Below, in pieces: positions 1 through 53,965 of a DNA stretch of 53,965 nucleotides. This DNA comes from Patescibacteria group bacterium (GTDB taxonomy: Bacteria; Patescibacteriota; Minisyncoccia; UBA6257; HR35), in assembly GCA_025060575.1 (NCBI GenBank), contig JANXBL010000002.1, positions 1 through 53,965 of the forward strand, written 5' to 3'. The position numbers and the translations under genes were made by a program. The notes under the pieces are model-generated. The model had not been told where the DNA came from and searched no databases. It was given only the letters and a program-made list of their open reading frames with translations. How positions within the stretch are numbered: position 1 is the first letter of the stretch; every line of letters starts with the position of its first letter.

Positions 1-76
1 TAGCTTGAAAAGTAGCTGAAATATCACCAGATCTAACATTTCTTAATAATTCTGAAGGAGAAGGAAAGTTTGGCAT
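1..76 (-). CDS. 5' end of an unidentified gene running off the window edge (MPNFPSPSELLRNVRSGDISATFQA...)
   Basis: Manual reverse-complement translation. ATG at 76-74, open through position 1. It lies 9 nt after the stop of the 369-aa ORF and on the same strand as the operon. Confidence 0.3.
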   Translation of the reverse strand, partial: MPNFPSPSELLRNVRSGDISATFQA

Positions 77-85
77 TTATGCTTA

Positions 86-1195
86 TTAATCAATTTTCAT
101 TGCATAGATACCAGCATCTAATCTGTTCCAAAAAATAATCTTAGAATTTACTAATTTTGGCCGTATCATATCTACTTTGACCTCAATTTCTATTTCCTTA
201 ACTATTTCATTTTTTTCTGGATCAAATACAACAACTTTATTATCATAGTTTTCTCCCATTAAATACCAATTATCAAAATCAAAATTATTAGACACAGCGC
301 AGACTAAAAATCTATCGAAAGTACATTTTTCTTGAACAGTTCTCCAATCAAAATTAAACCTATTTTCCCTGGTTTTAAAATCTATGATTCTACTGCCATT
401 CTGATTAGACACAAAGATCAAATCTTTATTTGACTGGCTTACTAAAAGAGAATAGTTTTCAGCTGGTTCTAAAAATAATGAAAGAAATGAAGGAGATTTA
501 ATATTCAGAATAAAAACTGGCGACGTTCCCCTTTTTTGATAGATCAAAATTTTATCAGGAGGTAAAAAATTCAATTCAGCGTTCAATATTCCTAAATTTC
601 TAATTTTTGTTATCTTACCTTCCCTAAAGTAGGCAAGATACGAAATTGACTTATCATCATTATAATGAATAATTAAGTCTTTATCGGTAAAAACAAAATT
701 TTTTGTCGTGCCAGGTAAAGTATATAGCTTATCATCTTTTATGTTAATTAGATTAAGACGATCAACTCGAATAACCATTTTCGATTTATCAGGAGAAAGG
801 AATGCCTTTTGAAAATCAATAACTTTATAAAGTTCTTGATAGGTTTCATCTTCTAAATTAATGACTTTTATAACAGCATCATCGTAGTCATAAACATAAA
901 GATTAGGATAGTCTAAATCTAGATAAAAAACTGCTTCGTTAATAACTGGTTGGAAAATAGATTTTTGCTGAGTTATATCAACTAATTTTGAATCTCCATT
1001 AGTTTTTTGATCTTGCCTTTTGTCATCTTCTCCGAGAATAGGCGTAGGTATGTTCTTATCTTCATTAGACCCTCGTTCAATAAATGGAGTTGACTTATTA
1101 TTTCTTGAGCCAAAATAACCTATCAAAACTATAATTATGAAAATTAGCAATAGTGCTATTCCTCCAATAATGATTATTTTTTTCTTCTGATCCAT
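86..1195 (-). CDS. Membrane-anchored extracytoplasmic protein of unknown family (one N-terminal TM helix, then a beta-rich domain), part of the VirB4 operon
   Basis: 369-aa ORF with ATG start. The hydrophobic stretch IIIIGGIALLLIFIIIVLIGYF follows a KKK motif. The rest is rich in short alternating hydrophobic/polar stretches. It starts 2 nt after the upstream ORF. Confidence 0.55.
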   Translation of the reverse strand: MDQKKKIIIIGGIALLLIFIIIVLIGYFGSRNNKSTPFIERGSNEDKNIPTPILGEDDKRQDQKTNGDSKLVDITQQKSIFQPVINEAVFYLDLDYPNLYVYDYDDAVIKVINLEDETYQELYKVIDFQKAFLSPDKSKMVIRVDRLNLINIKDDKLYTLPGTTKNFVFTDKDLIIHYNDDKSISYLAYFREGKITKIRNLGILNAELNFLPPDKILIYQKRGTSPVFILNIKSPSFLSLFLEPAENYSLLVSQSNKDLIFVSNQNGSRIIDFKTRENRFNFDWRTVQEKCTFDRFLVCAVSNNFDFDNWYLMGENYDNKVVVFDPEKNEIVKEIEIEVKVDMIRPKLVNSKIIFWNRLDAGIYAMKID

Positions 1196-1197
1196 AA

Positions 1198-1857
1198 CTA
1201 AAAACGGATAGGTTTAATTTCCATCGCTTTCTCGTTTAATTTTGAAAACACTTGTAACTTAAGAATACCTGAACGAGAATTTAAATCTTCATAACTAATA
1301 TCTCTTTTATTCGAGATAAACCCTTCATTAAGATACCACATTACCCGGTCAGGAGGAGAAATGAAGTTCTCAAACTTAAAAGTAAGTATATCGTTAGAAG
1401 CTAACTGACCATCAAAGGGTAAAGTTAAACCACCTGATATTTTGACCATTTTTAATCTTGGTTCCGGTAAGACTATATCTTGACGAAAAGTGTAAAGAGG
1501 CTGATCTCTGCCCAGCAAGGGATAGACACTAACTTCAACACTAAAGTTATTAAATCTAGAATTAAGCAAAAAGAAAACAACATTTGAATCCGATTGTTTA
1601 CTAATTTCTTCAGTATCCGTTTTGATTAACCATCGATAAACATAAGAACCTTCTTTATCGGTTAAGATTGTTTTGCCATTTTTAAAATTAATAATTTCTA
1701 CCCCGATCATAATTCCTTTTCTGATTGGTTGGTAAAAAAAATAAGCCATTGGTTCATCTTTTTCAGCCTTAGGCTTATCATACATAACTTGTCCAAATGC
1801 AATTGATAACCACAAAATTATCAAAACCAATATTGAAATTGCCTTAATTATTTTCAT
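1198..1857 (-). CDS. Secreted protein of unknown family (signal-peptide-like N-terminus), part of the VirB4 operon
   Basis: 219-aa ORF. N-terminus MKIIKAISILVLIILWLSIAFGQ resembles a signal peptide. Its ATG overlaps the VirB4 stop (ATGA at 1854-1857). Confidence 0.55.
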   Translation of the reverse strand: MKIIKAISILVLIILWLSIAFGQVMYDKPKAEKDEPMAYFFYQPIRKGIMIGVEIINFKNGKTILTDKEGSYVYRWLIKTDTEEISKQSDSNVVFFLLNSRFNNFSVEVSVYPLLGRDQPLYTFRQDIVLPEPRLKMVKISGGLTLPFDGQLASNDILTFKFENFISPPDRVMWYLNEGFISNKRDISYEDLNSRSGILKLQVFSKLNEKAMEIKPIRF

Positions 1858-3665
1858 TTTTGAAAAGATTCTTTAGCCTTTTTTAAAGCTATTAATTGCT
1901 CTGGCCTTGTTCTAATTATTTGATCTTCAGCATAGGAAGCTAAGACATAAACAGGTATTTTTTTTGTGCCGATCACTAATAAACCTTCGCCTCTTTCTGC
2001 TTGAAGTAAAAATTGCTTTTCACCTTCTGATAAAACAAAAATGCTTCCACAGAGATCAATTGTTGCCGGCGATTGTTTCATTAAAAAAGCAATGGCTGAG
2101 TTAGTAATAACTGGACGACCAAAAGGAGAACTTAAAAAGTCCTCCACATCTTGAGTAATCGTCGTTAAAGCTAAATTATATTTTCTTCCTCTCTTGATAG
2201 CATTTAATAAAAACTCGGCAGCAAAATCTTGACGCATCACCCACCAAGCTTCATCAATAATCACTAATCTTTTCTTCAACTCTCTTCTTATTCTGTTCAT
2301 AACATAGCTTAATATAACAAACATTCCTATAGGTCTTAAAATTTCCGGCAAGTCTTTAATTCCAAAAACCATAATCCTTTTGTTTAGTTCAACTGTTGTC
2401 TGTCTATTAACAAAACCGCTAAAGTTACCTTGAGTAAAGGGATAAAATTTAGCAGCTATTTCATCACCTCCGGTAATACTCCTTAAAATTCTTTCCAAGT
2501 CATTAAGAGTTGGAAAGGCTTTGGCCTGGGAAAAATCACGGTCAGGCAAAATGTTAAAGGAAGCATAAGTCTGATTAATCGCTTGATCTAAAATTGCTAA
2601 TTGTTCAGCTGAAAGTTTTTCACCAATAATAAGTTGACAAAAAGAGATAAGATCAGCTACATGCTCCTTATAGATATCAAGCGGATCTTCATTCTCTAAT
2701 ACCTTGGGCAAATCGAAAGGGTTAAAACCATATTCCGACTTAAGAGAAACCGGGATAAAAGAGCCTCCATAAAGCTCAGCAATGTTTTGATACTCATTTT
2801 CTGGATCAAGGATAAAAACATCTGTTCCCATCATTAAATTTCTCATCACTTCAAGCTTAGTAGTATAAGACTTACCCGCTCCTGAACGAGCCAAAATTAC
2901 CATATGAGGATTTTCATAGGTAAAACGATCAAGAATTACAAAACCAGCATTTTGAAGATTAACACCAAAAAATATTCCTGATTCACTAACCAATTCTGAA
3001 GATATAAACGGAAAACTAGTGGCAGCAGTGGATGAATTTAAAGGGTAATTAGTTTTGATTAAATCCATGGCTAAAGGCAAAGTAGTAAAAAAAGCATCTT
3101 TTTGTTGGAACATTATTGTTTTAGGAATAAAAAGCTCGCTTTCTAGAATTTTTAATACTTTTTGAGTTTTTATATCTAATTCCTTCTTATCATTGGCAAA
3201 AATAGTAATATACAGACCAACTTCCAACATTTTTTCTTGGGCTTGTACGAGAAGATCTCTCAATTGTTCGATGTTTTGGTAGGCAGCTTCTAATTCTGGC
3301 GATCTTACTTTATGAGCACTTTCTCGCTCTGATATTTGAGCCATAACTGATGCTAACTGTTTTTCCAATTTTTTTAGCGAAGATTTAGTCTCTAGAGGCG
3401 AAAAATATAAACTAAGATTAAAACTTTCATCTAAGTTTATTAGCCTTTCTAGCCAACCAGAAAAAAGAAAAGAGGGATATTCCAAGATTAATAATGATCT
3501 ACCATAGATGTTGCCTATCTGAAAATAATCTGTGTTAAATTCAGCTCCCGGCGGGGCAATTAATTCCTTGATCTTATCAAAAACAGACAGTTCTTCAATT
3601 TTGGCTATCTTTTCGGTTTGATCACTTTTCTTTTTATTTAAAAATGGTAATTTTATTGGCAACAT
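1854..3665 (-). CDS. virB4: VirB4/TrbE/TraC-family type IV secretion ATPase, middle and C-terminal ATPase part
   Basis: Walker A in ILARSGAGKSYTTK (about residue 261). Walker B with the VirB4-typical DEAW in RLVIIDEAWWVM. Upstream region (YPSFLFSGWLERL, coiled segment, FANDKKEL) resembles Gram-positive VirB4 (TrsE/PrgJ/Orf16-like) middle domains. Confidence 0.8.
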   Translation of the reverse strand: MLPIKLPFLNKKKSDQTEKIAKIEELSVFDKIKELIAPPGAEFNTDYFQIGNIYGRSLLILEYPSFLFSGWLERLINLDESFNLSLYFSPLETKSSLKKLEKQLASVMAQISERESAHKVRSPELEAAYQNIEQLRDLLVQAQEKMLEVGLYITIFANDKKELDIKTQKVLKILESELFIPKTIMFQQKDAFFTTLPLAMDLIKTNYPLNSSTAATSFPFISSELVSESGIFFGVNLQNAGFVILDRFTYENPHMVILARSGAGKSYTTKLEVMRNLMMGTDVFILDPENEYQNIAELYGGSFIPVSLKSEYGFNPFDLPKVLENEDPLDIYKEHVADLISFCQLIIGEKLSAEQLAILDQAINQTYASFNILPDRDFSQAKAFPTLNDLERILRSITGGDEIAAKFYPFTQGNFSGFVNRQTTVELNKRIMVFGIKDLPEILRPIGMFVILSYVMNRIRRELKKRLVIIDEAWWVMRQDFAAEFLLNAIKRGRKYNLALTTITQDVEDFLSSPFGRPVITNSAIAFLMKQSPATIDLCGSIFVLSEGEKQFLLQAERGEGLLVIGTKKIPVYVLASYAEDQIIRTRPEQLIALKKAKESFQK

Positions 3666-3666
3666 G

Positions 3667-4290
3667 CTAAATTGACTCGCTTAGTTTTTCAATAATCTTG
3701 TTGGGTATTTGACCCCATCTTAAATTAGGATTGTAAAGTTCAAAAAGAAGCTTAACCAATTCTTGATCTGTCAAGCGCTCAACCGATAGACCAATTGATA
3801 ACAATGACTCCTGAACATAAGACACTCTAATTTCTAATTGATTTATTTTTACTTCAACATCTTCATCAACTGCGCCCTTAATCTTTGATTTTACTCCCAA
3901 CCCGATGCTTACCGAATCATAAGGAACAATAACGTAAAAAATTTTCTTCATAATTTTATGATTCTCAAGATAATCCTCGAGAAAACTGATATACTCCTCT
4001 AATTGAAATTTTATTAATGGTTCAGTCTCTTGCTCTAATCGAAGATGAAGAATTTTCAAATAATCATTAATGTTCTCTAATCGAGAAAGAATTAAAACCT
4101 CCACAGGAAATTCTAAACCATCTAAGAAATTTTTAAATTGTCCGATGATAATTTCCTGTTCCTTTTCGGACATTAGGGAAAAATTTAAACCACCTATATT
4201 TAGAACCGCTCTCAATCCTCCATTATCCAAAAAATAAATATTGTTTTTGATCTCCTTAACTTTGATAAGATAAAAAGTTGGCAGATTCAT
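3667..4290 (-). CDS. VirB4 N-terminal-domain-like protein, encoded as a separate ORF
   Basis: 207 aa. The segment IYFLDNGGLRAVLNIGGLNFSLMSEKEQEIIIGQFKNFLDGLEFPVEVLILSR matches the usual N-terminal pattern of Gram-positive VirB4 proteins. Its stop TAG (3669-3667) lies 1 nt before the virB4 ATG, in a different frame. Confidence 0.55.
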   Translation of the reverse strand: MNLPTFYLIKVKEIKNNIYFLDNGGLRAVLNIGGLNFSLMSEKEQEIIIGQFKNFLDGLEFPVEVLILSRLENINDYLKILHLRLEQETEPLIKFQLEEYISFLEDYLENHKIMKKIFYVIVPYDSVSIGLGVKSKIKGAVDEDVEVKINQLEIRVSYVQESLLSIGLSVERLTDQELVKLLFELYNPNLRWGQIPNKIIEKLSESI

Positions 4291-4856
4291 TTTAGCGTTC
4301 GATAGAATTTAACATAAGGAAAAAGTCGATAAGGATTTCTAGGATTGATTATGTGGCGGTGAAATATTCGATTAATTTTTTCTGTCTGTTCTGAAATGGG
4401 AGCTGTTAAAGAAATGCTAACTTCTTCTTTAAAATCGGGAGCCACTTCGGGATAACTTATTTCGAGCTTGGCCTCTTCTAAGCCTATGATTGCTTTCTTT
4501 TCTCGGGGTTTAATTTCCAGTATTTCAGCTTCAACATTTACTTCTTTAGGCAAAGAAACTTCCTCATATTTAATCTTAGTAATTTTTTGCCAAACAAATC
4601 TTCTATTCCTCAAAAAATCAAAAAAATTAGGCAAAATGCTCATAAAAGGTTTACCATTAACATACAAAAAAGTCAAAACAAACGCTGAACCAAAGGAAAT
4701 CACGCCAACAATTAAACCTAATAATGAACTAAGTCTAAAAGCAGAAAAGCTTATTAAAAAAGCTCCCAAGAGAGCAAAAAGCTGTTTGAAAGTCACCAAA
4801 CCAGCTAATTTATCTTCAATGGTAATAAATTTAGGTACAGGAAATCTTTCCGGCAT
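4287..4856 (-). CDS. PrgI/VirB3-like small membrane protein
   Basis: 189 aa. The N-terminus PVPKFITIEDKLAGLVTFKQLFALLGAFLISF followed by two TM helices fits the PrgI-family pattern. ATGA overlap with the next ORF. Confidence 0.55.
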   Translation of the reverse strand: MPERFPVPKFITIEDKLAGLVTFKQLFALLGAFLISFSAFRLSSLLGLIVGVISFGSAFVLTFLYVNGKPFMSILPNFFDFLRNRRFVWQKITKIKYEEVSLPKEVNVEAEILEIKPREKKAIIGLEEAKLEISYPEVAPDFKEEVSISLTAPISEQTEKINRIFHRHIINPRNPYRLFPYVKFYRTLK

Positions 4857-4872
4857 ATCATTTATAATTTTA

Positions 4873-5712
4873 TTATAAGTTAGATAAATCTAAAAATTTT
4901 TCTTCTGAACTTTGGTCTTCCTTTTTGCGAACAATAACAATATCTTCATCCTTTTTTTCATATTCCTCCGAAGATGATAATTGATCAGTAGCGGTAGACT
5001 CTTGTGGTTGTGTACCATTTAAAAGTGGTGATTCGAGTTGTTCATCAGACAAAATCTCCTGAGCCTCTCCTCCTTGAACCTGCTGTTTAATGGTTGGTGT
5101 TAATACATTATCAGCTAAAGATTCATTAGTTTCTTGATAAGGAATATCTAAATTATTCTGCTGATTATCAACGTCTTTTTCTAATTCTTCAACCGTTTTC
5201 TCTTCTTCTAGTGTTTCGCTTAATTGAGGTAGTTCTTTTTGTCTAAACTCAGTCTCAGAGGAAATTGTATTCATACTCACCCCTTCATTATTTATCATAC
5301 TCTCTAACTTATTTTCCTCTTTAGCTTGCTGTCTCTCTTCTGGAAATTTAACTAAATTGGCCATAATTTCTAAATATCTTCTTTCTTTCTCGTCGCTAAT
5401 GTTCAGAGACTTCAATTCTGTTTCTGGCTTAGTCTGCCAAAGTTCTATTCTCTGCTTATCAAAATTTTGGAATACAAATTCAACAATTTTATCTCTTTCT
5501 GTATCATCAAAATTGATAAGTATTTCTTTTGACTTATTCTCACTTTCTTCCTTTGACCAATTTTCTCTAAACCAACCATCAAAAAATTTAAAAATCTCGG
5601 CAAATTTTATAAAACTTTCATTACTTTTGATGTTAAAATTTTCAACAACAAGCAGAAATTCATCATAAAACTCATCGCTCAGTAAAAAGTTAATAATTTT
5701 TTCTGGCGGCAT
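4873..5712 (-). CDS. Cytoplasmic, highly acidic protein with a long low-complexity E/D/Q/S-rich C-terminal half, unknown family
   Basis: The ORF track starts at a TTG (5721); the first ATG is at 5712. No TM segment. About 130 N-terminal residues look folded and the remainder is acidic and disordered-looking. Confidence 0.5.
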   Translation of the reverse strand: MPPEKIINFLLSDEFYDEFLLVVENFNIKSNESFIKFAEIFKFFDGWFRENWSKEESENKSKEILINFDDTERDKIVEFVFQNFDKQRIELWQTKPETELKSLNISDEKERRYLEIMANLVKFPEERQQAKEENKLESMINNEGVSMNTISSETEFRQKELPQLSETLEEEKTVEELEKDVDNQQNNLDIPYQETNESLADNVLTPTIKQQVQGGEAQEILSDEQLESPLLNGTQPQESTATDQLSSSEEYEKKDEDIVIVRKKEDQSSEEKFLDLSNL

Positions 5713-5907
5713 GATTAGCAATTAAATTTTCTTAGTCCAAAGATCGAATATTATCAACTTTAATTTTACCTAAATAATTGATTATTATTATGAAATTGAT
5801 AATCTCTTAGCAAAACTTTTCATCAAATTTATTGACCTAAACCGATAATCTTATTATTAATAAATTAAATATCCACAAAAGTAAGAAAGTTAACTTAATA
5901 AAAGCTA

Positions 5908-8640
5908 CTAGCCCCTTGCAGTTATGATAGTAGGACCACCGCCTCTAGCAGCCTCACTCAAAGCATCTCTTATTTGCGTCAAGTTATATGTATTTAAGTT
6001 ATTGATTAAAGCATAATTTGCCTCTAGACTAGAAGCACTTTGAGGGCTAAGTCTTCTTACCGCTTCAGCAAAAGCATTGATAGCAGTCTGATCTAAATTA
6101 CTAATTAACCTAGCATATTCTGCATTTATCATGCTCTGAAGCAATCTAGTAATCGCTTCTTCACTTAATCTTGAAAATGCTCTTGCTTGAACTTGAGCAC
6201 TTCTTTGAGAAATTTCTGATAGGTAATTTCTAAGCTGATTTAAATCCTGTGATATAGATTCAATAATACTTCTCGGCATACCTAATCTCCTTTTCTGCTC
6301 ATCTGTTAAAGCTGCGTCAAGAATATTTTCATCAATTATGCTCATTAAATTTCTTATTTCTTGATCTGAAAATCTACCTAATAAATTAGGTTGAGCATTA
6401 AATATGCGATTTAGTTCTCCTCTTATTAATGCTCTCTGCTGTTCTGATGCTAACCTTATTCCTCGGCTAATATTTTCTGCGTTTCTTTCTAGTGCTTGAG
6501 ACCAAATTCTTTGTCTATCTTCATCGGCAAACTTAGAGCTTAAAAGTTGGTTAAGAGAACCACTTCTTCTAAAAACTTCTGAGGGTAAACTTGATAAAGC
6601 TTCAACTGCTCTATTAGCAGCCTCCTGAATGTTTTCAGTCAACAATGCTTCATATAAACCTCTCGTTGCTCTATTCATTGATCTTCGTATTGGTTCTAGG
6701 TTGGGATTAGCAACTAAATTATTTCTTAGGTTATCGTTCTCTAAAAGTTCAATAGCGTCGTCAGCGTCAATATCTCTTATCCTATTAGCCAAAGCATTAA
6801 CCGCGATTGGTGATAGATTGGCAATAGCATTAGCATAATCTCTGTCGGCCATATATTGAAGCACCCTTCTTCCAGTATCTTTGCTAAGTCTAGAAAATAT
6901 TCCTTCTTGAATCTCAGCATCCATCCTAGAGACCACTGATAAATACTCCCTAAAAGCATCTCTGTTTTCAGAAATTGCGTCAAGAGCATAACCACTTGTC
7001 TTAATGTTTTCCTTTACCATTTTCGCCACTTCTGGCTCTCTGTTTATTTGCTGTAATACACTGACCAAATTCCTAGTAGCTCGTTCCCTTTCTTCACTCG
7101 TTCTAGCTTTCTCTATTCTTTCATAAGCATCTTTAAGCATAAACCCAGCTGTTTCTGCTTTTTCACCATATGCCACTTTTTTCATACCCTCTGATGTTTT
7201 TTGCATCATTTGACTCATCCTATACATTCTTCTTCCCCACCAGCCCAATCCTGCTCTTCTTCCTAAAAATCCTCCCACTTTTTCGAGGCCAGAAGCAATT
7301 TTGCCTCTTAATGGTTTGGCAGTTAGACTAGCCATTTTCATTCCTGTCCAAGCTAATGCCCCAATACCAAATTTTTGAGCAATATCTCCAATTTTGCCTG
7401 ACATTCTTACAGCGGTAATTAAACTTATTAAAAACCATCCCAAAATAATTGTTAAGGAAACAATAAATTGCATAGTGGCAGTGAGATTGTTAACATTAGG
7501 GGTGCTAGCGAAAAAATTATTCCTTAAAATGATTCCTAAAACCATCATAATTCCAAAAACAGGCACTACCAATAACCAAGAAGAAACATACTTCAACCAA
7601 TTATCAAAAGTATTACTTACCATTGAAGTTAAAGCACCAAAAGGAGGTTTGAATTTAGGAAAGGCTAAAGTAGCCACGGCGAATGAAGATACTGCCACTA
7701 AAAAAGTCAAAATTAGATATCTGGCTAAAGCGATAGCGGACAAAACAACTAAAGAAACAAAAATTATCATAGCAAAACCAACATAGAATAAGCTAACCCC
7801 AATTGCCACAAATGATTTCCTAAGAGCTTCGATATTTTCAGGTTCAAGCTTTGTTGTTGGTTGACCAATTTTATTTGACATCTGATTAGCCGATAGTGAG
7901 CTATCATCAACAAGTCTGTTTATTTCATTAAGAACGTTTACGGTATCTTTTTCTCCCTTACTCCAAGAGGCAGAAGCAATTAATGAGCCTAAAGCAGCAA
8001 CTGCCGGTACATTTTCTACTGTACCGTCTGGCCGTCTAACTTCAACTTCTCCACTTATCCCATTTTCAATTGCTCTCACAATATAAAAGGCCTCTTTAAT
8101 AAAGAGATAGGTAAAATCAATAAAAAGAGCAACAATAATGATTGTGAAAATCAAACTCTTAGCTGAATTATCTTCCCCCAAAATCCATTGGAAACCAGCC
8201 GCTAATGCTGAAAAAACCAAAATAACATAAGAAAACGTCTTTAGAATTGACCATAATATTTCTGCTGGAGGACTTTTCCCAGGAATGGTATCAAAAGGAT
8301 TAAGAGCAAGAACCCTATCAGCAAAAGGACCGAGAAGATTTAAGTTAACATACATAATTAGAGCATGTAAAAACCAACCAACGTATTTTAGGATAAAGGC
8401 GATTATTTCAACTATTTGTGCTACCAGGCCAATAATAAAGTCTTGAGGATTTGCTAAGACTGATGTAACCTTATATGTCGACCATATGGCAGGAGAAATC
8501 AAAAACCCATATTGATCAAAAAAGCTTATTGCCCTAGCCAAAAGACCCTGATTAGATTCTTGGCTGCCTTGAGCTCTGACAAAAAATGAAAACGCTAATA
8601 AGAATAATAAAATTGTTAATAAAAATAATCTACTATTCAT
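5908..8640 (-). CDS. Large polytopic membrane protein, VirB6/TrbL-like in architecture, with a C-terminal soluble helical domain of about 495 aa
   Basis: 910 aa. Signal-like N-terminus (LLFLLAFSFFVRAQG) and many hydrophobic helices up to about residue 415. The tail is Arg/Glu/Asn-rich, helical, and contains an internal duplication. Confidence 0.5.
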   Translation of the reverse strand: MNSRLFLLTILLFLLAFSFFVRAQGSQESNQGLLARAISFFDQYGFLISPAIWSTYKVTSVLANPQDFIIGLVAQIVEIIAFILKYVGWFLHALIMYVNLNLLGPFADRVLALNPFDTIPGKSPPAEILWSILKTFSYVILVFSALAAGFQWILGEDNSAKSLIFTIIIVALFIDFTYLFIKEAFYIVRAIENGISGEVEVRRPDGTVENVPAVAALGSLIASASWSKGEKDTVNVLNEINRLVDDSSLSANQMSNKIGQPTTKLEPENIEALRKSFVAIGVSLFYVGFAMIIFVSLVVLSAIALARYLILTFLVAVSSFAVATLAFPKFKPPFGALTSMVSNTFDNWLKYVSSWLLVVPVFGIMMVLGIILRNNFFASTPNVNNLTATMQFIVSLTIILGWFLISLITAVRMSGKIGDIAQKFGIGALAWTGMKMASLTAKPLRGKIASGLEKVGGFLGRRAGLGWWGRRMYRMSQMMQKTSEGMKKVAYGEKAETAGFMLKDAYERIEKARTSEERERATRNLVSVLQQINREPEVAKMVKENIKTSGYALDAISENRDAFREYLSVVSRMDAEIQEGIFSRLSKDTGRRVLQYMADRDYANAIANLSPIAVNALANRIRDIDADDAIELLENDNLRNNLVANPNLEPIRRSMNRATRGLYEALLTENIQEAANRAVEALSSLPSEVFRRSGSLNQLLSSKFADEDRQRIWSQALERNAENISRGIRLASEQQRALIRGELNRIFNAQPNLLGRFSDQEIRNLMSIIDENILDAALTDEQKRRLGMPRSIIESISQDLNQLRNYLSEISQRSAQVQARAFSRLSEEAITRLLQSMINAEYARLISNLDQTAINAFAEAVRRLSPQSASSLEANYALINNLNTYNLTQIRDALSEAARGGGPTIITARG
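5941..6234 (-). repeat. Intragenic protein-level repeat, copy 2 (residues about 803-900 of the 910-aa protein)
   Basis: LRNYLSEISQRSAQVQARAFSRLSEEAITRLLQSMINAEYARLISNLDQTAINAFAEAVR... Shared positions with copy 1 include FSRLS, LLQ.M, Y, NL, A.NA.A. Confidence 0.6.
6658..6954 (-). repeat. Intragenic protein-level repeat, copy 1 (residues about 563-661 of the 910-aa protein)
   Basis: FREYLSVVSRMDAEIQEGIFSRLSKDTGRRVLQYMADRDYANAIANLSPIAVNALANRIR... aligns by eye at roughly 40% identity with copy 2. Confidence 0.6.
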
Positions 8641-8743
8641 ATTTTATTAATAGTTATCATAATATACAGTAAAAAATTTATTTATTAATTTTTTTTTAAA
8701 AAAAATTTGTTAAAAATTGATATTTACTATGATTTTTGCATAT

Positions 8744-10645
8744 CTAATCGACATGTTTTTTAAAACCTAAACTTTTTAGCAACACTAATCTTTTAGTATT
8801 ATTTCTAACTGCATAAACTTTAGGTTGATCATTTTTTGTTATCCTTTGAGAACGACACCCTCTATTTATCTCTCTTTCCAGATTGTTTATTTCTAATCTT
8901 ATACCATACCATTCAAAGTAATTCTTGGTTAACACTGATTCAGAGACCGGTCTAATTCCTCTATTCAAGCTATCTCTCAAATCTCTAAAAAGATTGGTCG
9001 AGATGCCTAAGGCACCAGCGATAGCGTCGGCGTCTTGTAAAATAGCATTCACACTAGCCAAGATATCGTCTGCTTGTCCAAGAACTAATAGAAAATTATG
9101 ACCTTCTAGATCCTGCATAATACTTCCTAAAAAGTCTAATGGCAAGCCACCAAAAAGAGGACCACTTTTGATTCCTTTTAGTTTAAAAATATCTAAAAGT
9201 CTATTTACATTTCGAATAATATTAGCGTATCTTTCATTCACAAAAGCGCGTGTCGAACTGATTCTTTGTATCGTATTATTTATTTGAATTTGATTATTAG
9301 TTAGAGCAGCAATTACTTGGTCAACATTAATCGTAACAGTAGCTAAGTGAACCAGGTCGTTATCTGCCTTATTTTTAAGTTCTTCTAATCTTTTATTTAA
9401 TTCCTCACATTCAGGACTAGTTGTAGCTTTTAATTGTTCAATCTTGTCCCTATTTTCTCTTAATGAATCTTCTAAAATTTTAGTTAAACTTTTATAATGA
9501 TCTAATCTAGCAATAATTTCTTTGTTAAGATCGGTGCTAAAATTGGCAAAAGCTTGAGCACAAGCAATCCTAGGGTCAACATTTTTGCCTTGATCACCTT
9601 CGGATACTAATCTTTTACAAATATCCGGAATGGAAGGAGTTCCCGTTGACGAAGTGGTAGTAGAAAACGAAGTCGTAGAAAAAACTAATTTCCTATCTCT
9701 TTCTGTAAAAACTTGAAGGTTATGCGTACCTAATGTTTGATATTGATCAAAAACTTCGGAAAATCTTATAATTGGACGATATCTAAGTGTTATTGGTTTT
9801 CCAGAATCGCTAAAAACTTGAGTTTCGCTAACTAAAACATCACGAGGGTCAGGAAGATTTCTCATCCTCAAATCAATGTTTGTCCTGAAAATTGCATCAA
9901 TATTTTCCATAAGACCATCTGCGGTAGTTTTTTTAACAAAATTTCCATAATCACTGCTTATCGTGAAAGTTGCCGGTGTTAACGGTGTTGTGGGATTATT
10001 TGCTAGAAGAAAATTGCTAAGAGAAAAAGGCTTTAAGAAATTTAAAGTGAAATTAGCCAAAAAACCTCTATTTTGTTTTCTATCTTGATTCTGTCGTGAC
10101 ATTCCCAAATTAAAATTGGGGAAGATATTCTCGCAATCAGGAATCAAAGACAATTGAGAAAGAGCGTATTTAGAAAGGTCATAATTAGCAAAAGACGATG
10201 AAGCATAATCTTCTATCAAAGAACGATAATCGTTAGGAAGGCAATCTATTTGATTGCTTAAAGTTGATAATGTCTCATAGGCAGCAGCATACTCAGCATT
10301 TTCGATTAGGGTTTCTAATTTAGTCTGTTGTTTAGCTGGATCAGATAAATCACTAATCAAAGTTTGTATATCTTCAATTTGATTTTGAATCTCCCAAACT
10401 TGTAAAAGTTTATCTTGATAATTTCTCTTGAAAAAGTCTTCATACTGAACTTTAAGCAGATTATATATATTAAGATCGATATTTTTCAAATGCTCGGTTA
10501 AGGTTGTTTGAATAGCATCAAGAACAGAATTGACCGCTTTAAGCTGAGAATCACTAACGGGTACAGTCATAAACTGAGCAAAAATAAAATTACCACCAAT
10601 TAATAGCAGACTAACCAAAATTAGACCTATTACTATTCTCTTCAT
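8744..10645 (-). CDS. Secreted or surface protein, coiled-coil rich, unknown family; first gene of the T4SS-like region
   Basis: 633 aa. Signal-like N-terminus MKRIVIGLILVSLLLIGGNFIFAQ, several heptad-like helical stretches, and a Ser/Thr-rich patch (FSTTSFSTTTSSTGTPS). Confidence 0.55.
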   Translation of the reverse strand: MKRIVIGLILVSLLLIGGNFIFAQFMTVPVSDSQLKAVNSVLDAIQTTLTEHLKNIDLNIYNLLKVQYEDFFKRNYQDKLLQVWEIQNQIEDIQTLISDLSDPAKQQTKLETLIENAEYAAAYETLSTLSNQIDCLPNDYRSLIEDYASSSFANYDLSKYALSQLSLIPDCENIFPNFNLGMSRQNQDRKQNRGFLANFTLNFLKPFSLSNFLLANNPTTPLTPATFTISSDYGNFVKKTTADGLMENIDAIFRTNIDLRMRNLPDPRDVLVSETQVFSDSGKPITLRYRPIIRFSEVFDQYQTLGTHNLQVFTERDRKLVFSTTSFSTTTSSTGTPSIPDICKRLVSEGDQGKNVDPRIACAQAFANFSTDLNKEIIARLDHYKSLTKILEDSLRENRDKIEQLKATTSPECEELNKRLEELKNKADNDLVHLATVTINVDQVIAALTNNQIQINNTIQRISSTRAFVNERYANIIRNVNRLLDIFKLKGIKSGPLFGGLPLDFLGSIMQDLEGHNFLLVLGQADDILASVNAILQDADAIAGALGISTNLFRDLRDSLNRGIRPVSESVLTKNYFEWYGIRLEINNLEREINRGCRSQRITKNDQPKVYAVRNNTKRLVLLKSLGFKKHVD

Positions 10646-10669
10646 AATCTAATTGAATAATCTAATTGA
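10644..10669. repeat. Perfect 13-bp tandem direct repeat (ATAATCTAATTGA x2) abutting and overlapping the start codon of the 633-aa gene
   Basis: Read directly: 10644-10656 and 10657-10669 are identical. On the coding strand this is TCAATTAGATTAT TCAATTAGATTAT followed by G, which completes the ATG. Confidence 0.8.
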
Positions 10670-10712
10670 TATTATAAATTAATTTTACTAATAAAATTAT
10701 TAATAAAAAATG

Positions 10713-10784
10713 AGCCGGAGGTGGGATTTGAACCCACGACCTTGGCTTTACGAAAGCCCTGCTCTACCGCTGAGCTACTCCGGC
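10713..10784 (-). tRNA. tRNA-Thr (anticodon CGU)
   Basis: Manual cloverleaf: GCCGGAG acceptor, GCTC/GAGC D stem, anticodon loop TTCGTAA, T arm GTGGG-TTCAAAT-CCCAC. CCA is not encoded. Confidence 0.85.
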
Positions 10785-11104
10785 TATTTGAAATTAATAG
10801 GTAAATTAATTGACCTTAAAACTTCCTCCGAAACAATGATCATCTTTTCTCCCTCTAACGCTTGCCCAAGTTTATCTTTGATCTCTTTTTCTTGATTCAT
10901 CTCATCTCGTTGACTGATGATTTTCTTTTGTAAATCATAAACTTCTTCCTTAGATCGACTTAAAAATTTTTCCAAATTGGCTAATTGTTGTTTGTATGGC
11001 TCATTTCTTTTAGCTTCATTAAGATATGCTCTTATCATCAAGACTAAGAGAACAGATAAAAAGATAGCTAGGAATTTCCAAAATTTAAATTTGAACATTT
11101 TCAT
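10784..11104 (-). CDS. FtsB/DivIC-like septum-formation protein (N-terminal TM helix plus coiled coil)
   Basis: 106 aa. TM helix FLAIFLSVLLVLMI, then a coiled coil, then the C-terminal motif IKDKLGQALEGEKMIIV typical of the DivIC/FtsB family. Confidence 0.5.
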   Translation of the reverse strand: MKMFKFKFWKFLAIFLSVLLVLMIRAYLNEAKRNEPYKQQLANLEKFLSRSKEEVYDLQKKIISQRDEMNQEKEIKDKLGQALEGEKMIIVSEEVLRSINLPINFK

Positions 11105-11426
11105 AAAAATTAATCTTTTTCTCTGGAAACAAAATTATTGTCAATAATGATATGCACCAATTTTTTATGCCATTTTGATTGACATAAAATTCTGCTAATC
11201 TTTTTATTTTATTAAACTTGGTGTAAGTTAAATGATATTCGGGTAAAAATTTATTCCCCTCTCTTAAAGATTTAACTTCAATAAAATTAAATACATTTTC
11301 TTTTTTAGCAATAATGTCAATTTCACCTATTCGTTTGTACTTCCAGTTTCTATCAACTATTTGGTAACCTAAATTTTTTAAAAAACTTATTGCCATTTCT
11401 TCTGATTGTTTTCCGCTTATCTTCAT
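11085..11426 (-). CDS. yraN: YraN-family (UPF0102) endonuclease-like protein
   Basis: GKQSEEMAISFLKNLGYQIVDRNWKYKRIGEIDIIAKKENVFNFIEVKS matches the YraN pattern (G...E..A..yL...Gy.il..N.r...GEiDli...........VEVK). Confidence 0.7.
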   Translation of the reverse strand: MKISGKQSEEMAISFLKNLGYQIVDRNWKYKRIGEIDIIAKKENVFNFIEVKSLREGNKFLPEYHLTYTKFNKIKRLAEFYVNQNGIKNWCISLLTIILFPEKKINFYENVQI

Positions 11427-11428
11427 AT

Positions 11429-13879
11429 TTATTCTCCTATAACAAAATTTATCACCTTACCTCTAACAAAAACTATCTTAACAACTTTTTTCCCTTTGAT
11501 ATATTTTTTGTAAAAAGTCTGTTCAGAAACTAGTTCTTTAACTTCGTTTTCAGTTAAATTTTCTTTTTCTGAAACAATTACCCCTCTCTTCTTACCGTTT
11601 ACTTGAACAACATAGTTAAAAGTCTTCCTGACAAGCAATTCTTTATCATATTCGGGCCATTTTTCCAAATCCAACAATGATTTTCCACCCAAAAGAGAGA
11701 ATATTTCTTGGCTAATATGGGGAGCAAATGGAAATAATAATCTTATAAAAATTAAAAATTCATCAACAATGTTTAGGTTAGAATTCTTTGATAAAAAATT
11801 TCGTAAAAAATTTTCGAAACTCATCATTTTGGCAATAACCACATTGAACTTTAAATTTTTAATTCCTTCTGTTGTTTCATAAATCAATTCATTAAGTTTT
11901 ACCCTCACTTCCGCTAGAATTTCTTGATCTTTATTCTTTCTAATTTTATTCTTTTTAACTTGACCAGCAAGAGCCCAAACTCTATTCAAAAAACGAAAAA
12001 CACCTTTGATGCTTTCAATCGACCAAGGTTTGCTATCTTCCAATGGTCCCATAAACATCTCATAAATTCTCAACGTATCTGCGCCGTACTCCTTAATCAC
12101 ATCATCGGGATTAATAACATTCCCCCTGGATTTTGACATTTTCTGACCATCCGGCCCCAATATTAAGCCTTGATTAACCAATTTTACAAACGGCTCTTTA
12201 GTCGGCACCATTTTAATATCATAAAGAAATTTATGCCAAAAACGAGCATAAAGAAGATGCAAAACTGCATGTTCCACTCCGCCCACATACACATCAACAG
12301 GCAACCAATATTGTAAAAGCCTTTTATCCCAATTTCTAAGTTTTTTTGATTTAAGCAAATAACCAATGTAATACCAGCATGAACCAGCCCATTGAGGCAT
12401 AGTTTGGGTTTCTCTCTCTGCTTCTCCCTTGCATTTAGGACATCTGGTTTTTACCCATTTAGAAATATTCTTTAGGGGAGATTCACCAGTTCCTGATGGC
12501 TTATAGTATTTTACTCTTGGCAAAACAAGTGGTAAGTCTTTTTCCTTTAATGGAACTATACCACACCTCGGACATCTTATTAAAGGAATGGGCTCTCCCC
12601 AATATCGTTGACGAGAAAAAATCCAATCCCTCAAACGATAATTAACAACTTTTCTTGCTAAACCTAAAGATGACAATTTTTCACCAATCTTTTCTCTTGC
12701 TTCTTCACTTGATAAACCGCTAAACTCATCAGAATTTATAACGACACCATCTTCTATAAATATCTCTTCAAAGTTTTGCACTCCTTCAGTAGGGACAACC
12801 ACTCTGATCACTTCTAAATCAAATTTCTTGGCAAAATTAAAGTCACGCTCATCATGCGCAGGTACTCCCATAATTGCTCCCGTCCCATAAGTAGCTAATA
12901 CATAATTACTTACCCAAATAGGTATTTTTTTTTGATTTAAAGGATTGATAGCATAACTTCCTGTAAAAACTCCAGATATCTCTTTGTCATAAATGCCGGC
13001 CTTTTCCTTTTTTCTTTCCTCTTGAACATATCGCTCAACATTTAAAAGATAATTAGGATGAGAAATTTTTAATGCTAGTTCATTGGCCGGAGAGAGAACA
13101 ATAAAGGTGACACCATAGATAGTATCCAATCTTGTCGTAAAAATAGCTATTCTTTCTTCAAACCCATCAACCATAAACAAAACTTCGTAACCAACGCTCT
13201 TGCCAATCCAATTTCTTTGCATTTCCTTAACGTTTTCTGGCCAGTCAAGTTCATCTAAGTCTTCTAACAATCTCTCCGCATAGGCAGTAATTCTAATGTG
13301 CCATTGTTTCAGATTTCTTATTTCAGTTGCCGTCCCACAACGCTCACATTTCCCACCTATTACTTCTTCGTCTGCTAAACCTGTTTGACAAGAAGGACAA
13401 AAATTAATTGGAGCCGATTTTTCGTAAACCAAACCTCTTTCATACATTTTCAGAAAAATATACTGAGTCCACTTGTAATAACTAGGATCAGTTGTGCTAA
13501 GTTCTCTTTGCCAATCATAACTTAAGCCTAATGATTTTAGTTGCTTACGAAAGCGTTCAATATTTTTAGGGACAAAATCGATCGGGTTTTTCTTTTTCTT
13601 GATAGCAAAATTCTCCGCTGGTAAACCAAAAGCATCAAACCCCATTGGATGCAATACGTTATAGCCATTCATTCTATAGAATCGACTTAAAATATCAGTT
13701 GCGGTATATCCTTCAACATGACCAACATGTAAACCATCTCCTGAAGGATAAGGAAACATATCTAAAATGTAAATCTTTTTCTGTTTGGCTAAGTCTTTAG
13801 CCTGCCAAAGAGAGAAATTATTTTTCTGCCAAATTTCTTGCCACTTTTTTTCTATCTTTTTAAAAGGATACTTTCTCAT
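11429..13879 (-). CDS. leuS: Leucyl-tRNA synthetase
   Basis: 816 aa. PYPSGDGLHVGHVEGY (HIGH motif), KMSKSRGN (KMSKS motif), and the N-terminus KIEKKWQEIW typical of LeuRS. Confidence 0.95.
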   Translation of the reverse strand: MRKYPFKKIEKKWQEIWQKNNFSLWQAKDLAKQKKIYILDMFPYPSGDGLHVGHVEGYTATDILSRFYRMNGYNVLHPMGFDAFGLPAENFAIKKKKNPIDFVPKNIERFRKQLKSLGLSYDWQRELSTTDPSYYKWTQYIFLKMYERGLVYEKSAPINFCPSCQTGLADEEVIGGKCERCGTATEIRNLKQWHIRITAYAERLLEDLDELDWPENVKEMQRNWIGKSVGYEVLFMVDGFEERIAIFTTRLDTIYGVTFIVLSPANELALKISHPNYLLNVERYVQEERKKEKAGIYDKEISGVFTGSYAINPLNQKKIPIWVSNYVLATYGTGAIMGVPAHDERDFNFAKKFDLEVIRVVVPTEGVQNFEEIFIEDGVVINSDEFSGLSSEEAREKIGEKLSSLGLARKVVNYRLRDWIFSRQRYWGEPIPLIRCPRCGIVPLKEKDLPLVLPRVKYYKPSGTGESPLKNISKWVKTRCPKCKGEAERETQTMPQWAGSCWYYIGYLLKSKKLRNWDKRLLQYWLPVDVYVGGVEHAVLHLLYARFWHKFLYDIKMVPTKEPFVKLVNQGLILGPDGQKMSKSRGNVINPDDVIKEYGADTLRIYEMFMGPLEDSKPWSIESIKGVFRFLNRVWALAGQVKKNKIRKNKDQEILAEVRVKLNELIYETTEGIKNLKFNVVIAKMMSFENFLRNFLSKNSNLNIVDEFLIFIRLLFPFAPHISQEIFSLLGGKSLLDLEKWPEYDKELLVRKTFNYVVQVNGKKRGVIVSEKENLTENEVKELVSEQTFYKKYIKGKKVVKIVFVRGKVINFVIGE

Positions 13880-13880
13880 T

Positions 13881-13896
13881 TATAATCTTAATTATA
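13881..13896. promoter_or_regulatory. Palindromic pair of divergent -10 boxes (TATAAT-N4-ATTATA) in the 19-bp leuS/ORF-13899 intergenic gap
   Basis: The intergenic sequence TTATAATCTTAATTATAAC contains the inverted repeat TTATAAT/ATTATAA. Each strand reads TATAAT 12 nt (plus) or 11 nt (minus) before its ATG. Confidence 0.5.
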
Positions 13897-13898
13897 AC

Positions 13899-14378
13899 AT
13901 GCCAGCAGAAGGTGAAAATTTTCAGCTTAAATGGAAAACATTTACTCATATTAACCATCCTTATGGCGATTTAGTATGGCATCTTTTTTGGGGAATAATT
14001 ATTGGCATTTTTAGTGCTTATGCTATTTTCTATCACGATTATTGGTTATTAATTGTCAGTCTTATTGCTCTCATTTTTTTCTTCCATCCCAAATTTTATG
14101 AACCTAGATTGATGACAATCATTTTAACGTCTGAAGGAGTCCAAATTGATAAAAAATTTTATCCCTGGAAAAAATTTTCTCAATTTGAGGTTTTTGGTAA
14201 TAACAGAAGAAGATTTATTTTTCTAGTGCCTAACCATCTTTCAGTAGGAATTCATTTCCCTCTCGAAACTTTTTTTGTCGACGACCAAGAAGTAATTAAT
14301 TTTTTAAAAAAATTTCTTAAAGAGACTAGTGATTCTGTGCCAATATTTTTGAGAATTTATCGTCAATTCTTTACTTAG
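13899..14378 (+). CDS. Small membrane protein (two TM helices plus a soluble domain), unknown function
   Basis: The track ORF starts at 13785 inside leuS. The internal ATG at 13899 lies just outside leuS and behind a TATAAT box. TM helices include LFWGIIIGIFSAYAIF and LLIVSLIALIFFF. Confidence 0.5.
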   Translation: MPAEGENFQLKWKTFTHINHPYGDLVWHLFWGIIIGIFSAYAIFYHDYWLLIVSLIALIFFFHPKFYEPRLMTIILTSEGVQIDKKFYPWKKFSQFEVFGNNRRRFIFLVPNHLSVGIHFPLETFFVDDQEVINFLKKFLKETSDSVPIFLRIYRQFFT

Positions 14379-14451
14379 TGCGCGTGCCAGGATTCGAACC
14401 TGGGACCTGGTGTTTATAAGACACCCGCTCTAACCACTGAGCTACACGCGC
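14379..14451 (-). tRNA. tRNA-Ile with a genomically encoded UAU anticodon
   Basis: Manual cloverleaf: GCGCGTG acceptor, TAGCTCAGTGGTTAGAGC D arm, anticodon stem-loop GGTGT-CTTATAA-ACACC, T arm CCAGG-TTCGAAT-CCTGG, discriminator A. Confidence 0.8.
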
Positions 14452-14823
14452 CTAAAGATCTGTTCTAATTTCAATTCTTCTCATTTTGCTTTCTGTAGTT
14501 TTAGGAATTTTTATCATCAAAACACCATTATGATAAAAAGCTCTCGTTTGAGTCAGATCAAGTTTTTTAGGAAGAGCAATAGTTCTTGAAAAAGGACCCC
14601 AAAAACACTCTCTATACTCGTAAGCTGATTCAGGAATTTCTTCTGGTGGAGTTCGTCTTCCCTTAATGATCAAAATATCACCTTCAATAAAAACATCAAT
14701 GTTATCCAGGCTTGTACCAGCAATGGGAGAAATTATCACTAACTCATCATCTTTATAATAGACATCAACACTCAATGTTCCTTCACCCTGAAATTGGCTG
14801 TGATGGAGATTGTCTTCTTCCAT
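14452..14823 (-). CDS. Hsp20/alpha-crystallin family small heat-shock protein
   Basis: The alpha-crystallin domain pattern is visible: LSVDVYYKDDELVIISPIAGTSLDNIDVFIEGDILIIKGRR ... FSRTIALPKKLD ... AFYHNGVLMIKIPK. Confidence 0.8.
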   Translation of the reverse strand: MEEDNLHHSQFQGEGTLSVDVYYKDDELVIISPIAGTSLDNIDVFIEGDILIIKGRRTPPEEIPESAYEYRECFWGPFSRTIALPKKLDLTQTRAFYHNGVLMIKIPKTTESKMRRIEIRTDL

Positions 14824-15502
14824 TGTGAGCCAGGTAATCTAATTCTAAAATTACGACCCAAAACGCTGACCAGATAACCGGCAAAAGAAGAGCCATCAAA
14901 TACAAACCTTCTTGTAAAATTCCAGAATTAATTATAACTAAATTGAATATAAAATGCAAAAGAACTGCGCCAATAAATGAAATTACAAAAGGAAAAATGT
15001 TTCGAGTAGCAACATTGAATGAATAGCCAAAGCCGATAAGGGATGAAGAAAGGATATGAATCAAGTTAGGTCCCAGAAATCTTAAAATAGCAAAAATAAA
15101 GATAGGACTGATTGGCAATTTGACATCAAAAAATTGTTCACTAAGGGTAAATTTAAGAAGATAGGCAACATTTTCAATGAAAGCAAAACCAAAAGCAGAA
15201 AACATCATATAAATCATTGCGTCAATTGGCTCATCAAAAACTTTTCGAGGAAAAATAAAAACCAAAATTACTAAAAATTTAAAAAATTCTTCCAAGAAAA
15301 CGGCAATTAACAGGGATAAATTCTCATTGGCAATTAAATTCCAAGCAAAAATAGCTTGCTGGGCTTTAAGACTCAAAATTGCTGAAAAAATTCCTAAAAG
15401 AAAAGCCAAAAACAACCAAAAAATAGGCTCGGGATGAGGATCGCGGCGATAAAAATAATAAATCCAAACAAGAGGTAATATAAAGGATAAAATTACTTCC
15501 AC
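14783..15502 (-). CDS. PrsW-family intramembrane protease-like protein
   Basis: Polytopic, with FLEEFFKFLV (EExxK motif) and GFAFIENVAY (GFAxxEN motif). GTG start. It overlaps the Hsp20 gene by 41 nt. Confidence 0.6.
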   Translation of the reverse strand: MEVILSFILPLVWIYYFYRRDPHPEPIFWLFLAFLLGIFSAILSLKAQQAIFAWNLIANENLSLLIAVFLEEFFKFLVILVFIFPRKVFDEPIDAMIYMMFSAFGFAFIENVAYLLKFTLSEQFFDVKLPISPIFIFAILRFLGPNLIHILSSSLIGFGYSFNVATRNIFPFVISFIGAVLLHFIFNLVIINSGILQEGLYLMALLLPVIWSAFWVVILELDYLAHNGRRQSPSQPISG

Positions 15503-17589
15503 CTTTCAAAAAACAATGGTTTTTTATGACCTAAAGCAAAATATATTAGTTGAGTTAGATGGGGAAGCCAAGGATGAAGCATTTTTAATGTTTCGATCAT
15601 TACTTCTTTGAAAACCATAGGATTGTTTTTTGATTCACCTTTCCAACTTTCCAAATAAATATCGCACAAATCATTCCAGAAAAACTTGTAAATTCTTTTG
15701 AGAGCAAGACCAAGTTCTAACTCTTCAATTTTTCGTTGACAGAATTTTCTAGTTGACCTCAAAGCACTTAATATTTTTTTATCTGCCGATGAGAGATTTT
15801 TATTCTTAAAATTTATATCCTTCTCCTCAAGTTTCATAAAGTAAAAACGATAAGCATTCCAAATCTTGTTGAGAAATTTTTTCCCTTGCTCTATTGGTTG
15901 TTCATCAAATCTAATGTCTTGATGGGTAGTCATTTGCCACAATAAACCAAATCTAACAGAATCACTGCCATATTTTGATATCAATTCTAAAGGATCAACT
16001 CCTGTCCCTAGGCTCTTAGACATTCTTTTCCCATCTTTAGTCAAAATTGTTGAGTGAATAAAGGCCCTTTTAAAAGGAGGCTTTTTAAGAAAGAATTGGC
16101 CAGAAAAAATCATTCTCGTTATCCAAAGATGCAAAATTTCTCTTGCTGAAGCAACAATATCCGCCGGATACCACTCTTTTTCATTCTTTTTATATAAAAT
16201 AGCAAAAGGCCAAAGGGCGGAAGAGAACCAGGTATCAAAAACCTCTTCCGTCATTTGCCATTCTGTCCCTTTACACAAAGAACATTTCCTTTTTGGTCTA
16301 TTAATACTAACTTGAAAACTTTGGGTATGACAGTGCTTACAATACCAGACTGGCATTTGTTGTCCCCACCACAGCTTTCTCGACACACACCAATCTCTTA
16401 CGTTTCTTAACCAATCAAAATAGGGCTTTCTGAATTTGGCTGGGTAGATATCAACCTTTCTATCTTTAACTAACTTATATGCAAGATTAGCCAGATAGTC
16501 CATCTTGATAAACCACTCATCAGATGGAATAACTTGAATCTCTGTACCACAACGTTCACAAAGAGGTATTTGATGACTAATTTCCTCAATTTTTTCAATC
16601 AAATTTTGTTTATCTAAATAGTCAACAATTTGTCTTCTTGCTTCTAGATAATCAAGTCCTTTAAATTGAACTGCGTTATGATTCATTTTACCCTTCTCGT
16701 CAATAACCCCAACCATTGGTAAATCGTGTCTAAGGCTAATTTCATAGTCGATAAGAGAATGAGCTGGTGTTACCTTTAAGATACCGGCGCCAAATTTTGG
16801 ATCCACTCTTTGATCAGTAACTATCGGCAATTCTCTCATCACTAGAGGTAAAATAGCGATCTTACCTACTAACTCGGACTTTGTTTCATCATGAGGATTA
16901 ACTGCCAAAGCGACATCGCCCAACATTGTCTCTGGTCGAGTGGTAGCAACAATGACAAAGCCACTTCCTTTAAGAGGATATTTGATGTAATAGAGATTGC
17001 CTTTTGCCTCTCGATACTCAATTTCCAAATCCGAAAGAGAAGTCTGGCAACGAGGACAAAAATTAACTGGTCTTAAAGCGCGATAAACTAAGCCTTTTCG
17101 ATAATAATCAACAAATGCTTTTTGGACTGTTTTGGTATATTCCTTGTCTAAGGTGAATCGAGATCTTGACCAATCTAAACTTAAACCTAATCGACGAAAT
17201 TGATTGAGAATGGTCTGACCGTATTTATCCTTCCATTGCCATACCCTAGCAATAAATTTCTCTCGACCTAATTCAAACCTTGTAACCCCTTCTTTCCTAA
17301 GTTCTTTTTCGACAACATTTTGAGTAGCAATACCAGCATGATCTGTTCCTGGTATCCAAACAATATGAAAGCCCGCCATCCTTTTATAGCGTGCTAGAGT
17401 ATCAAGAATAAAATTCTGAAAAGTGTGGCCCATATGAAGCGAGCCTGTAATGTTGGGAGGCGCAATCAAAATAATAAAATTTTTTTTCGATTTTTTAGCC
17501 CTAAAATAAGGGAGCCAGTATTTGTAAATTTTTTCTTCAAATTCTAATGGATTATAGTTTTTCCTTTCTAGAAGAAGTCGTTTTTTCAT
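15493..17589 (-). CDS. valS: Valyl-tRNA synthetase (short form, 698 aa)
   Basis: PPNITGSLHMGH, PGTDHAGIATQ, TTRPETMLGD (editing domain) and KMSKSLG motifs. The protein ends soon after the LHPWLPHLTQ helix. Confidence 0.9.
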   Translation of the reverse strand: MKKRLLLERKNYNPLEFEEKIYKYWLPYFRAKKSKKNFIILIAPPNITGSLHMGHTFQNFILDTLARYKRMAGFHIVWIPGTDHAGIATQNVVEKELRKEGVTRFELGREKFIARVWQWKDKYGQTILNQFRRLGLSLDWSRSRFTLDKEYTKTVQKAFVDYYRKGLVYRALRPVNFCPRCQTSLSDLEIEYREAKGNLYYIKYPLKGSGFVIVATTRPETMLGDVALAVNPHDETKSELVGKIAILPLVMRELPIVTDQRVDPKFGAGILKVTPAHSLIDYEISLRHDLPMVGVIDEKGKMNHNAVQFKGLDYLEARRQIVDYLDKQNLIEKIEEISHQIPLCERCGTEIQVIPSDEWFIKMDYLANLAYKLVKDRKVDIYPAKFRKPYFDWLRNVRDWCVSRKLWWGQQMPVWYCKHCHTQSFQVSINRPKRKCSLCKGTEWQMTEEVFDTWFSSALWPFAILYKKNEKEWYPADIVASAREILHLWITRMIFSGQFFLKKPPFKRAFIHSTILTKDGKRMSKSLGTGVDPLELISKYGSDSVRFGLLWQMTTHQDIRFDEQPIEQGKKFLNKIWNAYRFYFMKLEEKDINFKNKNLSSADKKILSALRSTRKFCQRKIEELELGLALKRIYKFFWNDLCDIYLESWKGESKNNPMVFKEVMIETLKMLHPWLPHLTQLIYFALGHKKPLFFERWK

Positions 17590-17650
17590 TGTTATTATTT
17601 CATAATTTTATCATAATTAGAAAGCAAAAAAATTGATTTAAAATTATATT

Positions 17651-17733
17651 GGTGGGGTGGCAGAATGGGATTGCGCACGACTCGAAATCGTGTGGCCTTT
17701 ATGGCCTTGAGGGTTCGAATCCCTCCCCCACCG
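17651..17733 (+). tRNA. tRNA-Ser (anticodon CGA), long variable arm
   Basis: GGTGGGG acceptor pairing with CCCCACC, anticodon stem-loop CACGA-CTCGAAA-TCGTG, variable arm GGCCTTTATGGCC, T arm GAGGG-TTCGAAT-CCCTC, discriminator G. Confidence 0.85.
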
Positions 17734-17740
17734 CTATAAT

Positions 17741-17769
17741 TTGACTTGACTAAACAAATTTGCTATAAT
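17741..17769 (+). promoter_or_regulatory. Near-consensus sigma70-type promoter (TTGACT, 17-nt spacer, extended -10 TGCTATAAT)
   Basis: Read directly: TTGACT at 17741-17746, TG at 17761-17762, TATAAT at 17764-17769. It lies upstream of the 3D-domain gene. Confidence 0.6.
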
Positions 17770-17775
17770 TAGATT

Positions 17776-17796
17776 AAATCCCCAATTTGGGGATTT
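17776..17796 (+). promoter_or_regulatory. Perfect palindrome AAATCCCCAA-T-TTGGGGATTT between the promoter and the 3D-domain gene (operator or leader hairpin)
   Basis: 10-nt arms are exact reverse complements. It is GC-rich relative to its surroundings and begins 7 nt after the -10 box. Confidence 0.5.
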
Positions 17797-17832
17797 TAAA
17801 ATTGTCAAAATTTATCAAATGAAAAAATTAAA

Positions 17833-18270
17833 ATGATTGACCCCAACTCGTTAAAGAGGATAACTCCTCTAATCATACTTTTTCTTCTTGCCAACTACAC
17901 CATCTCTCCATCGGGCGCTGAAATCGAACCTTTAGTCGAAAAAGAAGCCTTTTTAACAGCCCAACCTAGGATAAAAAAAGTATTTAAAGCTACCATCACA
18001 GGATATTCCTCAAGTTATGACGAAACAGACCATGATCCTTGGCTAACAGCTTATAACACGTTAGCAAGAGATGGAGTTGCCGCTTCTAATGTCCTAAAAT
18101 ATGGAACAAAGATTAGAATACCTTCGTTGTTTGGAGATAAGATATTCGTGATTGAAGACAGAATGAACGAACGTTTTGATGGAGAAAATATTGATATTTG
18201 GTTTGAAAGCAAGGAGAAGGCTAAAAAATTTGGTATTCATCGGGATGTTCTGGTTGAAATTTTAGAATAA
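17833..18270 (+). CDS. 3D-domain (MltA/RlpA-like double-psi barrel) secreted cell-wall-active protein
   Basis: Signal-like N-terminus, then ATITGYSSSYDETDHDPWLTAYNTLARDGVAASN...GTKIRIP...VIEDRMNERF...IDIWF, typical of 3D domains. Confidence 0.7.
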   Translation: MIDPNSLKRITPLIILFLLANYTISPSGAEIEPLVEKEAFLTAQPRIKKVFKATITGYSSSYDETDHDPWLTAYNTLARDGVAASNVLKYGTKIRIPSLFGDKIFVIEDRMNERFDGENIDIWFESKEKAKKFGIHRDVLVEILE

Positions 18271-19592
18271 GTCTTTAGAGCTTCTAGGACAACCTCTTTC
18301 TCATTCCAAGGGATTCTATCTCCGTTAACCACGATTGAAGATTCGTTCCCCTTACCAATCGTAATAACAACATCGTCTTTTTCGGCTAACTGAATCAATC
18401 TAAAAATTGCTTCTTTCCTGTCGGGAATAATTTCTACTGGCTTATCAATCTCAAACTCGTTAAGATATTTTTTGGCCCCAATTTCAATTGCTTTCATTAT
18501 GACCATTGGGTCTTCGTCGAAAGGATCTTCGTTGCTAATTACTATATGATGACAGTACTTAGAAGCTAATTCTCCAATCACCGGCCTCTTCCATTTATCA
18601 CGAATACCACCAGCGGCACTAACCAGGCAGAGCAATCTCTTAGGCTTAAAAATTTGAATGACCTCTTTAAATGATTCTTCAATAGAATCAGGAGTGTGGG
18701 CATAATCAATAACAACCTTAAAATTTTTTGCTTTGATTACCTCTGCTCTACCTGGCAAGCCCGGAAAATCCTTCAAAAAAACATCTAAATTATTCAACGG
18801 TAAATCCAAAGCTTTGATAATGGCAAAAGAGGCTAAAATATTATAGAGATTAAACTTGCCCAGCAAAGAAGAGGAAAACCTTTTACCTTCCAAAACAAAA
18901 TCGATTCCTTTTTGACTAGTACGATAATTTGATGGCCTTAGATTAAAACTATATCCTTGGGTTAAAGATTCAATAGCAAAGGTAATTTTTTGTTCAGCCC
19001 TAAAATTCAAAAAATTATCTGCTTCAAAGTCATCAATGTTGGCAATGATCGTCTTTTTTATTCTGACACCTCTCAATTTTTTACCAATTTTACTCTTTTC
19101 CAAGGCTCGAAAAAGTTTCATTTTGGAAGCTCGATAATTTTCATAAGAACCATGATGTTCGATGTGTTCGGGATGAAGATTTAAAAAAACAGCTATATCG
19201 AAATCAATAAAACAATGGCGATTTTGCATCAACCCCTCTGATGTTGATTCTAAAACGGCAATTTCACAATTAGCCTTAACGGCATTATTGAGAAATTTTT
19301 GCAAAAAACCTCTGCCAGGCATTGTTAGTCTTGATTTATTTTCAATCATTTCTTCGCCAATATAGAAATAATCAGATGAAGAAAGAGCAGTTTTAAACCC
19401 TAACTTTTGGAGTAGATAGTAAGTTAAGTAGCAAGTTGTTGATTTTCCTTTGGTTCCGGTAATACCAATAACAATTATTTTCCTCGAGGGAAATCGATAA
19501 ATCAAAGCGAAAGCCAATGACCATAGATAATGATAGAAGTTCAAAAGGGGGCGAGGAATTATTTTCCTAATGAACCTGAATATTTTTCTCAT
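18237..19592 (-). CDS. murE: Mur ligase family protein, MurE-like
   Basis: GITGTKGKSTT P-loop, DYAHTPDSIEE motif and GKGNE near the C-terminus. The first ATG is at 19592; the track start at 19595 is TTG. Confidence 0.7.
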   Translation of the reverse strand: MRKIFRFIRKIIPRPLLNFYHYLWSLAFALIYRFPSRKIIVIGITGTKGKSTTCYLTYYLLQKLGFKTALSSSDYFYIGEEMIENKSRLTMPGRGFLQKFLNNAVKANCEIAVLESTSEGLMQNRHCFIDFDIAVFLNLHPEHIEHHGSYENYRASKMKLFRALEKSKIGKKLRGVRIKKTIIANIDDFEADNFLNFRAEQKITFAIESLTQGYSFNLRPSNYRTSQKGIDFVLEGKRFSSSLLGKFNLYNILASFAIIKALDLPLNNLDVFLKDFPGLPGRAEVIKAKNFKVVIDYAHTPDSIEESFKEVIQIFKPKRLLCLVSAAGGIRDKWKRPVIGELASKYCHHIVISNEDPFDEDPMVIMKAIEIGAKKYLNEFEIDKPVEIIPDRKEAIFRLIQLAEKDDVVITIGKGNESSIVVNGDRIPWNEKEVVLEALKTYSKISTRTSR

Positions 19593-19598
19593 CAAAAT

Positions 19599-20513
19599 CT
19601 ATTGCAAATTTTCTCTTATTTTCGACCTAATATAAAACTGAACCATTTCAAAATTATCAATTCCCGCAGAAGGATAAATACCATATACTTCTGGGGTACC
19701 ATATAATTCAAAATGCCCGGACTTAAGCGGACCACTCTTTAAATCAACAATAATTGGAACAATCTTTAAGCTTTTTAAATCTTTTGTTTTTAGAAACATA
19801 AAAAGAAGATCATTTTTGCTAAAACTTGACTCCCAATAATTTTTATTATTGTTAATAAAATCTAATAAGGACATAATCTCTTGATTATTAAGATTCAGCA
19901 GTTTATCTTTTAGCGCATTCAAAAAATTCATTTGATTTCTTATCCTAAAGAAATCACCCTCAGAATTATAACGAGAACGTAAAACCAATTCTATCAAATA
20001 GCCATTCAGCACATACCTGCCTGGGGGTATGGTATAAAAACTAACCGCATCAACAACTGGCTGTTCTAGGTAAATCTCTATCCCGCCTAATCGATCAACA
20101 AGTTGCTTAACCAGTTCTAGATCAATAGCAAAGTAGTCCTTAACATTTAGACCTGTAAAAAGAGAAACCTTATTAAGCAATAGATCTTTTTTCCCTTTTT
20201 CGTAAAGAGCATTAATCTTTTGGAAATTTCCCTCTTCATCTCTTACTATCAAATCTCTAGGAATAGCAATCAAAAACAATTTATTAAACTTATTGTTATA
20301 GTAAACTGCCATCAAAGAATCTGTGTTTTGAGAACCAATATAACCCGGACCAGGTTTTCCGAGTAAAAGAAAAGTATAATCACCTAAGCTGCCTAATCCT
20401 GAAGTATCAGCTTTGGAAAAGAAAAAAATGCTTTCCGAAAAAACAGCCCAGCTAAAAGCACCAATTAAAACAATCAATATAAAAATGCTTCCCAAAATTA
20501 AAAATTTTTTCAT
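19599..20513 (-). CDS. LytR-CpsA-Psr (LCP) family cell-envelope transferase
   Basis: N-terminal TM helix, then FLLLGKPGPG...NTDSLMAVYYN...LIAIPRDL and the accessory region GGIEIYLEQP typical of LCP proteins. Confidence 0.75.
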   Translation of the reverse strand: MKKFLILGSIFILIVLIGAFSWAVFSESIFFFSKADTSGLGSLGDYTFLLLGKPGPGYIGSQNTDSLMAVYYNNKFNKLFLIAIPRDLIVRDEEGNFQKINALYEKGKKDLLLNKVSLFTGLNVKDYFAIDLELVKQLVDRLGGIEIYLEQPVVDAVSFYTIPPGRYVLNGYLIELVLRSRYNSEGDFFRIRNQMNFLNALKDKLLNLNNQEIMSLLDFINNNKNYWESSFSKNDLLFMFLKTKDLKSLKIVPIIVDLKSGPLKSGHFELYGTPEVYGIYPSAGIDNFEMVQFYIRSKIRENLQ

Positions 20514-22984
20514 TGTTTAACTAAAAAATTAAATTGGTTATTGCTAAAATCAACATCTATTCTATCTCCTCTTTTTAATTTATTAGCTAATATTAAATTA
20601 GCTATTTCTGTTTTGACTATTTGGTCAATTTTTCTTAAAAGTGGTCTTGCTCCGTAAATGGGATCAGTACCAAGACGAACTATTTCTCGCAAAGCAACTT
20701 CACTAACGTTAAGATCAATACCGTGTTTAAGTAGTATTTCGGCTTTAAAATCACCTATCATCAAATTAGCAATCTTTAGTAATTCATTTTCTCCTAAAGG
20801 CTTAAAAACGATCACTCCATCAAATCTGTTTATTAACTCAACAGAAAAAATAGTTGTTAACTTGCTTTTTAGACTAGTAACTATTTTATCAAAATCTTCT
20901 CCTTTTTCAATACTTCTTTTAATATCCTCGGAGTAAGCATTCGATGTGCAAATAATTAAAGTCTTAGTAAAATCAACTTCTCTTCCTAAAGCATCCTTAA
21001 TTAAACCTTCGTCAAAAATAGGCAAGAAAATACGCAAGATTGAAGAGTGAGTTTTTTCAAATTCATCTAATAAAACCAGGGAATAAGGATTTTGTCTTAT
21101 AGGCTCAGTTAACCTCCCAATAATCGTTCCATCCTTTGTACCAACAAGTTTATCAATGTCCTCGGCATTTTGAAATTCAACCATATCTAATCTTAACATC
21201 GTCTTCTCGCTACCATAGTATATTTTAGCTAAAGCCTTGGCAGTTTCTGTTTTACCGACTCCAGTTGGCCCAACAAAGAGAAAAACGCCGATCGGACCTT
21301 TTTTCTTTTCTAAACCAGCGCGATAAATCTTTAAAACTCTAGCCAACTCCTTAACAGCCATCTCTTGGTTAACAATTCTCTGATGCAAAAGCTCTTCTAA
21401 ATTTAACAATTTTTCCTTTTCAATTTCACCAATTTGACCAATGGGTATTTTTGCCTTTTCAGCAGCAACTTCTTGAACAACTTGTGCCTCTAAAACCTTT
21501 GTTTTTAACCTTTTAGCAACTGAAATACTGTCAATAATTATTTCCTCCGCAGATGCTGGCAAAGGTTTTGACTTAATAAATTGACTTGCTAAGTTAATAG
21601 CCACGCTAATCGCTTGAGGAGTAATTGATAGGCGATATTTCTTTTCCCAAAGAAGACCTTTAAGAGTTATAAGCATTAAAGCTTCCTCCCTGCTAATTTC
21701 CTTTACTTCAATTACCTCAAAAAATCTATCCAATTCATAATGAACCAAACTCTTTTCATAACCAACTTGAGAAATACTACCAATAATCTTGATGCTTTTT
21801 GTTTTTAGTACCTCCCCTAAAACTTGGAAAATGTTTATTTGCTTTTCGAGTAAAATTAACTCTAAATTGGGAAGATAGAGAATAATATAAGATGAAACAA
21901 TTGCTTCGTTAATAATATCAGAAAAAAGAGAGATAAACCTATCTTTATTTTGAGCGTAAATGCCAGCTAAATCAAGTTTAACGACTCGGTGGTCTAATAA
22001 TTCCTTGCTCACTAGCTCATTTTGTATTAACCAGGCTAGATGCATAACTATTGTTTCCTTACCAATCCCCTCTGGACCTACTAACAAAACATTGTCCCCT
22101 TGGCTTAAATTGCTTAAAAGACTATCTACTACTTTTCGATGGCCAATCAAAAAGCCGGCATTTTCCCTGTTAGCTAAATAAGTAAAATCAACTGAATTTT
22201 GGTCAAGTAAAGGAGTAAGAGCACTGGTTAGAGCTCTATTTATTAATCTTCTTTCTCTCCTCTTGTGGTGAAATAGAGCAACACTCTGATAAGAGGGCTT
22301 AAAAATTCTCGTGTGTTCCTTAAATAATTCCATAATAATGGCTCCAATTAAATACTCTTCGTTAAGCAGATATTTGTCAAACAGCCTGTTAAAAATTGGA
22401 TCCATATTCGCTCTGAAACCGTAAAAGAGAAAAAAATCATTGATACTAGCTTGATTCAAATCTCTTGCCAGATTAAAAGCAGATGTTAGAATTTTGAGGT
22501 AAGGTTGATAACGATTTTTTTCAAAGATCCTTTTATTTTCAAAAATAAGTTTTTTTAAATCTTGCTCAAAGTTTGAAATTGATATATTTAAACGATGAAA
22601 TATTCTCCTAATTGAATTCCTCTTTAAAATTTCCTTAAGAAAATAAGATTCAAAGTTAATTTCTCTTATTATTTCCGAGTTGGTAAGAGTATTGATTAAA
22701 AAGCTCCTTGCTTCTCTGGTAAGATAATCATTTAAGTTAACCCTGGTAGCCTTAGACACGGATAGATCTCTTATGTCTTCCTTAGAAGTTCTATTTCTCA
22801 AAACAGTGGTTAAAAATATCAAAATTATCAAAAAGGCAACGGGTTTTAATCTGAAACTATCAGAAAAAAGAAAAAACACTGCAACAGTAAAAATAAACAT
22901 ATTAAATATCTCTTTCAGGATAATCAACAACTTTCTCAAATAAGGATTAAATCTTAAAAAACTATTGTTAAAGTAAAATTCCAT
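20510..22984 (-). CDS. Membrane-anchored Clp/Hsp100-family double-AAA+ protein with a degenerate first nucleotide-binding domain
   Basis: Two N-terminal hydrophobic helices. NBD1 has P-loop GPEGIGKE (Glu in place of Thr/Ser) and no clear DE Walker B. NBD2 is canonical: GPTGVGKTETAKALA, LVLLDEFEK, GARPLLR. Confidence 0.7.
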   Translation of the reverse strand: MEFYFNNSFLRFNPYLRKLLIILKEIFNMFIFTVAVFFLFSDSFRLKPVAFLIILIFLTTVLRNRTSKEDIRDLSVSKATRVNLNDYLTREARSFLINTLTNSEIIREINFESYFLKEILKRNSIRRIFHRLNISISNFEQDLKKLIFENKRIFEKNRYQPYLKILTSAFNLARDLNQASINDFFLFYGFRANMDPIFNRLFDKYLLNEEYLIGAIIMELFKEHTRIFKPSYQSVALFHHKRRERRLINRALTSALTPLLDQNSVDFTYLANRENAGFLIGHRKVVDSLLSNLSQGDNVLLVGPEGIGKETIVMHLAWLIQNELVSKELLDHRVVKLDLAGIYAQNKDRFISLFSDIINEAIVSSYIILYLPNLELILLEKQINIFQVLGEVLKTKSIKIIGSISQVGYEKSLVHYELDRFFEVIEVKEISREEALMLITLKGLLWEKKYRLSITPQAISVAINLASQFIKSKPLPASAEEIIIDSISVAKRLKTKVLEAQVVQEVAAEKAKIPIGQIGEIEKEKLLNLEELLHQRIVNQEMAVKELARVLKIYRAGLEKKKGPIGVFLFVGPTGVGKTETAKALAKIYYGSEKTMLRLDMVEFQNAEDIDKLVGTKDGTIIGRLTEPIRQNPYSLVLLDEFEKTHSSILRIFLPIFDEGLIKDALGREVDFTKTLIICTSNAYSEDIKRSIEKGEDFDKIVTSLKSKLTTIFSVELINRFDGVIVFKPLGENELLKIANLMIGDFKAEILLKHGIDLNVSEVALREIVRLGTDPIYGARPLLRKIDQIVKTEIANLILANKLKRGDRIDVDFSNNQFNFLVKQ

Positions 22985-23300
22985 AAAAAAGAAGAAAAAT
23001 GGGTAATAACAACCAAAGACCTAAAAATAATAAGTATAACAAGGCAACAGCCAAGTAGAAAATAAACCCTAGAATTAACTTAATCAAACGATAAGGTAAG
23101 GCAATGGCATAGCCAACTAAAGAAAAATCTCCAAAAAGTGGCTTGGTAATATTTCTTAGGTTAGGTCTGAAGTTTAAATACCTATCAGTCAAGTAAACGA
23201 AATCAAAGAACGACCTAATGGTTTTTTGAGGAAAATGATGAAACCAAAAATCAATAAATTCAATCAAATCATCCAAGATAAGAATTTTAAGAAAGATCAT
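22968..23300 (-). CDS. Small membrane protein, unknown function
   Basis: The first ATG at 23300 lies 1 nt after the stop of the upstream gene; the track start at 23309 is TTG. The C-terminal half is strongly hydrophobic (LILGFIFYLAVALLYLLFLGLWLLLPIFLLF). Confidence 0.4.
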   Translation of the reverse strand: MIFLKILILDDLIEFIDFWFHHFPQKTIRSFFDFVYLTDRYLNFRPNLRNITKPLFGDFSLVGYAIALPYRLIKLILGFIFYLAVALLYLLFLGLWLLLPIFLLFYGILL

Positions 23301-23301
23301 T

Positions 23302-24576
23302 TTACCCAAACAATTTTTTATCCTCTAAATCATTGACTTTTTTTGAGTCTTGATGGTTGTCGAAATTTAATAAAACCTTTCCATACTCGCCGTCATAACC
23401 TGGTTCTAAAATTATTTCTTCTCTTCGAATTTTTTCTAAACATTCCAACAAATCCGAGTATTTCTGTTTCATTAAATCTTGATCAAAATTATCAATTAAA
23501 ATGTCTAATTCTGGTCCAATTTCATTAACTACCTGAAGGTAGTAAGAAAAAACTTTTTTTGATGTCGGCTCAGAATTTAAAAGCTGTCCAATAATCTGAG
23601 TAAGAGGTGTTGTTCTTTTAAATGGTGGCCTATTCTCGCTAAAAAAGTTGCTTGGTCTTTTAGCTAGTTTCTCCACCCTACTCATTACTCCTATTGTTAC
23701 TTTTCCTCCGCACATAGGACAAAGATATTTATTTTTCTTTGAATCCTCAGGAGAAAATCTAACTTTGCACAGCCTGTGGCCATCATAGTGGTATTTACCT
23801 TCTTCGGGAAAAAACTCAACTGTCATTAAAATTTTGTTTTCTTCGTTTGGTTCTTTCATTGCTTTGTAAAGTTGCGAGTAAGAAAGTTCGTTTAGTCTAA
23901 AAAGAGTTGCTTCTCTGCCTAAACGATGAGGGTGAGGAGAATGAGCGTCAGAGAAAGAAACAATTGAAAATCTATCAAGCTCTGGTAATCTCCAATTCAT
24001 ATTGGGATCAGATGAAAGCCCTGTTTCAACCGCAGTAACATAGTCAACATATTGCCCAAAGGCTTCATAAATTGAATCAAAGCCGGATATTGAACCATAT
24101 AGTGAAAACCAAGGTGTCCAAATGTGAGCAGGTATAAAAATTGCTTTTTCATAAATATCAAAAAGAATTTTCATAAAATCAATAACATCTAAAGCTAAAA
24201 TAGGCCTACCATCACTTCTCAAGTTAGAATACATAGATAATTTTTTGTTTAACTTTTCTACCAGATCGAATTTAGGCAAAATGACAATATAATGAATTCT
24301 CTTGACGATTCCTTGGCGAGAGAAAATAGAACTTATTTCACCTCCCAAAAGGAAAAAAACTTCTTCCTGGGAGTCTTTGAGCCGATAAATACCGTCATTA
24401 ACTTCAACTAATTTTTGTTTAATTTCTCTAAACCAATCGGGATGAGTAAAATCACCAGTAATTAAAATTTTCAATCCTTTCAAAGAAGCATAGTATGACA
24501 AATTCTCTAAATCTAAATTTTTTGAGCATGCCCGGGAATACTTTGAGTGCAAATGTAAATCGGCAAAAATATCCAT
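23302..24576 (-). CDS. PHP-domain endonuclease Q (EndoQ)-like protein with a Zn-finger
   Basis: ADLHLHSKYSRACS, PAHIWTPWFSLYG, FSDAHSPHPHRLGREAT, EGKYHYDGHRLC, CPMCGGKVTIGVMSRV and the C-terminal LEPGYDGEYGKV follow the order of motifs I recall for archaeal/Bacillus EndoQ. Confidence 0.7.
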   Translation of the reverse strand: MDIFADLHLHSKYSRACSKNLDLENLSYYASLKGLKILITGDFTHPDWFREIKQKLVEVNDGIYRLKDSQEEVFFLLGGEISSIFSRQGIVKRIHYIVILPKFDLVEKLNKKLSMYSNLRSDGRPILALDVIDFMKILFDIYEKAIFIPAHIWTPWFSLYGSISGFDSIYEAFGQYVDYVTAVETGLSSDPNMNWRLPELDRFSIVSFSDAHSPHPHRLGREATLFRLNELSYSQLYKAMKEPNEENKILMTVEFFPEEGKYHYDGHRLCKVRFSPEDSKKNKYLCPMCGGKVTIGVMSRVEKLAKRPSNFFSENRPPFKRTTPLTQIIGQLLNSEPTSKKVFSYYLQVVNEIGPELDILIDNFDQDLMKQKYSDLLECLEKIRREEIILEPGYDGEYGKVLLNFDNHQDSKKVNDLEDKKLFG

Positions 24577-24577
24577 C

Positions 24578-24931
24578 CTAGGTAAAAAAAATCAAAAAAC
24601 CAATAACCAAAGAAAATATTGAGGCTAATAAAACCATTCCGGCTGCTAGATCTTTAATTACCTTAGCGTGAGCATCAATTTTATCCTCAAAAATATGATC
24701 AATGATGGTTTCAATGATAGTGTTTACTATCTCCAGCACTAAAATGAAACAACATAAAAATATTAAAATTAACCATTTCGTTAAAGAAAATTCAAAAAAA
24801 TAAGCAGCCAAAAAAACTAGAAAAGTGATCAGAATCAAAAGTTTAAAGTTTCTTTGAGTGATAAAAGCATACCTCAAGCCATCCAAAGCGTTTTTAACGC
24901 TAAAAACAAAATTTCTATTTTTGTGGACCAT
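24578..24931 (-). CDS. dgkA: Diacylglycerol/undecaprenol kinase (DgkA family)
   Basis: 117 aa with three TM helices. Motifs: NALDGLRYAFITQRNF, LEIVNTIIETIIDHI, KDLAAGMVLLASI. Confidence 0.8.
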   Translation of the reverse strand: MVHKNRNFVFSVKNALDGLRYAFITQRNFKLLILITFLVFLAAYFFEFSLTKWLILIFLCCFILVLEIVNTIIETIIDHIFEDKIDAHAKVIKDLAAGMVLLASIFSLVIGFLIFFT

Positions 24932-25026
24932 TATTTTTTAAATTTTATCATCTTATTAGACTAATAAATAAAGAATTATCCCTAAAATTAAGGAAAAGCT
25001 GTCAATAATGGGTAGATATTCAATTG

Positions 25027-25100
25027 TCGGGGCAGTGGGACTCGAACCCACAACCTCCAGCACCCCATGCTGGTGCGCTAACCAATTGCGCTATGCCCCG
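25027..25100 (-). tRNA. tRNA-Pro (anticodon GGG)
   Basis: CGGGGCA acceptor (C1:G72), GCGC D stem, anticodon stem-loop CCAGC-ATGGGGT-GCTGG, T arm GTGGG-TTCGAGT-CCCAC. Confidence 0.85.
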
Positions 25101-25106
25101 TTAAAT

Positions 25107-25178
25107 TGGGCGGGAGAGGAATCGAACCTCTGACCTTCTCGGTGTAAACGAGACGTTCTGCCGCTGAACTACCCGCCC
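25107..25178 (-). tRNA. tRNA-Val (anticodon UAC)
   Basis: GGGCGGG acceptor, GTTC/GAAC D stem, anticodon stem-loop TCTCG-TTTACAC-CGAGA, T arm AGAGG-TTCGATT-CCTCT. Confidence 0.85.
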
Positions 25179-25236
25179 TATGTTGATAAAATTAAATTAT
25201 ATCTTAATTAAAAACATATTTCTAAGCCACGATTAG

Positions 25237-25557
25237 ATGAAAATCATCTGGACAAAACATTCAGAAAGCAAGCTAAGATATTATCAGCTCTCAAAGAGTA
25301 GAATTTTAAGAATTATCAAAAATCCTTATCGTATCGAAGAGGGTATTGCTCCACAAACAATTGCTCTCATGCAACCAACTAAAATATCTCGAAAGACAAA
25401 AAAACCAACTTGGAAGCAAGAGATTTGGACAATGATTCAAAAGTCAAGTAGTGCCTTAAAGATTATTTCTGCTTGGCGATACCCTGGTATTAGTCCAGCA
25501 ACCAACCCTATTCCTCGTCAAATAATAGTTGAACTACAAAAAGAAGGTTTTATTTAA
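25237..25557 (+). CDS. Small basic hypothetical protein
   Basis: 106-aa ORF on the opposite strand to its neighbours. The N-terminus IIWTKHSESKLRYYQLSKSRILRIIKNP faintly resembles DUF4258-type toxin folds, which is unverified. Confidence 0.3.
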   Translation: MKIIWTKHSESKLRYYQLSKSRILRIIKNPYRIEEGIAPQTIALMQPTKISRKTKKPTWKQEIWTMIQKSSSALKIISAWRYPGISPATNPIPRQIIVELQKEGFI

Positions 25558-26713
25558 AGATTCTTAGGAAAATTTCCCTAATTGTTTCCCAGAAATTTTT
25601 ATTAAAACTAGATTTTTGGTAGATATATGCCATTCCCAATGAGTTAGCATATATTAACTCCTCTTTAGATAACACACCGTTTTGATCAGTGGCTATTTTT
25701 ATTGGATAATGGGTATATCTTTTCAATAAATTTTCAATTTCAGGAATATATGCTCCACCGCCAATTAGATAGATTCCTGCTGGCAACCGAAAATTTTCTC
25801 TTATTTTGGCAAAAATATCATTGAGGTTGTTTTTTTTCCAATAAAAAGATAATTTTTTTTCGATAAGATTGATAAATTTTGAATAGCTATATTTTTGGCG
25901 ACCAATTTTAATTTTACTTGTTTTCCTGTCTAATTTTTCAACTTTTAATTGATCAAATATAGCGTCTATCTCTTGAAGATTAACACCAAGATCAAGCGCT
26001 AAGTCCTCTAGTATATCGCCTAAACCAAATTGAACGCTCTGGTAGAACGAAAGCTTGCCTTCTTGAAAAATTGCGAAACTGAAAATTTTATAACCAAAAT
26101 CAACCAAAATAACGCCTAACTCCTTTTCTTTTTTAGGCAAAACAACATACGAAGCAGGCAAGGGGTTAGGAACGATTAAAAAAATTTTTACATCATTAGC
26201 CTTGAAAAAATCTCTTAGCCTGTTGAGCGAAGGTTTAAAACCTTGAATCACAAAAAGGTCAACCTCTAAATTTCTCGCCTCCATGCCTAATGGATCTCTA
26301 ATCTTAAAACCACCATCAAAAAAGTATGATATCGGCTCTTCAAACAAAATCTCGGTATTACTAGAAAGTAAAGAGGTTTTAGCAAGCAAAAAACATTTTC
26401 TGATATCTTCTTCTGTTACATATTTTTCACTTACCGGAACTTTGCCTTTAGTTCTTTGCCCATTAAAATAGGAAGAGGAAAAGGAAACTATTATTTCTTT
26501 TGGATCTTCGTTGATATGATAAGCAACTTCTTTCAGTGGGGAAATAACTTCATTAACAAAATTTTCTTGATCAATAATTTCACCGTTATTAAAGGAGTCG
26601 GCTGATCTGGTAAATTTTGTTAGTAGGGATATTTTGCCACTTTCGTCCTCTTCGCTAATACACAATTTTAATAGCCGATTTCCTATGTCTAAACTAAAAA
26701 ATTTTTTCCCCAT
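25550..26713 (-). CDS. ftsA: Actin-like ATPase, most likely cell-division protein FtsA
   Basis: FSLDIGNRLLKLC (phosphate-1 motif), IGGGAYIPEI (phosphate-2/adenosine region), inserted 1C-like segment, and a C-terminal amphipathic helix FWETIREIFLRIFK of the kind used by FtsA for membrane binding. Confidence 0.6.
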   Translation of the reverse strand: MGKKFFSLDIGNRLLKLCISEEDESGKISLLTKFTRSADSFNNGEIIDQENFVNEVISPLKEVAYHINEDPKEIIVSFSSSYFNGQRTKGKVPVSEKYVTEEDIRKCFLLAKTSLLSSNTEILFEEPISYFFDGGFKIRDPLGMEARNLEVDLFVIQGFKPSLNRLRDFFKANDVKIFLIVPNPLPASYVVLPKKEKELGVILVDFGYKIFSFAIFQEGKLSFYQSVQFGLGDILEDLALDLGVNLQEIDAIFDQLKVEKLDRKTSKIKIGRQKYSYSKFINLIEKKLSFYWKKNNLNDIFAKIRENFRLPAGIYLIGGGAYIPEIENLLKRYTHYPIKIATDQNGVLSKEELIYANSLGMAYIYQKSSFNKNFWETIREIFLRIFK

Positions 26714-26722
26714 CCCATTTAG

Positions 26723-26995
26723 TTATTCCTTGAATTTAATTTTACTGATATATCTTTTTCCTAATTTATATGCTTTATCAAAGCTCCATCCCTCTTTCAT
26801 TTTCTGTTTAATAAAACTTTGCAATTTCAGACGATATAATTTTGCTGTTTTTTTTGCTCTTTCGTTTAGTTTTTTTGTCCGATATAATTTCGACTTAACC
26901 TCTAAAAGGGTCCCACTCTTGGTAAATCTATTTAAAAATCTCCTTAAAAGTTGAGTTGTTGATTCGGACGACCTTCTGACCACCTTAACTCTCAT
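26723..26995 (-). CDS. rpsU: Ribosomal protein S21-like, with a C-terminal extension
   Basis: From the internal ATG at 26995: MRVKVVRRSSESTTQLLRRFLNRFTKSGTLLEVKSKLYRTKKLNERAKK follows the S21 pattern (V.V......aLRRF.r...K.G.l.E.r....Y.K....R..K). The upstream part of the track ORF overlaps the HIT gene. Confidence 0.55.
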   Translation of the reverse strand: MRVKVVRRSSESTTQLLRRFLNRFTKSGTLLEVKSKLYRTKKLNERAKKTAKLYRLKLQSFIKQKMKEGWSFDKAYKLGKRYISKIKFKE

Positions 26996-27398
26996 TTTTA
27001 ATCCTCTGATAAATTTCCTCCACTGAGGTTCCTTGAGTATTAAAAACGACCGCATGAATTGAACCACCTCCGTCATTGACAAAACGAGGGATAAGATGGA
27101 AATGAAAATGAGGAATAACCTGGCCTGCTAATTTGCCTTCATTTATCCCTAAAGTAAAAGAATCTACTTTAAGAGCTTTAGCCAAAATACTCATTGTCTC
27201 TTGGACGACCAAAATGAATTCCTCACCTAATTCTTTTGGTAAATGCTGAAAATTTTGATAATGAACTTTAGGAATTACCAAGCTATGACCAGGAGCATGA
27301 GGATAAATATCAAGAAAAGATAAAAAATTTTCCGACTCATTAATCAAAAAAGCAGGAACTTCTCTATTAACGATCTTGCAAAAAATGCAATCTGCCAT
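26985..27398 (-). CDS. HIT-family nucleotide hydrolase (HinT-like)
   Basis: CIFCKIV, DIYPHAPGHSLVIPK and the histidine triad HFHFHLIP. Confidence 0.85.
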   Translation of the reverse strand: MADCIFCKIVNREVPAFLINESENFLSFLDIYPHAPGHSLVIPKVHYQNFQHLPKELGEEFILVVQETMSILAKALKVDSFTLGINEGKLAGQVIPHFHFHLIPRFVNDGGGSIHAVVFNTQGTSVEEIYQRIKNES

Positions 27399-27436
27399 TA
27401 AATAATTTAATATTATTAAAATTAATTAATTTAATT

Positions 27437-28696
27437 TTAACCGACAATTTTCTTTAATTCCTTAGTTAAGTTTGACAATTTTAAAATTTCTTGACTGCCA
27501 TATTCCATATCTTTAAGGATGATTGTGCCTTGGCCTAACTCGTGAAATCCTAGGATTAGAGCATGCTTAATCCCTAGCTTATTGGCATAGTCAAGTTGCC
27601 CAGATAGACTTGATTTAAAAAAGTTAGCCACCGGAAAAAAATTGTTCCCCTGCAGATCAAGAAAAATTTCAAATGCTTTGGCCTTGGTTTCCTCGCCAGC
27701 AAAAGCAACAAAAATTTTGGATGAAGATTTTTTAATTTTAAAGTCTATTTTATCCAAAATTATTTTTAATCTCTCAATGCCCATAGCCCCGCCACAAGAT
27801 GGTAAGGGTATATTGCTCATAATTTCGCCTAAATCATACCTCCCCCCTCCTCCTAGTGCTATCTCTTCGTTTTCAACAAAAATTTCAAAAACAGTTCGAG
27901 AATAATAATCAAAACCTCTGACTAAGGTACTATCTAATTCATAAGGAATTTTAAAATAATCTAAAAATTCTATAACCTTTTGAAAGTGCAGTTCGCAAAA
28001 CTTACAAAGATAATTTAGAATATTTGGTGCTTTTTTCTTGTATTCTTGATCTTGTGGGTTTTTACAGTCCAATAATCTTAGGGGATTTAAAGTTAATCTT
28101 CTCTGGCAATCAACACATATTTTATTCTTATACTTTTTATAAAAATTTATAAGTTGGGTTCTGTACTTACGGCGACAACGTTGGCAACCTAAACTATTTA
28201 TCTTAACTTTAAAATTTCTGATCTTTATCTGATTTAAAAAGCGAAAAAAAACAAAAATAGTAAAAAAGTCAGCGAACGGATCTTCGGAATTTATAATTTC
28301 TATTCCCCATTGAGTATGCTCTCTCAACCGACCATATTGAGGTCTTTCTCTTCTGAACATCTTGCCTAAGTAAAAAACTGATACAGGCTGAGTAAAGTTT
28401 TGCCAACCATTTTCAAAATAGGCCCTTATAACACCAGCTGTTCCCTCTGGTCTTAACACCAAAACATCGCCTTTTTCTTTTCCCTTGATAACAAACATTT
28501 CTTTGCTCACCACATCAGATGACTCGCCAAGGCTGGAGGTGAAAGTTTTAATGTTCTCAACTAATGGAGTTTCCACATAACGAAAACCATTGAGAACAGA
28601 AAAATTAGTTATCAGATCTCTTATTTTAAGATAAAAATCAGACTCATCGCCAAAAACATCTCTCATTCCTCTTGGCCTTTGAGTTTTAATTTTCAT
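27437..28696 (-). CDS. hisS: Histidyl-tRNA synthetase
   Basis: PRGMRD, LRPEGTAGVIRA, FRRERPQYGRLREHTQ and GGGRYD class-II HisRS motifs. Confidence 0.9.
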   Translation of the reverse strand: MKIKTQRPRGMRDVFGDESDFYLKIRDLITNFSVLNGFRYVETPLVENIKTFTSSLGESSDVVSKEMFVIKGKEKGDVLVLRPEGTAGVIRAYFENGWQNFTQPVSVFYLGKMFRRERPQYGRLREHTQWGIEIINSEDPFADFFTIFVFFRFLNQIKIRNFKVKINSLGCQRCRRKYRTQLINFYKKYKNKICVDCQRRLTLNPLRLLDCKNPQDQEYKKKAPNILNYLCKFCELHFQKVIEFLDYFKIPYELDSTLVRGFDYYSRTVFEIFVENEEIALGGGGRYDLGEIMSNIPLPSCGGAMGIERLKIILDKIDFKIKKSSSKIFVAFAGEETKAKAFEIFLDLQGNNFFPVANFFKSSLSGQLDYANKLGIKHALILGFHELGQGTIILKDMEYGSQEILKLSNLTKELKKIVG

Positions 28697-29232
28697 CGGG
28701 CAAAAACTTTCATTAATTCTGGTATCTTAGCTAATGATAACTGAAACAAAACTCGACCAACAATCCTTTCTCTTTTCAATGGTCCCCACTTTCTTGAGTC
28801 GTAACTCACCTCTCGATTATCACCCAAAACAAAGTATTCATTTTCTTTTAATTGAATATCAATCAATCCAGGAGTATAGTGATTAACTACATACGGCTCA
28901 TTAAGAACAAACCCCTCTGGTTTCTCTCTGTTAAAAACAGTTATCTTTGATTCCTCAATTAAAATTCTTTCTCCTGGTAAACCAATAATTCTTTTAATGT
29001 AATAAATATTGTCATCAAAAGGTGGCCTAAAAACAATTACTTCTCCTCTTTGGGGTGCACGGTAAAAATAAGTGAGTTTATCAATAATTAAATAATCCCA
29101 ACTATGAAAATTAGGCTCCATGCTATCTCCCTTAACAAAGAAAGGTTCGAAAAGAAAAAGTCTTATCGGTAAAATAAAAAGCAAAAAAATTAATATAATT
29201 TCAAAAATATTTAAAGCTATCTCTCTTTTCAT
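28693..29232 (-). CDS. lepB: Signal peptidase I
   Basis: N-terminal TM helix, GDSMEPNF (catalytic Ser box), YIKRIIGLPGE (Lys box) and GDNREVSYDSR. Confidence 0.9.
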   Translation of the reverse strand: MKREIALNIFEIILIFLLFILPIRLFLFEPFFVKGDSMEPNFHSWDYLIIDKLTYFYRAPQRGEVIVFRPPFDDNIYYIKRIIGLPGERILIEESKITVFNREKPEGFVLNEPYVVNHYTPGLIDIQLKENEYFVLGDNREVSYDSRKWGPLKRERIVGRVLFQLSLAKIPELMKVFAR

Positions 29233-29246
29233 CCGAGTATATTTTG

Positions 29247-29584
29247 TGGAGATGAGGGGAATCGAACCCCTATGGAAGAAAAAGTGTCTAAGAGCTTCTC
29301 CTGGCGCAGTTTGTTTTTAATTTTCGTCCCTTAAGAAGATAACAAACAAACTTCTTAAGGGACTAGGCTCTAATTTTCGTTTCAGCTTGATGAGCCAGTT
29401 CAAACTGAAACTAGCGAGAAAACCTTTACCCCTAGAAAATCTCTCGCTAAATTTCTAGGAGTCGCTCTATATTTACGAAAGAGCGTAAGCTGGAACTCTA
29501 TTGGCACTTATTTTGGTTGTTGAAGGTTACCAACCTGCCAGCTTCTCTTAGCAACTTTTTCTTCTCAACTCCCAATTCATCCCC
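29247..29584 (-). ncRNA. ssrA: tmRNA (ssrA), about 338 nt, tag reading frame at 29505-29473
   Basis: 5' GGGGATG pairs with 3' CATCTCC-A, including a G3:U pair. T arm AGGGG-TTCGATT-CCCCT. Long P2 helix: GAAGAAAAAGT pairs with ACTTTTTCTTC. Resume context AAAAUAAGU-GCC; ORF GCC AAT AGA GTT CCA GCT TAC GCT CTT TCG TAA; stop codon lies in a CGCTCT/AGAGCG hairpin. Confidence 0.8.
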
Positions 29585-29623
29585 AAAAAGTGATATTAAT
29601 TATACCATATTTCTAAGCCTTTT

Positions 29624-31297
29624 TCAAATAATCATCCCCAATGGTCCAGTAACTCGTTGCACTTCTTCAAGGGTAGTGAGCTTAAAAAGTGCTTTAATTA
29701 AACCATCTTGTTGTAAGTTTATAAAGTTACTACTTGCAGCCCGATAAATTTCAGTTTCGGAAGGATTCCGATAGATTACTTCCTCTAATTCTTTTGTTAT
29801 CACTAAGAACTCATAAATTCCGATACGACCCTTATAGCCAGTGCCAAAACATTCTTGGCATCCTTTGCTAGCTAGTAGGGAAAAATTATCGAAATTAATA
29901 TTTTTAAGGTTAACACGAGAGGGGAGATTGTTTAGTGATTCTCTTATTTTTTTCTTAGTTTCTTCGTCTGGTTGGTATTCTTCGGCACAATGCTGACACA
30001 CTTTTCTTAGTAATCTTTGGGCTATGACCAATCTTAAGGCTGAAGGAATAAGTTTAGCATCAACTCCGAGGCTGATTAACCGGGGAATGGCTCCTAAGGA
30101 GCTATTCGTGTGAAGGGTGGATAAAACTAAATGACCTGTCAAAGAAGCTTGAATAGCAATTTCTGCTGTCTCCTTGTCCCTTATTTCACCAACTAAAATA
30201 ACATCCGGATCATGTCTCAAAAATGATCTAAGAGCAGTAGCAAAGGTAAAACCTCTTGACTCATCAGTTTGACTTTGACTAATTCCCTCGATTTTATACT
30301 CAATTGGATTTTCGATAGTGATTATTTTTAGCTCTGGGGTTTTGATGGTCATTAAGATAGCATAGAGAGTTGTTGTTTTACCTGAACCAGTTGGTCCAGT
30401 ATTTAAAATTAAACCATTTGGCTGATGAATCATAAAGCTTAGAATCTCAAGATCATCATCTCTTAAGCCAAGATCTTGTAATCTTTTGTTAATCTGTTCA
30501 AACCTTAGAATTCTTAAAACAATCGCTTCATCCGATGATGCTGGTAAAAAGGAAACTCTGATATCATATTTTTCCTCGCCAAAAACGATTGAAAACCGAC
30601 CATCTTGAGGCTTGTTTTTAATGTTAATCATTAGGTTTGATAAAACTTTTATCCTATTTTTGATCAGGTCATAAATATTCAGAGGTAAATCAACAATATC
30701 ATATAAAATCCCGTCAATACGGTACCTGACTAAAATTTTGGTTTCTTCCGGTTCAAAGTGAACATCAGAAGCATTAAACTTAATTGCTCCAGCCAAAACA
30801 TAATCTAAAGAGACAAATGGGTCATCATCTAAAGCAGATTTTATTTTTGAATTTAGATCCTCTCTTGCTCTAATTTCTTGAGTTAAATGTTTTAAAACTT
30901 CTTCAGTAATATCAAAGGTTTTTAAATAACTTACCTTAGGAGTAGTTAAAAACCGATATTCATCTAAACCAATCTTTAAACTTGTAGGCGAGATAATTCC
31001 AAGAGAAACATTAAAACCCTGCGATCTTAGTAATTCTTGAAAAGATTTAACCTCTTCATTAAAGGGATTAATTACTCCTAAAATAAGCTTTTCTTGGTTT
31101 CTTTTAATTGGCACTAGCTCTAGCTTTTCTGCGGTTTCCTTAGGAACACACTTTAAGGCATCAACCTCAGGTTTAACTAACTGGAGATTATAATAAGGCA
31201 AATTTAATGATTTGGCTAACTCTTGAGCTACCTTTTCGGCATCATATCTAAATTCTTCAAATTCTTTAAAATCTTTATCTTTATCGTCGTTTATCAT
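29624..31297 (-). CDS. pilB: GspE/PilB-family type IV pilus (or type II secretion) assembly ATPase
   Basis: GPTGSGKTTT Walker A, His box LTGHLVLSTLHTN, tetracysteine motif CQHC...CQEC, and an N-terminal GspE-N-like domain. Confidence 0.85.
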   Translation of the reverse strand: MINDDKDKDFKEFEEFRYDAEKVAQELAKSLNLPYYNLQLVKPEVDALKCVPKETAEKLELVPIKRNQEKLILGVINPFNEEVKSFQELLRSQGFNVSLGIISPTSLKIGLDEYRFLTTPKVSYLKTFDITEEVLKHLTQEIRAREDLNSKIKSALDDDPFVSLDYVLAGAIKFNASDVHFEPEETKILVRYRIDGILYDIVDLPLNIYDLIKNRIKVLSNLMINIKNKPQDGRFSIVFGEEKYDIRVSFLPASSDEAIVLRILRFEQINKRLQDLGLRDDDLEILSFMIHQPNGLILNTGPTGSGKTTTLYAILMTIKTPELKIITIENPIEYKIEGISQSQTDESRGFTFATALRSFLRHDPDVILVGEIRDKETAEIAIQASLTGHLVLSTLHTNSSLGAIPRLISLGVDAKLIPSALRLVIAQRLLRKVCQHCAEEYQPDEETKKKIRESLNNLPSRVNLKNINFDNFSLLASKGCQECFGTGYKGRIGIYEFLVITKELEEVIYRNPSETEIYRAASSNFINLQQDGLIKALFKLTTLEEVQRVTGPLGMII

Positions 31298-31347
31298 TTA
31301 TATCGTATTTATTCGCTGGTTAATTTATTATAATAAAATTATCACCG

Positions 31348-33402
31348 ATGAAGAAAATATTGTTTTTAATTATTAAGATTGGATTAATAATCATTTTTCT
31401 TTTTTTAACTTTTGTTCTGTTTTTAGCTATTTTACAAAATATTTACTTGCCCACTCCTAATATCCTCGGCGAAAAAATAATTGGCAGTGGGGTTGAAGTT
31501 TATGATCGTACAGGTAAAATACTCCTCTATAAAATAGGTGCCAGAAAATCATGGGTTGATTACGATAACATCCCCCAAAACATTATTAGAGCTACTTTGG
31601 CAGCAGAAGATCTTGAATTCTTTAATCACCGAGGAATTAGTATTAGAGGAATAATCAGATCAATTTATCTTAATCTAAAGGAAGGAAGACTTGAATATGG
31701 TGGTTCAACAATTACTCAACAATTGGTTAGAAACATTTTTCTCTCACCTGAAAAAACAATTGTCAGAAAGATCAACGAGATTATCCTCGCACTAACAATT
31801 GAGAGAAAATACACTAAAGAGCAAATAATTACTTACTATCTTAATTCTATTTACTATGGTCAAGGAAATCTAGGAATTAAGGCAGCCGCCAGCTACTATT
31901 TTAACAAAAAACTTAATGATCTTACCTTAGGAGAAATAGCTGTTTTAGCATCAATCCCCAAGTCACCTGCTCTCTATGCTCCTATCTCCCAGGAAAACAT
32001 CGTTAGATTAAAAAAAAGAAGAAATTACATATTGAAGAGAATGAAAGATATTGGCTGGATAGAGGAAAATGATTACTTGATAGCTATCAAAGAAGAAATA
32101 AAGATAGCTCCATCAAAGTATGCTGGTATTATTGCCCCACATTTTGTCATTGAAGTTATTAATAAATTAAAAGAAATGTTTCCGCAAAAAAATCTGGAAG
32201 AATTAGAGTTAAGAGTAATTACAACCCTTAATTATGATTTACAAAAAATAGCAGAAAAAGCAGTCAAGGAGGGAGCAGCTAAAAACAAGTTAAAGTATGG
32301 CGGTAGTAACGCAGCTTTAATGGCGATTGATCCCAAAACAGGGGAAATTTTATCTTTGGTCGGCTCAAGAGATTTTTTTGATAAAGAAATCGAAGGTCAA
32401 GTAAATGTTCCCTTTCGCCGACGTCAACCTGGTTCAGCTTTTAAACCGATCAGTTATGCTGCTCTTTTTGAATTAGGTTATCCGTTAGAAACAGTAATAT
32501 TTGATGTCCCCACTAATTTTGGTGGTTATATACCGCGAAATTTTGATAAAAGATTCAAAGGACCTGTAACGCTTAAAAAAGCTTTAGCTGAGTCAAGAAA
32601 TGTTCCAGCGGTTAAGGTTTTCTATCTTGCTATCCCCGAAAGAGTTGTTGACCTAGCGAGGAAAAGTGGTATGAATTACCTTCAGGACTGGAAAGATTAT
32701 GGCCTTTCCATGGCCTTGGGGACAGCTGAAGTTAGAATGGCTGATTTAATTAGATTCTATGGTGCTTTGGCTAATGATGGAGAGATAACTGATCAAAGTC
32801 TAATTCTTAGAATAATCCAAGGAAATAAATTAATCTACCAATATCAACCAAAAAAAGAGAGATTAATTTCCTCACAAACTGCTAGAATCATCAATGATAT
32901 TTTGAGCGATGTTGATGCTCGACGAGGTTTATTTTCTGCCAGTCTTCCTTTAACAATTTTTCCTGGTTATCAAGTGGCCCTGAAAACAGGAACAACTCAA
33001 TTTTATCAAGATGCTTGGGTGTTCAAGTATACTCCTAGTATTGTTATTGGCGTTTGGGCTGGTAACACTGATGGCAAAAGAATGAATTCACTAGGTGCTA
33101 GTTTAGTAGCTGCTTTACCCATTTCATATCAATTTTTATCAGAAGCTATAAAGAATAATTTAGTAACAAAGGCAAATTTCTTACCTCCAGAGAAAAGAAT
33201 TGTTGAAAAACCGATGTTAAATTCTCAATGGTTAGTTAATGGTGAAACCCACTCCATCCTCTATTATGTTAATAGAAATGATCCTCTTGGACCTATTCCA
33301 GATGATCCAAAAAGCGATCCTCAATTTCACTATTGGGAAAATGCTGTTCAAAAATGGTTTATGACCTATGAACAAAGAACAGTTGAAAGTGAGGATATTT
33401 AA
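31348..33402 (+). CDS. Class A penicillin-binding protein (PBP1A-type glycosyltransferase/transpeptidase)
   Basis: TM anchor. GT51 motifs EDLEFFNHRGI, GGSTITQQL and RKINE. Transpeptidase motifs SAFKP (SxxK), SRN and KTGTT. Confidence 0.9.
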   Translation: MKKILFLIIKIGLIIIFLFLTFVLFLAILQNIYLPTPNILGEKIIGSGVEVYDRTGKILLYKIGARKSWVDYDNIPQNIIRATLAAEDLEFFNHRGISIRGIIRSIYLNLKEGRLEYGGSTITQQLVRNIFLSPEKTIVRKINEIILALTIERKYTKEQIITYYLNSIYYGQGNLGIKAAASYYFNKKLNDLTLGEIAVLASIPKSPALYAPISQENIVRLKKRRNYILKRMKDIGWIEENDYLIAIKEEIKIAPSKYAGIIAPHFVIEVINKLKEMFPQKNLEELELRVITTLNYDLQKIAEKAVKEGAAKNKLKYGGSNAALMAIDPKTGEILSLVGSRDFFDKEIEGQVNVPFRRRQPGSAFKPISYAALFELGYPLETVIFDVPTNFGGYIPRNFDKRFKGPVTLKKALAESRNVPAVKVFYLAIPERVVDLARKSGMNYLQDWKDYGLSMALGTAEVRMADLIRFYGALANDGEITDQSLILRIIQGNKLIYQYQPKKERLISSQTARIINDILSDVDARRGLFSASLPLTIFPGYQVALKTGTTQFYQDAWVFKYTPSIVIGVWAGNTDGKRMNSLGASLVAALPISYQFLSEAIKNNLVTKANFLPPEKRIVEKPMLNSQWLVNGETHSILYYVNRNDPLGPIPDDPKSDPQFHYWENAVQKWFMTYEQRTVESEDI

Positions 33403-33574
33403 TTTTTAATATTGTCTTAATTTCTTCTATTTTAAATTTATCTAATCGAGAAAAAATTTCAATAGTTAAGTGCTTTCCCATCTGTCGAAGATGAATTTTA
33501 TGATTAGGTAAAATATTTTTAATAAAACTAGCAATTTCAAAAATTTCCTTTTGAGTAATAGAAATTCTTTTCAT
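33359..33574 (-). CDS. Small hypothetical protein translationally coupled to dnaN
   Basis: 71-aa ORF whose ATG overlaps the dnaN stop (ATGA at 33571-33574). No recognisable motif. Its 3' end overlaps the convergent PBP gene by 44 nt. Confidence 0.35.
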   Translation of the reverse strand: MKRISITQKEIFEIASFIKNILPNHKIHLRQMGKHLTIEIFSRLDKFKIEEIKTILKIKYPHFQLFFVHRS

Positions 33575-34713
33575 CGATGATTAGAAATATAAACGAAATC
33601 ATTATCTAAGGGAGATTTAAGATAAATAGGAGTACTATCGCTTCCTAAACCGGTAAAAAAACCTCCCCACACAACCTCATCATCAAAAACGCTAAATCCA
33701 TCATAGAGAAAATCTAAATGAAACTTTATTCTAAACTCCTTTTCATCTAAATTGTTCTTTTCAATTTCTACTCGTAAATTATTTCTACTCTCACCTAAAA
33801 GTTCATTCTTAGCGTAAATTTCTAGATTATTTTTACCACTTTCAGAAAGATTAAAAATCAATTCAGTCCCTTTGGTTTGATCGCTAAAAACTTTTCCTAG
33901 TTTCAAAGCTTTTAAAATGTCATCTCTTTTAACAGTAAATATCAAAATAAAATTGTTTGGTTCAATAAATTGGAGATAGTTAGGGTAATCAACTTCTAAA
34001 AGTTTTGCTGTTAAAAGATGATTAAGGATCTCAAAGGTAATTTGATTTTCTTCAAAATAAATTCTTAATTTTCCAGATTTTCTTCTAATACCTTTGAATT
34101 CTTGGATCAACCTTTTAGGAATCAAAACTGAAACTTTATCTATATTTGTCTCAAAAAATTGATCATTAACAGTCTGAACAGCTAATCTAATAGTATCCGT
34201 AACAACCAAATTTAATCTTCCTTCTTTCAGATCGAAATAAACACCTGAATATTCTGGTCGAATATCAGAAGTTGATAAGATGGGTAAAAATTTGCTAAGA
34301 TAACCTTCGAAAAGTTCATTATCAATTTCAAAATAACGATCGAAATTTACCCTCGAAAAAGAAGGAAAATCATCTTGGCTTAAGCCAGGAAGATTAGAAA
34401 TGGAATTTTCACCTTTTATCAACAATATTTCACCATTAGCTTCTAGTTCAATCTCATCCTCATAGAAGTTTTCAATTACTTTTTCAAGTTGTCTTGCTGG
34501 AATTAAGCAAGAACCTTTTTTAAATACTCGACCTGGAAATTTTGTTTGATAATTAATCTCTAGATCAGTTGCAGTTATATAAACTTCATTATTTAATTCA
34601 TCAGCTGAAATATAGAAATAGTTAAGAATGTTAATATCTGACTTTTGAGGACAAATATTGTTTACCACTTGCAAAACTTCTCTTAATTTACTTGATAATA
34701 GCTTAATTTTCAT
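33571..34713 (-). CDS. dnaN: DNA polymerase III beta sliding clamp
   Basis: Lies downstream of dnaA. MKIKLLSSKLREVLQVVNNI N-terminus and three-domain length. The track start at 34731 is TTG; the first ATG is at 34713. Confidence 0.85.
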   Translation of the reverse strand: MKIKLLSSKLREVLQVVNNICPQKSDINILNYFYISADELNNEVYITATDLEINYQTKFPGRVFKKGSCLIPARQLEKVIENFYEDEIELEANGEILLIKGENSISNLPGLSQDDFPSFSRVNFDRYFEIDNELFEGYLSKFLPILSTSDIRPEYSGVYFDLKEGRLNLVVTDTIRLAVQTVNDQFFETNIDKVSVLIPKRLIQEFKGIRRKSGKLRIYFEENQITFEILNHLLTAKLLEVDYPNYLQFIEPNNFILIFTVKRDDILKALKLGKVFSDQTKGTELIFNLSESGKNNLEIYAKNELLGESRNNLRVEIEKNNLDEKEFRIKFHLDFLYDGFSVFDDEVVWGGFFTGLGSDSTPIYLKSPLDNDFVYISNHR

Positions 34714-34731
34714 CTTCGTACGTTTAAACAA

Positions 34732-34894
34732 ATTGTTACTTTTTTAATTTTAATATCCTGTAAGTTATTAATTTTAAAATATTTAAATAGTAATATATAT
34801 TATATATTTGTTGAATATGTGTAAAAATTAACATTCGATTATTTTAATTGAATTTTTATCGTTAAAAATAAAAGTAAAATTTGTTTAAAAAATG
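34732..34894. other. Extremely AT-rich dnaA-dnaN intergenic spacer, candidate DNA-unwinding part of oriC
   Basis: 163 bp with very few G/C, including ATATATATTATATAT. Its position between dnaA and dnaN matches Bacillus-type bipartite origins. I saw no perfect DnaA box here. Confidence 0.35.
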
Positions 34895-36271
34895 TTAAGA
34901 TTCTATCAATTTTGATTTTATAGTTTCAATGTCTTGATTTAATTCCGGATTTTTCTTTAACTCTTCAACTATTTTTTCATACGAATATATTATGGTGGTG
35001 TGATCTTTTTTTAACATTTCCCCAATTGAGGTATACGATAATTGGGTAATTTCTCTTAAGAAGTAAATGACGCATTGTCTTGCTCGGGTAAGATGTTTTG
35101 TTCTATTTTTTTTCAAAATATCGTCCTCTTTTATTTCGTAATGTTCCGAAACCGCTTTGATAATTTTTTTCGGATTTATTTTGCGATAGTATTCTTTTGA
35201 GAATTTTTTTAACAATTCTTCAACTTTTTCTATTGTTATTTTTTGATTCATTTGGTGAAAATTAAAGATTATATTACTTAAAGCACCTTCAAGCTCTCTA
35301 ATGTTATTAGTTATTCTTTTGGCAATTAGGTCATATATTTCGTCATCTAGAAAGACATTCTTTTCTTGAGCTTTTAACTTTAAAATAGCCACTCTTGTTT
35401 CATAGTCAGGTGGTTGAATATCAATTACCAAACCTCCTTCAAACCTTGATCTTAGTCTTTCTTCAATGTCAGAAATTAACTTTGGTGGTCGGTCCGAGGA
35501 AAAAATTATTTGTTTTGACTGATTATAGAGATAGTTAAAAGTATGGAAAAGTTCTTCTTGAGAAGTATTCTTACCAGAAAGAAATTGAACATCATCAAGG
35601 ATAAGCAAGTCAACCTCTCTAAATTTTTCTCGAAAATCATTGACTGTGTGATTTCTCAAAGAGTTAATAAATTCATTGGTAAATTCCTCGGTGGTTAGAT
35701 ATTTTACTTTCAAGTTTTTAGCCACTTTTAGAGTTTCATTTCCTGATGCTTGGAGTAAGTGAGTTTTTCCTACTCCTACTGGTCCATAAATGAATAGAGG
35801 ATTATGGCTTCTACCACAAAAATTTGCCACTGATTGACAAGCAGCAAATGCCAGTTCATTACTTTGCCCAACGACAAAATTATCAAAGCGATATCGAGGA
35901 TTAAGATTAGTTTGAGGATTGACATCAAACAAGCTTAATTTTTTTTGAGAGGTGAGAATATCTATCTTTTTAGAGAAGGAGATTTTTTTAACCGATTTAG
36001 CGCTTTCTTCAGCTTCCTTAGAAGAGACGATAAGTTCAACTCCTTTTACATCAGGAACAATTTCCCTAATTGATCTGATGATTATTTGAGAAAATTTTTT
36101 ATCTAGCCAATCTTTAACAAACTTACTTGGTACTTCTACTTTCAATATTCCCTGGTTAAAATTTTTAGGCTGAAAATGAGAAAACCAGATATTAAAAATT
36201 GATGACCCGACGTTATTTTTTATATTGTTTAAAATCTGATCCCAGATGGTTTCTACTTGTTCATTAGTCAT
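34895..36271 (-). CDS. dnaA: Chromosomal replication initiator DnaA
   Basis: NPRYRFDNFVVG, GPVGVGKTHLL Walker A, LILDDVQFL, and C-terminal DNA-binding domain HTTIIYSYEKI. Confidence 0.95.
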   Translation of the reverse strand: MTNEQVETIWDQILNNIKNNVGSSIFNIWFSHFQPKNFNQGILKVEVPSKFVKDWLDKKFSQIIIRSIREIVPDVKGVELIVSSKEAEESAKSVKKISFSKKIDILTSQKKLSLFDVNPQTNLNPRYRFDNFVVGQSNELAFAACQSVANFCGRSHNPLFIYGPVGVGKTHLLQASGNETLKVAKNLKVKYLTTEEFTNEFINSLRNHTVNDFREKFREVDLLILDDVQFLSGKNTSQEELFHTFNYLYNQSKQIIFSSDRPPKLISDIEERLRSRFEGGLVIDIQPPDYETRVAILKLKAQEKNVFLDDEIYDLIAKRITNNIRELEGALSNIIFNFHQMNQKITIEKVEELLKKFSKEYYRKINPKKIIKAVSEHYEIKEDDILKKNRTKHLTRARQCVIYFLREITQLSYTSIGEMLKKDHTTIIYSYEKIVEELKKNPELNQDIETIKSKLIES

Positions 36272-36282
36272 TTTTAATAGGA

Positions 36283-36312
36283 ATTATAAGTTAAAGTATA
36301 TGATGAAGTCAA
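36283..36312 (-). promoter_or_regulatory. dnaA promoter (TTGACT, 18-nt spacer, TATAAT), -10 box 11 nt from the ATG
   Basis: The reverse strand reads TTGACTtcatcatatactttaactTATAATtcctattaaaaATG. Confidence 0.55.
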
Positions 36313-36317
36313 AAACC

Positions 36318-37289
36318 TTAATTCTTAAGTAGTGGTGGATAAATTGTGGATAATTCTAACTTAACTAAATTATCTGCTAAATTTTCTTTTCTTGGGATTA
36401 ATTTAAATTCTACTTTACCAAAGTTAGTTCTAAGATTATGAACCTTGATAAAATACGGGATTATTTCTTTTTCTACAATTTTGTAAATTCCCTCTACTTG
36501 TTTTGTGATTATTTCGCTATCACTTTTTATTACTACCTTTGTTTTAAGGCATTTTTCTTTGCCAAGAATTAACTTTATTTTTTCTAAAGCATAAATTACA
36601 GCCAGATACTCTGCCTGATTGTTTGTCTTAATTCCTACTCTCTTATGATATCTTTTTGTTTTATTAGGAAAATTTATTACTACTCCTATTGCCGCTTCAC
36701 CGGGATTGTTAAGTGATCCACCATCAGTATAAACCTCAATCTTTTCCCAGTCTTCGTCTAAAATTTTTAGAAAAACTTTGTAGCTAGCAAGAGCGTCATC
36801 ATAAGCGTGGTGTGAGTTTCCTCTTTCGATGTTTAGGAATTGACATATTTTAGTGAGAGTTTCTTTTTCTCCTAAATTTGATAAACCATATTTTGCCACT
36901 GCCAGTGAAAAAATATCGATTTTTCGGTAATCAAATGGATCATCTAGACCAATTGCATAAAATGCCTTTTCTAACCTTGACCAATCAAAATGGCTAATCC
37001 AGCCTGCCAAAATTTTATCTTTAAACTTTGGGTAGAGATATCTCAATACTTCATCTAAGGATTTGGCATTTTGCCATTTTTGTTCTTCATATCCAATTAA
37101 TTTTAACGATTCGTTGTCTGCTTTTTCTAGGTTGATTGGTTTAATTAAAAAATTAAACTCTTCTTTCAGATTCATGTTTTGATCGACAATTAAACCACCA
37201 ATTGCTAAGATATCAGCGTCTGGTCGAAGTGAACTTGTTTCAATATCTAAAAAAACTATATCGGCGTTATTGAGGTCTATCTTTCCCAT
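36318..37289 (-). CDS. Fusion protein: DEDDh (DnaQ-like) 3'-5' exonuclease domain plus RNase HI domain
   Basis: N-terminal half has VFLDIETSS (ExoI), HFDWSRL (ExoII) and HHAYDDALA (ExoIII). C-terminal half has YTDGGSLNNPGEAAIG, TNNQAEYLAVIYALE, IKSDSE and NLADNLV (RNase HI DEDD residues). Confidence 0.7.
   Translation of the reverse strand: MGKIDLNNADIVFLDIETSSLRPDADILAIGGLIVDQNMNLKEEFNFLIKPINLEKADNESLKLIGYEEQKWQNAKSLDEVLRYLYPKFKDKILAGWISHFDWSRLEKAFYAIGLDDPFDYRKIDIFSLAVAKYGLSNLGEKETLTKICQFLNIERGNSHHAYDDALASYKVFLKILDEDWEKIEVYTDGGSLNNPGEAAIGVVINFPNKTKRYHKRVGIKTNNQAEYLAVIYALEKIKLILGKEKCLKTKVVIKSDSEIITKQVEGIYKIVEKEIIPYFIKVHNLRTNFGKVEFKLIPRKENLADNLVKLELSTIYPPLLKN
36334..36353. promoter_or_regulatory. 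Two adjacent DnaA boxes (GGTGGATAA and the consensus TGTGGATAA)
   Basis: 36334-36342 is the complement of TTATCCACC and 36345-36353 is the complement of TTATCCACA. Both lie just upstream of the dnaA -35 box, inside the last codons of the upstream gene. Confidence 0.6.
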
Positions 37290-38389
37290 TTTTCATTAGC
37301 CAAGTAATTAATCATTGCCCCACCACCTGTTGAAATATTATTGAATTTATTGATTAGTTTCTTCTTTTCAAGAAATGCCAAAGTATCACCGCCACCAACA
37401 ACGATAAAATGGTTATTTAATTTATTTAATTTGATTAAGTATTTCGCCAACATAAGCGTACCCCTCGAGTAAGTTTCCTTTTCGACATAACCCAGTGGTC
37501 CATTCCAAACAATTGTCTTGGCTTTTTTGATGAGATTAAATATCATGACGAGACTTTTTCTGCCAATATCATAAATAACATCATTTTCCCCAATTTGATT
37601 AATATTTAGATAGCCCTTTCCTTTAACAATAAAGTCAAAGGGAACAAATATATTTTCTGATCTGATTTTTTTTACTTCATAAAGCATTTCTTTTTCAACC
37701 AAAGATTTTCCCATTTCAAATCCATTTGCCTTTAAAAAGGTATTAGCTAGTCCACCGCCCAGAATTATAAATCTTGCTTTTTTAATAAATTTTTTAATTA
37801 GAGGAAGTTTTGTCGATATCTTTGCGCCACCTAAGATCAAGATAAATCCTTTACTTTTTAAGACTTTGTTGAGAAGATTAATTTCTTTTTCAAAGTTTAA
37901 GCCATAAAAGGTCGGTAGTAATTTTGGTAGTAGATAGGTAGAAGTATGTCGGCGATGTGATGATGAAAAAGCTTCATGAATAAATATTTCTCCTAGTGAT
38001 GAAAGTTTCTGAGCAAACACCAGATCACATTCTTTTTCTTCAGGCCAAAATCTAAGATTTTCGAAAAGATTAAATTTTTCCTTGGGAATGGCTCTTAGAT
38101 CGTCTAGAAAATTTATTTTTATATTTAGTATTTTCTCGATTTGAGGTAGAATACTTTTAAGAGAATATTTTTTATCCCTTTTTATTGGTTCACCCCAATG
38201 ACTAACGAGCACGACTCTCTTTGATAATCTCAAAATATCAAGTGTTTCTTTGATGCTTTTAATTCTAAATTTTTCTAAAATCTTTCCCCTATCAACAACA
38301 ACATTAAAATCAACTCTTGCAATAATATTTTTATTTTTTATTTTCTCCCTATTAAATCTTAAAAGCTCAGATTTATCAAATATAATCAT
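37277..38389 (-). CDS. pgk: Phosphoglycerate kinase
   Basis: ARVDFNV, SHWGEP-type segment, FENLRFWPEE, and STGGGAMINYL at the C-terminus. Confidence 0.85.
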   Translation of the reverse strand: MIIFDKSELLRFNREKIKNKNIIARVDFNVVVDRGKILEKFRIKSIKETLDILRLSKRVVLVSHWGEPIKRDKKYSLKSILPQIEKILNIKINFLDDLRAIPKEKFNLFENLRFWPEEKECDLVFAQKLSSLGEIFIHEAFSSSHRRHTSTYLLPKLLPTFYGLNFEKEINLLNKVLKSKGFILILGGAKISTKLPLIKKFIKKARFIILGGGLANTFLKANGFEMGKSLVEKEMLYEVKKIRSENIFVPFDFIVKGKGYLNINQIGENDVIYDIGRKSLVMIFNLIKKAKTIVWNGPLGYVEKETYSRGTLMLAKYLIKLNKLNNHFIVVGGGDTLAFLEKKKLINKFNNISTGGGAMINYLANEKWER

Positions 38390-38415
38390 TTCATCATTAT
38401 TTTAACACGTAGTTT

Positions 38416-38455
38416 TGCTATAATTTGTTTAGCAATCTCAAAGGAGGTTGGCAAG
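38416..38455 (+). promoter_or_regulatory. Extended -10 promoter (TGCTATAAT) plus conserved leader TTTAGCAATCTCAAAGGAGG (copy A)
   Basis: Read directly. TATAAT at 38419-38424, strong SD AAAGGAGG, ATG at 38456. Closely similar to the leaders at 41698-41733 and 42336-42375. Confidence 0.6.
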
Positions 38456-38710
38456 ATGAAAGAATCGCCCATGGACCTTGATGAGTTAGTTTACCACATT
38501 AGCAAGACCATGACCTTAGAGAAAAAAACTTTCCGTAAAGCAGCTGAAGAAGCTGCCAACCAACTTCTTCCTCAGCATCTAGTAGGACCATTTATAGTTT
38601 TTGTAGCTAATGCCGATACTGAGGAAGATCCAGTATATTCGCTCTATCTCGCCTATGAAACTGGCGAGCTTTCTTACTCCAACCTCGAACTACTAGCAGA
38701 AAAAATGTGA
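38456..38710 (+). CDS. Small acidic hypothetical protein (84 aa), GC-elevated
   Basis: Strong SD, a terminator directly downstream, and GC of roughly 43% by eye against about 30% background. No recognisable motif. Confidence 0.55.
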   Translation: MKESPMDLDELVYHISKTMTLEKKTFRKAAEEAANQLLPQHLVGPFIVFVANADTEEDPVYSLYLAYETGELSYSNLELLAEKM

Positions 38711-38717
38711 TCCCTGG

Positions 38718-38756
38718 AAAGGCGCTTCGATAGTCTAAGAGGCGCCTTTTTTTCTT
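38718..38756. terminator. Hairpin plus T-run between convergent genes (AAAGGCGC...GCGCCTTTTTTTCTTTC)
   Basis: GGCGC at 38721-38725 pairs with GCGCC at 38742-38746 (16-nt loop), followed by TTTTTTT. It sits between the 84-aa ORF and comM. Confidence 0.45.
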
Positions 38757-40262
38757 TCATAGACTTTCTCTAATCCTATATTGCAATGCTTCTCCCAGGT
38801 GTTCAATTTTAATCTCGTCCTTTTCTTCATAGTCAGCAATGGTTCTAGCTAATTTAAGAATTTTATGTACAGCCCTAAGGGAGAGTTTGTATTTATCAAT
38901 TGCTGTTTTGAGAAAATTTTCTGTCTTATTATTCAGTTTAATATAATCTTTAATTTTATTTGCCGGAATTTGACTATTATAGTTAAAATCTTCACCCTTA
39001 TATCTCCATTTCATTTTTTCGTAAACTTTAACCAGATTCTCTCTAATATTGTTAAAATTTTTTTCGTTAGATTTAAAAATTTGCTCTGATTTTAATCTAG
39101 GAACATTAAGATAGATATCGATTCTATCCAAAATTGGGCTAGAAATTTTCTTTTGATAACGATTGATTTCAGCGAGATTGCATTTACACTCTATTTCAGG
39201 ATCACCATAATAACCACACGGACAAGGGTTATAAGCTCCGACAAATAGAAATTTTGAAGGGTACTTTATACTTTTCTTTGCCCGAGCAATAGTTATTTCT
39301 CCTGTTTCTAGTGGCTCTCTTAATCCTTCCAAAACATCCTTCCTAAATTCTGCTAATTCGTCTAAAAAGAGAACACCATGATGAGCTAGTGTTATTTCTC
39401 CTGGCTTAGCATCTTTTCCTCCTCCTAAGATAGCTATCGCCGATGAGGAATGATGAGGGGCCCTAAAGGGTGGTCTAATTATTGGTCCATGATTAAGAAT
39501 TCCTAAAGCACTATAAATTTGAGAAACTTCTAAAGAAGCATCGTATTCTAGGTCAGGCAAAAGATTGACGATATTTTGGGCGATTAAAGTTTTACCTGTA
39601 CCAGGAGGACCATAGAGTAAAAAATTATGCCTTCCCGCAGTACCAATTGAGACACCTCTTAAAATATATTCGTCGGCAATGATAAAACTTAGATCATGGT
39701 TATTTTCATTTGTAGTTAATTCTCTAATTTTTATCGGGTGATGATTTTTTCTCATTTCTATGAAATCAACAACTTCCGTGAGATGACGAAAACAAAATAC
39801 CTTTATTTCCCTAATGAAATTTACTTCGTCAATATTTTCCTCTGGAACGACAACAGCTGAAAAGTGCCCCTTTGCTTTTAAGACAATAGGTAGACAACCA
39901 TTTACTTTTTTCAATTGTCCGTCAAGACCCAACTCTCCTAAAAATAGGATATCATCAGGCAATTTCTTTAATTGACCACTGATAAAAAGAAACGAAAGGG
40001 CAATAGCTAAATCTAGATGAGAACCTTCCTTTTTAATATCTGCTGGTGCTAGGTTAACGACGAATTTGTTGTTAATTCTGTTTGGTGGCTTGGCGCCAAT
40101 ACTTAAAATTGCCAAGTTTATTCTTTCTCTAGACTCATTAATTATTTCATCAGCCAGACCTACTATTTGAAAAGATGGTAAACCGGGACTGAGAGCAGTC
40201 TCGATGTCAATTATTTCAGCTAAAAAACCGGAAAGAGTCGCTCCCTTAATTCGAGCAATCAT
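38757..40262 (-). CDS. comM: ComM/YifB-family Mg-chelatase-like AAA+ protein
   Basis: N-terminal Lon-protease-like domain, YGPPGTGKTLIAQ Walker A, VLFLDELAEF Walker B, cysteine cluster CPCGYYGDPEIECKC, and C-terminal helical domain. Confidence 0.85.
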   Translation of the reverse strand: MIARIKGATLSGFLAEIIDIETALSPGLPSFQIVGLADEIINESRERINLAILSIGAKPPNRINNKFVVNLAPADIKKEGSHLDLAIALSFLFISGQLKKLPDDILFLGELGLDGQLKKVNGCLPIVLKAKGHFSAVVVPEENIDEVNFIREIKVFCFRHLTEVVDFIEMRKNHHPIKIRELTTNENNHDLSFIIADEYILRGVSIGTAGRHNFLLYGPPGTGKTLIAQNIVNLLPDLEYDASLEVSQIYSALGILNHGPIIRPPFRAPHHSSSAIAILGGGKDAKPGEITLAHHGVLFLDELAEFRKDVLEGLREPLETGEITIARAKKSIKYPSKFLFVGAYNPCPCGYYGDPEIECKCNLAEINRYQKKISSPILDRIDIYLNVPRLKSEQIFKSNEKNFNNIRENLVKVYEKMKWRYKGEDFNYNSQIPANKIKDYIKLNNKTENFLKTAIDKYKLSLRAVHKILKLARTIADYEEKDEIKIEHLGEALQYRIRESL

Positions 40263-41254
40263 TATTTATCGCTTTCATAAATAGCATCTATTATTTTCTC
40301 TACTAACTCTCGATTAGATTTTAGATTTTCTCGCGCTGTTTGGAAGCTGGAACCTATTTTGGTTTCATTAAAGTAATAAGTGTTTCCTGTTTTTTTAATA
40401 ACTCCTAATCTTTCGCCCAGATTTAACAAGTCAGCTTCATAGGAAATACCTTCGTCATAATAAATTTCAAATTCAACTGTTTTAAACGGCGGTGCAGTCT
40501 TATTTTTTACTATTCGAGCCTTGATTCTATTGCCAATAATCTCATCACCCTTCTTAATTTGAGCCACTCTTTTAAGCTCTATCCTAACAGAGGCATAAAA
40601 TTTTAAAGCTTTACCACCGGGCGTTGTTTCTTGGCCAGGTACCATTCCTCCAATCATAGCTCTTGTTTGGTTAATGAAAATCACCACTGTCCTCGTTTTT
40701 GATACAATTCCCGTGAGCTTTCTTAAAGCTTGACTCATCATTCTTGCTTGTAAGCCAATGAATTGATCCCCTACTTCTCCCTCCAGTTCAGCTCTTGGCA
40801 CTAAAGCAGCAACCGAATCAATAATGATTAAATCAAAAAGAGAGGAACGAGTTAACTTTTCAGCAATATTTAGAGCATCTTCTCCGCTATCTGGTTGGGA
40901 AAGAACTAATTTTTCAATATTTACACCAATTCTTTTGGCATACTCAGGATCAAGGGCATGTTCAGTATCAATAAAGGCAACATTACCTCCTTCTTTTTGC
41001 GCTTGGGCAGCCACTGAGAGCGCTAAAGTTGTTTTCCCAGAAGATTCCGGACCAAAAATTTCGACAATTCTTCCTCTGGGTAAACCACCAACTCCGAGAG
41101 CGAAATCCAATGAGGGAGAACCAGTTGAAATTACTTCAACTTTTATTTTAGGAATGTTTTCCAATGTCATGATAGCTCCCTCACCAAATTCCCTTTTTAA
41201 GTCATCTAAGAGATTTCGCAAATCCTCCCCTTGCTTTTTGTTTGCTTTGCTCAT
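40262..41254 (-). CDS. recA: Recombinase RecA
   Basis: [22 protein letters not shown] Walker [12 protein letters not shown] and FINQTR motifs. Confidence 0.95.
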
Positions 41255-41265
41255 CTTATTTTAGC

Positions 41266-41574
41266 TTAAATATGAATTACTTCTCTCTCGATTATTCTTT
41301 CTTGTCCCCAAAATTTTCTTTCTCTAATTATAAATCTATTAACTCCTTTTTTTAAGTAAAAAATTTTTTCAAAATATCCTTTTTCATCAAAGAGAACTGG
41401 AATTTCATTGATAAATAGATCTCCTCGCCGGTCAGCATATCCTCTAAAGATGACATAATTTTTAGAAATTACTTCCTTTTCAAATGGGGAAATGATTTTA
41501 ACTCTAGGAGGTAAAACTAAATCCAGGAAAAAGTACAGATTAAAAACAAGAATAATTATCAAAAAATGGTACAT
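41266..41574 (-). CDS. Small membrane-anchored hypothetical protein
   Basis: About 102 aa from the first ATG at 41574. N-terminal TM helix YHFLIIILVFNLYFFL. Confidence 0.4.
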   Translation of the reverse strand: MYHFLIIILVFNLYFFLDLVLPPRVKIISPFEKEVISKNYVIFRGYADRRGDLFINEIPVLFDEKGYFEKIFYLKKGVNRFIIRERKFWGQERIIEREVIHI

Positions 41575-41605
41575 CAACGTTCAGGTATTAATTAGTTTTT
41601 ATGTG

Positions 41606-41678
41606 AGCGGCGGACGGGATTCGAACCCGCGACCTTCTCCATGGCAAGGAGACGTTCTACCAACTGAACTACCGCCGC
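41606..41678 (-). tRNA. tRNA-Gly (anticodon GCC)
   Basis: GCGGCGG acceptor, GTTC/GAAC D stem, anticodon stem-loop TCTCC-TTGCCAT-GGAGA, T arm GCGGG-TTCGAAT-CCCGT, discriminator U. Confidence 0.85.
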
Positions 41679-41697
41679 ATTCCATAAAAAATTATAC

Positions 41698-41733
41698 TAT
41701 AATTTTATTTAGTAATCTAAAGGAGGTGCAAGA
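41698..41733 (+). promoter_or_regulatory. TATAAT plus conserved leader TTTAGTAATCTAAAGGAGG (copy B)
   Basis: TATAAT at 41698-41703, AAAGGAGG at 41719-41726, ATG at 41734. Near-identical to copy A over about 25 nt. Confidence 0.55.
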
Positions 41734-42294
41734 ATGAATTTTGATAAGGCTTGGGAAAGGGTAGAGCCTGGAATAAGAAAGTTTTTAAGAAGCAGGCTCT
41801 ACCCAAACGAATTAGAAGACGCCCTTCAGATCGCTAAAGTACAAGTTGCTCTTGCCTGCCATCGATGGAATCCAGAAAAAAACGTAAGTTTTTTTAATTT
41901 CTGCCTAATTCTGATTGAAAGAAGAATAGGGGAGGCTAAGAAGCTTAGATATCCTTTTAGTGTACCCGATCGTGTCTTAAGGAACCCAGCTCATCCAAAT
42001 AGATCATTTTTAAATTGGAGGAAGATAGTCTATTTGGATGAAAAAACAGAAGACGGGTTTTATGATGAGGAAAGAATTCCTTCCTCAGAAGATTCTGTTG
42101 AGTCCAGGGTTATAGATAAAACAGTTCTTGACGACATTTATAAGGCAATTGAAATCGGACTCACAGAAGATGAGAGGGAGGAATTCTTTCGGATGGTTAG
42201 CAAGGGCAACATAAGATCGAAAAGATTTCATAGCCTAGTTCGAAAAGTACGAAATGAGATGAGGAAGCTAGGCTATGAAATCGACGATAGTTAA
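41734..42294 (+). CDS. Sigma-70-family-like (ECF-sized) protein, tentative
   Basis: 186 aa. The N-terminal part ELEDALQIAKVQVALACHRWNPEKNVSFFNFCLILIERRIGEAKK resembles sigma region 2. The C-terminal GLTEDEREEFFRMV...RKVRNEMRKLG resembles region 4. GC is about 40%. Confidence 0.4.
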   Translation: MNFDKAWERVEPGIRKFLRSRLYPNELEDALQIAKVQVALACHRWNPEKNVSFFNFCLILIERRIGEAKKLRYPFSVPDRVLRNPAHPNRSFLNWRKIVYLDEKTEDGFYDEERIPSSEDSVESRVIDKTVLDDIYKAIEIGLTEDEREEFFRMVSKGNIRSKRFHSLVRKVRNEMRKLGYEIDDS

Positions 42295-42322
42295 GGTGGA
42301 AAGTTTTCCACCTTTCTTTTTT
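42293..42322 (+). terminator. Rho-independent terminator (AAGGTGGAAA-GT-TTTCCACCTT then TCTTTTTT)
   Basis: Perfect 10-nt inverted repeat that overlaps the last two bases of the stop codon, followed by a T-run. Confidence 0.7.
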
Positions 42323-42335
42323 AAATTTATTAGTA

Positions 42336-42375
42336 TATAATTCAAATAGCAATCTCTAGATAGGAGGAAAGAGAA
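42336..42375 (+). promoter_or_regulatory. TATAAT plus conserved leader ATAGCAATCTCTAGATAGGAGG (copy C)
   Basis: TATAAT at 42336-42341. TAGCAATCTC is identical to copy A. SD TAGGAGG, ATG at 42376. Confidence 0.5.
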
Positions 42376-43095
42376 ATGGAAAAGGCCATAAAAATCGGGA
42401 TGGCCATTTTGGCCATTCTTTTAGGGGCGATTCTAGGTATTGAAAGTGCCTCTCCTCAAGCGACCCCTAGGCCTAGACTTCCCGCTAGACCACCGGAAAA
42501 TCCTATACAAGCGGTAGAAGATGTCTCAGCCCCCGAATCTGATTTTTTCTTTGGCCCAGTGGTATATTACTCGCAGGAAAAACCCGAATGGGTTTTTCCT
42601 GTGCGGCCGCTGGTAATAGGCTTAGTAAAAGGTCGGGGGTGGAACACGCAGGAGATTATCATCGAAGAAGAACTGAGACGTTTCGCCAAATCTTTTACGC
42701 GAAACGTCTTGGTGATCCACGCCTCTCCCTGGGAGGCTAGGGATAAGTTCAAAAAAGAGATAGCGGTTGACCCACGGTTCAGATGGCTGTGGGTCGAAGC
42801 TAGCTTTGATTCATTTAGCCTGGCAAGTTTTTGCTGTTTTGAGCCACTTTGTTTTAATGGTAGCCAGGCCAGGCTTTGGGTTAGGGTTGAAGAAATCAAC
42901 CCTAATGATACGCAGACCTATCTATTAAAGGCTGGGTATGGCCACTACAAAGGCCATATTCACGCCTGGGGTAGAAATTTATGGTTGAGCGCAGGAGCGC
43001 CTCCAGGTGAAAATCTATTTTACTTCACTCAGAGGATGCTCCTAAGAAGTCATCTTAATTCTTTTGCAAATGAACTTAAACCAATGTTGAGATAG
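42376..43095 (+). CDS. Secreted or membrane-anchored protein of unknown family, strongly GC-elevated (about 50%)
   Basis: 239 aa. N-terminus MEKAIKIGMAILAILLGAILGIESASP, then a Pro/Arg-rich linker, then a Trp/Cys-containing domain. Two 60-nt samples counted 52% and 53% GC. Confidence 0.6.
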   Translation: MEKAIKIGMAILAILLGAILGIESASPQATPRPRLPARPPENPIQAVEDVSAPESDFFFGPVVYYSQEKPEWVFPVRPLVIGLVKGRGWNTQEIIIEEELRRFAKSFTRNVLVIHASPWEARDKFKKEIAVDPRFRWLWVEASFDSFSLASFCCFEPLCFNGSQARLWVRVEEINPNDTQTYLLKAGYGHYKGHIHAWGRNLWLSAGAPPGENLFYFTQRMLLRSHLNSFANELKPMLR

Positions 43096-43108
43096 CCATA
43101 CTCACAAC

Positions 43109-43138
43109 CCAACCGCTTCAGTACCAACCGCTTCAGTA
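43109..43138 (+). repeat. 15-bp perfect tandem repeat CCAACCGCTTCAGTA x2
   Basis: 43109-43123 and 43124-43138 are identical. The second copy forms the 5' arm of the downstream hairpin. Confidence 0.8.
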
Positions 43139-43161
43139 GATGCTGGAGCGGTTATTTGTTT
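43126..43161 (+). terminator. Hairpin AACCGCTTCAG-TAGATG-CTGGAGCGGTT followed by ATTTGTTT
   Basis: 10 of 11 stem positions pair. There is a short T-rich tail. It lies after the 239-aa ORF and before tRNA-Arg. Confidence 0.5.
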
Positions 43162-43182
43162 CTTAGATAAAATTAAATTAAT

Positions 43183-43253
43183 GCCCTCGTAGCTTAATGG
43201 AAGAGCAGCTCCGTCCTAAGGAGAAGATGAAGGTTCGATTCCTTCCGGGGGCA
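43183..43253 (+). tRNA. tRNA-Arg (anticodon CCU)
   Basis: GCCCTCG acceptor pairing with CGGGGGC (one G:U pair), anticodon loop GTCCTAA, T arm GAAGG-TTCGATT-CCTTC. Confidence 0.8.
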
Positions 43254-43269
43254 AAATTATTAATTTTAG

Positions 43270-44403
43270 ATGTCAGAGATTTTGATTGCCAATATATTTT
43301 TCTTTTTGTCCTTAGCTTTTATTCTTGGTGCTGGATCAGCCCATTTTTCTGACTATTGGTTTTTAATAAACCTCTTTCTAGTTTTACTTTTTTATTTTCG
43401 CTTTAGGAATTTAAAATTAACCTTAATTTTTTTATTGATTACTTTTCTAGGATCTTTTTATTTTTTCTTAAGACAATTAACTCCTAAAATTACCTTTCAT
43501 ATACCTTCCCCAATTCAAAATTATCGAGCTTTTCTCGAAGATCAAATTAAAAAGAATTTGCCTTTTCCTGAGGAAAATCTCTTTAGAGGAATATTTCTCG
43601 GAGCTAGATTTGACGATAGAGAGGTTCGACAACAATTTATCGATAGTGGGCTAATTCACATAACAGCTGTTTCTGGTCAAAATCTGACGTTAATGTTTTC
43701 GATATTTTACGAGGCACTAAAAAGCTTTTCTATTTTATCGGTTCGATTGATTACCCCTCTTTCTTTAGTTTTAATTATCTTCTTTGTCCTGTTGATGGGC
43801 TTTGAAGGAAATGTTTTAAGAGCTGCTTTGATGGGATTTTTACTGATATTAGCAAAAAATAACTTCGGCAGACTAATTTTAAGAAGAAACATTTTAGTCT
43901 TTAGTTTGCTGATTTTTACCTTAGCTGTTCCTGAGTCGATTTTTGAAGATGTTAGCACTCAACTTTCTTTTTTGGCAATAACTGGTATTCTTTACTTGGC
44001 GCCAGTTATTGAATCTAAACTTAGCTTTTTTTCTCAATTTATTTTTCTCAGGAAAACATTTTCTGAAACTCTATCTGCGCAAATTTTTACTTTACCACTT
44101 ATCCTTTATCGTTTCGGAAATATTAATCTCCTATCACTATTTGCTAATCTTTTAGTTATGCCCCTTGTCCCTTATTTAATGGCTATAGCGAGTATATTTT
44201 TATTTTTGCCCATTAAATTTCTTCTTTTTATTGCTTTGCCTCTTTTAAATTATGTTATCTTTGTAGCCAAAATTTTTAGCCATTCAGTTTTATATTATCA
44301 TTTACCATTGATTGTTGTCTTAGGGATGTATTCAATTTTGCTCATTGAGATATACTATCTGACCAGAGATGAGGCAATTGATTCTAATTTTAATCTTAGC
44401 TAA
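43270..44403 (+). CDS. comEC: ComEC/Rec2 DNA-uptake channel, membrane (competence) domain part
   Basis: Polytopic 377-aa protein with the LIHITAVSGQNLTLMF motif characteristic of the ComEC competence domain. Confidence 0.75.
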   Translation: MSEILIANIFFFLSLAFILGAGSAHFSDYWFLINLFLVLLFYFRFRNLKLTLIFLLITFLGSFYFFLRQLTPKITFHIPSPIQNYRAFLEDQIKKNLPFPEENLFRGIFLGARFDDREVRQQFIDSGLIHITAVSGQNLTLMFSIFYEALKSFSILSVRLITPLSLVLIIFFVLLMGFEGNVLRAALMGFLLILAKNNFGRLILRRNILVFSLLIFTLAVPESIFEDVSTQLSFLAITGILYLAPVIESKLSFFSQFIFLRKTFSETLSAQIFTLPLILYRFGNINLLSLFANLLVMPLVPYLMAIASIFLFLPIKFLLFIALPLLNYVIFVAKIFSHSVLYYHLPLIVVLGMYSILLIEIYYLTRDEAIDSNFNLS

Positions 44404-45160
44404 TCTTTTAAGCTATTCAATAATTTTAGCCTGGTTATTTGAGGACAGATTAGTAGCATTTTTAAATGTCGGTCAGGGTAGTGCAGTGCTAATCAGAAAT
44501 AAAAATAATACCTATCTTTATGACACAGGAAGATCGCCCTATTTACTTTTTAAGGATTTGGACAAGCTCTTGCCTTTTTATCAGAAGAAAATCGACATTC
44601 TATTTATTTCCCATTTTGATAAAGATCATTATGGTTCAGTTTTTGAATTACTAGAACGTTATCAGGTTAGATTGATTGTTTTTAGTACGGAACTTGATTC
44701 TGCTAGCGATGCCGAAAAAATAAAAAGAGCTATTAAAAAAGCCAACATTCCAACCATCTTGCTTGTTCGAGGAAATAGCGTGAGAGATGATTATTTTAAA
44801 TTTATTATTTTGCACCCTTATCGCAAATTTAAAAAGGATAATGATAATTCTTTGGTTATAAAACTGATGGGGAGTAATGATTATCTTTTAACTGGTGATA
44901 TTGAAAGGGCGGGAATAAATGATTTAATAAAATGTTGCTGGCCTTATCTAGGGGCAGATTATTTTCTAGTTCCTCATCATGGTTCTCGATTTTCTATTGA
45001 TGAAAGTTTTTATAAATATATTAATCCTAAAATTTCAATAATTCAAGTCGGTTCCAATTACTATGGACATCCTCATCAAGAGACTATTCTTTCTCTATCT
45101 AAGCATTCTAAGATTATCTGGCGTACAGATTTAAACGGTTCTCTAATTGTAAAGGAGTGA
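44369..45160 (+). CDS. ComEC C-terminal metallo-beta-lactamase domain, encoded as a separate overlapping ORF
   Basis: LNVGQGSAVLI, ISHFDKDHYGS (HxDxDH-like), TGDIE and VPHHGS motifs. It overlaps the previous ORF by 35 nt in another frame. Confidence 0.7.
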   Translation: MRQLILILILANLLSYSIILAWLFEDRLVAFLNVGQGSAVLIRNKNNTYLYDTGRSPYLLFKDLDKLLPFYQKKIDILFISHFDKDHYGSVFELLERYQVRLIVFSTELDSASDAEKIKRAIKKANIPTILLVRGNSVRDDYFKFIILHPYRKFKKDNDNSLVIKLMGSNDYLLTGDIERAGINDLIKCCWPYLGADYFLVPHHGSRFSIDESFYKYINPKISIIQVGSNYYGHPHQETILSLSKHSKIIWRTDLNGSLIVKE

Positions 45161-45166
45161 TTTTTG

Positions 45167-45175
45167 TGATATAAT
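45167..45175 (+). promoter_or_regulatory. Extended -10 box TGATATAAT for rnpB
   Basis: TATAAT at 45170-45175, 6 nt before the first P1 nucleotide of the RNase P RNA. Confidence 0.5.
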
Positions 45176-45180
45176 AATCT

Positions 45181-45512
45181 AAGGGGGAACAGCCAATCGC
45201 TAAAGTTTTTCTTTAGAGGAAAGTCCGGACATCCATTATGGGATAGCACCGAAAGGTGTTAGATCGTTAAGATCTAGAGATAGAAACAGAGACCATACTA
45301 TCCCAGAAGGGAGAAAGGTGAAAAGCTAAGAGGTGTCGAGAGATTTTTCTTTTGGCTACTCTTAGAGTTTGCGAAGAAATTCGCAAACTTTTCTATCTCT
45401 ATCCGGATGCAAGGTCGTGCCCTCTTTCGAGGGAGAACCGCTAGAGGAAGAAAGCAATTTCTTTCGCAGATAGATGATTGGCTGAAACAGAATCCGGCTT
45501 ATGTTCCCCCTT
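45181..45512 (+). ncRNA. rnpB: RNase P RNA (bacterial type)
   Basis: P1: AAGGGGGAAC pairs with GTTCCCCCTT. P2-like: CAGCCAATC pairs with GATTGGCTG. Universal motifs GAGGAAAGTCCGGAC and ACAGAATCCGGCTTA are present. Confidence 0.85.
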
Positions 45513-45523
45513 TTGTTTTAAAA

Positions 45524-46219
45524 ATGGCAGGACATTCTCATTGGGCACAAGTAAAACATAAAAAAGCAGTGGTTGATGCTAAGAGAAGCCAACTCGTCTC
45601 TAAACTTATCAGAGCAATAACCATTGCTGCTCGCGAAAATAACAACATTGAGTCAAATTATAAACTTCGTTCAGCAGTTGAAAGAGCAAAAAATTTTCAG
45701 ATTTCTTTGCAAACTATTGAACGAGCGATCAAAAAAGCCGAAGAATCTTCAGAAAAGTTGGAAGAAATAGTTTATGAAGCTTATTTTGATGAAGTTCAAA
45801 TTTTAATTAGAGCTATTACCGATAATCGAAATAGAACTTTGGGAGAGATTAAGCACATTCTCAATAGATTTAATTGTCGCCTAGCCGAACCAGGTTCAGT
45901 GAAATGGAATTTTCAAGAGAAAGCTAGTGTTGTTTGTGACAGAAAAGACGAAGAAAAAATTTTAGAGTTTGTTGATTATTATGATGATTTGCTAATCCAA
46001 AATGACGATATCTTGTTAATAACAAGTTTGGCAAAACTAAATTCTTTAAGAGAAAAATTAGATGAAGCCGGAATTGAAGTAAAAGATTCTGGGATTGGTC
46101 TAATACCAATATCGACCATAGATATTGATCCTAACAAGAAGGAAATTTTAAATTCTTTAGTCGAACAGCTTCTTAGCTTAGATGACGTAGAGGAAGTTTT
46201 TACCAACCTAAAAACTTGA
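45524..46219 (+). CDS. yebC: YebC/PmpR-family transcriptional regulator / translation factor
   Basis: MAGHSHWAQVKHKKAVVDAKRSQLVSKLIRAI is the canonical YebC N-terminus. The track ORF start at 45407 lies inside rnpB and is rejected. Confidence 0.85.
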   Translation: MAGHSHWAQVKHKKAVVDAKRSQLVSKLIRAITIAARENNNIESNYKLRSAVERAKNFQISLQTIERAIKKAEESSEKLEEIVYEAYFDEVQILIRAITDNRNRTLGEIKHILNRFNCRLAEPGSVKWNFQEKASVVCDRKDEEKILEFVDYYDDLLIQNDDILLITSLAKLNSLREKLDEAGIEVKDSGIGLIPISTIDIDPNKKEILNSLVEQLLSLDDVEEVFTNLKT

Positions 46220-46299
46220 CTTTGGAAATAAAATTAGTAAAAATTAAAGAAACTAAAATTGTCCGAAATGAGTCGTCAATTAAATGATTTTTTTATTTA

Positions 46300-46476
46300 A
46301 TGTCTGTATTTACAATTATACAACAGCAAGAAGAGGAAGATGAATTAATTGAAGGACCGGAAGACGAAGAAGGGCTTGAAGATCTTGAAGATTTTGAAGA
46401 AGAAAAAATGGAAGAAGATGAAGAAATGAATGAAGACGATCTATTTTCTGAAAATTACGACGAAGAAGAAGCCTAA
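46300..46476 (+). CDS. Unannotated small, extremely acidic protein (58 aa)
   Basis: Manual translation: MSVFTIIQQQEEEDELIEGPEDEEGLEDLEDFEEEKMEEDEEMNEDDLFSENYDEEEA. It is below the ORF-track size cut-off and is followed by a GC-rich hairpin. Confidence 0.4.
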   Translation: MSVFTIIQQQEEEDELIEGPEDEEGLEDLEDFEEEKMEEDEEMNEDDLFSENYDEEEA

Positions 46477-46480
46477 AGAT

Positions 46481-46503
46481 AAGCCCCCTTCAGATGGGGG
46501 CTT
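46481..46503 (+). terminator. GC-rich hairpin AAGCCCCC-TTCAGAT-GGGGGCTT
   Basis: 8-bp perfect stem. It is followed by only a single T and then AAAAAA, and it ends 6 nt before the tsaE ATG. Confidence 0.35.
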
Positions 46504-46509
46504 TAAAAA

Positions 46510-46926
46510 ATGAGAGGAGAAGAATTGGTTTCTAATATTGTTTCATTAATCCCCAAGAAGAGAATATTTTTGTTAGAGGGAGAACTAGGAGCTGGTAAAA
46601 CTTTTTTAGTTAAGAAAATTTGTAAAGCTCTTAAAATTAAGGAACCCATCCTTAGCCCAACATTTATTTTGTGGCAGAAATATGAATTTAAAATCGATGA
46701 TAAGAAATTATTTTTGAACCATCTTGATCTTTATCGTGTTAGAGCAAGTGATATTTTAAAAATAGGCCTCAGGAATGAATTGTTTAATAAAAATAACATT
46801 TTTTTAATCGAGTGGGGAGAGAAGCTAAAAAGATTCTTGAAGAAGAATAGTTTAAAATTTGTGGTTATTAAAATAATTCGCTCACATTCCAAGCGAAGTT
46901 ATCTTCTAAAAAATTATGAATTATGA
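46510..46926 (+). CDS. tsaE: tRNA t6A37 biosynthesis ATPase TsaE (YjeE)
   Basis: LEGELGAGKTFLVKKICKAL P-loop, SPTFIL and HLDLYR motifs. Confidence 0.85.
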   Translation: MRGEELVSNIVSLIPKKRIFLLEGELGAGKTFLVKKICKALKIKEPILSPTFILWQKYEFKIDDKKLFLNHLDLYRVRASDILKIGLRNELFNKNNIFLIEWGEKLKRFLKKNSLKFVVIKIIRSHSKRSYLLKNYEL

Positions 46927-49364
46927 GGGTGTTTTTAATTGATGCTAACGCTCTAATTCATCGTTTATACCATGCTTTGCCTAACTTAGGGCAATCAACT
47001 AATGCTATTTATGGTCTAGTTAATTTGCTATTGAAATTTATTCAAGAATATCGGCCAGAATACGTTTATGCTCTCTATGATCGACCAGAGCCTACCCAGA
47101 GACACTTGCTTTTTAAAGAATATAAAGCAACTCGTCCTAAAATATCTGATGATTTGGCACAACAGATCAATCTTTCCAAGGAAGTTTTCGATGTTTTTAA
47201 TATTCGTTACATTGAAAAACCTGGATATGAAGCAGATGACTTGATTGCTTCTTTGAAAAGAAAGTTTTACCTTTCAGTGGATGAAGTATTTATTCTAACA
47301 GGCGATCTGGATACTTTGCAACTAGTTGATGAAAAAACCAAAATAATGATTATGCAAAAGGGCATTAGTCAAGTTAATATTTATGATCAAAAGACAGTCA
47401 AAGATAGATTTGGTGTTTTGCCTTCGCAAATTGTTGATTACAAGGCATTAGTCGGAGATGCTTCAGATAACATTATTGGGATTTCTGGAGTGGGGGAAAA
47501 AACTGCTAGTCAATTACTTCAGAAATTTGGATCTCTTGATGAGATTATCAAAGCTGCCCAGAATGGATTGTTAAGAAAAGATTTAGGTTCTCGAATTTTA
47601 GAGGAGAAAGAGAGACTTTTTTTTAATCGAGAATTAATCACCCTTATAGACAACATTGAAATCAAGGTAGAGTTAGAAAAGTACATAGGCTTTGACAGAG
47701 AGAAACTTGTAGATTTTTGCCACCGATATAATTTTAAAAGTATTTTAAATCGTTTAGGAGTAGGAGAAAGTTCTTTATTTCGGTCCAAAAGATCTGTGGA
47801 AACTGACTCTTTATCTGGCGCCTGTCTCATATTTTCTGAAGGTGAGTACATAAATGTCTTAGCCGAAGAATTTAGAACGAATGCAATCGAAGACATTAAC
47901 TTAATAAAAAAAACTTTTCAAAATACTAGACCGCTCTTTGTTTTTGACTTAAAGAACGTAATAAAAAAAATAATCAAAGATGATCCTTACTTTGATAAAA
48001 AAATAGACTTTAATGAGATATATGATCTTAAGCTTATTTTTTGGTTATTAAATCCAAACAGAAGAAATTTCACTTTCAATGAAGTTATTTTGAATTATGA
48101 TCAAAAAACTTCTTGGCAAGAAGTTGCCAATAATTATATAAATAAGTTAAAGGACTTTGGAATCGAAAAAGTTTATTTCGATTTGGAATTACCCCTTTCT
48201 CCTATTTTAGCTAGGACGGAAAATTACGGCATAAAAGTAGATCCTGATGAAATTAAAAATTATAGAAATCTTTTATTGATAAAAATTAAGGAATTAGAAG
48301 AAAAAATTTATAATTTAGCTGGCGTTAGATTTAAAATTAATTCAACAAAAACACTGAGGGAAATCTTGTTTAACCGCTTGAAAATTGACCCTAAAAAACT
48401 TAGCAAAACTTCAAAAGGTCAAATTTCAACAAAGGAGGAAGACCTCTTAAAGATTGTCAATGATCACCCTATAATTTCTTGCTTAATTGAATATCGCAAG
48501 CTTTCTAAATTAGCAACGACTTATACTGATTCTTTGCTGATTAATTTTGATCCAGCTACTAAGAGAGTTTTTCCTACTTTTATCCAGATTGGAACTAATA
48601 CTGGCAGAATAATAACTGAACAGCCTAATTTACAAAATTTACCAGAAGAGGCCGAAATCAAGAGGGCTTTTATCGCTGAAGAGGGCTATGTTTTTGTCGG
48701 AGCAGATTATTCGCAATTGGAGCTTAGGCTACTTGCTCATTTAAGCCAAGATGAAAATTTACTTTCGGCTTTTTATCAAAAAATTGATATTCATTCTCAG
48801 ACAGCTAAATTAGTTTTTGGCGATGATGATCCAGAAAGCCGAAGAAAAGCTAAAACCATTAATTTTGGCATTGCTTATGGTATAACCCCTCGAGGGTTAG
48901 CTGATCGTTTGCAGATTTCAGTTTCTGAAGCTTCTAAATTGATCTCTCGGTTTTTTTATTTCTATCCTCAAGTTAAGAAATTTAATGAAAGGATGATAGA
49001 TTTTGCAAAAACTTATGGTTATGTGGAAACAATTTTTGGTCGTAAAAAATTTTTACCAGAAATTAGTTCATCATCCTATAAAATTAAGTCGGAAGCAGAA
49101 AGAATGGCTATAAATATGCCCATTCAAGGGTTAGCTGCAGATATCTTCAAAAAGGTTATAATTGAAATTGATCGACATATTTTTGAAAATAAAGTACAAG
49201 CACATCTTGTCTTAGCTATTCATGATGAATTGATTTTTGAAGTGGCTAAAGAAAATAAAAATGAATTCAAAGATTTGCTAAAAAATACCATGGAGAATGT
49301 AATTAAACTCACTATCCCTCTAGAAGTTAAACTAAGAGAAGGGAAAAATTTGGCCGAAATATGA
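46923..49364 (+). CDS. polA: DNA polymerase I (5' nuclease plus polymerase; the 3'-5' exonuclease region lacks obvious DEDD motifs)
   Basis: 5' nuclease: LIDANALIHRLYHA, GYEADD, GDLDTLQL, GISGVGEKTA. Polymerase: ADYSQLELRLLAH, RRKAKTINFGIAYG, QVHDE-like AIHDELIFEV. Confidence 0.9.
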   Translation: MRVFLIDANALIHRLYHALPNLGQSTNAIYGLVNLLLKFIQEYRPEYVYALYDRPEPTQRHLLFKEYKATRPKISDDLAQQINLSKEVFDVFNIRYIEKPGYEADDLIASLKRKFYLSVDEVFILTGDLDTLQLVDEKTKIMIMQKGISQVNIYDQKTVKDRFGVLPSQIVDYKALVGDASDNIIGISGVGEKTASQLLQKFGSLDEIIKAAQNGLLRKDLGSRILEEKERLFFNRELITLIDNIEIKVELEKYIGFDREKLVDFCHRYNFKSILNRLGVGESSLFRSKRSVETDSLSGACLIFSEGEYINVLAEEFRTNAIEDINLIKKTFQNTRPLFVFDLKNVIKKIIKDDPYFDKKIDFNEIYDLKLIFWLLNPNRRNFTFNEVILNYDQKTSWQEVANNYINKLKDFGIEKVYFDLELPLSPILARTENYGIKVDPDEIKNYRNLLLIKIKELEEKIYNLAGVRFKINSTKTLREILFNRLKIDPKKLSKTSKGQISTKEEDLLKIVNDHPIISCLIEYRKLSKLATTYTDSLLINFDPATKRVFPTFIQIGTNTGRIITEQPNLQNLPEEAEIKRAFIAEEGYVFVGADYSQLELRLLAHLSQDENLLSAFYQKIDIHSQTAKLVFGDDDPESRRKAKTINFGIAYGITPRGLADRLQISVSEASKLISRFFYFYPQVKKFNERMIDFAKTYGYVETIFGRKKFLPEISSSSYKIKSEAERMAINMPIQGLAADIFKKVIIEIDRHIFENKVQAHLVLAIHDELIFEVAKENKNEFKDLLKNTMENVIKLTIPLEVKLREGKNLAEI

Positions 49365-50635
49365 GAATTATATTTAAAAAAAATTTTCTATTGAAAATTT
49401 TGAGTTTGATTCTATTAGTAGTTGTGTTTTTATTATTGGGATTTTCCCTCTTTGCTGAAAATTTCAATTTAATAAAAACGATAATTTTCTTTTCCATCTT
49501 AATCATTCTAATCGTTGATTTTTTGAATTTATTTATTTTCATAAGTGAAGATCGAGATAAAAAAGAGGAGAATATTTTTGATTTGCAAAGAAAATTGCTT
49601 GACTCTTTAACTGAGGGATTAGTTGCCTATGATGATTCATTTAAGATAATTTTTGTTAACCGAGCATTCTCTAATTTAGTTGGTCTATCTTCGGAGCACT
49701 TAATAGGTTTAACGGTAGTTCAAGCTATGATAAGAAATGAAAAATATAGAAAACTAGCTAATATTTTCTTTCCCTTCCTGGAAGGAGAGGAGATAAAAAT
49801 TGTTTCTAAAGAGCCAGAAATAATTGAGGTTAAATTTAGATTTCCTGAAGAGAGATATTTTTTGATCTCTTATATTGATTTAGTCAAGGAAGCAAAGTTT
49901 AAATTGAGATTAGTTTTTGATAGGACTCAGGATGTTTTGGACAACAGAAGAAGAACTGAATTTTTCCAATTCTTGAGTCATAGTATTTTAACTCCTCTTA
50001 ATGAAATTAAATGGCTTCTCGAATCTTTTAATACTAAAAATTTTGACGCCGAAAATAAAGAAGTATATGATTCTGCCCTGGATATTTTAAAAAATAGCAT
50101 TATTTTTTTCGAAATGATTATTTCCAGTCTTAAGATGGAATCAGAACAATTAACCCTTAATCTAGATAAAATAGATATTAATCAGGTAATTATTAATGTG
50201 GTTGATATTCTTAAAGAGCAGATTAGATTGAAGAATCTAAAGGTGACCATTGAGGTAAATGAACAAATAAAGACACTCCCTGCAGATCCTAGTTTGTCAT
50301 TGTTAACGTTCTATTCATTAATCGAAAATGCTGTTATTTACAACAAAGAGGGAGGGAGCATTAAAATAGGAGTTGAAAAAATGTCGAGCCAGCCTTATGT
50401 TTCAATTACCATTGAGGATACCGGTATAGGGATGAGCGAAGAGGAGCTAAGCAGTCTTTTCCAAAAATATTATCGAGGGTCAAGAGCAATCGATAAAAAA
50501 CCCAAAGGATTTGGTATTGGTCTCTATATGGCAAAAAATATCATCAAATTGCATGGTGGTGATATTAAAATTCAGTCACAATTAGATAAAGGAACTAAAA
50601 TAACTATTCTTTGGCCAACAAAAATTAATGTGTGA
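49361..50635 (+). CDS. Sensor histidine kinase (TM, PAS-like, HisKA and HATPase domains)
   Basis: Two N-terminal TM helices, H-box FLSHSILTPLNEI, N-box IENAVIYNKEGG, G-boxes EDTGIGM and GFGIGLYMAKNIIKLHGG. Confidence 0.85.
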   Translation: MRIIFKKNFLLKILSLILLVVVFLLLGFSLFAENFNLIKTIIFFSILIILIVDFLNLFIFISEDRDKKEENIFDLQRKLLDSLTEGLVAYDDSFKIIFVNRAFSNLVGLSSEHLIGLTVVQAMIRNEKYRKLANIFFPFLEGEEIKIVSKEPEIIEVKFRFPEERYFLISYIDLVKEAKFKLRLVFDRTQDVLDNRRRTEFFQFLSHSILTPLNEIKWLLESFNTKNFDAENKEVYDSALDILKNSIIFFEMIISSLKMESEQLTLNLDKIDINQVIINVVDILKEQIRLKNLKVTIEVNEQIKTLPADPSLSLLTFYSLIENAVIYNKEGGSIKIGVEKMSSQPYVSITIEDTGIGMSEEELSSLFQKYYRGSRAIDKKPKGFGIGLYMAKNIIKLHGGDIKIQSQLDKGTKITILWPTKINV

Positions 50636-50639
50636 TTTA

Positions 50640-50648
50640 TGATATAAT
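50640..50648 (+). promoter_or_regulatory. Extended -10 box TGATATAAT, 9 nt before the gltX ATG
   Basis: TATAAT at 50643-50648, ATG at 50658, no Shine-Dalgarno sequence between them. Confidence 0.45.
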
Positions 50649-50657
50649 TTAATTTTG

Positions 50658-52097
50658 ATGACTAATGTTAGGGTCAGATTTGCTCCCTCACCAACTGGCT
50701 ATCTTCATTTAGGGAGTGCCAGGACTGCTCTTTTTAATTTTCTTTTCGCTCGTTCTCAAGGTGGTACTTTTTTGGTGCGCATTGAGGATACTGATCGGGA
50801 AAGGTCAAAAAAAGAGTTTGAAGAGGATATTTTTGAGAATTTAAAATGGTTAGGGATAGATTGGGATGAGGAAGTGCTAAAACAAAGTGAGAGGACACAA
50901 ATTTATCGGGGGATAATCGAAGAGTTGATAAAAAAAGGATTAGCCTATTATTGCTTTTGCTCTAAAGAAGAGTTAGAACTTAGGCATCAAGAACAACTAA
51001 CACGAGGAGAAACTCCTAGATATCCAGGAACATGCAGAAATTTAACCCCGGAGGAAGCTCTCAGCAAAAAAAAAGAGCAAAACTATGTTATTAGATTAAA
51101 AACTCCTGAAAGACAGATTACTTTTAAAGATTTTTTAAGGGGAGAGATTAGGGCTGATTACCGTCAGATAGGTGACTTTGTAATTGCTAAAAAGGAAGAC
51201 GAACCTTTGTATGTTTTAGCAAATACTGTAGATGATTATTACCAAGGAATTACTCATGTTATTAGAGGCGAAGAGTTTATCTCAACTACTCCTCGTCAAT
51301 TATTACTCTATAAGTATTTAGAATGGCCTTTACCTATTTTTGTTCATCTTCCTTTAGTTCTTGGTCAGGATAGGAGCAAGCTTTCCAAAAGACACGGGGC
51401 CAAAAGCATTAAAGAATATCGACAAGAGGGCTATTTACCAGAAGCAATCTTAAACTTTATTGCCTTACTAGGTTGGCATCCAGAGGGAGATGAAGAAATA
51501 ATGTCTTTAGGGGAGATGATTAAAAAATTTAAGTTGGAAAAATTAAATAAATCGCCGGCGATTTTTAATATTTCCAAGCTTAATTATTTTAATAGATTCT
51601 ACTTAAAAAATAAAAAACCAGATGATATTATAGAGTTGATTGATTTTAGCCAGCATGGTCAATGGTTAGGTAATGAGTTTAAAGCCAAAAACGGCGTATC
51701 TTATTCTAGGGAAAAAGTTTTAAAGATTATTGAACTTGGCAAAGAAAGGGCCTCTTTTATAACTGAAATTCTAGCCACAGTTAATTTTTTCTTTGAAGAC
51801 TTTGATTATCCTGCTCAGTTGTTAATTTGGAAAGATTCTTCATTTGAAAAGATTAAGGAAAACTTGAATTTTATTAAGGAAAGGTTAGAGAAATTATCTA
51901 GCGATCATTTTAATTCTGAGAAAATCAAGGCGATTCTCGATGAAATGTCTTCCCATAATAAAGGAGAGTTTTTCTGGCCTTTAAGAGTGGCTCTTTCTGG
52001 CAAAGATGCTTCTCCTCCTCCTTTTGAGTTAGCAGATGTTTTTGGTAAAGAGAGAACTTTAGCATTGATAGACAGGGCAATCGCTAAGCTTATTTAA
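50658..52097 (+). CDS. gltX: Glutamyl-tRNA synthetase
   Basis: RVRFAPSPTGYLHLGSARTALFN (HIGH region) and KLSKRHG (KMSKS-like). The track start at 50655 is TTG; ATG follows at 50658. Confidence 0.9.
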   Translation: MTNVRVRFAPSPTGYLHLGSARTALFNFLFARSQGGTFLVRIEDTDRERSKKEFEEDIFENLKWLGIDWDEEVLKQSERTQIYRGIIEELIKKGLAYYCFCSKEELELRHQEQLTRGETPRYPGTCRNLTPEEALSKKKEQNYVIRLKTPERQITFKDFLRGEIRADYRQIGDFVIAKKEDEPLYVLANTVDDYYQGITHVIRGEEFISTTPRQLLLYKYLEWPLPIFVHLPLVLGQDRSKLSKRHGAKSIKEYRQEGYLPEAILNFIALLGWHPEGDEEIMSLGEMIKKFKLEKLNKSPAIFNISKLNYFNRFYLKNKKPDDIIELIDFSQHGQWLGNEFKAKNGVSYSREKVLKIIELGKERASFITEILATVNFFFEDFDYPAQLLIWKDSSFEKIKENLNFIKERLEKLSSDHFNSEKIKAILDEMSSHNKGEFFWPLRVALSGKDASPPPFELADVFGKERTLALIDRAIAKLI

Positions 52098-52197
52098 AAA
52101 ATATTTATTAGCTGTTGAGACAAGTTAGAAATAGAATTTATCTTTTTTCTTTTTGATTATATTTAGGAAGCTTCAAAAATCCAATCAAGACCTATTA

Positions 52198-52206
52198 TGA
52201 TATAAT
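52198..52206 (+). promoter_or_regulatory. Extended -10 box TGATATAAT, 10 nt before the ATG of ORF 52217
   Basis: TATAAT at 52201-52206, ATG at 52217. Confidence 0.4.
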
Positions 52207-52216
52207 CTTATAGAAG

Positions 52217-52516
52217 ATGGGAAGTTTTTTTAAGATAGTAATATATATTATAATAATTCTAATTATCTTTGCTATTTTACCTAAAAGCTTTCTTGATAAA
52301 ATAAAAAAATATTTTAATTGGGAAATTTTTTGGCAAACACTTAAAAAAGGTTTTGATAATCTAATGAATTTTATTAAAGAGGCTACTGGTCTTGATTTTT
52401 CAAAAATACCTGCAAGTATTAAACAAGCTTTTGGTATTGATATCATTGCTATCTGGTCAGACATCAAAAATTTTCTTGCTAACTTTTTTATGAGGTTAGC
52501 TTCTTTTTTTAGATAG
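52217..52516 (+). CDS. Small membrane protein, unknown function
   Basis: 99 aa. TM helix IVIYIIIILIIFAIL. Preferred over the antisense 90-aa ORF because of the promoter, the strand context, and the 1-nt gap before secD. Confidence 0.4.
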   Translation: MGSFFKIVIYIIIILIIFAILPKSFLDKIKKYFNWEIFWQTLKKGFDNLMNFIKEATGLDFSKIPASIKQAFGIDIIAIWSDIKNFLANFFMRLASFFR

Positions 52517-52517
52517 G

Positions 52518-53771
52518 ATGAACAAGAACTATTTTTTACTCGTTTTTACAATTCTTTTTATCATTAGTTTAGTTTTTATCTTTGGTAAACAGATTGATCA
52601 GAATTTAAATATTTTGCCAGCATTTATGAAAAAGCCTTTCTCCTTGGGAATGGACATTGCGGGTGGTACTATTCTTACTTATCAAATAGACACCACTAAA
52701 ATAAAAGATCAAGATTTAAGAAATGTTTCAGAGCAAGTCAAAGATTTAATCGAGAGGAGAATAAATTTTTTAGGGGTGGGTGAATTTTTTACCAGTTTTT
52801 CGGCTTCAGGAAGAGTATTGGTCGAGATTCCTAACATTAAAGATCCAGATGCTGCCAGAAAAATTATTGGCGAAACGCCGTTTTTAGATTTTAGGGTGCC
52901 TCTTGCTGTTGGGACAACAACGACAGGCACGGAGATTATCTTTATTCCCACCCAATTAACTGGTCAATATATTAAAACAGCTGATTTTCAACTAGATCCT
53001 TATACTTCTCAACCAATTGTTGTTCTTTCTTTCAATGAAGAAGGAGCAAAGATTTTTAAGCAATTAACAGAAAAATATTTAGGCCAACCAATTGCTATCT
53101 TTTTAGATAATATGATGATAAGCGCTCCACGGGTGGAAGAGGTAATTAGCGAAGGACAAGCAAGAATTACTGGGAACTTTACTATTGATGAAGCTCGAAC
53201 ATTGGCTAGTCGTTTAAAACAAGGAGCATTACCAGCGCCTTTAGAATTGCTTTCTGTTTCTATCGTTAATCCATTGATAAGTAAATCATTTATTGATGTG
53301 GTGATAAGAGCCTCCATTATTGGTGTAGTGCTGGTCATCCTGTTTATGATCATTTTTTATCGTTTTTACGGTTTATTAGCATCAATTGCTCTCATATTCT
53401 TTATTGTTTTTAATCTAGCTCTTTACAAGATTCTGGGAGTTACCATTTCCTTGGCTTCTTTAAGTGGTTTAATCTTAGCAATAGGAATGGCTGTTGATGC
53501 TAACATATTAATTTTTGAAAGAATGAGGGAAGAAAGGCAAAGGGGGGCAAAAGGTAAAGATCTTATTGAAACAGGGTTTTCAAGAGCTTTTCCCTCAATC
53601 CGCGATTCAAATATGACCACGATTATTTCTTCTTTATTAATCTATTTTCTTGCTACCTCTTTTGTTAAAGGTTTTGCTCTGACGCTCTTTTTTGGTGTCT
53701 TGATTAGTTTTTTGACCGCTGTTTTTTTCAGTCGAAATTTAATCGAGATTTTTCATAAAAATTCTGATTGA
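52518..53771 (+). CDS. secD: Protein translocase subunit SecD
   Basis: N-terminal TM helix, periplasmic-type domain starting LGMDIAGGT, and a C-terminal six-TM bundle with GLILAIGMAVDANILIFERMREE. Confidence 0.9.
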   Translation: MNKNYFLLVFTILFIISLVFIFGKQIDQNLNILPAFMKKPFSLGMDIAGGTILTYQIDTTKIKDQDLRNVSEQVKDLIERRINFLGVGEFFTSFSASGRVLVEIPNIKDPDAARKIIGETPFLDFRVPLAVGTTTTGTEIIFIPTQLTGQYIKTADFQLDPYTSQPIVVLSFNEEGAKIFKQLTEKYLGQPIAIFLDNMMISAPRVEEVISEGQARITGNFTIDEARTLASRLKQGALPAPLELLSVSIVNPLISKSFIDVVIRASIIGVVLVILFMIIFYRFYGLLASIALIFFIVFNLALYKILGVTISLASLSGLILAIGMAVDANILIFERMREERQRGAKGKDLIETGFSRAFPSIRDSNMTTIISSLLIYFLATSFVKGFALTLFFGVLISFLTAVFFSRNLIEIFHKNSD

Positions 53772-53965
53772 TGGCAGAAAAAACTATTGACTTCATTAAA
53801 AATAGATACTACTTTTATTTAGCAAGTTTAATACTTGTTCTTTTTGGTGCTTTCAGTTTTTATCTTTTTAATCCTAATTTGGGCATTGATCTAATTGGTG
53901 GCCAGGTTTTAGAAGTTAAAACAAAAGCAGATGTGCCTTCGCTTATAGATAAACTAAATATTAAT
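53771..53965 (+). CDS. secF: Protein translocase subunit SecF, 5' fragment running off the window
   Basis: The ATG overlaps the secD stop (TGATG). Manual translation MAEKTIDFIKNRYYFYLASLILVLFGAFSFYLF..LGIDLIGGQVLEV matches SecF N-termini. Confidence 0.75.
   Translation, partial: MAEKTIDFIKNRYYFYLASLILVLFGAFSFYLFNPNLGIDLIGGQVLEVKTKADVPSLIDKLNIN

Follow-up and report, generated by a model that had tools for sequence, protein, structure and literature searches.

The T4SSs of the Patescibacteria form a monophyletic, relaxase-less and TrsD-rich clade that is present in 2,407 of 3,035 genomes, and relaxases occur in only 103 of these 3,035 (PMC12102498). T4CP homologues are widespread in Patescibacteria genomes though distal to the T4SS, the T4SS itself is associated with the origin region, and in class ABY1 competence genes are found alongside T4SS loci (PMC12102498). 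In Southlakia epibionticum, a cultivated Saccharibacterium, Tn-seq showed that the T4SS is essential for epibiotic growth, independently of comEC; deletion of comEC abolishes competence and leaves viability unaffected (PMC10633639). The distal T4CP of Southlakia is non-essential.

The window analysed here is a 53,965-nucleotide stretch of a Patescibacteria contig that carries a nine-gene operon at its left end. Very probably, this operon encodes a Patescibacteria-type T4SS. Our overall reading, to which we assign a probability of about 0.8, is that it is a chromosomal, vertically inherited, MPF-FATA-derived system of the Paceibacteria (Parcubacteria) with a use in host interaction. The original prediction had mentioned that VirB4-centred clusters were noted in Patescibacteria and had called their accessory subunits and substrates uncharacterised. 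The system is not an obscure one: it is essential in Southlakia (PMC10633639) and has been surveyed across 3,035 genomes (PMC12102498).

In its defining set the operon shows no differences from the Paceibacteria T4SS (Quinonero-Coronel 2025, PMC12102498). Both have an MPF-FATA-affine VirB4 with adjacent TrsD-like and PrgI/VirB3 genes and VirB6 nearby, a VirB2-like pilin-domain gene near virB4, a neighbourhood without relaxase or T4CP, and a chromosomal position near dnaA/dnaN, rnpA and yidC. The unannotated "grey" neighbours of that survey become here a propeller protein (family c4), a tandem FnIII protein (c1), a motif protein in the slot of family c9 and a Cys-rich secreted protein. The cluster of Southlakia epibionticum ML1 (SEML1_0006-0019; Wang 2023, PMC10633639) is likewise monoderm-type and chromosomal, has no recognisable relaxase or coupling protein, and encodes VirB3-, VirB4-, VirB6- and TrsD-like components together with pilin-like genes. 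Southlakia, however, belongs to the class Saccharimonadia and has a different accessory set: six VirB2-like pilins are encoded in an array, and peptidase/lysozyme genes lie downstream of its virB4. In the window's clade there is a single pilin-domain gene (with a possible CHAP-like tail) alongside accessory proteins particular to that clade. Only in Southlakia has the system been shown to be essential.

Two further groups of machines are instructive. The MPF-FATA conjugative T4SSs (pCF10 Prg/Pcf, pIP501 Tra, pGO1 Trs, C. difficile CTn2) share with the operon the VirB4 class, PrgI/VirB3, a PrgH/VirB6-type polytopic protein and the lack of an outer-membrane core; pGO1 also has the TrsD-type separate N-terminal domain. 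Unlike them, the window has no relaxase, T4CP, oriT, integrase or PrgB-type adhesin, an NTF2-type VirB8 (PrgL/TraM/TcpC) was not detected in the two anchored proteins modelled, and the locus keeps a fixed chromosomal synteny in place of a mobile element. By synteny, the operon has a VirB2-like pilin domain, which the Gram-positive systems lack. Archaeal Ced (CedA/CedB) resembles the operon in placing a VirB4-family ATPase in a chromosomal, non-conjugative machine of a monoderm cell, but its partner proteins are unrelated, and the window has a separate ComEC DNA-uptake route.

The nine co-directional genes run on the minus strand from position 10645 to the contig edge, as eight complete ORFs and a ninth that begins at 76 and is truncated by the edge (all features below are on this strand). 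This is the layout that had been predicted, and the junctions were recovered as well. Neighbouring ORFs overlap by 4 nt at 1854-1857 and 4287-4290 and are separated by 1 nt at 3666 and by 2 nt at 1196-1197; the gaps 5713-5907 and 8641-8743 are longer. The longer gaps had been suggested to carry internal promoters; promoter-like sites in the sequence are not enriched (49 versus 46.6 in shuffles). GC content is 0.30-0.36 in the cluster, within the 0.28-0.40 found elsewhere in the window, in agreement with the expected match to the surrounding chromosome.

The operon encodes a cytoplasmic-membrane engine made up of VirB4, a TrsD-like N-terminal domain, PrgI/VirB3 and an extended VirB6. The VirB4 core (1854..3665, 603 aa), which carries recognisable Walker A (SGAGKS) and Walker B (IIDEAWW) motifs, scores 363.7 bits against the Firmicutes-type NCBIfam family conju_CD1110 over profile positions 186-734 of 752, above the curated cutoff of 325 bits. 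It also matches Pfam P-loop_TraG, CagE_TrbE_VirB, AAA_10 and DUF87, so that the assignment, on which the original prediction depended, stands. Profile matches rank CD1110 above Mycoplasma ICE, TraC-F and VirB4/CagE in that order, and among solved structures 4AG5 is nearest (E 1.7e-34). The protein lacks the canonical N-terminal ~185 residues and aligns to residues 203-768 of a fused 769-aa VirB4. Residues 7-193 of the same fused protein align to the product of the next gene upstream, a 207-aa TrsD-like protein (3667..4290) that matches NCBIfam TrsD/TraD (E 8e-5) and VirB4_plasma (positions 106-234, E 1.5e-10) and for which a precomputed PF26593 TraC-like match exists on an identical protein. 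VirB4 is thus encoded as two polypeptides, as had been claimed, but not as a broken gene: the TrsD and VirB4 pair is typical of the lineage, the two being adjacent in 79 of 81 loci.

PrgI lies directly upstream of TrsD in 77 loci, and the order PrgI-TrsD-VirB4 is kept in 77-79 of 81. In the window this position is held by a 189-aa protein with two TM segments (4287..4856). Its own score against Pfam PrgI is below threshold (19.4 bits, E 1.6e-3; GA 27), yet 46 of its 47 positional orthologues match PF12666 (TcpE in 11), which upholds the PrgI/VirB3-like assignment. The 910-aa polytopic protein (5908..8640) has a signal peptide, ~8 TM segments in residues 1-470 by a hydropathy heuristic, and a ~440-aa cytoplasmic helical tail with MgtE_N-like repeats. 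Its sole Pfam match is MgtE_N (31.9 bits, residues 569-634), with no direct match to TrbL/VirB6. By iterative HMM it joins a family whose members hold this position in 47 loci, and 6 of 48 family members match PF04610 TrbL (best E 1.9e-7) and 2 match TrbL_4. The predicted VirB6-like identity is thereby retained, and the sequence evidence for an extended VirB6 consists of transitive homology only.

Between VirB6 and PrgI lies a conserved one-gene slot, occupied in 49 loci by family c9. Here it holds an acidic cytoplasmic protein (4873..5712; 279 aa from ATG or 282 from an upstream TTG; D+E 67 versus K+R 32) in which a variable, acidic linker joins a conserved ~125-aa N-terminal domain to an invariant C-terminus (...FLDLSNL). 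Four relatives share 40-42% identity with it, and even related locus L002 keeps the C-terminal motif. No sequence link to c9 was found (hhalign 1.1%). Of the 49 c9 proteins, 32 end in a short C-terminal motif that occurs 0-1 times in every other family. The protein is a clade-restricted occupant of a conserved gene slot.

The same is true of the first gene (8744..10645), which encodes a 633-aa Cys-rich, largely helical protein with a Sec signal and sits in the slot taken elsewhere by family c12, to which it has no profile link. No Pfam, NCBIfam or PHROG family matches it, and just 8 proteins among 1.84 billion representatives reach E<=1e-3. Its identity to four syntenic relatives is 40-50%, with six Cys conserved, L002 included. 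Possible C-terminal decay was noted in this gene.

Two anchored proteins add to the envelope/surface set. The 369-aa protein (86..1195) is confidently a member of c4, a family present in 57 related loci: an HMM built without the window matches it over its full length (E 7e-26; hhalign probability 99.7%), and an AF2 model (pLDDT 86.6, pTM 0.77) predicts a TM helix (3-29), then a disordered stretch (30-77) and an extracellular beta-propeller (80-369), for which Foldseek returns propellers such as Lp49 (3bws, E 1e-9). K290, C291, C299, W310 and D342 are invariant, C291 and C299 forming a conserved Cys pair. The 219-aa protein (1198..1857), anchored at its N-terminus, is probably a divergent member of family c1 (hhalign 82.6%, E 1e-5, 149 columns), with which it shares invariant Y74, W76 and W174. 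Its model (AF2, pLDDT 73.9) suggests two FnIII/Ig-like beta-sandwich domains, and Foldseek points to tandem FnIII receptors (E 6e-4, TM ~0.33). A VirB8 identity for this protein was rejected, since the model is tandem FnIII-like and not the NTF2/VirB8 fold; neither of the two proteins modelled (369 and 219 aa) has a VirB8-like fold.

The ninth gene is cut by the contig end after 25 codons (1..76; MPNFPSPSELLRNVRSGDISATFQA...). Over 20-22 aa its N-terminus is 55-60% identical to proteins of 320 and 328 aa that occupy its position in loci L082 and L084, and these proteins match PF18895 T4SS_pilin at 38 bits (GA 26.6); a possible CHAP-like C-terminal domain in these closest relatives scores sub-threshold (E 0.027-0.27). 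T4SS_pilin is found in 50 of 54 members of their family (c6) and TrbC/VirB2 in 11. The ninth gene would thus encode a VirB2-like pilin-domain protein of c6, an assignment that leans mainly on synteny because the match within the window is short. The absence of a VirB1-type hydrolase or pilin holds within the window only because the contig stops 25 codons into this gene; in the relatives the ninth gene has the pilin domain. Of the partners said to belong to no recognisable family, at least three fall into families (c4, c1, c6) that recur among 80 related loci from other species, and the 633-aa and acidic proteins are clade-restricted.

All of the nearest relatives are Patescibacteria MAGs; a complete 680-kb Parcubacteria genome is the closest (VirB4 identity 68%). 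Relatives are encoded by at least 596 GTDB species representatives, and all organism-named records among the 80 best are from Patescibacteria. Gene order is conserved as LeuRS, UPF0102, a 107-aa gene, the operon, convergent YidC and RnpA, then DnaX and RpoD, and this housekeeping synteny holds in genomes whose operon proteins are 40-55% identical to those of the window. The order of the accessory families is conserved across the loci of ~80 species; the window's clade lacks a small gene with 2-4 TM segments (c17/c19), which most Paceibacteria loci carry after VirB4. dnaN/dnaA lie at 33.5-36.3 kb of the window, 23 kb from the operon, in agreement with the published origin-region association (PMC12102498). 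Relaxase, T4CP and integrase, all predicted to be missing, were not found among the larger ORFs in the rest of the window, and syntenic relatives have no mobility genes, including past the operon end. Together with the Patescibacteria relatives and the housekeeping synteny, this bears out the proposal of a T4SS core that is chromosomal and not conjugative, in a bacterium with a small genome.

An integrative conjugative element in decay, inserted beside tRNA-Thr and now without relaxase, coupling protein and integrase, would account for the adjacent tRNA gene, the MPF-FATA conjugation-machinery ancestry (PMC12102498) and the possible decay of the first gene. This explanation is largely refuted and we consider it very improbable. 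The nine ORFs are intact (the ninth as far as the contig end) and their family order is kept across ~80 species, composition equals that of the host chromosome, and housekeeping genes lie directly outside the operon on both sides and recur where operon proteins have diverged to 40-55% identity. The tRNA-Thr(CGT) (10712..10784, minus strand, ARAGORN) lies upstream of the operon also in L002, its 3'-end sequence recurs in L082, and a second copy of that 3' end, named in the original prediction as evidence for an integrative element, is absent from the window, as are meaningful repeats. The tRNA is a conserved upstream neighbour marking the operon boundary and not an integration scar.

There are at least two other possibilities. 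The machine could be an attachment organelle only: as a surface scaffold or short VirB2-like pilus it would keep the epibiont fixed to its host and translocate no substrate. The pilin-domain gene in the relatives' operon, the FnIII tandem and beta-propeller (surface folds typical of binding modules), the lack of a coupling protein among the larger window ORFs and tubular structures reported from a parasite-host interface and taken there as possible T4SS pili (bioRxiv 10.64898/2026.06.21.733656) all agree with this. It is nevertheless unlikely, since an extended VirB6 channel subunit and the docking-type C-terminal motif of the acidic protein are hard to fit to a pure adhesin, and the window encodes PilB, the type IV pilus ATPase, type IV pili being experimentally tied to adhesion in Saccharibacteria. 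Alternatively, the machine could import or export DNA, either taking it up in Ced-like fashion or releasing chromosomal DNA much as in conjugation, with a coupling protein or relaxase located elsewhere or with neither. The presence of recA, comM and comEC in the window, the co-localisation with competence genes in ABY1 and the widespread distal T4CP homologues are in line with such a device, which is quite improbable given the rarity of relaxases, the window's own ComEC/PilB uptake route, and Southlakia, where loss of comEC ends competence but not viability while the T4SS, unlike the distal T4CP, is essential. VirB4 does match the CedB and CedD DNA-import ATPases, weakly and partially, but its 47.5 and 26.6 bits are far under the cutoffs of 700 and 600.

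In our preferred reading, the host-interaction T4SS, VirB4/TrsD docked on PrgI and VirB6 would drive the assembly of the pilin-domain protein into a short pilus or a conduit that spans the wall, and the FnIII and propeller proteins may scaffold the conduit or touch the host surface. Because neither a relaxase nor a coupling protein accompanies the operon, either in the window or in its syntenic relatives, the machine is probably not used for conjugation; a distal coupling protein may nevertheless exist, T4CP homologues being common elsewhere in genomes of the Patescibacteria. A non-conjugative role in host interaction is held with moderate confidence, and any specific substrate could be named with low confidence at best. 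The operon thus adds one more example of a relaxase-less system that work from 2023-2025 has described across the Patescibacteria, and by analogy with Southlakia epibionticum the machine may move macromolecules such as proteins across the site where the cell meets a host bacterium.

On re-reading the window, the nine minus-strand ORFs that run from 10645 to the contig edge were recovered with the coordinates and junctions of the original prediction. The 603-aa product is VirB4, as first proposed. It passes the curated cutoff of the NCBIfam model conju_CD1110 (363.7 bits against 325), and the Pfam models P-loop_TraG, CagE_TrbE_VirB, AAA_10 and DUF87 also match. Next in the NCBIfam ranking come the Mycoplasma ICE VirB4 model (293 bits) and then TraC-F and VirB4/CagE; at the level of sequence, the ATPase shows MPF-FATA affinity. 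Walker A (SGAGKS) and Walker B (IIDEAWW) motifs are legible, and the closest solved structure is the Thermoanaerobacter VirB4 domain 4AG5 (E 1.7e-34). When one genome per GTDB species was scanned, relatives of this VirB4 were found in at least 596 species loci. Among the best 80 matches (40-68% identity), taken as a proxy for clade placement, all records that name an organism are Patescibacteria MAGs, and a few are titled just "bacterium". The nearest of the matches listed, at 68% identity, comes from the complete 680-kb genome of Candidatus Parcubacteria bacterium KatS3mg097.

VirB4 had been described as split into two ORFs. Two ORFs are indeed present, and the pair is the normal state of the lineage rather than an abnormal split. 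The 207-aa ORF upstream of virB4 matches TrsD/TraD (E 8e-5) and the VirB4 N-terminal region (E 1.5e-10) in NCBIfam, and local searches over 81 loci found a TrsD-like gene before VirB4 in 79 and, ahead of that gene, a PrgI-like one in 77. TrsD is also the most abundant T4SS partner in Patescibacteria according to the 2025 survey (PMC12102498). Five related loci (L008, L031, L052, L067 and L072) encode a fused single protein of 768-794 aa, with which both window products are collinear: residues 2-188 of the 207-aa protein align to 7-193 of the fused form, and residues 33-600 of the 603-aa protein to 203-768. These fusions imply that the separate TrsD gene was split or fused more than once, or that the two were ancestrally fused.

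The PrgI/VirB3-like window protein scores 19.4 bits, under the Pfam GA of 27, and 46 of its 47 aligned positional orthologues match PF12666 (best E 9.7e-12). Judged through these orthologues, a PrgI/VirB3 homologue adjoins virB4, as in published systems. For the 910-aa protein, Pfam and NCBIfam scans returned no direct TrbL/VirB6 match, and a sequence-profile search of the PDB with a 48-member VirB6-like alignment gave coiled-coil noise only. An iterative HMM search joined it to a family with representatives in 47 loci, in every case upstream of PrgI and separated from it by a slot for a single gene; TrbL/VirB6 is matched by six of the 48 family members (best E 1.9e-7) and TrbL_4 by two. The 910-aa protein thus qualifies as a VirB6 homologue near virB4, another published feature, via transitive family homology only. 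Its cytoplasmic helical tail of ~440 aa (residues about 470-910; window 5908-7300, minus strand) contains two MgtE_N-like repeats (Pfam E 2e-7). Just two of the 48 family members have an MgtE_N-like domain, so it is a clade-specific addition to VirB6. With its long tail, the 910-aa protein fits the term "extended VirB6" as the FEMS review uses it.

Clustering all ORFs of the related loci into families revealed a conserved Paceibacteria order. In the direction of transcription, it consists of a secreted protein (family c12), VirB6, a cytoplasmic protein (c9), PrgI, TrsD, VirB4, a small protein with 2-4 TM segments (c17/c19), an N-anchored protein (c1), a 3-TM protein (c6), a second N-anchored protein (c4) and a convergent YidC. 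The original prediction had left several partners of VirB4 without a recognisable family, and at least three of these now have one: c4, c1 and, by synteny for the ninth ORF, c6. The 369-aa protein belongs to c4 over its whole length (E 7e-26 with an HMM built without the window protein; hhalign 99.7%), and its confident AlphaFold model (pLDDT 86.6) runs from a TM helix through a disordered linker into a beta-propeller of 7-8 blades. For the 219-aa protein, hhalign gives a link to c1 (82.6%, E 1e-5), with which it shares invariant Y74, W76 and W174; its model (pLDDT 73.9) has two FnIII-like domains behind an anchor. The 633-aa and acidic proteins are still without such a link. A VirB8 reading of the two anchored proteins is ruled out by their predicted folds, tandem FnIII and beta-propeller. 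The NTF2 fold of the PrgL/TraM/TcpC type is absent from both models, which cover these two operon products. In the window's clade, the operon lacks the c17 protein that most Paceibacteria encode after VirB4. One related locus, L002, has a 112-aa c17 homologue (E 9.5e-5; 15717-16055, minus strand) that lies apart from the operon and is encoded on the other strand, with yidC and a CofE-like (F420_ligase) gene as its neighbours.

The window makes up the entire contig of 53,965 bp, so the ninth ORF is truncated by the end of the assembly, and the sole other contig that encodes the 369-aa protein stops at this position too. The remaining stub of 25 codons matches the N-termini of proteins from two related loci, L082 (18027-18989) and L084 (17943-18929), the two among four closer relatives whose contigs extend beyond the operon; the ninth gene is thus a candidate VirB2-like pilin gene. 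In both loci, the propeller gene is followed by one for a protein of 320-328 aa, with T4SS_pilin (PF18895) above GA and sub-threshold CHAP matches (E 0.027 and 0.27) at a Cys...His region. This region belongs to a C-terminal domain of ~200 aa that follows the pilin domain and carries the pattern SACNHF ... GHGHVG. From these sequences, the orthologues may be pilin-peptidoglycan hydrolase fusions; a PDB sequence search with the C-terminal domain found no match. Family c6 is VirB2-like, with T4SS_pilin in 50 of 54 members and TrbC/VirB2 in 11. Its C-terminal additions vary: one member carries Peptidase_M23 (E 2e-33) and one CHAP. These single c6 members and the sub-threshold CHAP of the ninth-gene orthologues are possible counterparts of PrgK/TraG, the VirB1-type hydrolase.

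The first gene of the operon encodes the 633-aa protein, which has a Sec signal and six conserved cysteines; a search of 1.84 billion representative proteins detected just 8 relatives. HMM and hhalign comparisons gave no significant link to the positional family c12, of which it is a positional analogue only, and a PHROG scan of the orphan proteins returned nothing meaningful. In three relatives, the first gene reaches the VirB6 start codon and ends in ...INLR. The window's gene stops ~35 codons sooner than in these three relatives, which leaves the 103-nt gap at 8641-8743; that of L082 is shorter still (517 aa). Another reading frame of this gap reads ...AKIIVNINF and a stop, resembling the lost tail (window 8641-8743 and 8744-8850, minus strand). 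The gap is at least partly explained by loss of the relatives' C-terminal tail, and the shortened end may reflect a frameshift, a decayed C-terminus or an assembly error. A consensus promoter scan of the two intergenic gaps of the operon showed no enrichment over shuffles.

The slot between VirB6 and PrgI is occupied by the acidic protein (279 aa from its ATG; window 4873-5712, minus strand). Its N-terminal domain is conserved, its acidic linker varies, and it ends in an invariant ...FLDLSNL. This C-terminus is kept even in L002, where the remaining acidic protein is just 25% identical. HMM and hhalign comparisons detected no significant sequence link to c9, again a positional analogue only. 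The C-termini of c9 proteins (L005-L081) carry ...DPYREP... in 22 of 49 members and ...(V/I)(D/N)L(K/R)... in 10 of 49, so that 32 of 49 have one or the other; at the C-termini of every other family examined, the two motifs occur 0-1 times. Such short C-terminal motifs suggest that c9 and the acidic protein have a common architecture of globular domain, linker and docking peptide. The C-terminus of the acidic protein itself looks like a putative docking peptide on a disordered linker.

An operon of this content could belong to a conjugative MPF-FATA element, an ICE. Its VirB4 affinity is that of such elements, and a tRNA gene, tRNA-Thr(CGT) at 10712-10784 on the minus strand, adjoins it. The window differs from conjugative MPF-FATA elements and ICEs in lacking a relaxase, oriT, coupling protein, integrase and att repeats. 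Pfam scans of the cluster and the other large window ORFs were negative for relaxase, VirD4-type ATPase and integrase, as anticipated; the single weak relaxase match (Relaxase_C, E 0.95) falls on a coiled coil. No coupling protein of the VirD4/TcpA type is encoded in the window or in the flanks of L002, L082 and L084, and the window contains no oriT-like repeats. The tRNA-Thr 3' end is present once in the window and once in L082, leaving no att-like direct repeats of it in the window, and the tRNA-operon adjacency is kept in L002. Flanks and gene order are common to the window and four closer relatives (VirB6-like proteins 39-48% identical), and the GC content of the cluster is that of its surroundings. 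Beyond the ninth gene, L082 and L084 continue with YidC and the RNase P protein in convergent orientation, followed by DnaX and RpoD, as does L002. A relaxase, VirD4 and integrase just past position 1 are therefore very unlikely, and with synteny conserved we reject the ICE reading. The archaeal Ced DNA-import system was likewise rejected as a match (CedB 47.5 bits against 700; CedD 26.6 bits against 600).

The remainder of the window reads as ordinary chromosomal sequence. It encodes LeuRS, a second class-I aminoacyl-tRNA synthetase, HisRS, a Mur ligase, LytR, a ClpB-like ATPase, an FtsA-like protein, PBP1, tmRNA, a PilB-type ATPase (29624-31297), PGK, ComM, RecA, ComEC and PolA, together with DnaN (33571-34731) and DnaA (34895-36271). 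The most AT-rich stretch (GC 0.28) adjoins dnaN/dnaA (33000-36300), and gene orientation and GC skew change sign at about 41500-43300. The replication origin probably lies in the ~10-kb region between dnaN/dnaA and the skew switch, about 23-31 kb from the T4SS operon. ComEC is encoded by two overlapping plus-strand ORFs, one with the Competence domain (43270-44403) and one with the metallo-beta-lactamase domain (44369-45160), which reflects a natural split or else a frameshift; just upstream, the other strand encodes ComM and RecA. ARAGORN identified a tRNA-Ile with anticodon TAT (UAU) at 14378-14451 (minus strand). Most bacteria decode AUA with a lysidine-modified CAU tRNA, and the UAU tRNA may represent a TilS-independent decoding strategy. 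LeuRS is intact in the window and in the related loci L084 and L085; in L082 (KatS3mg093), it lies in four consecutive fragments of 121, 56, 150 and 445 aa (4804-7298), which suggests that this MAG is misassembled there or carries a pseudogene. An ORF of 424 aa (23302-24576, minus strand), flanked by the ClpB-like gene and a tRNA-Pro/Val pair, has no Pfam match at E<=1e-6.

The T4SS described for Patescibacteria is MPF-FATA-derived and relaxase-less, with a monophyletic VirB4 clade found in 2,407 of 3,035 genomes; TrsD, PrgI, VirB6 and VirB2-like genes lie near virB4, often in the neighbourhood of dnaA/dnaN, rnpA and yidC (PMC12102498). The window operon likewise shares its contig with DnaN/DnaA, and in relatives YidC and RnpA follow it directly. 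With the VirB4 affinity, the TrsD, PrgI and VirB6 neighbours, the chromosomal setting and the lack of a relaxase or coupling protein near virB4 all shared with that system, and the ICE tests negative, the original reading of a chromosomal, non-conjugative T4SS core is supported. The locus is a Patescibacteria-type T4SS as published and adds no new kind of system. In Southlakia epibionticum, the sole species so analysed, Tn-seq showed the T4SS to be essential for epibiotic growth; it lacks a recognisable relaxase and coupling protein and was proposed to deliver proteins or DNA (PMC10633639).

Gene content, homology, the predicted folds of two subunits and vertical chromosomal inheritance are established for this locus, and what follows is a proposed mechanism. 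VirB4 and TrsD, seated on PrgI/VirB6, would form an inner-membrane engine that assembles a wall-spanning conduit or short pilus out of the pilin-domain protein, with the FnIII, propeller and Cys-rich proteins as its possible scaffold or tip. The machine would work where the cell touches a host bacterium and would not serve conjugation. A more specific version takes the accessory set (the Cys-rich secreted, tandem-FnIII and beta-propeller proteins and the pilin-domain protein with its variable wall-hydrolase tails) as a host-piercing conduit through which the T4SS would bring in host macromolecules (RNA, nucleotides or lipids) with no export of effectors. The acidic protein would then be an adaptor, its C-terminal peptide (...FLDLSNL, or DPYREP in other clades) docking on VirB4/TrsD or the VirB6 tail and standing in for the missing coupling protein. 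We regard this import conduit together with its adaptor as improbable, at roughly one chance in eight.

A large share of bacterial diversity consists of Patescibacteria, most of which apparently live attached to other microbes. Their relaxase-less T4SS is near-universal and essential in the sole species tested. What it transports is an important question, which the window locus by itself opens no further. What is sharpened is the Paceibacteria parts list: an anchored beta-propeller, an anchored tandem-FnIII protein, a pilin-domain protein with variable tails and a slot protein with a C-terminal short linear motif. Each of them offers a specific target for pull-downs, multimer modelling and cryo-ET in those few relatives that can be cultivated.
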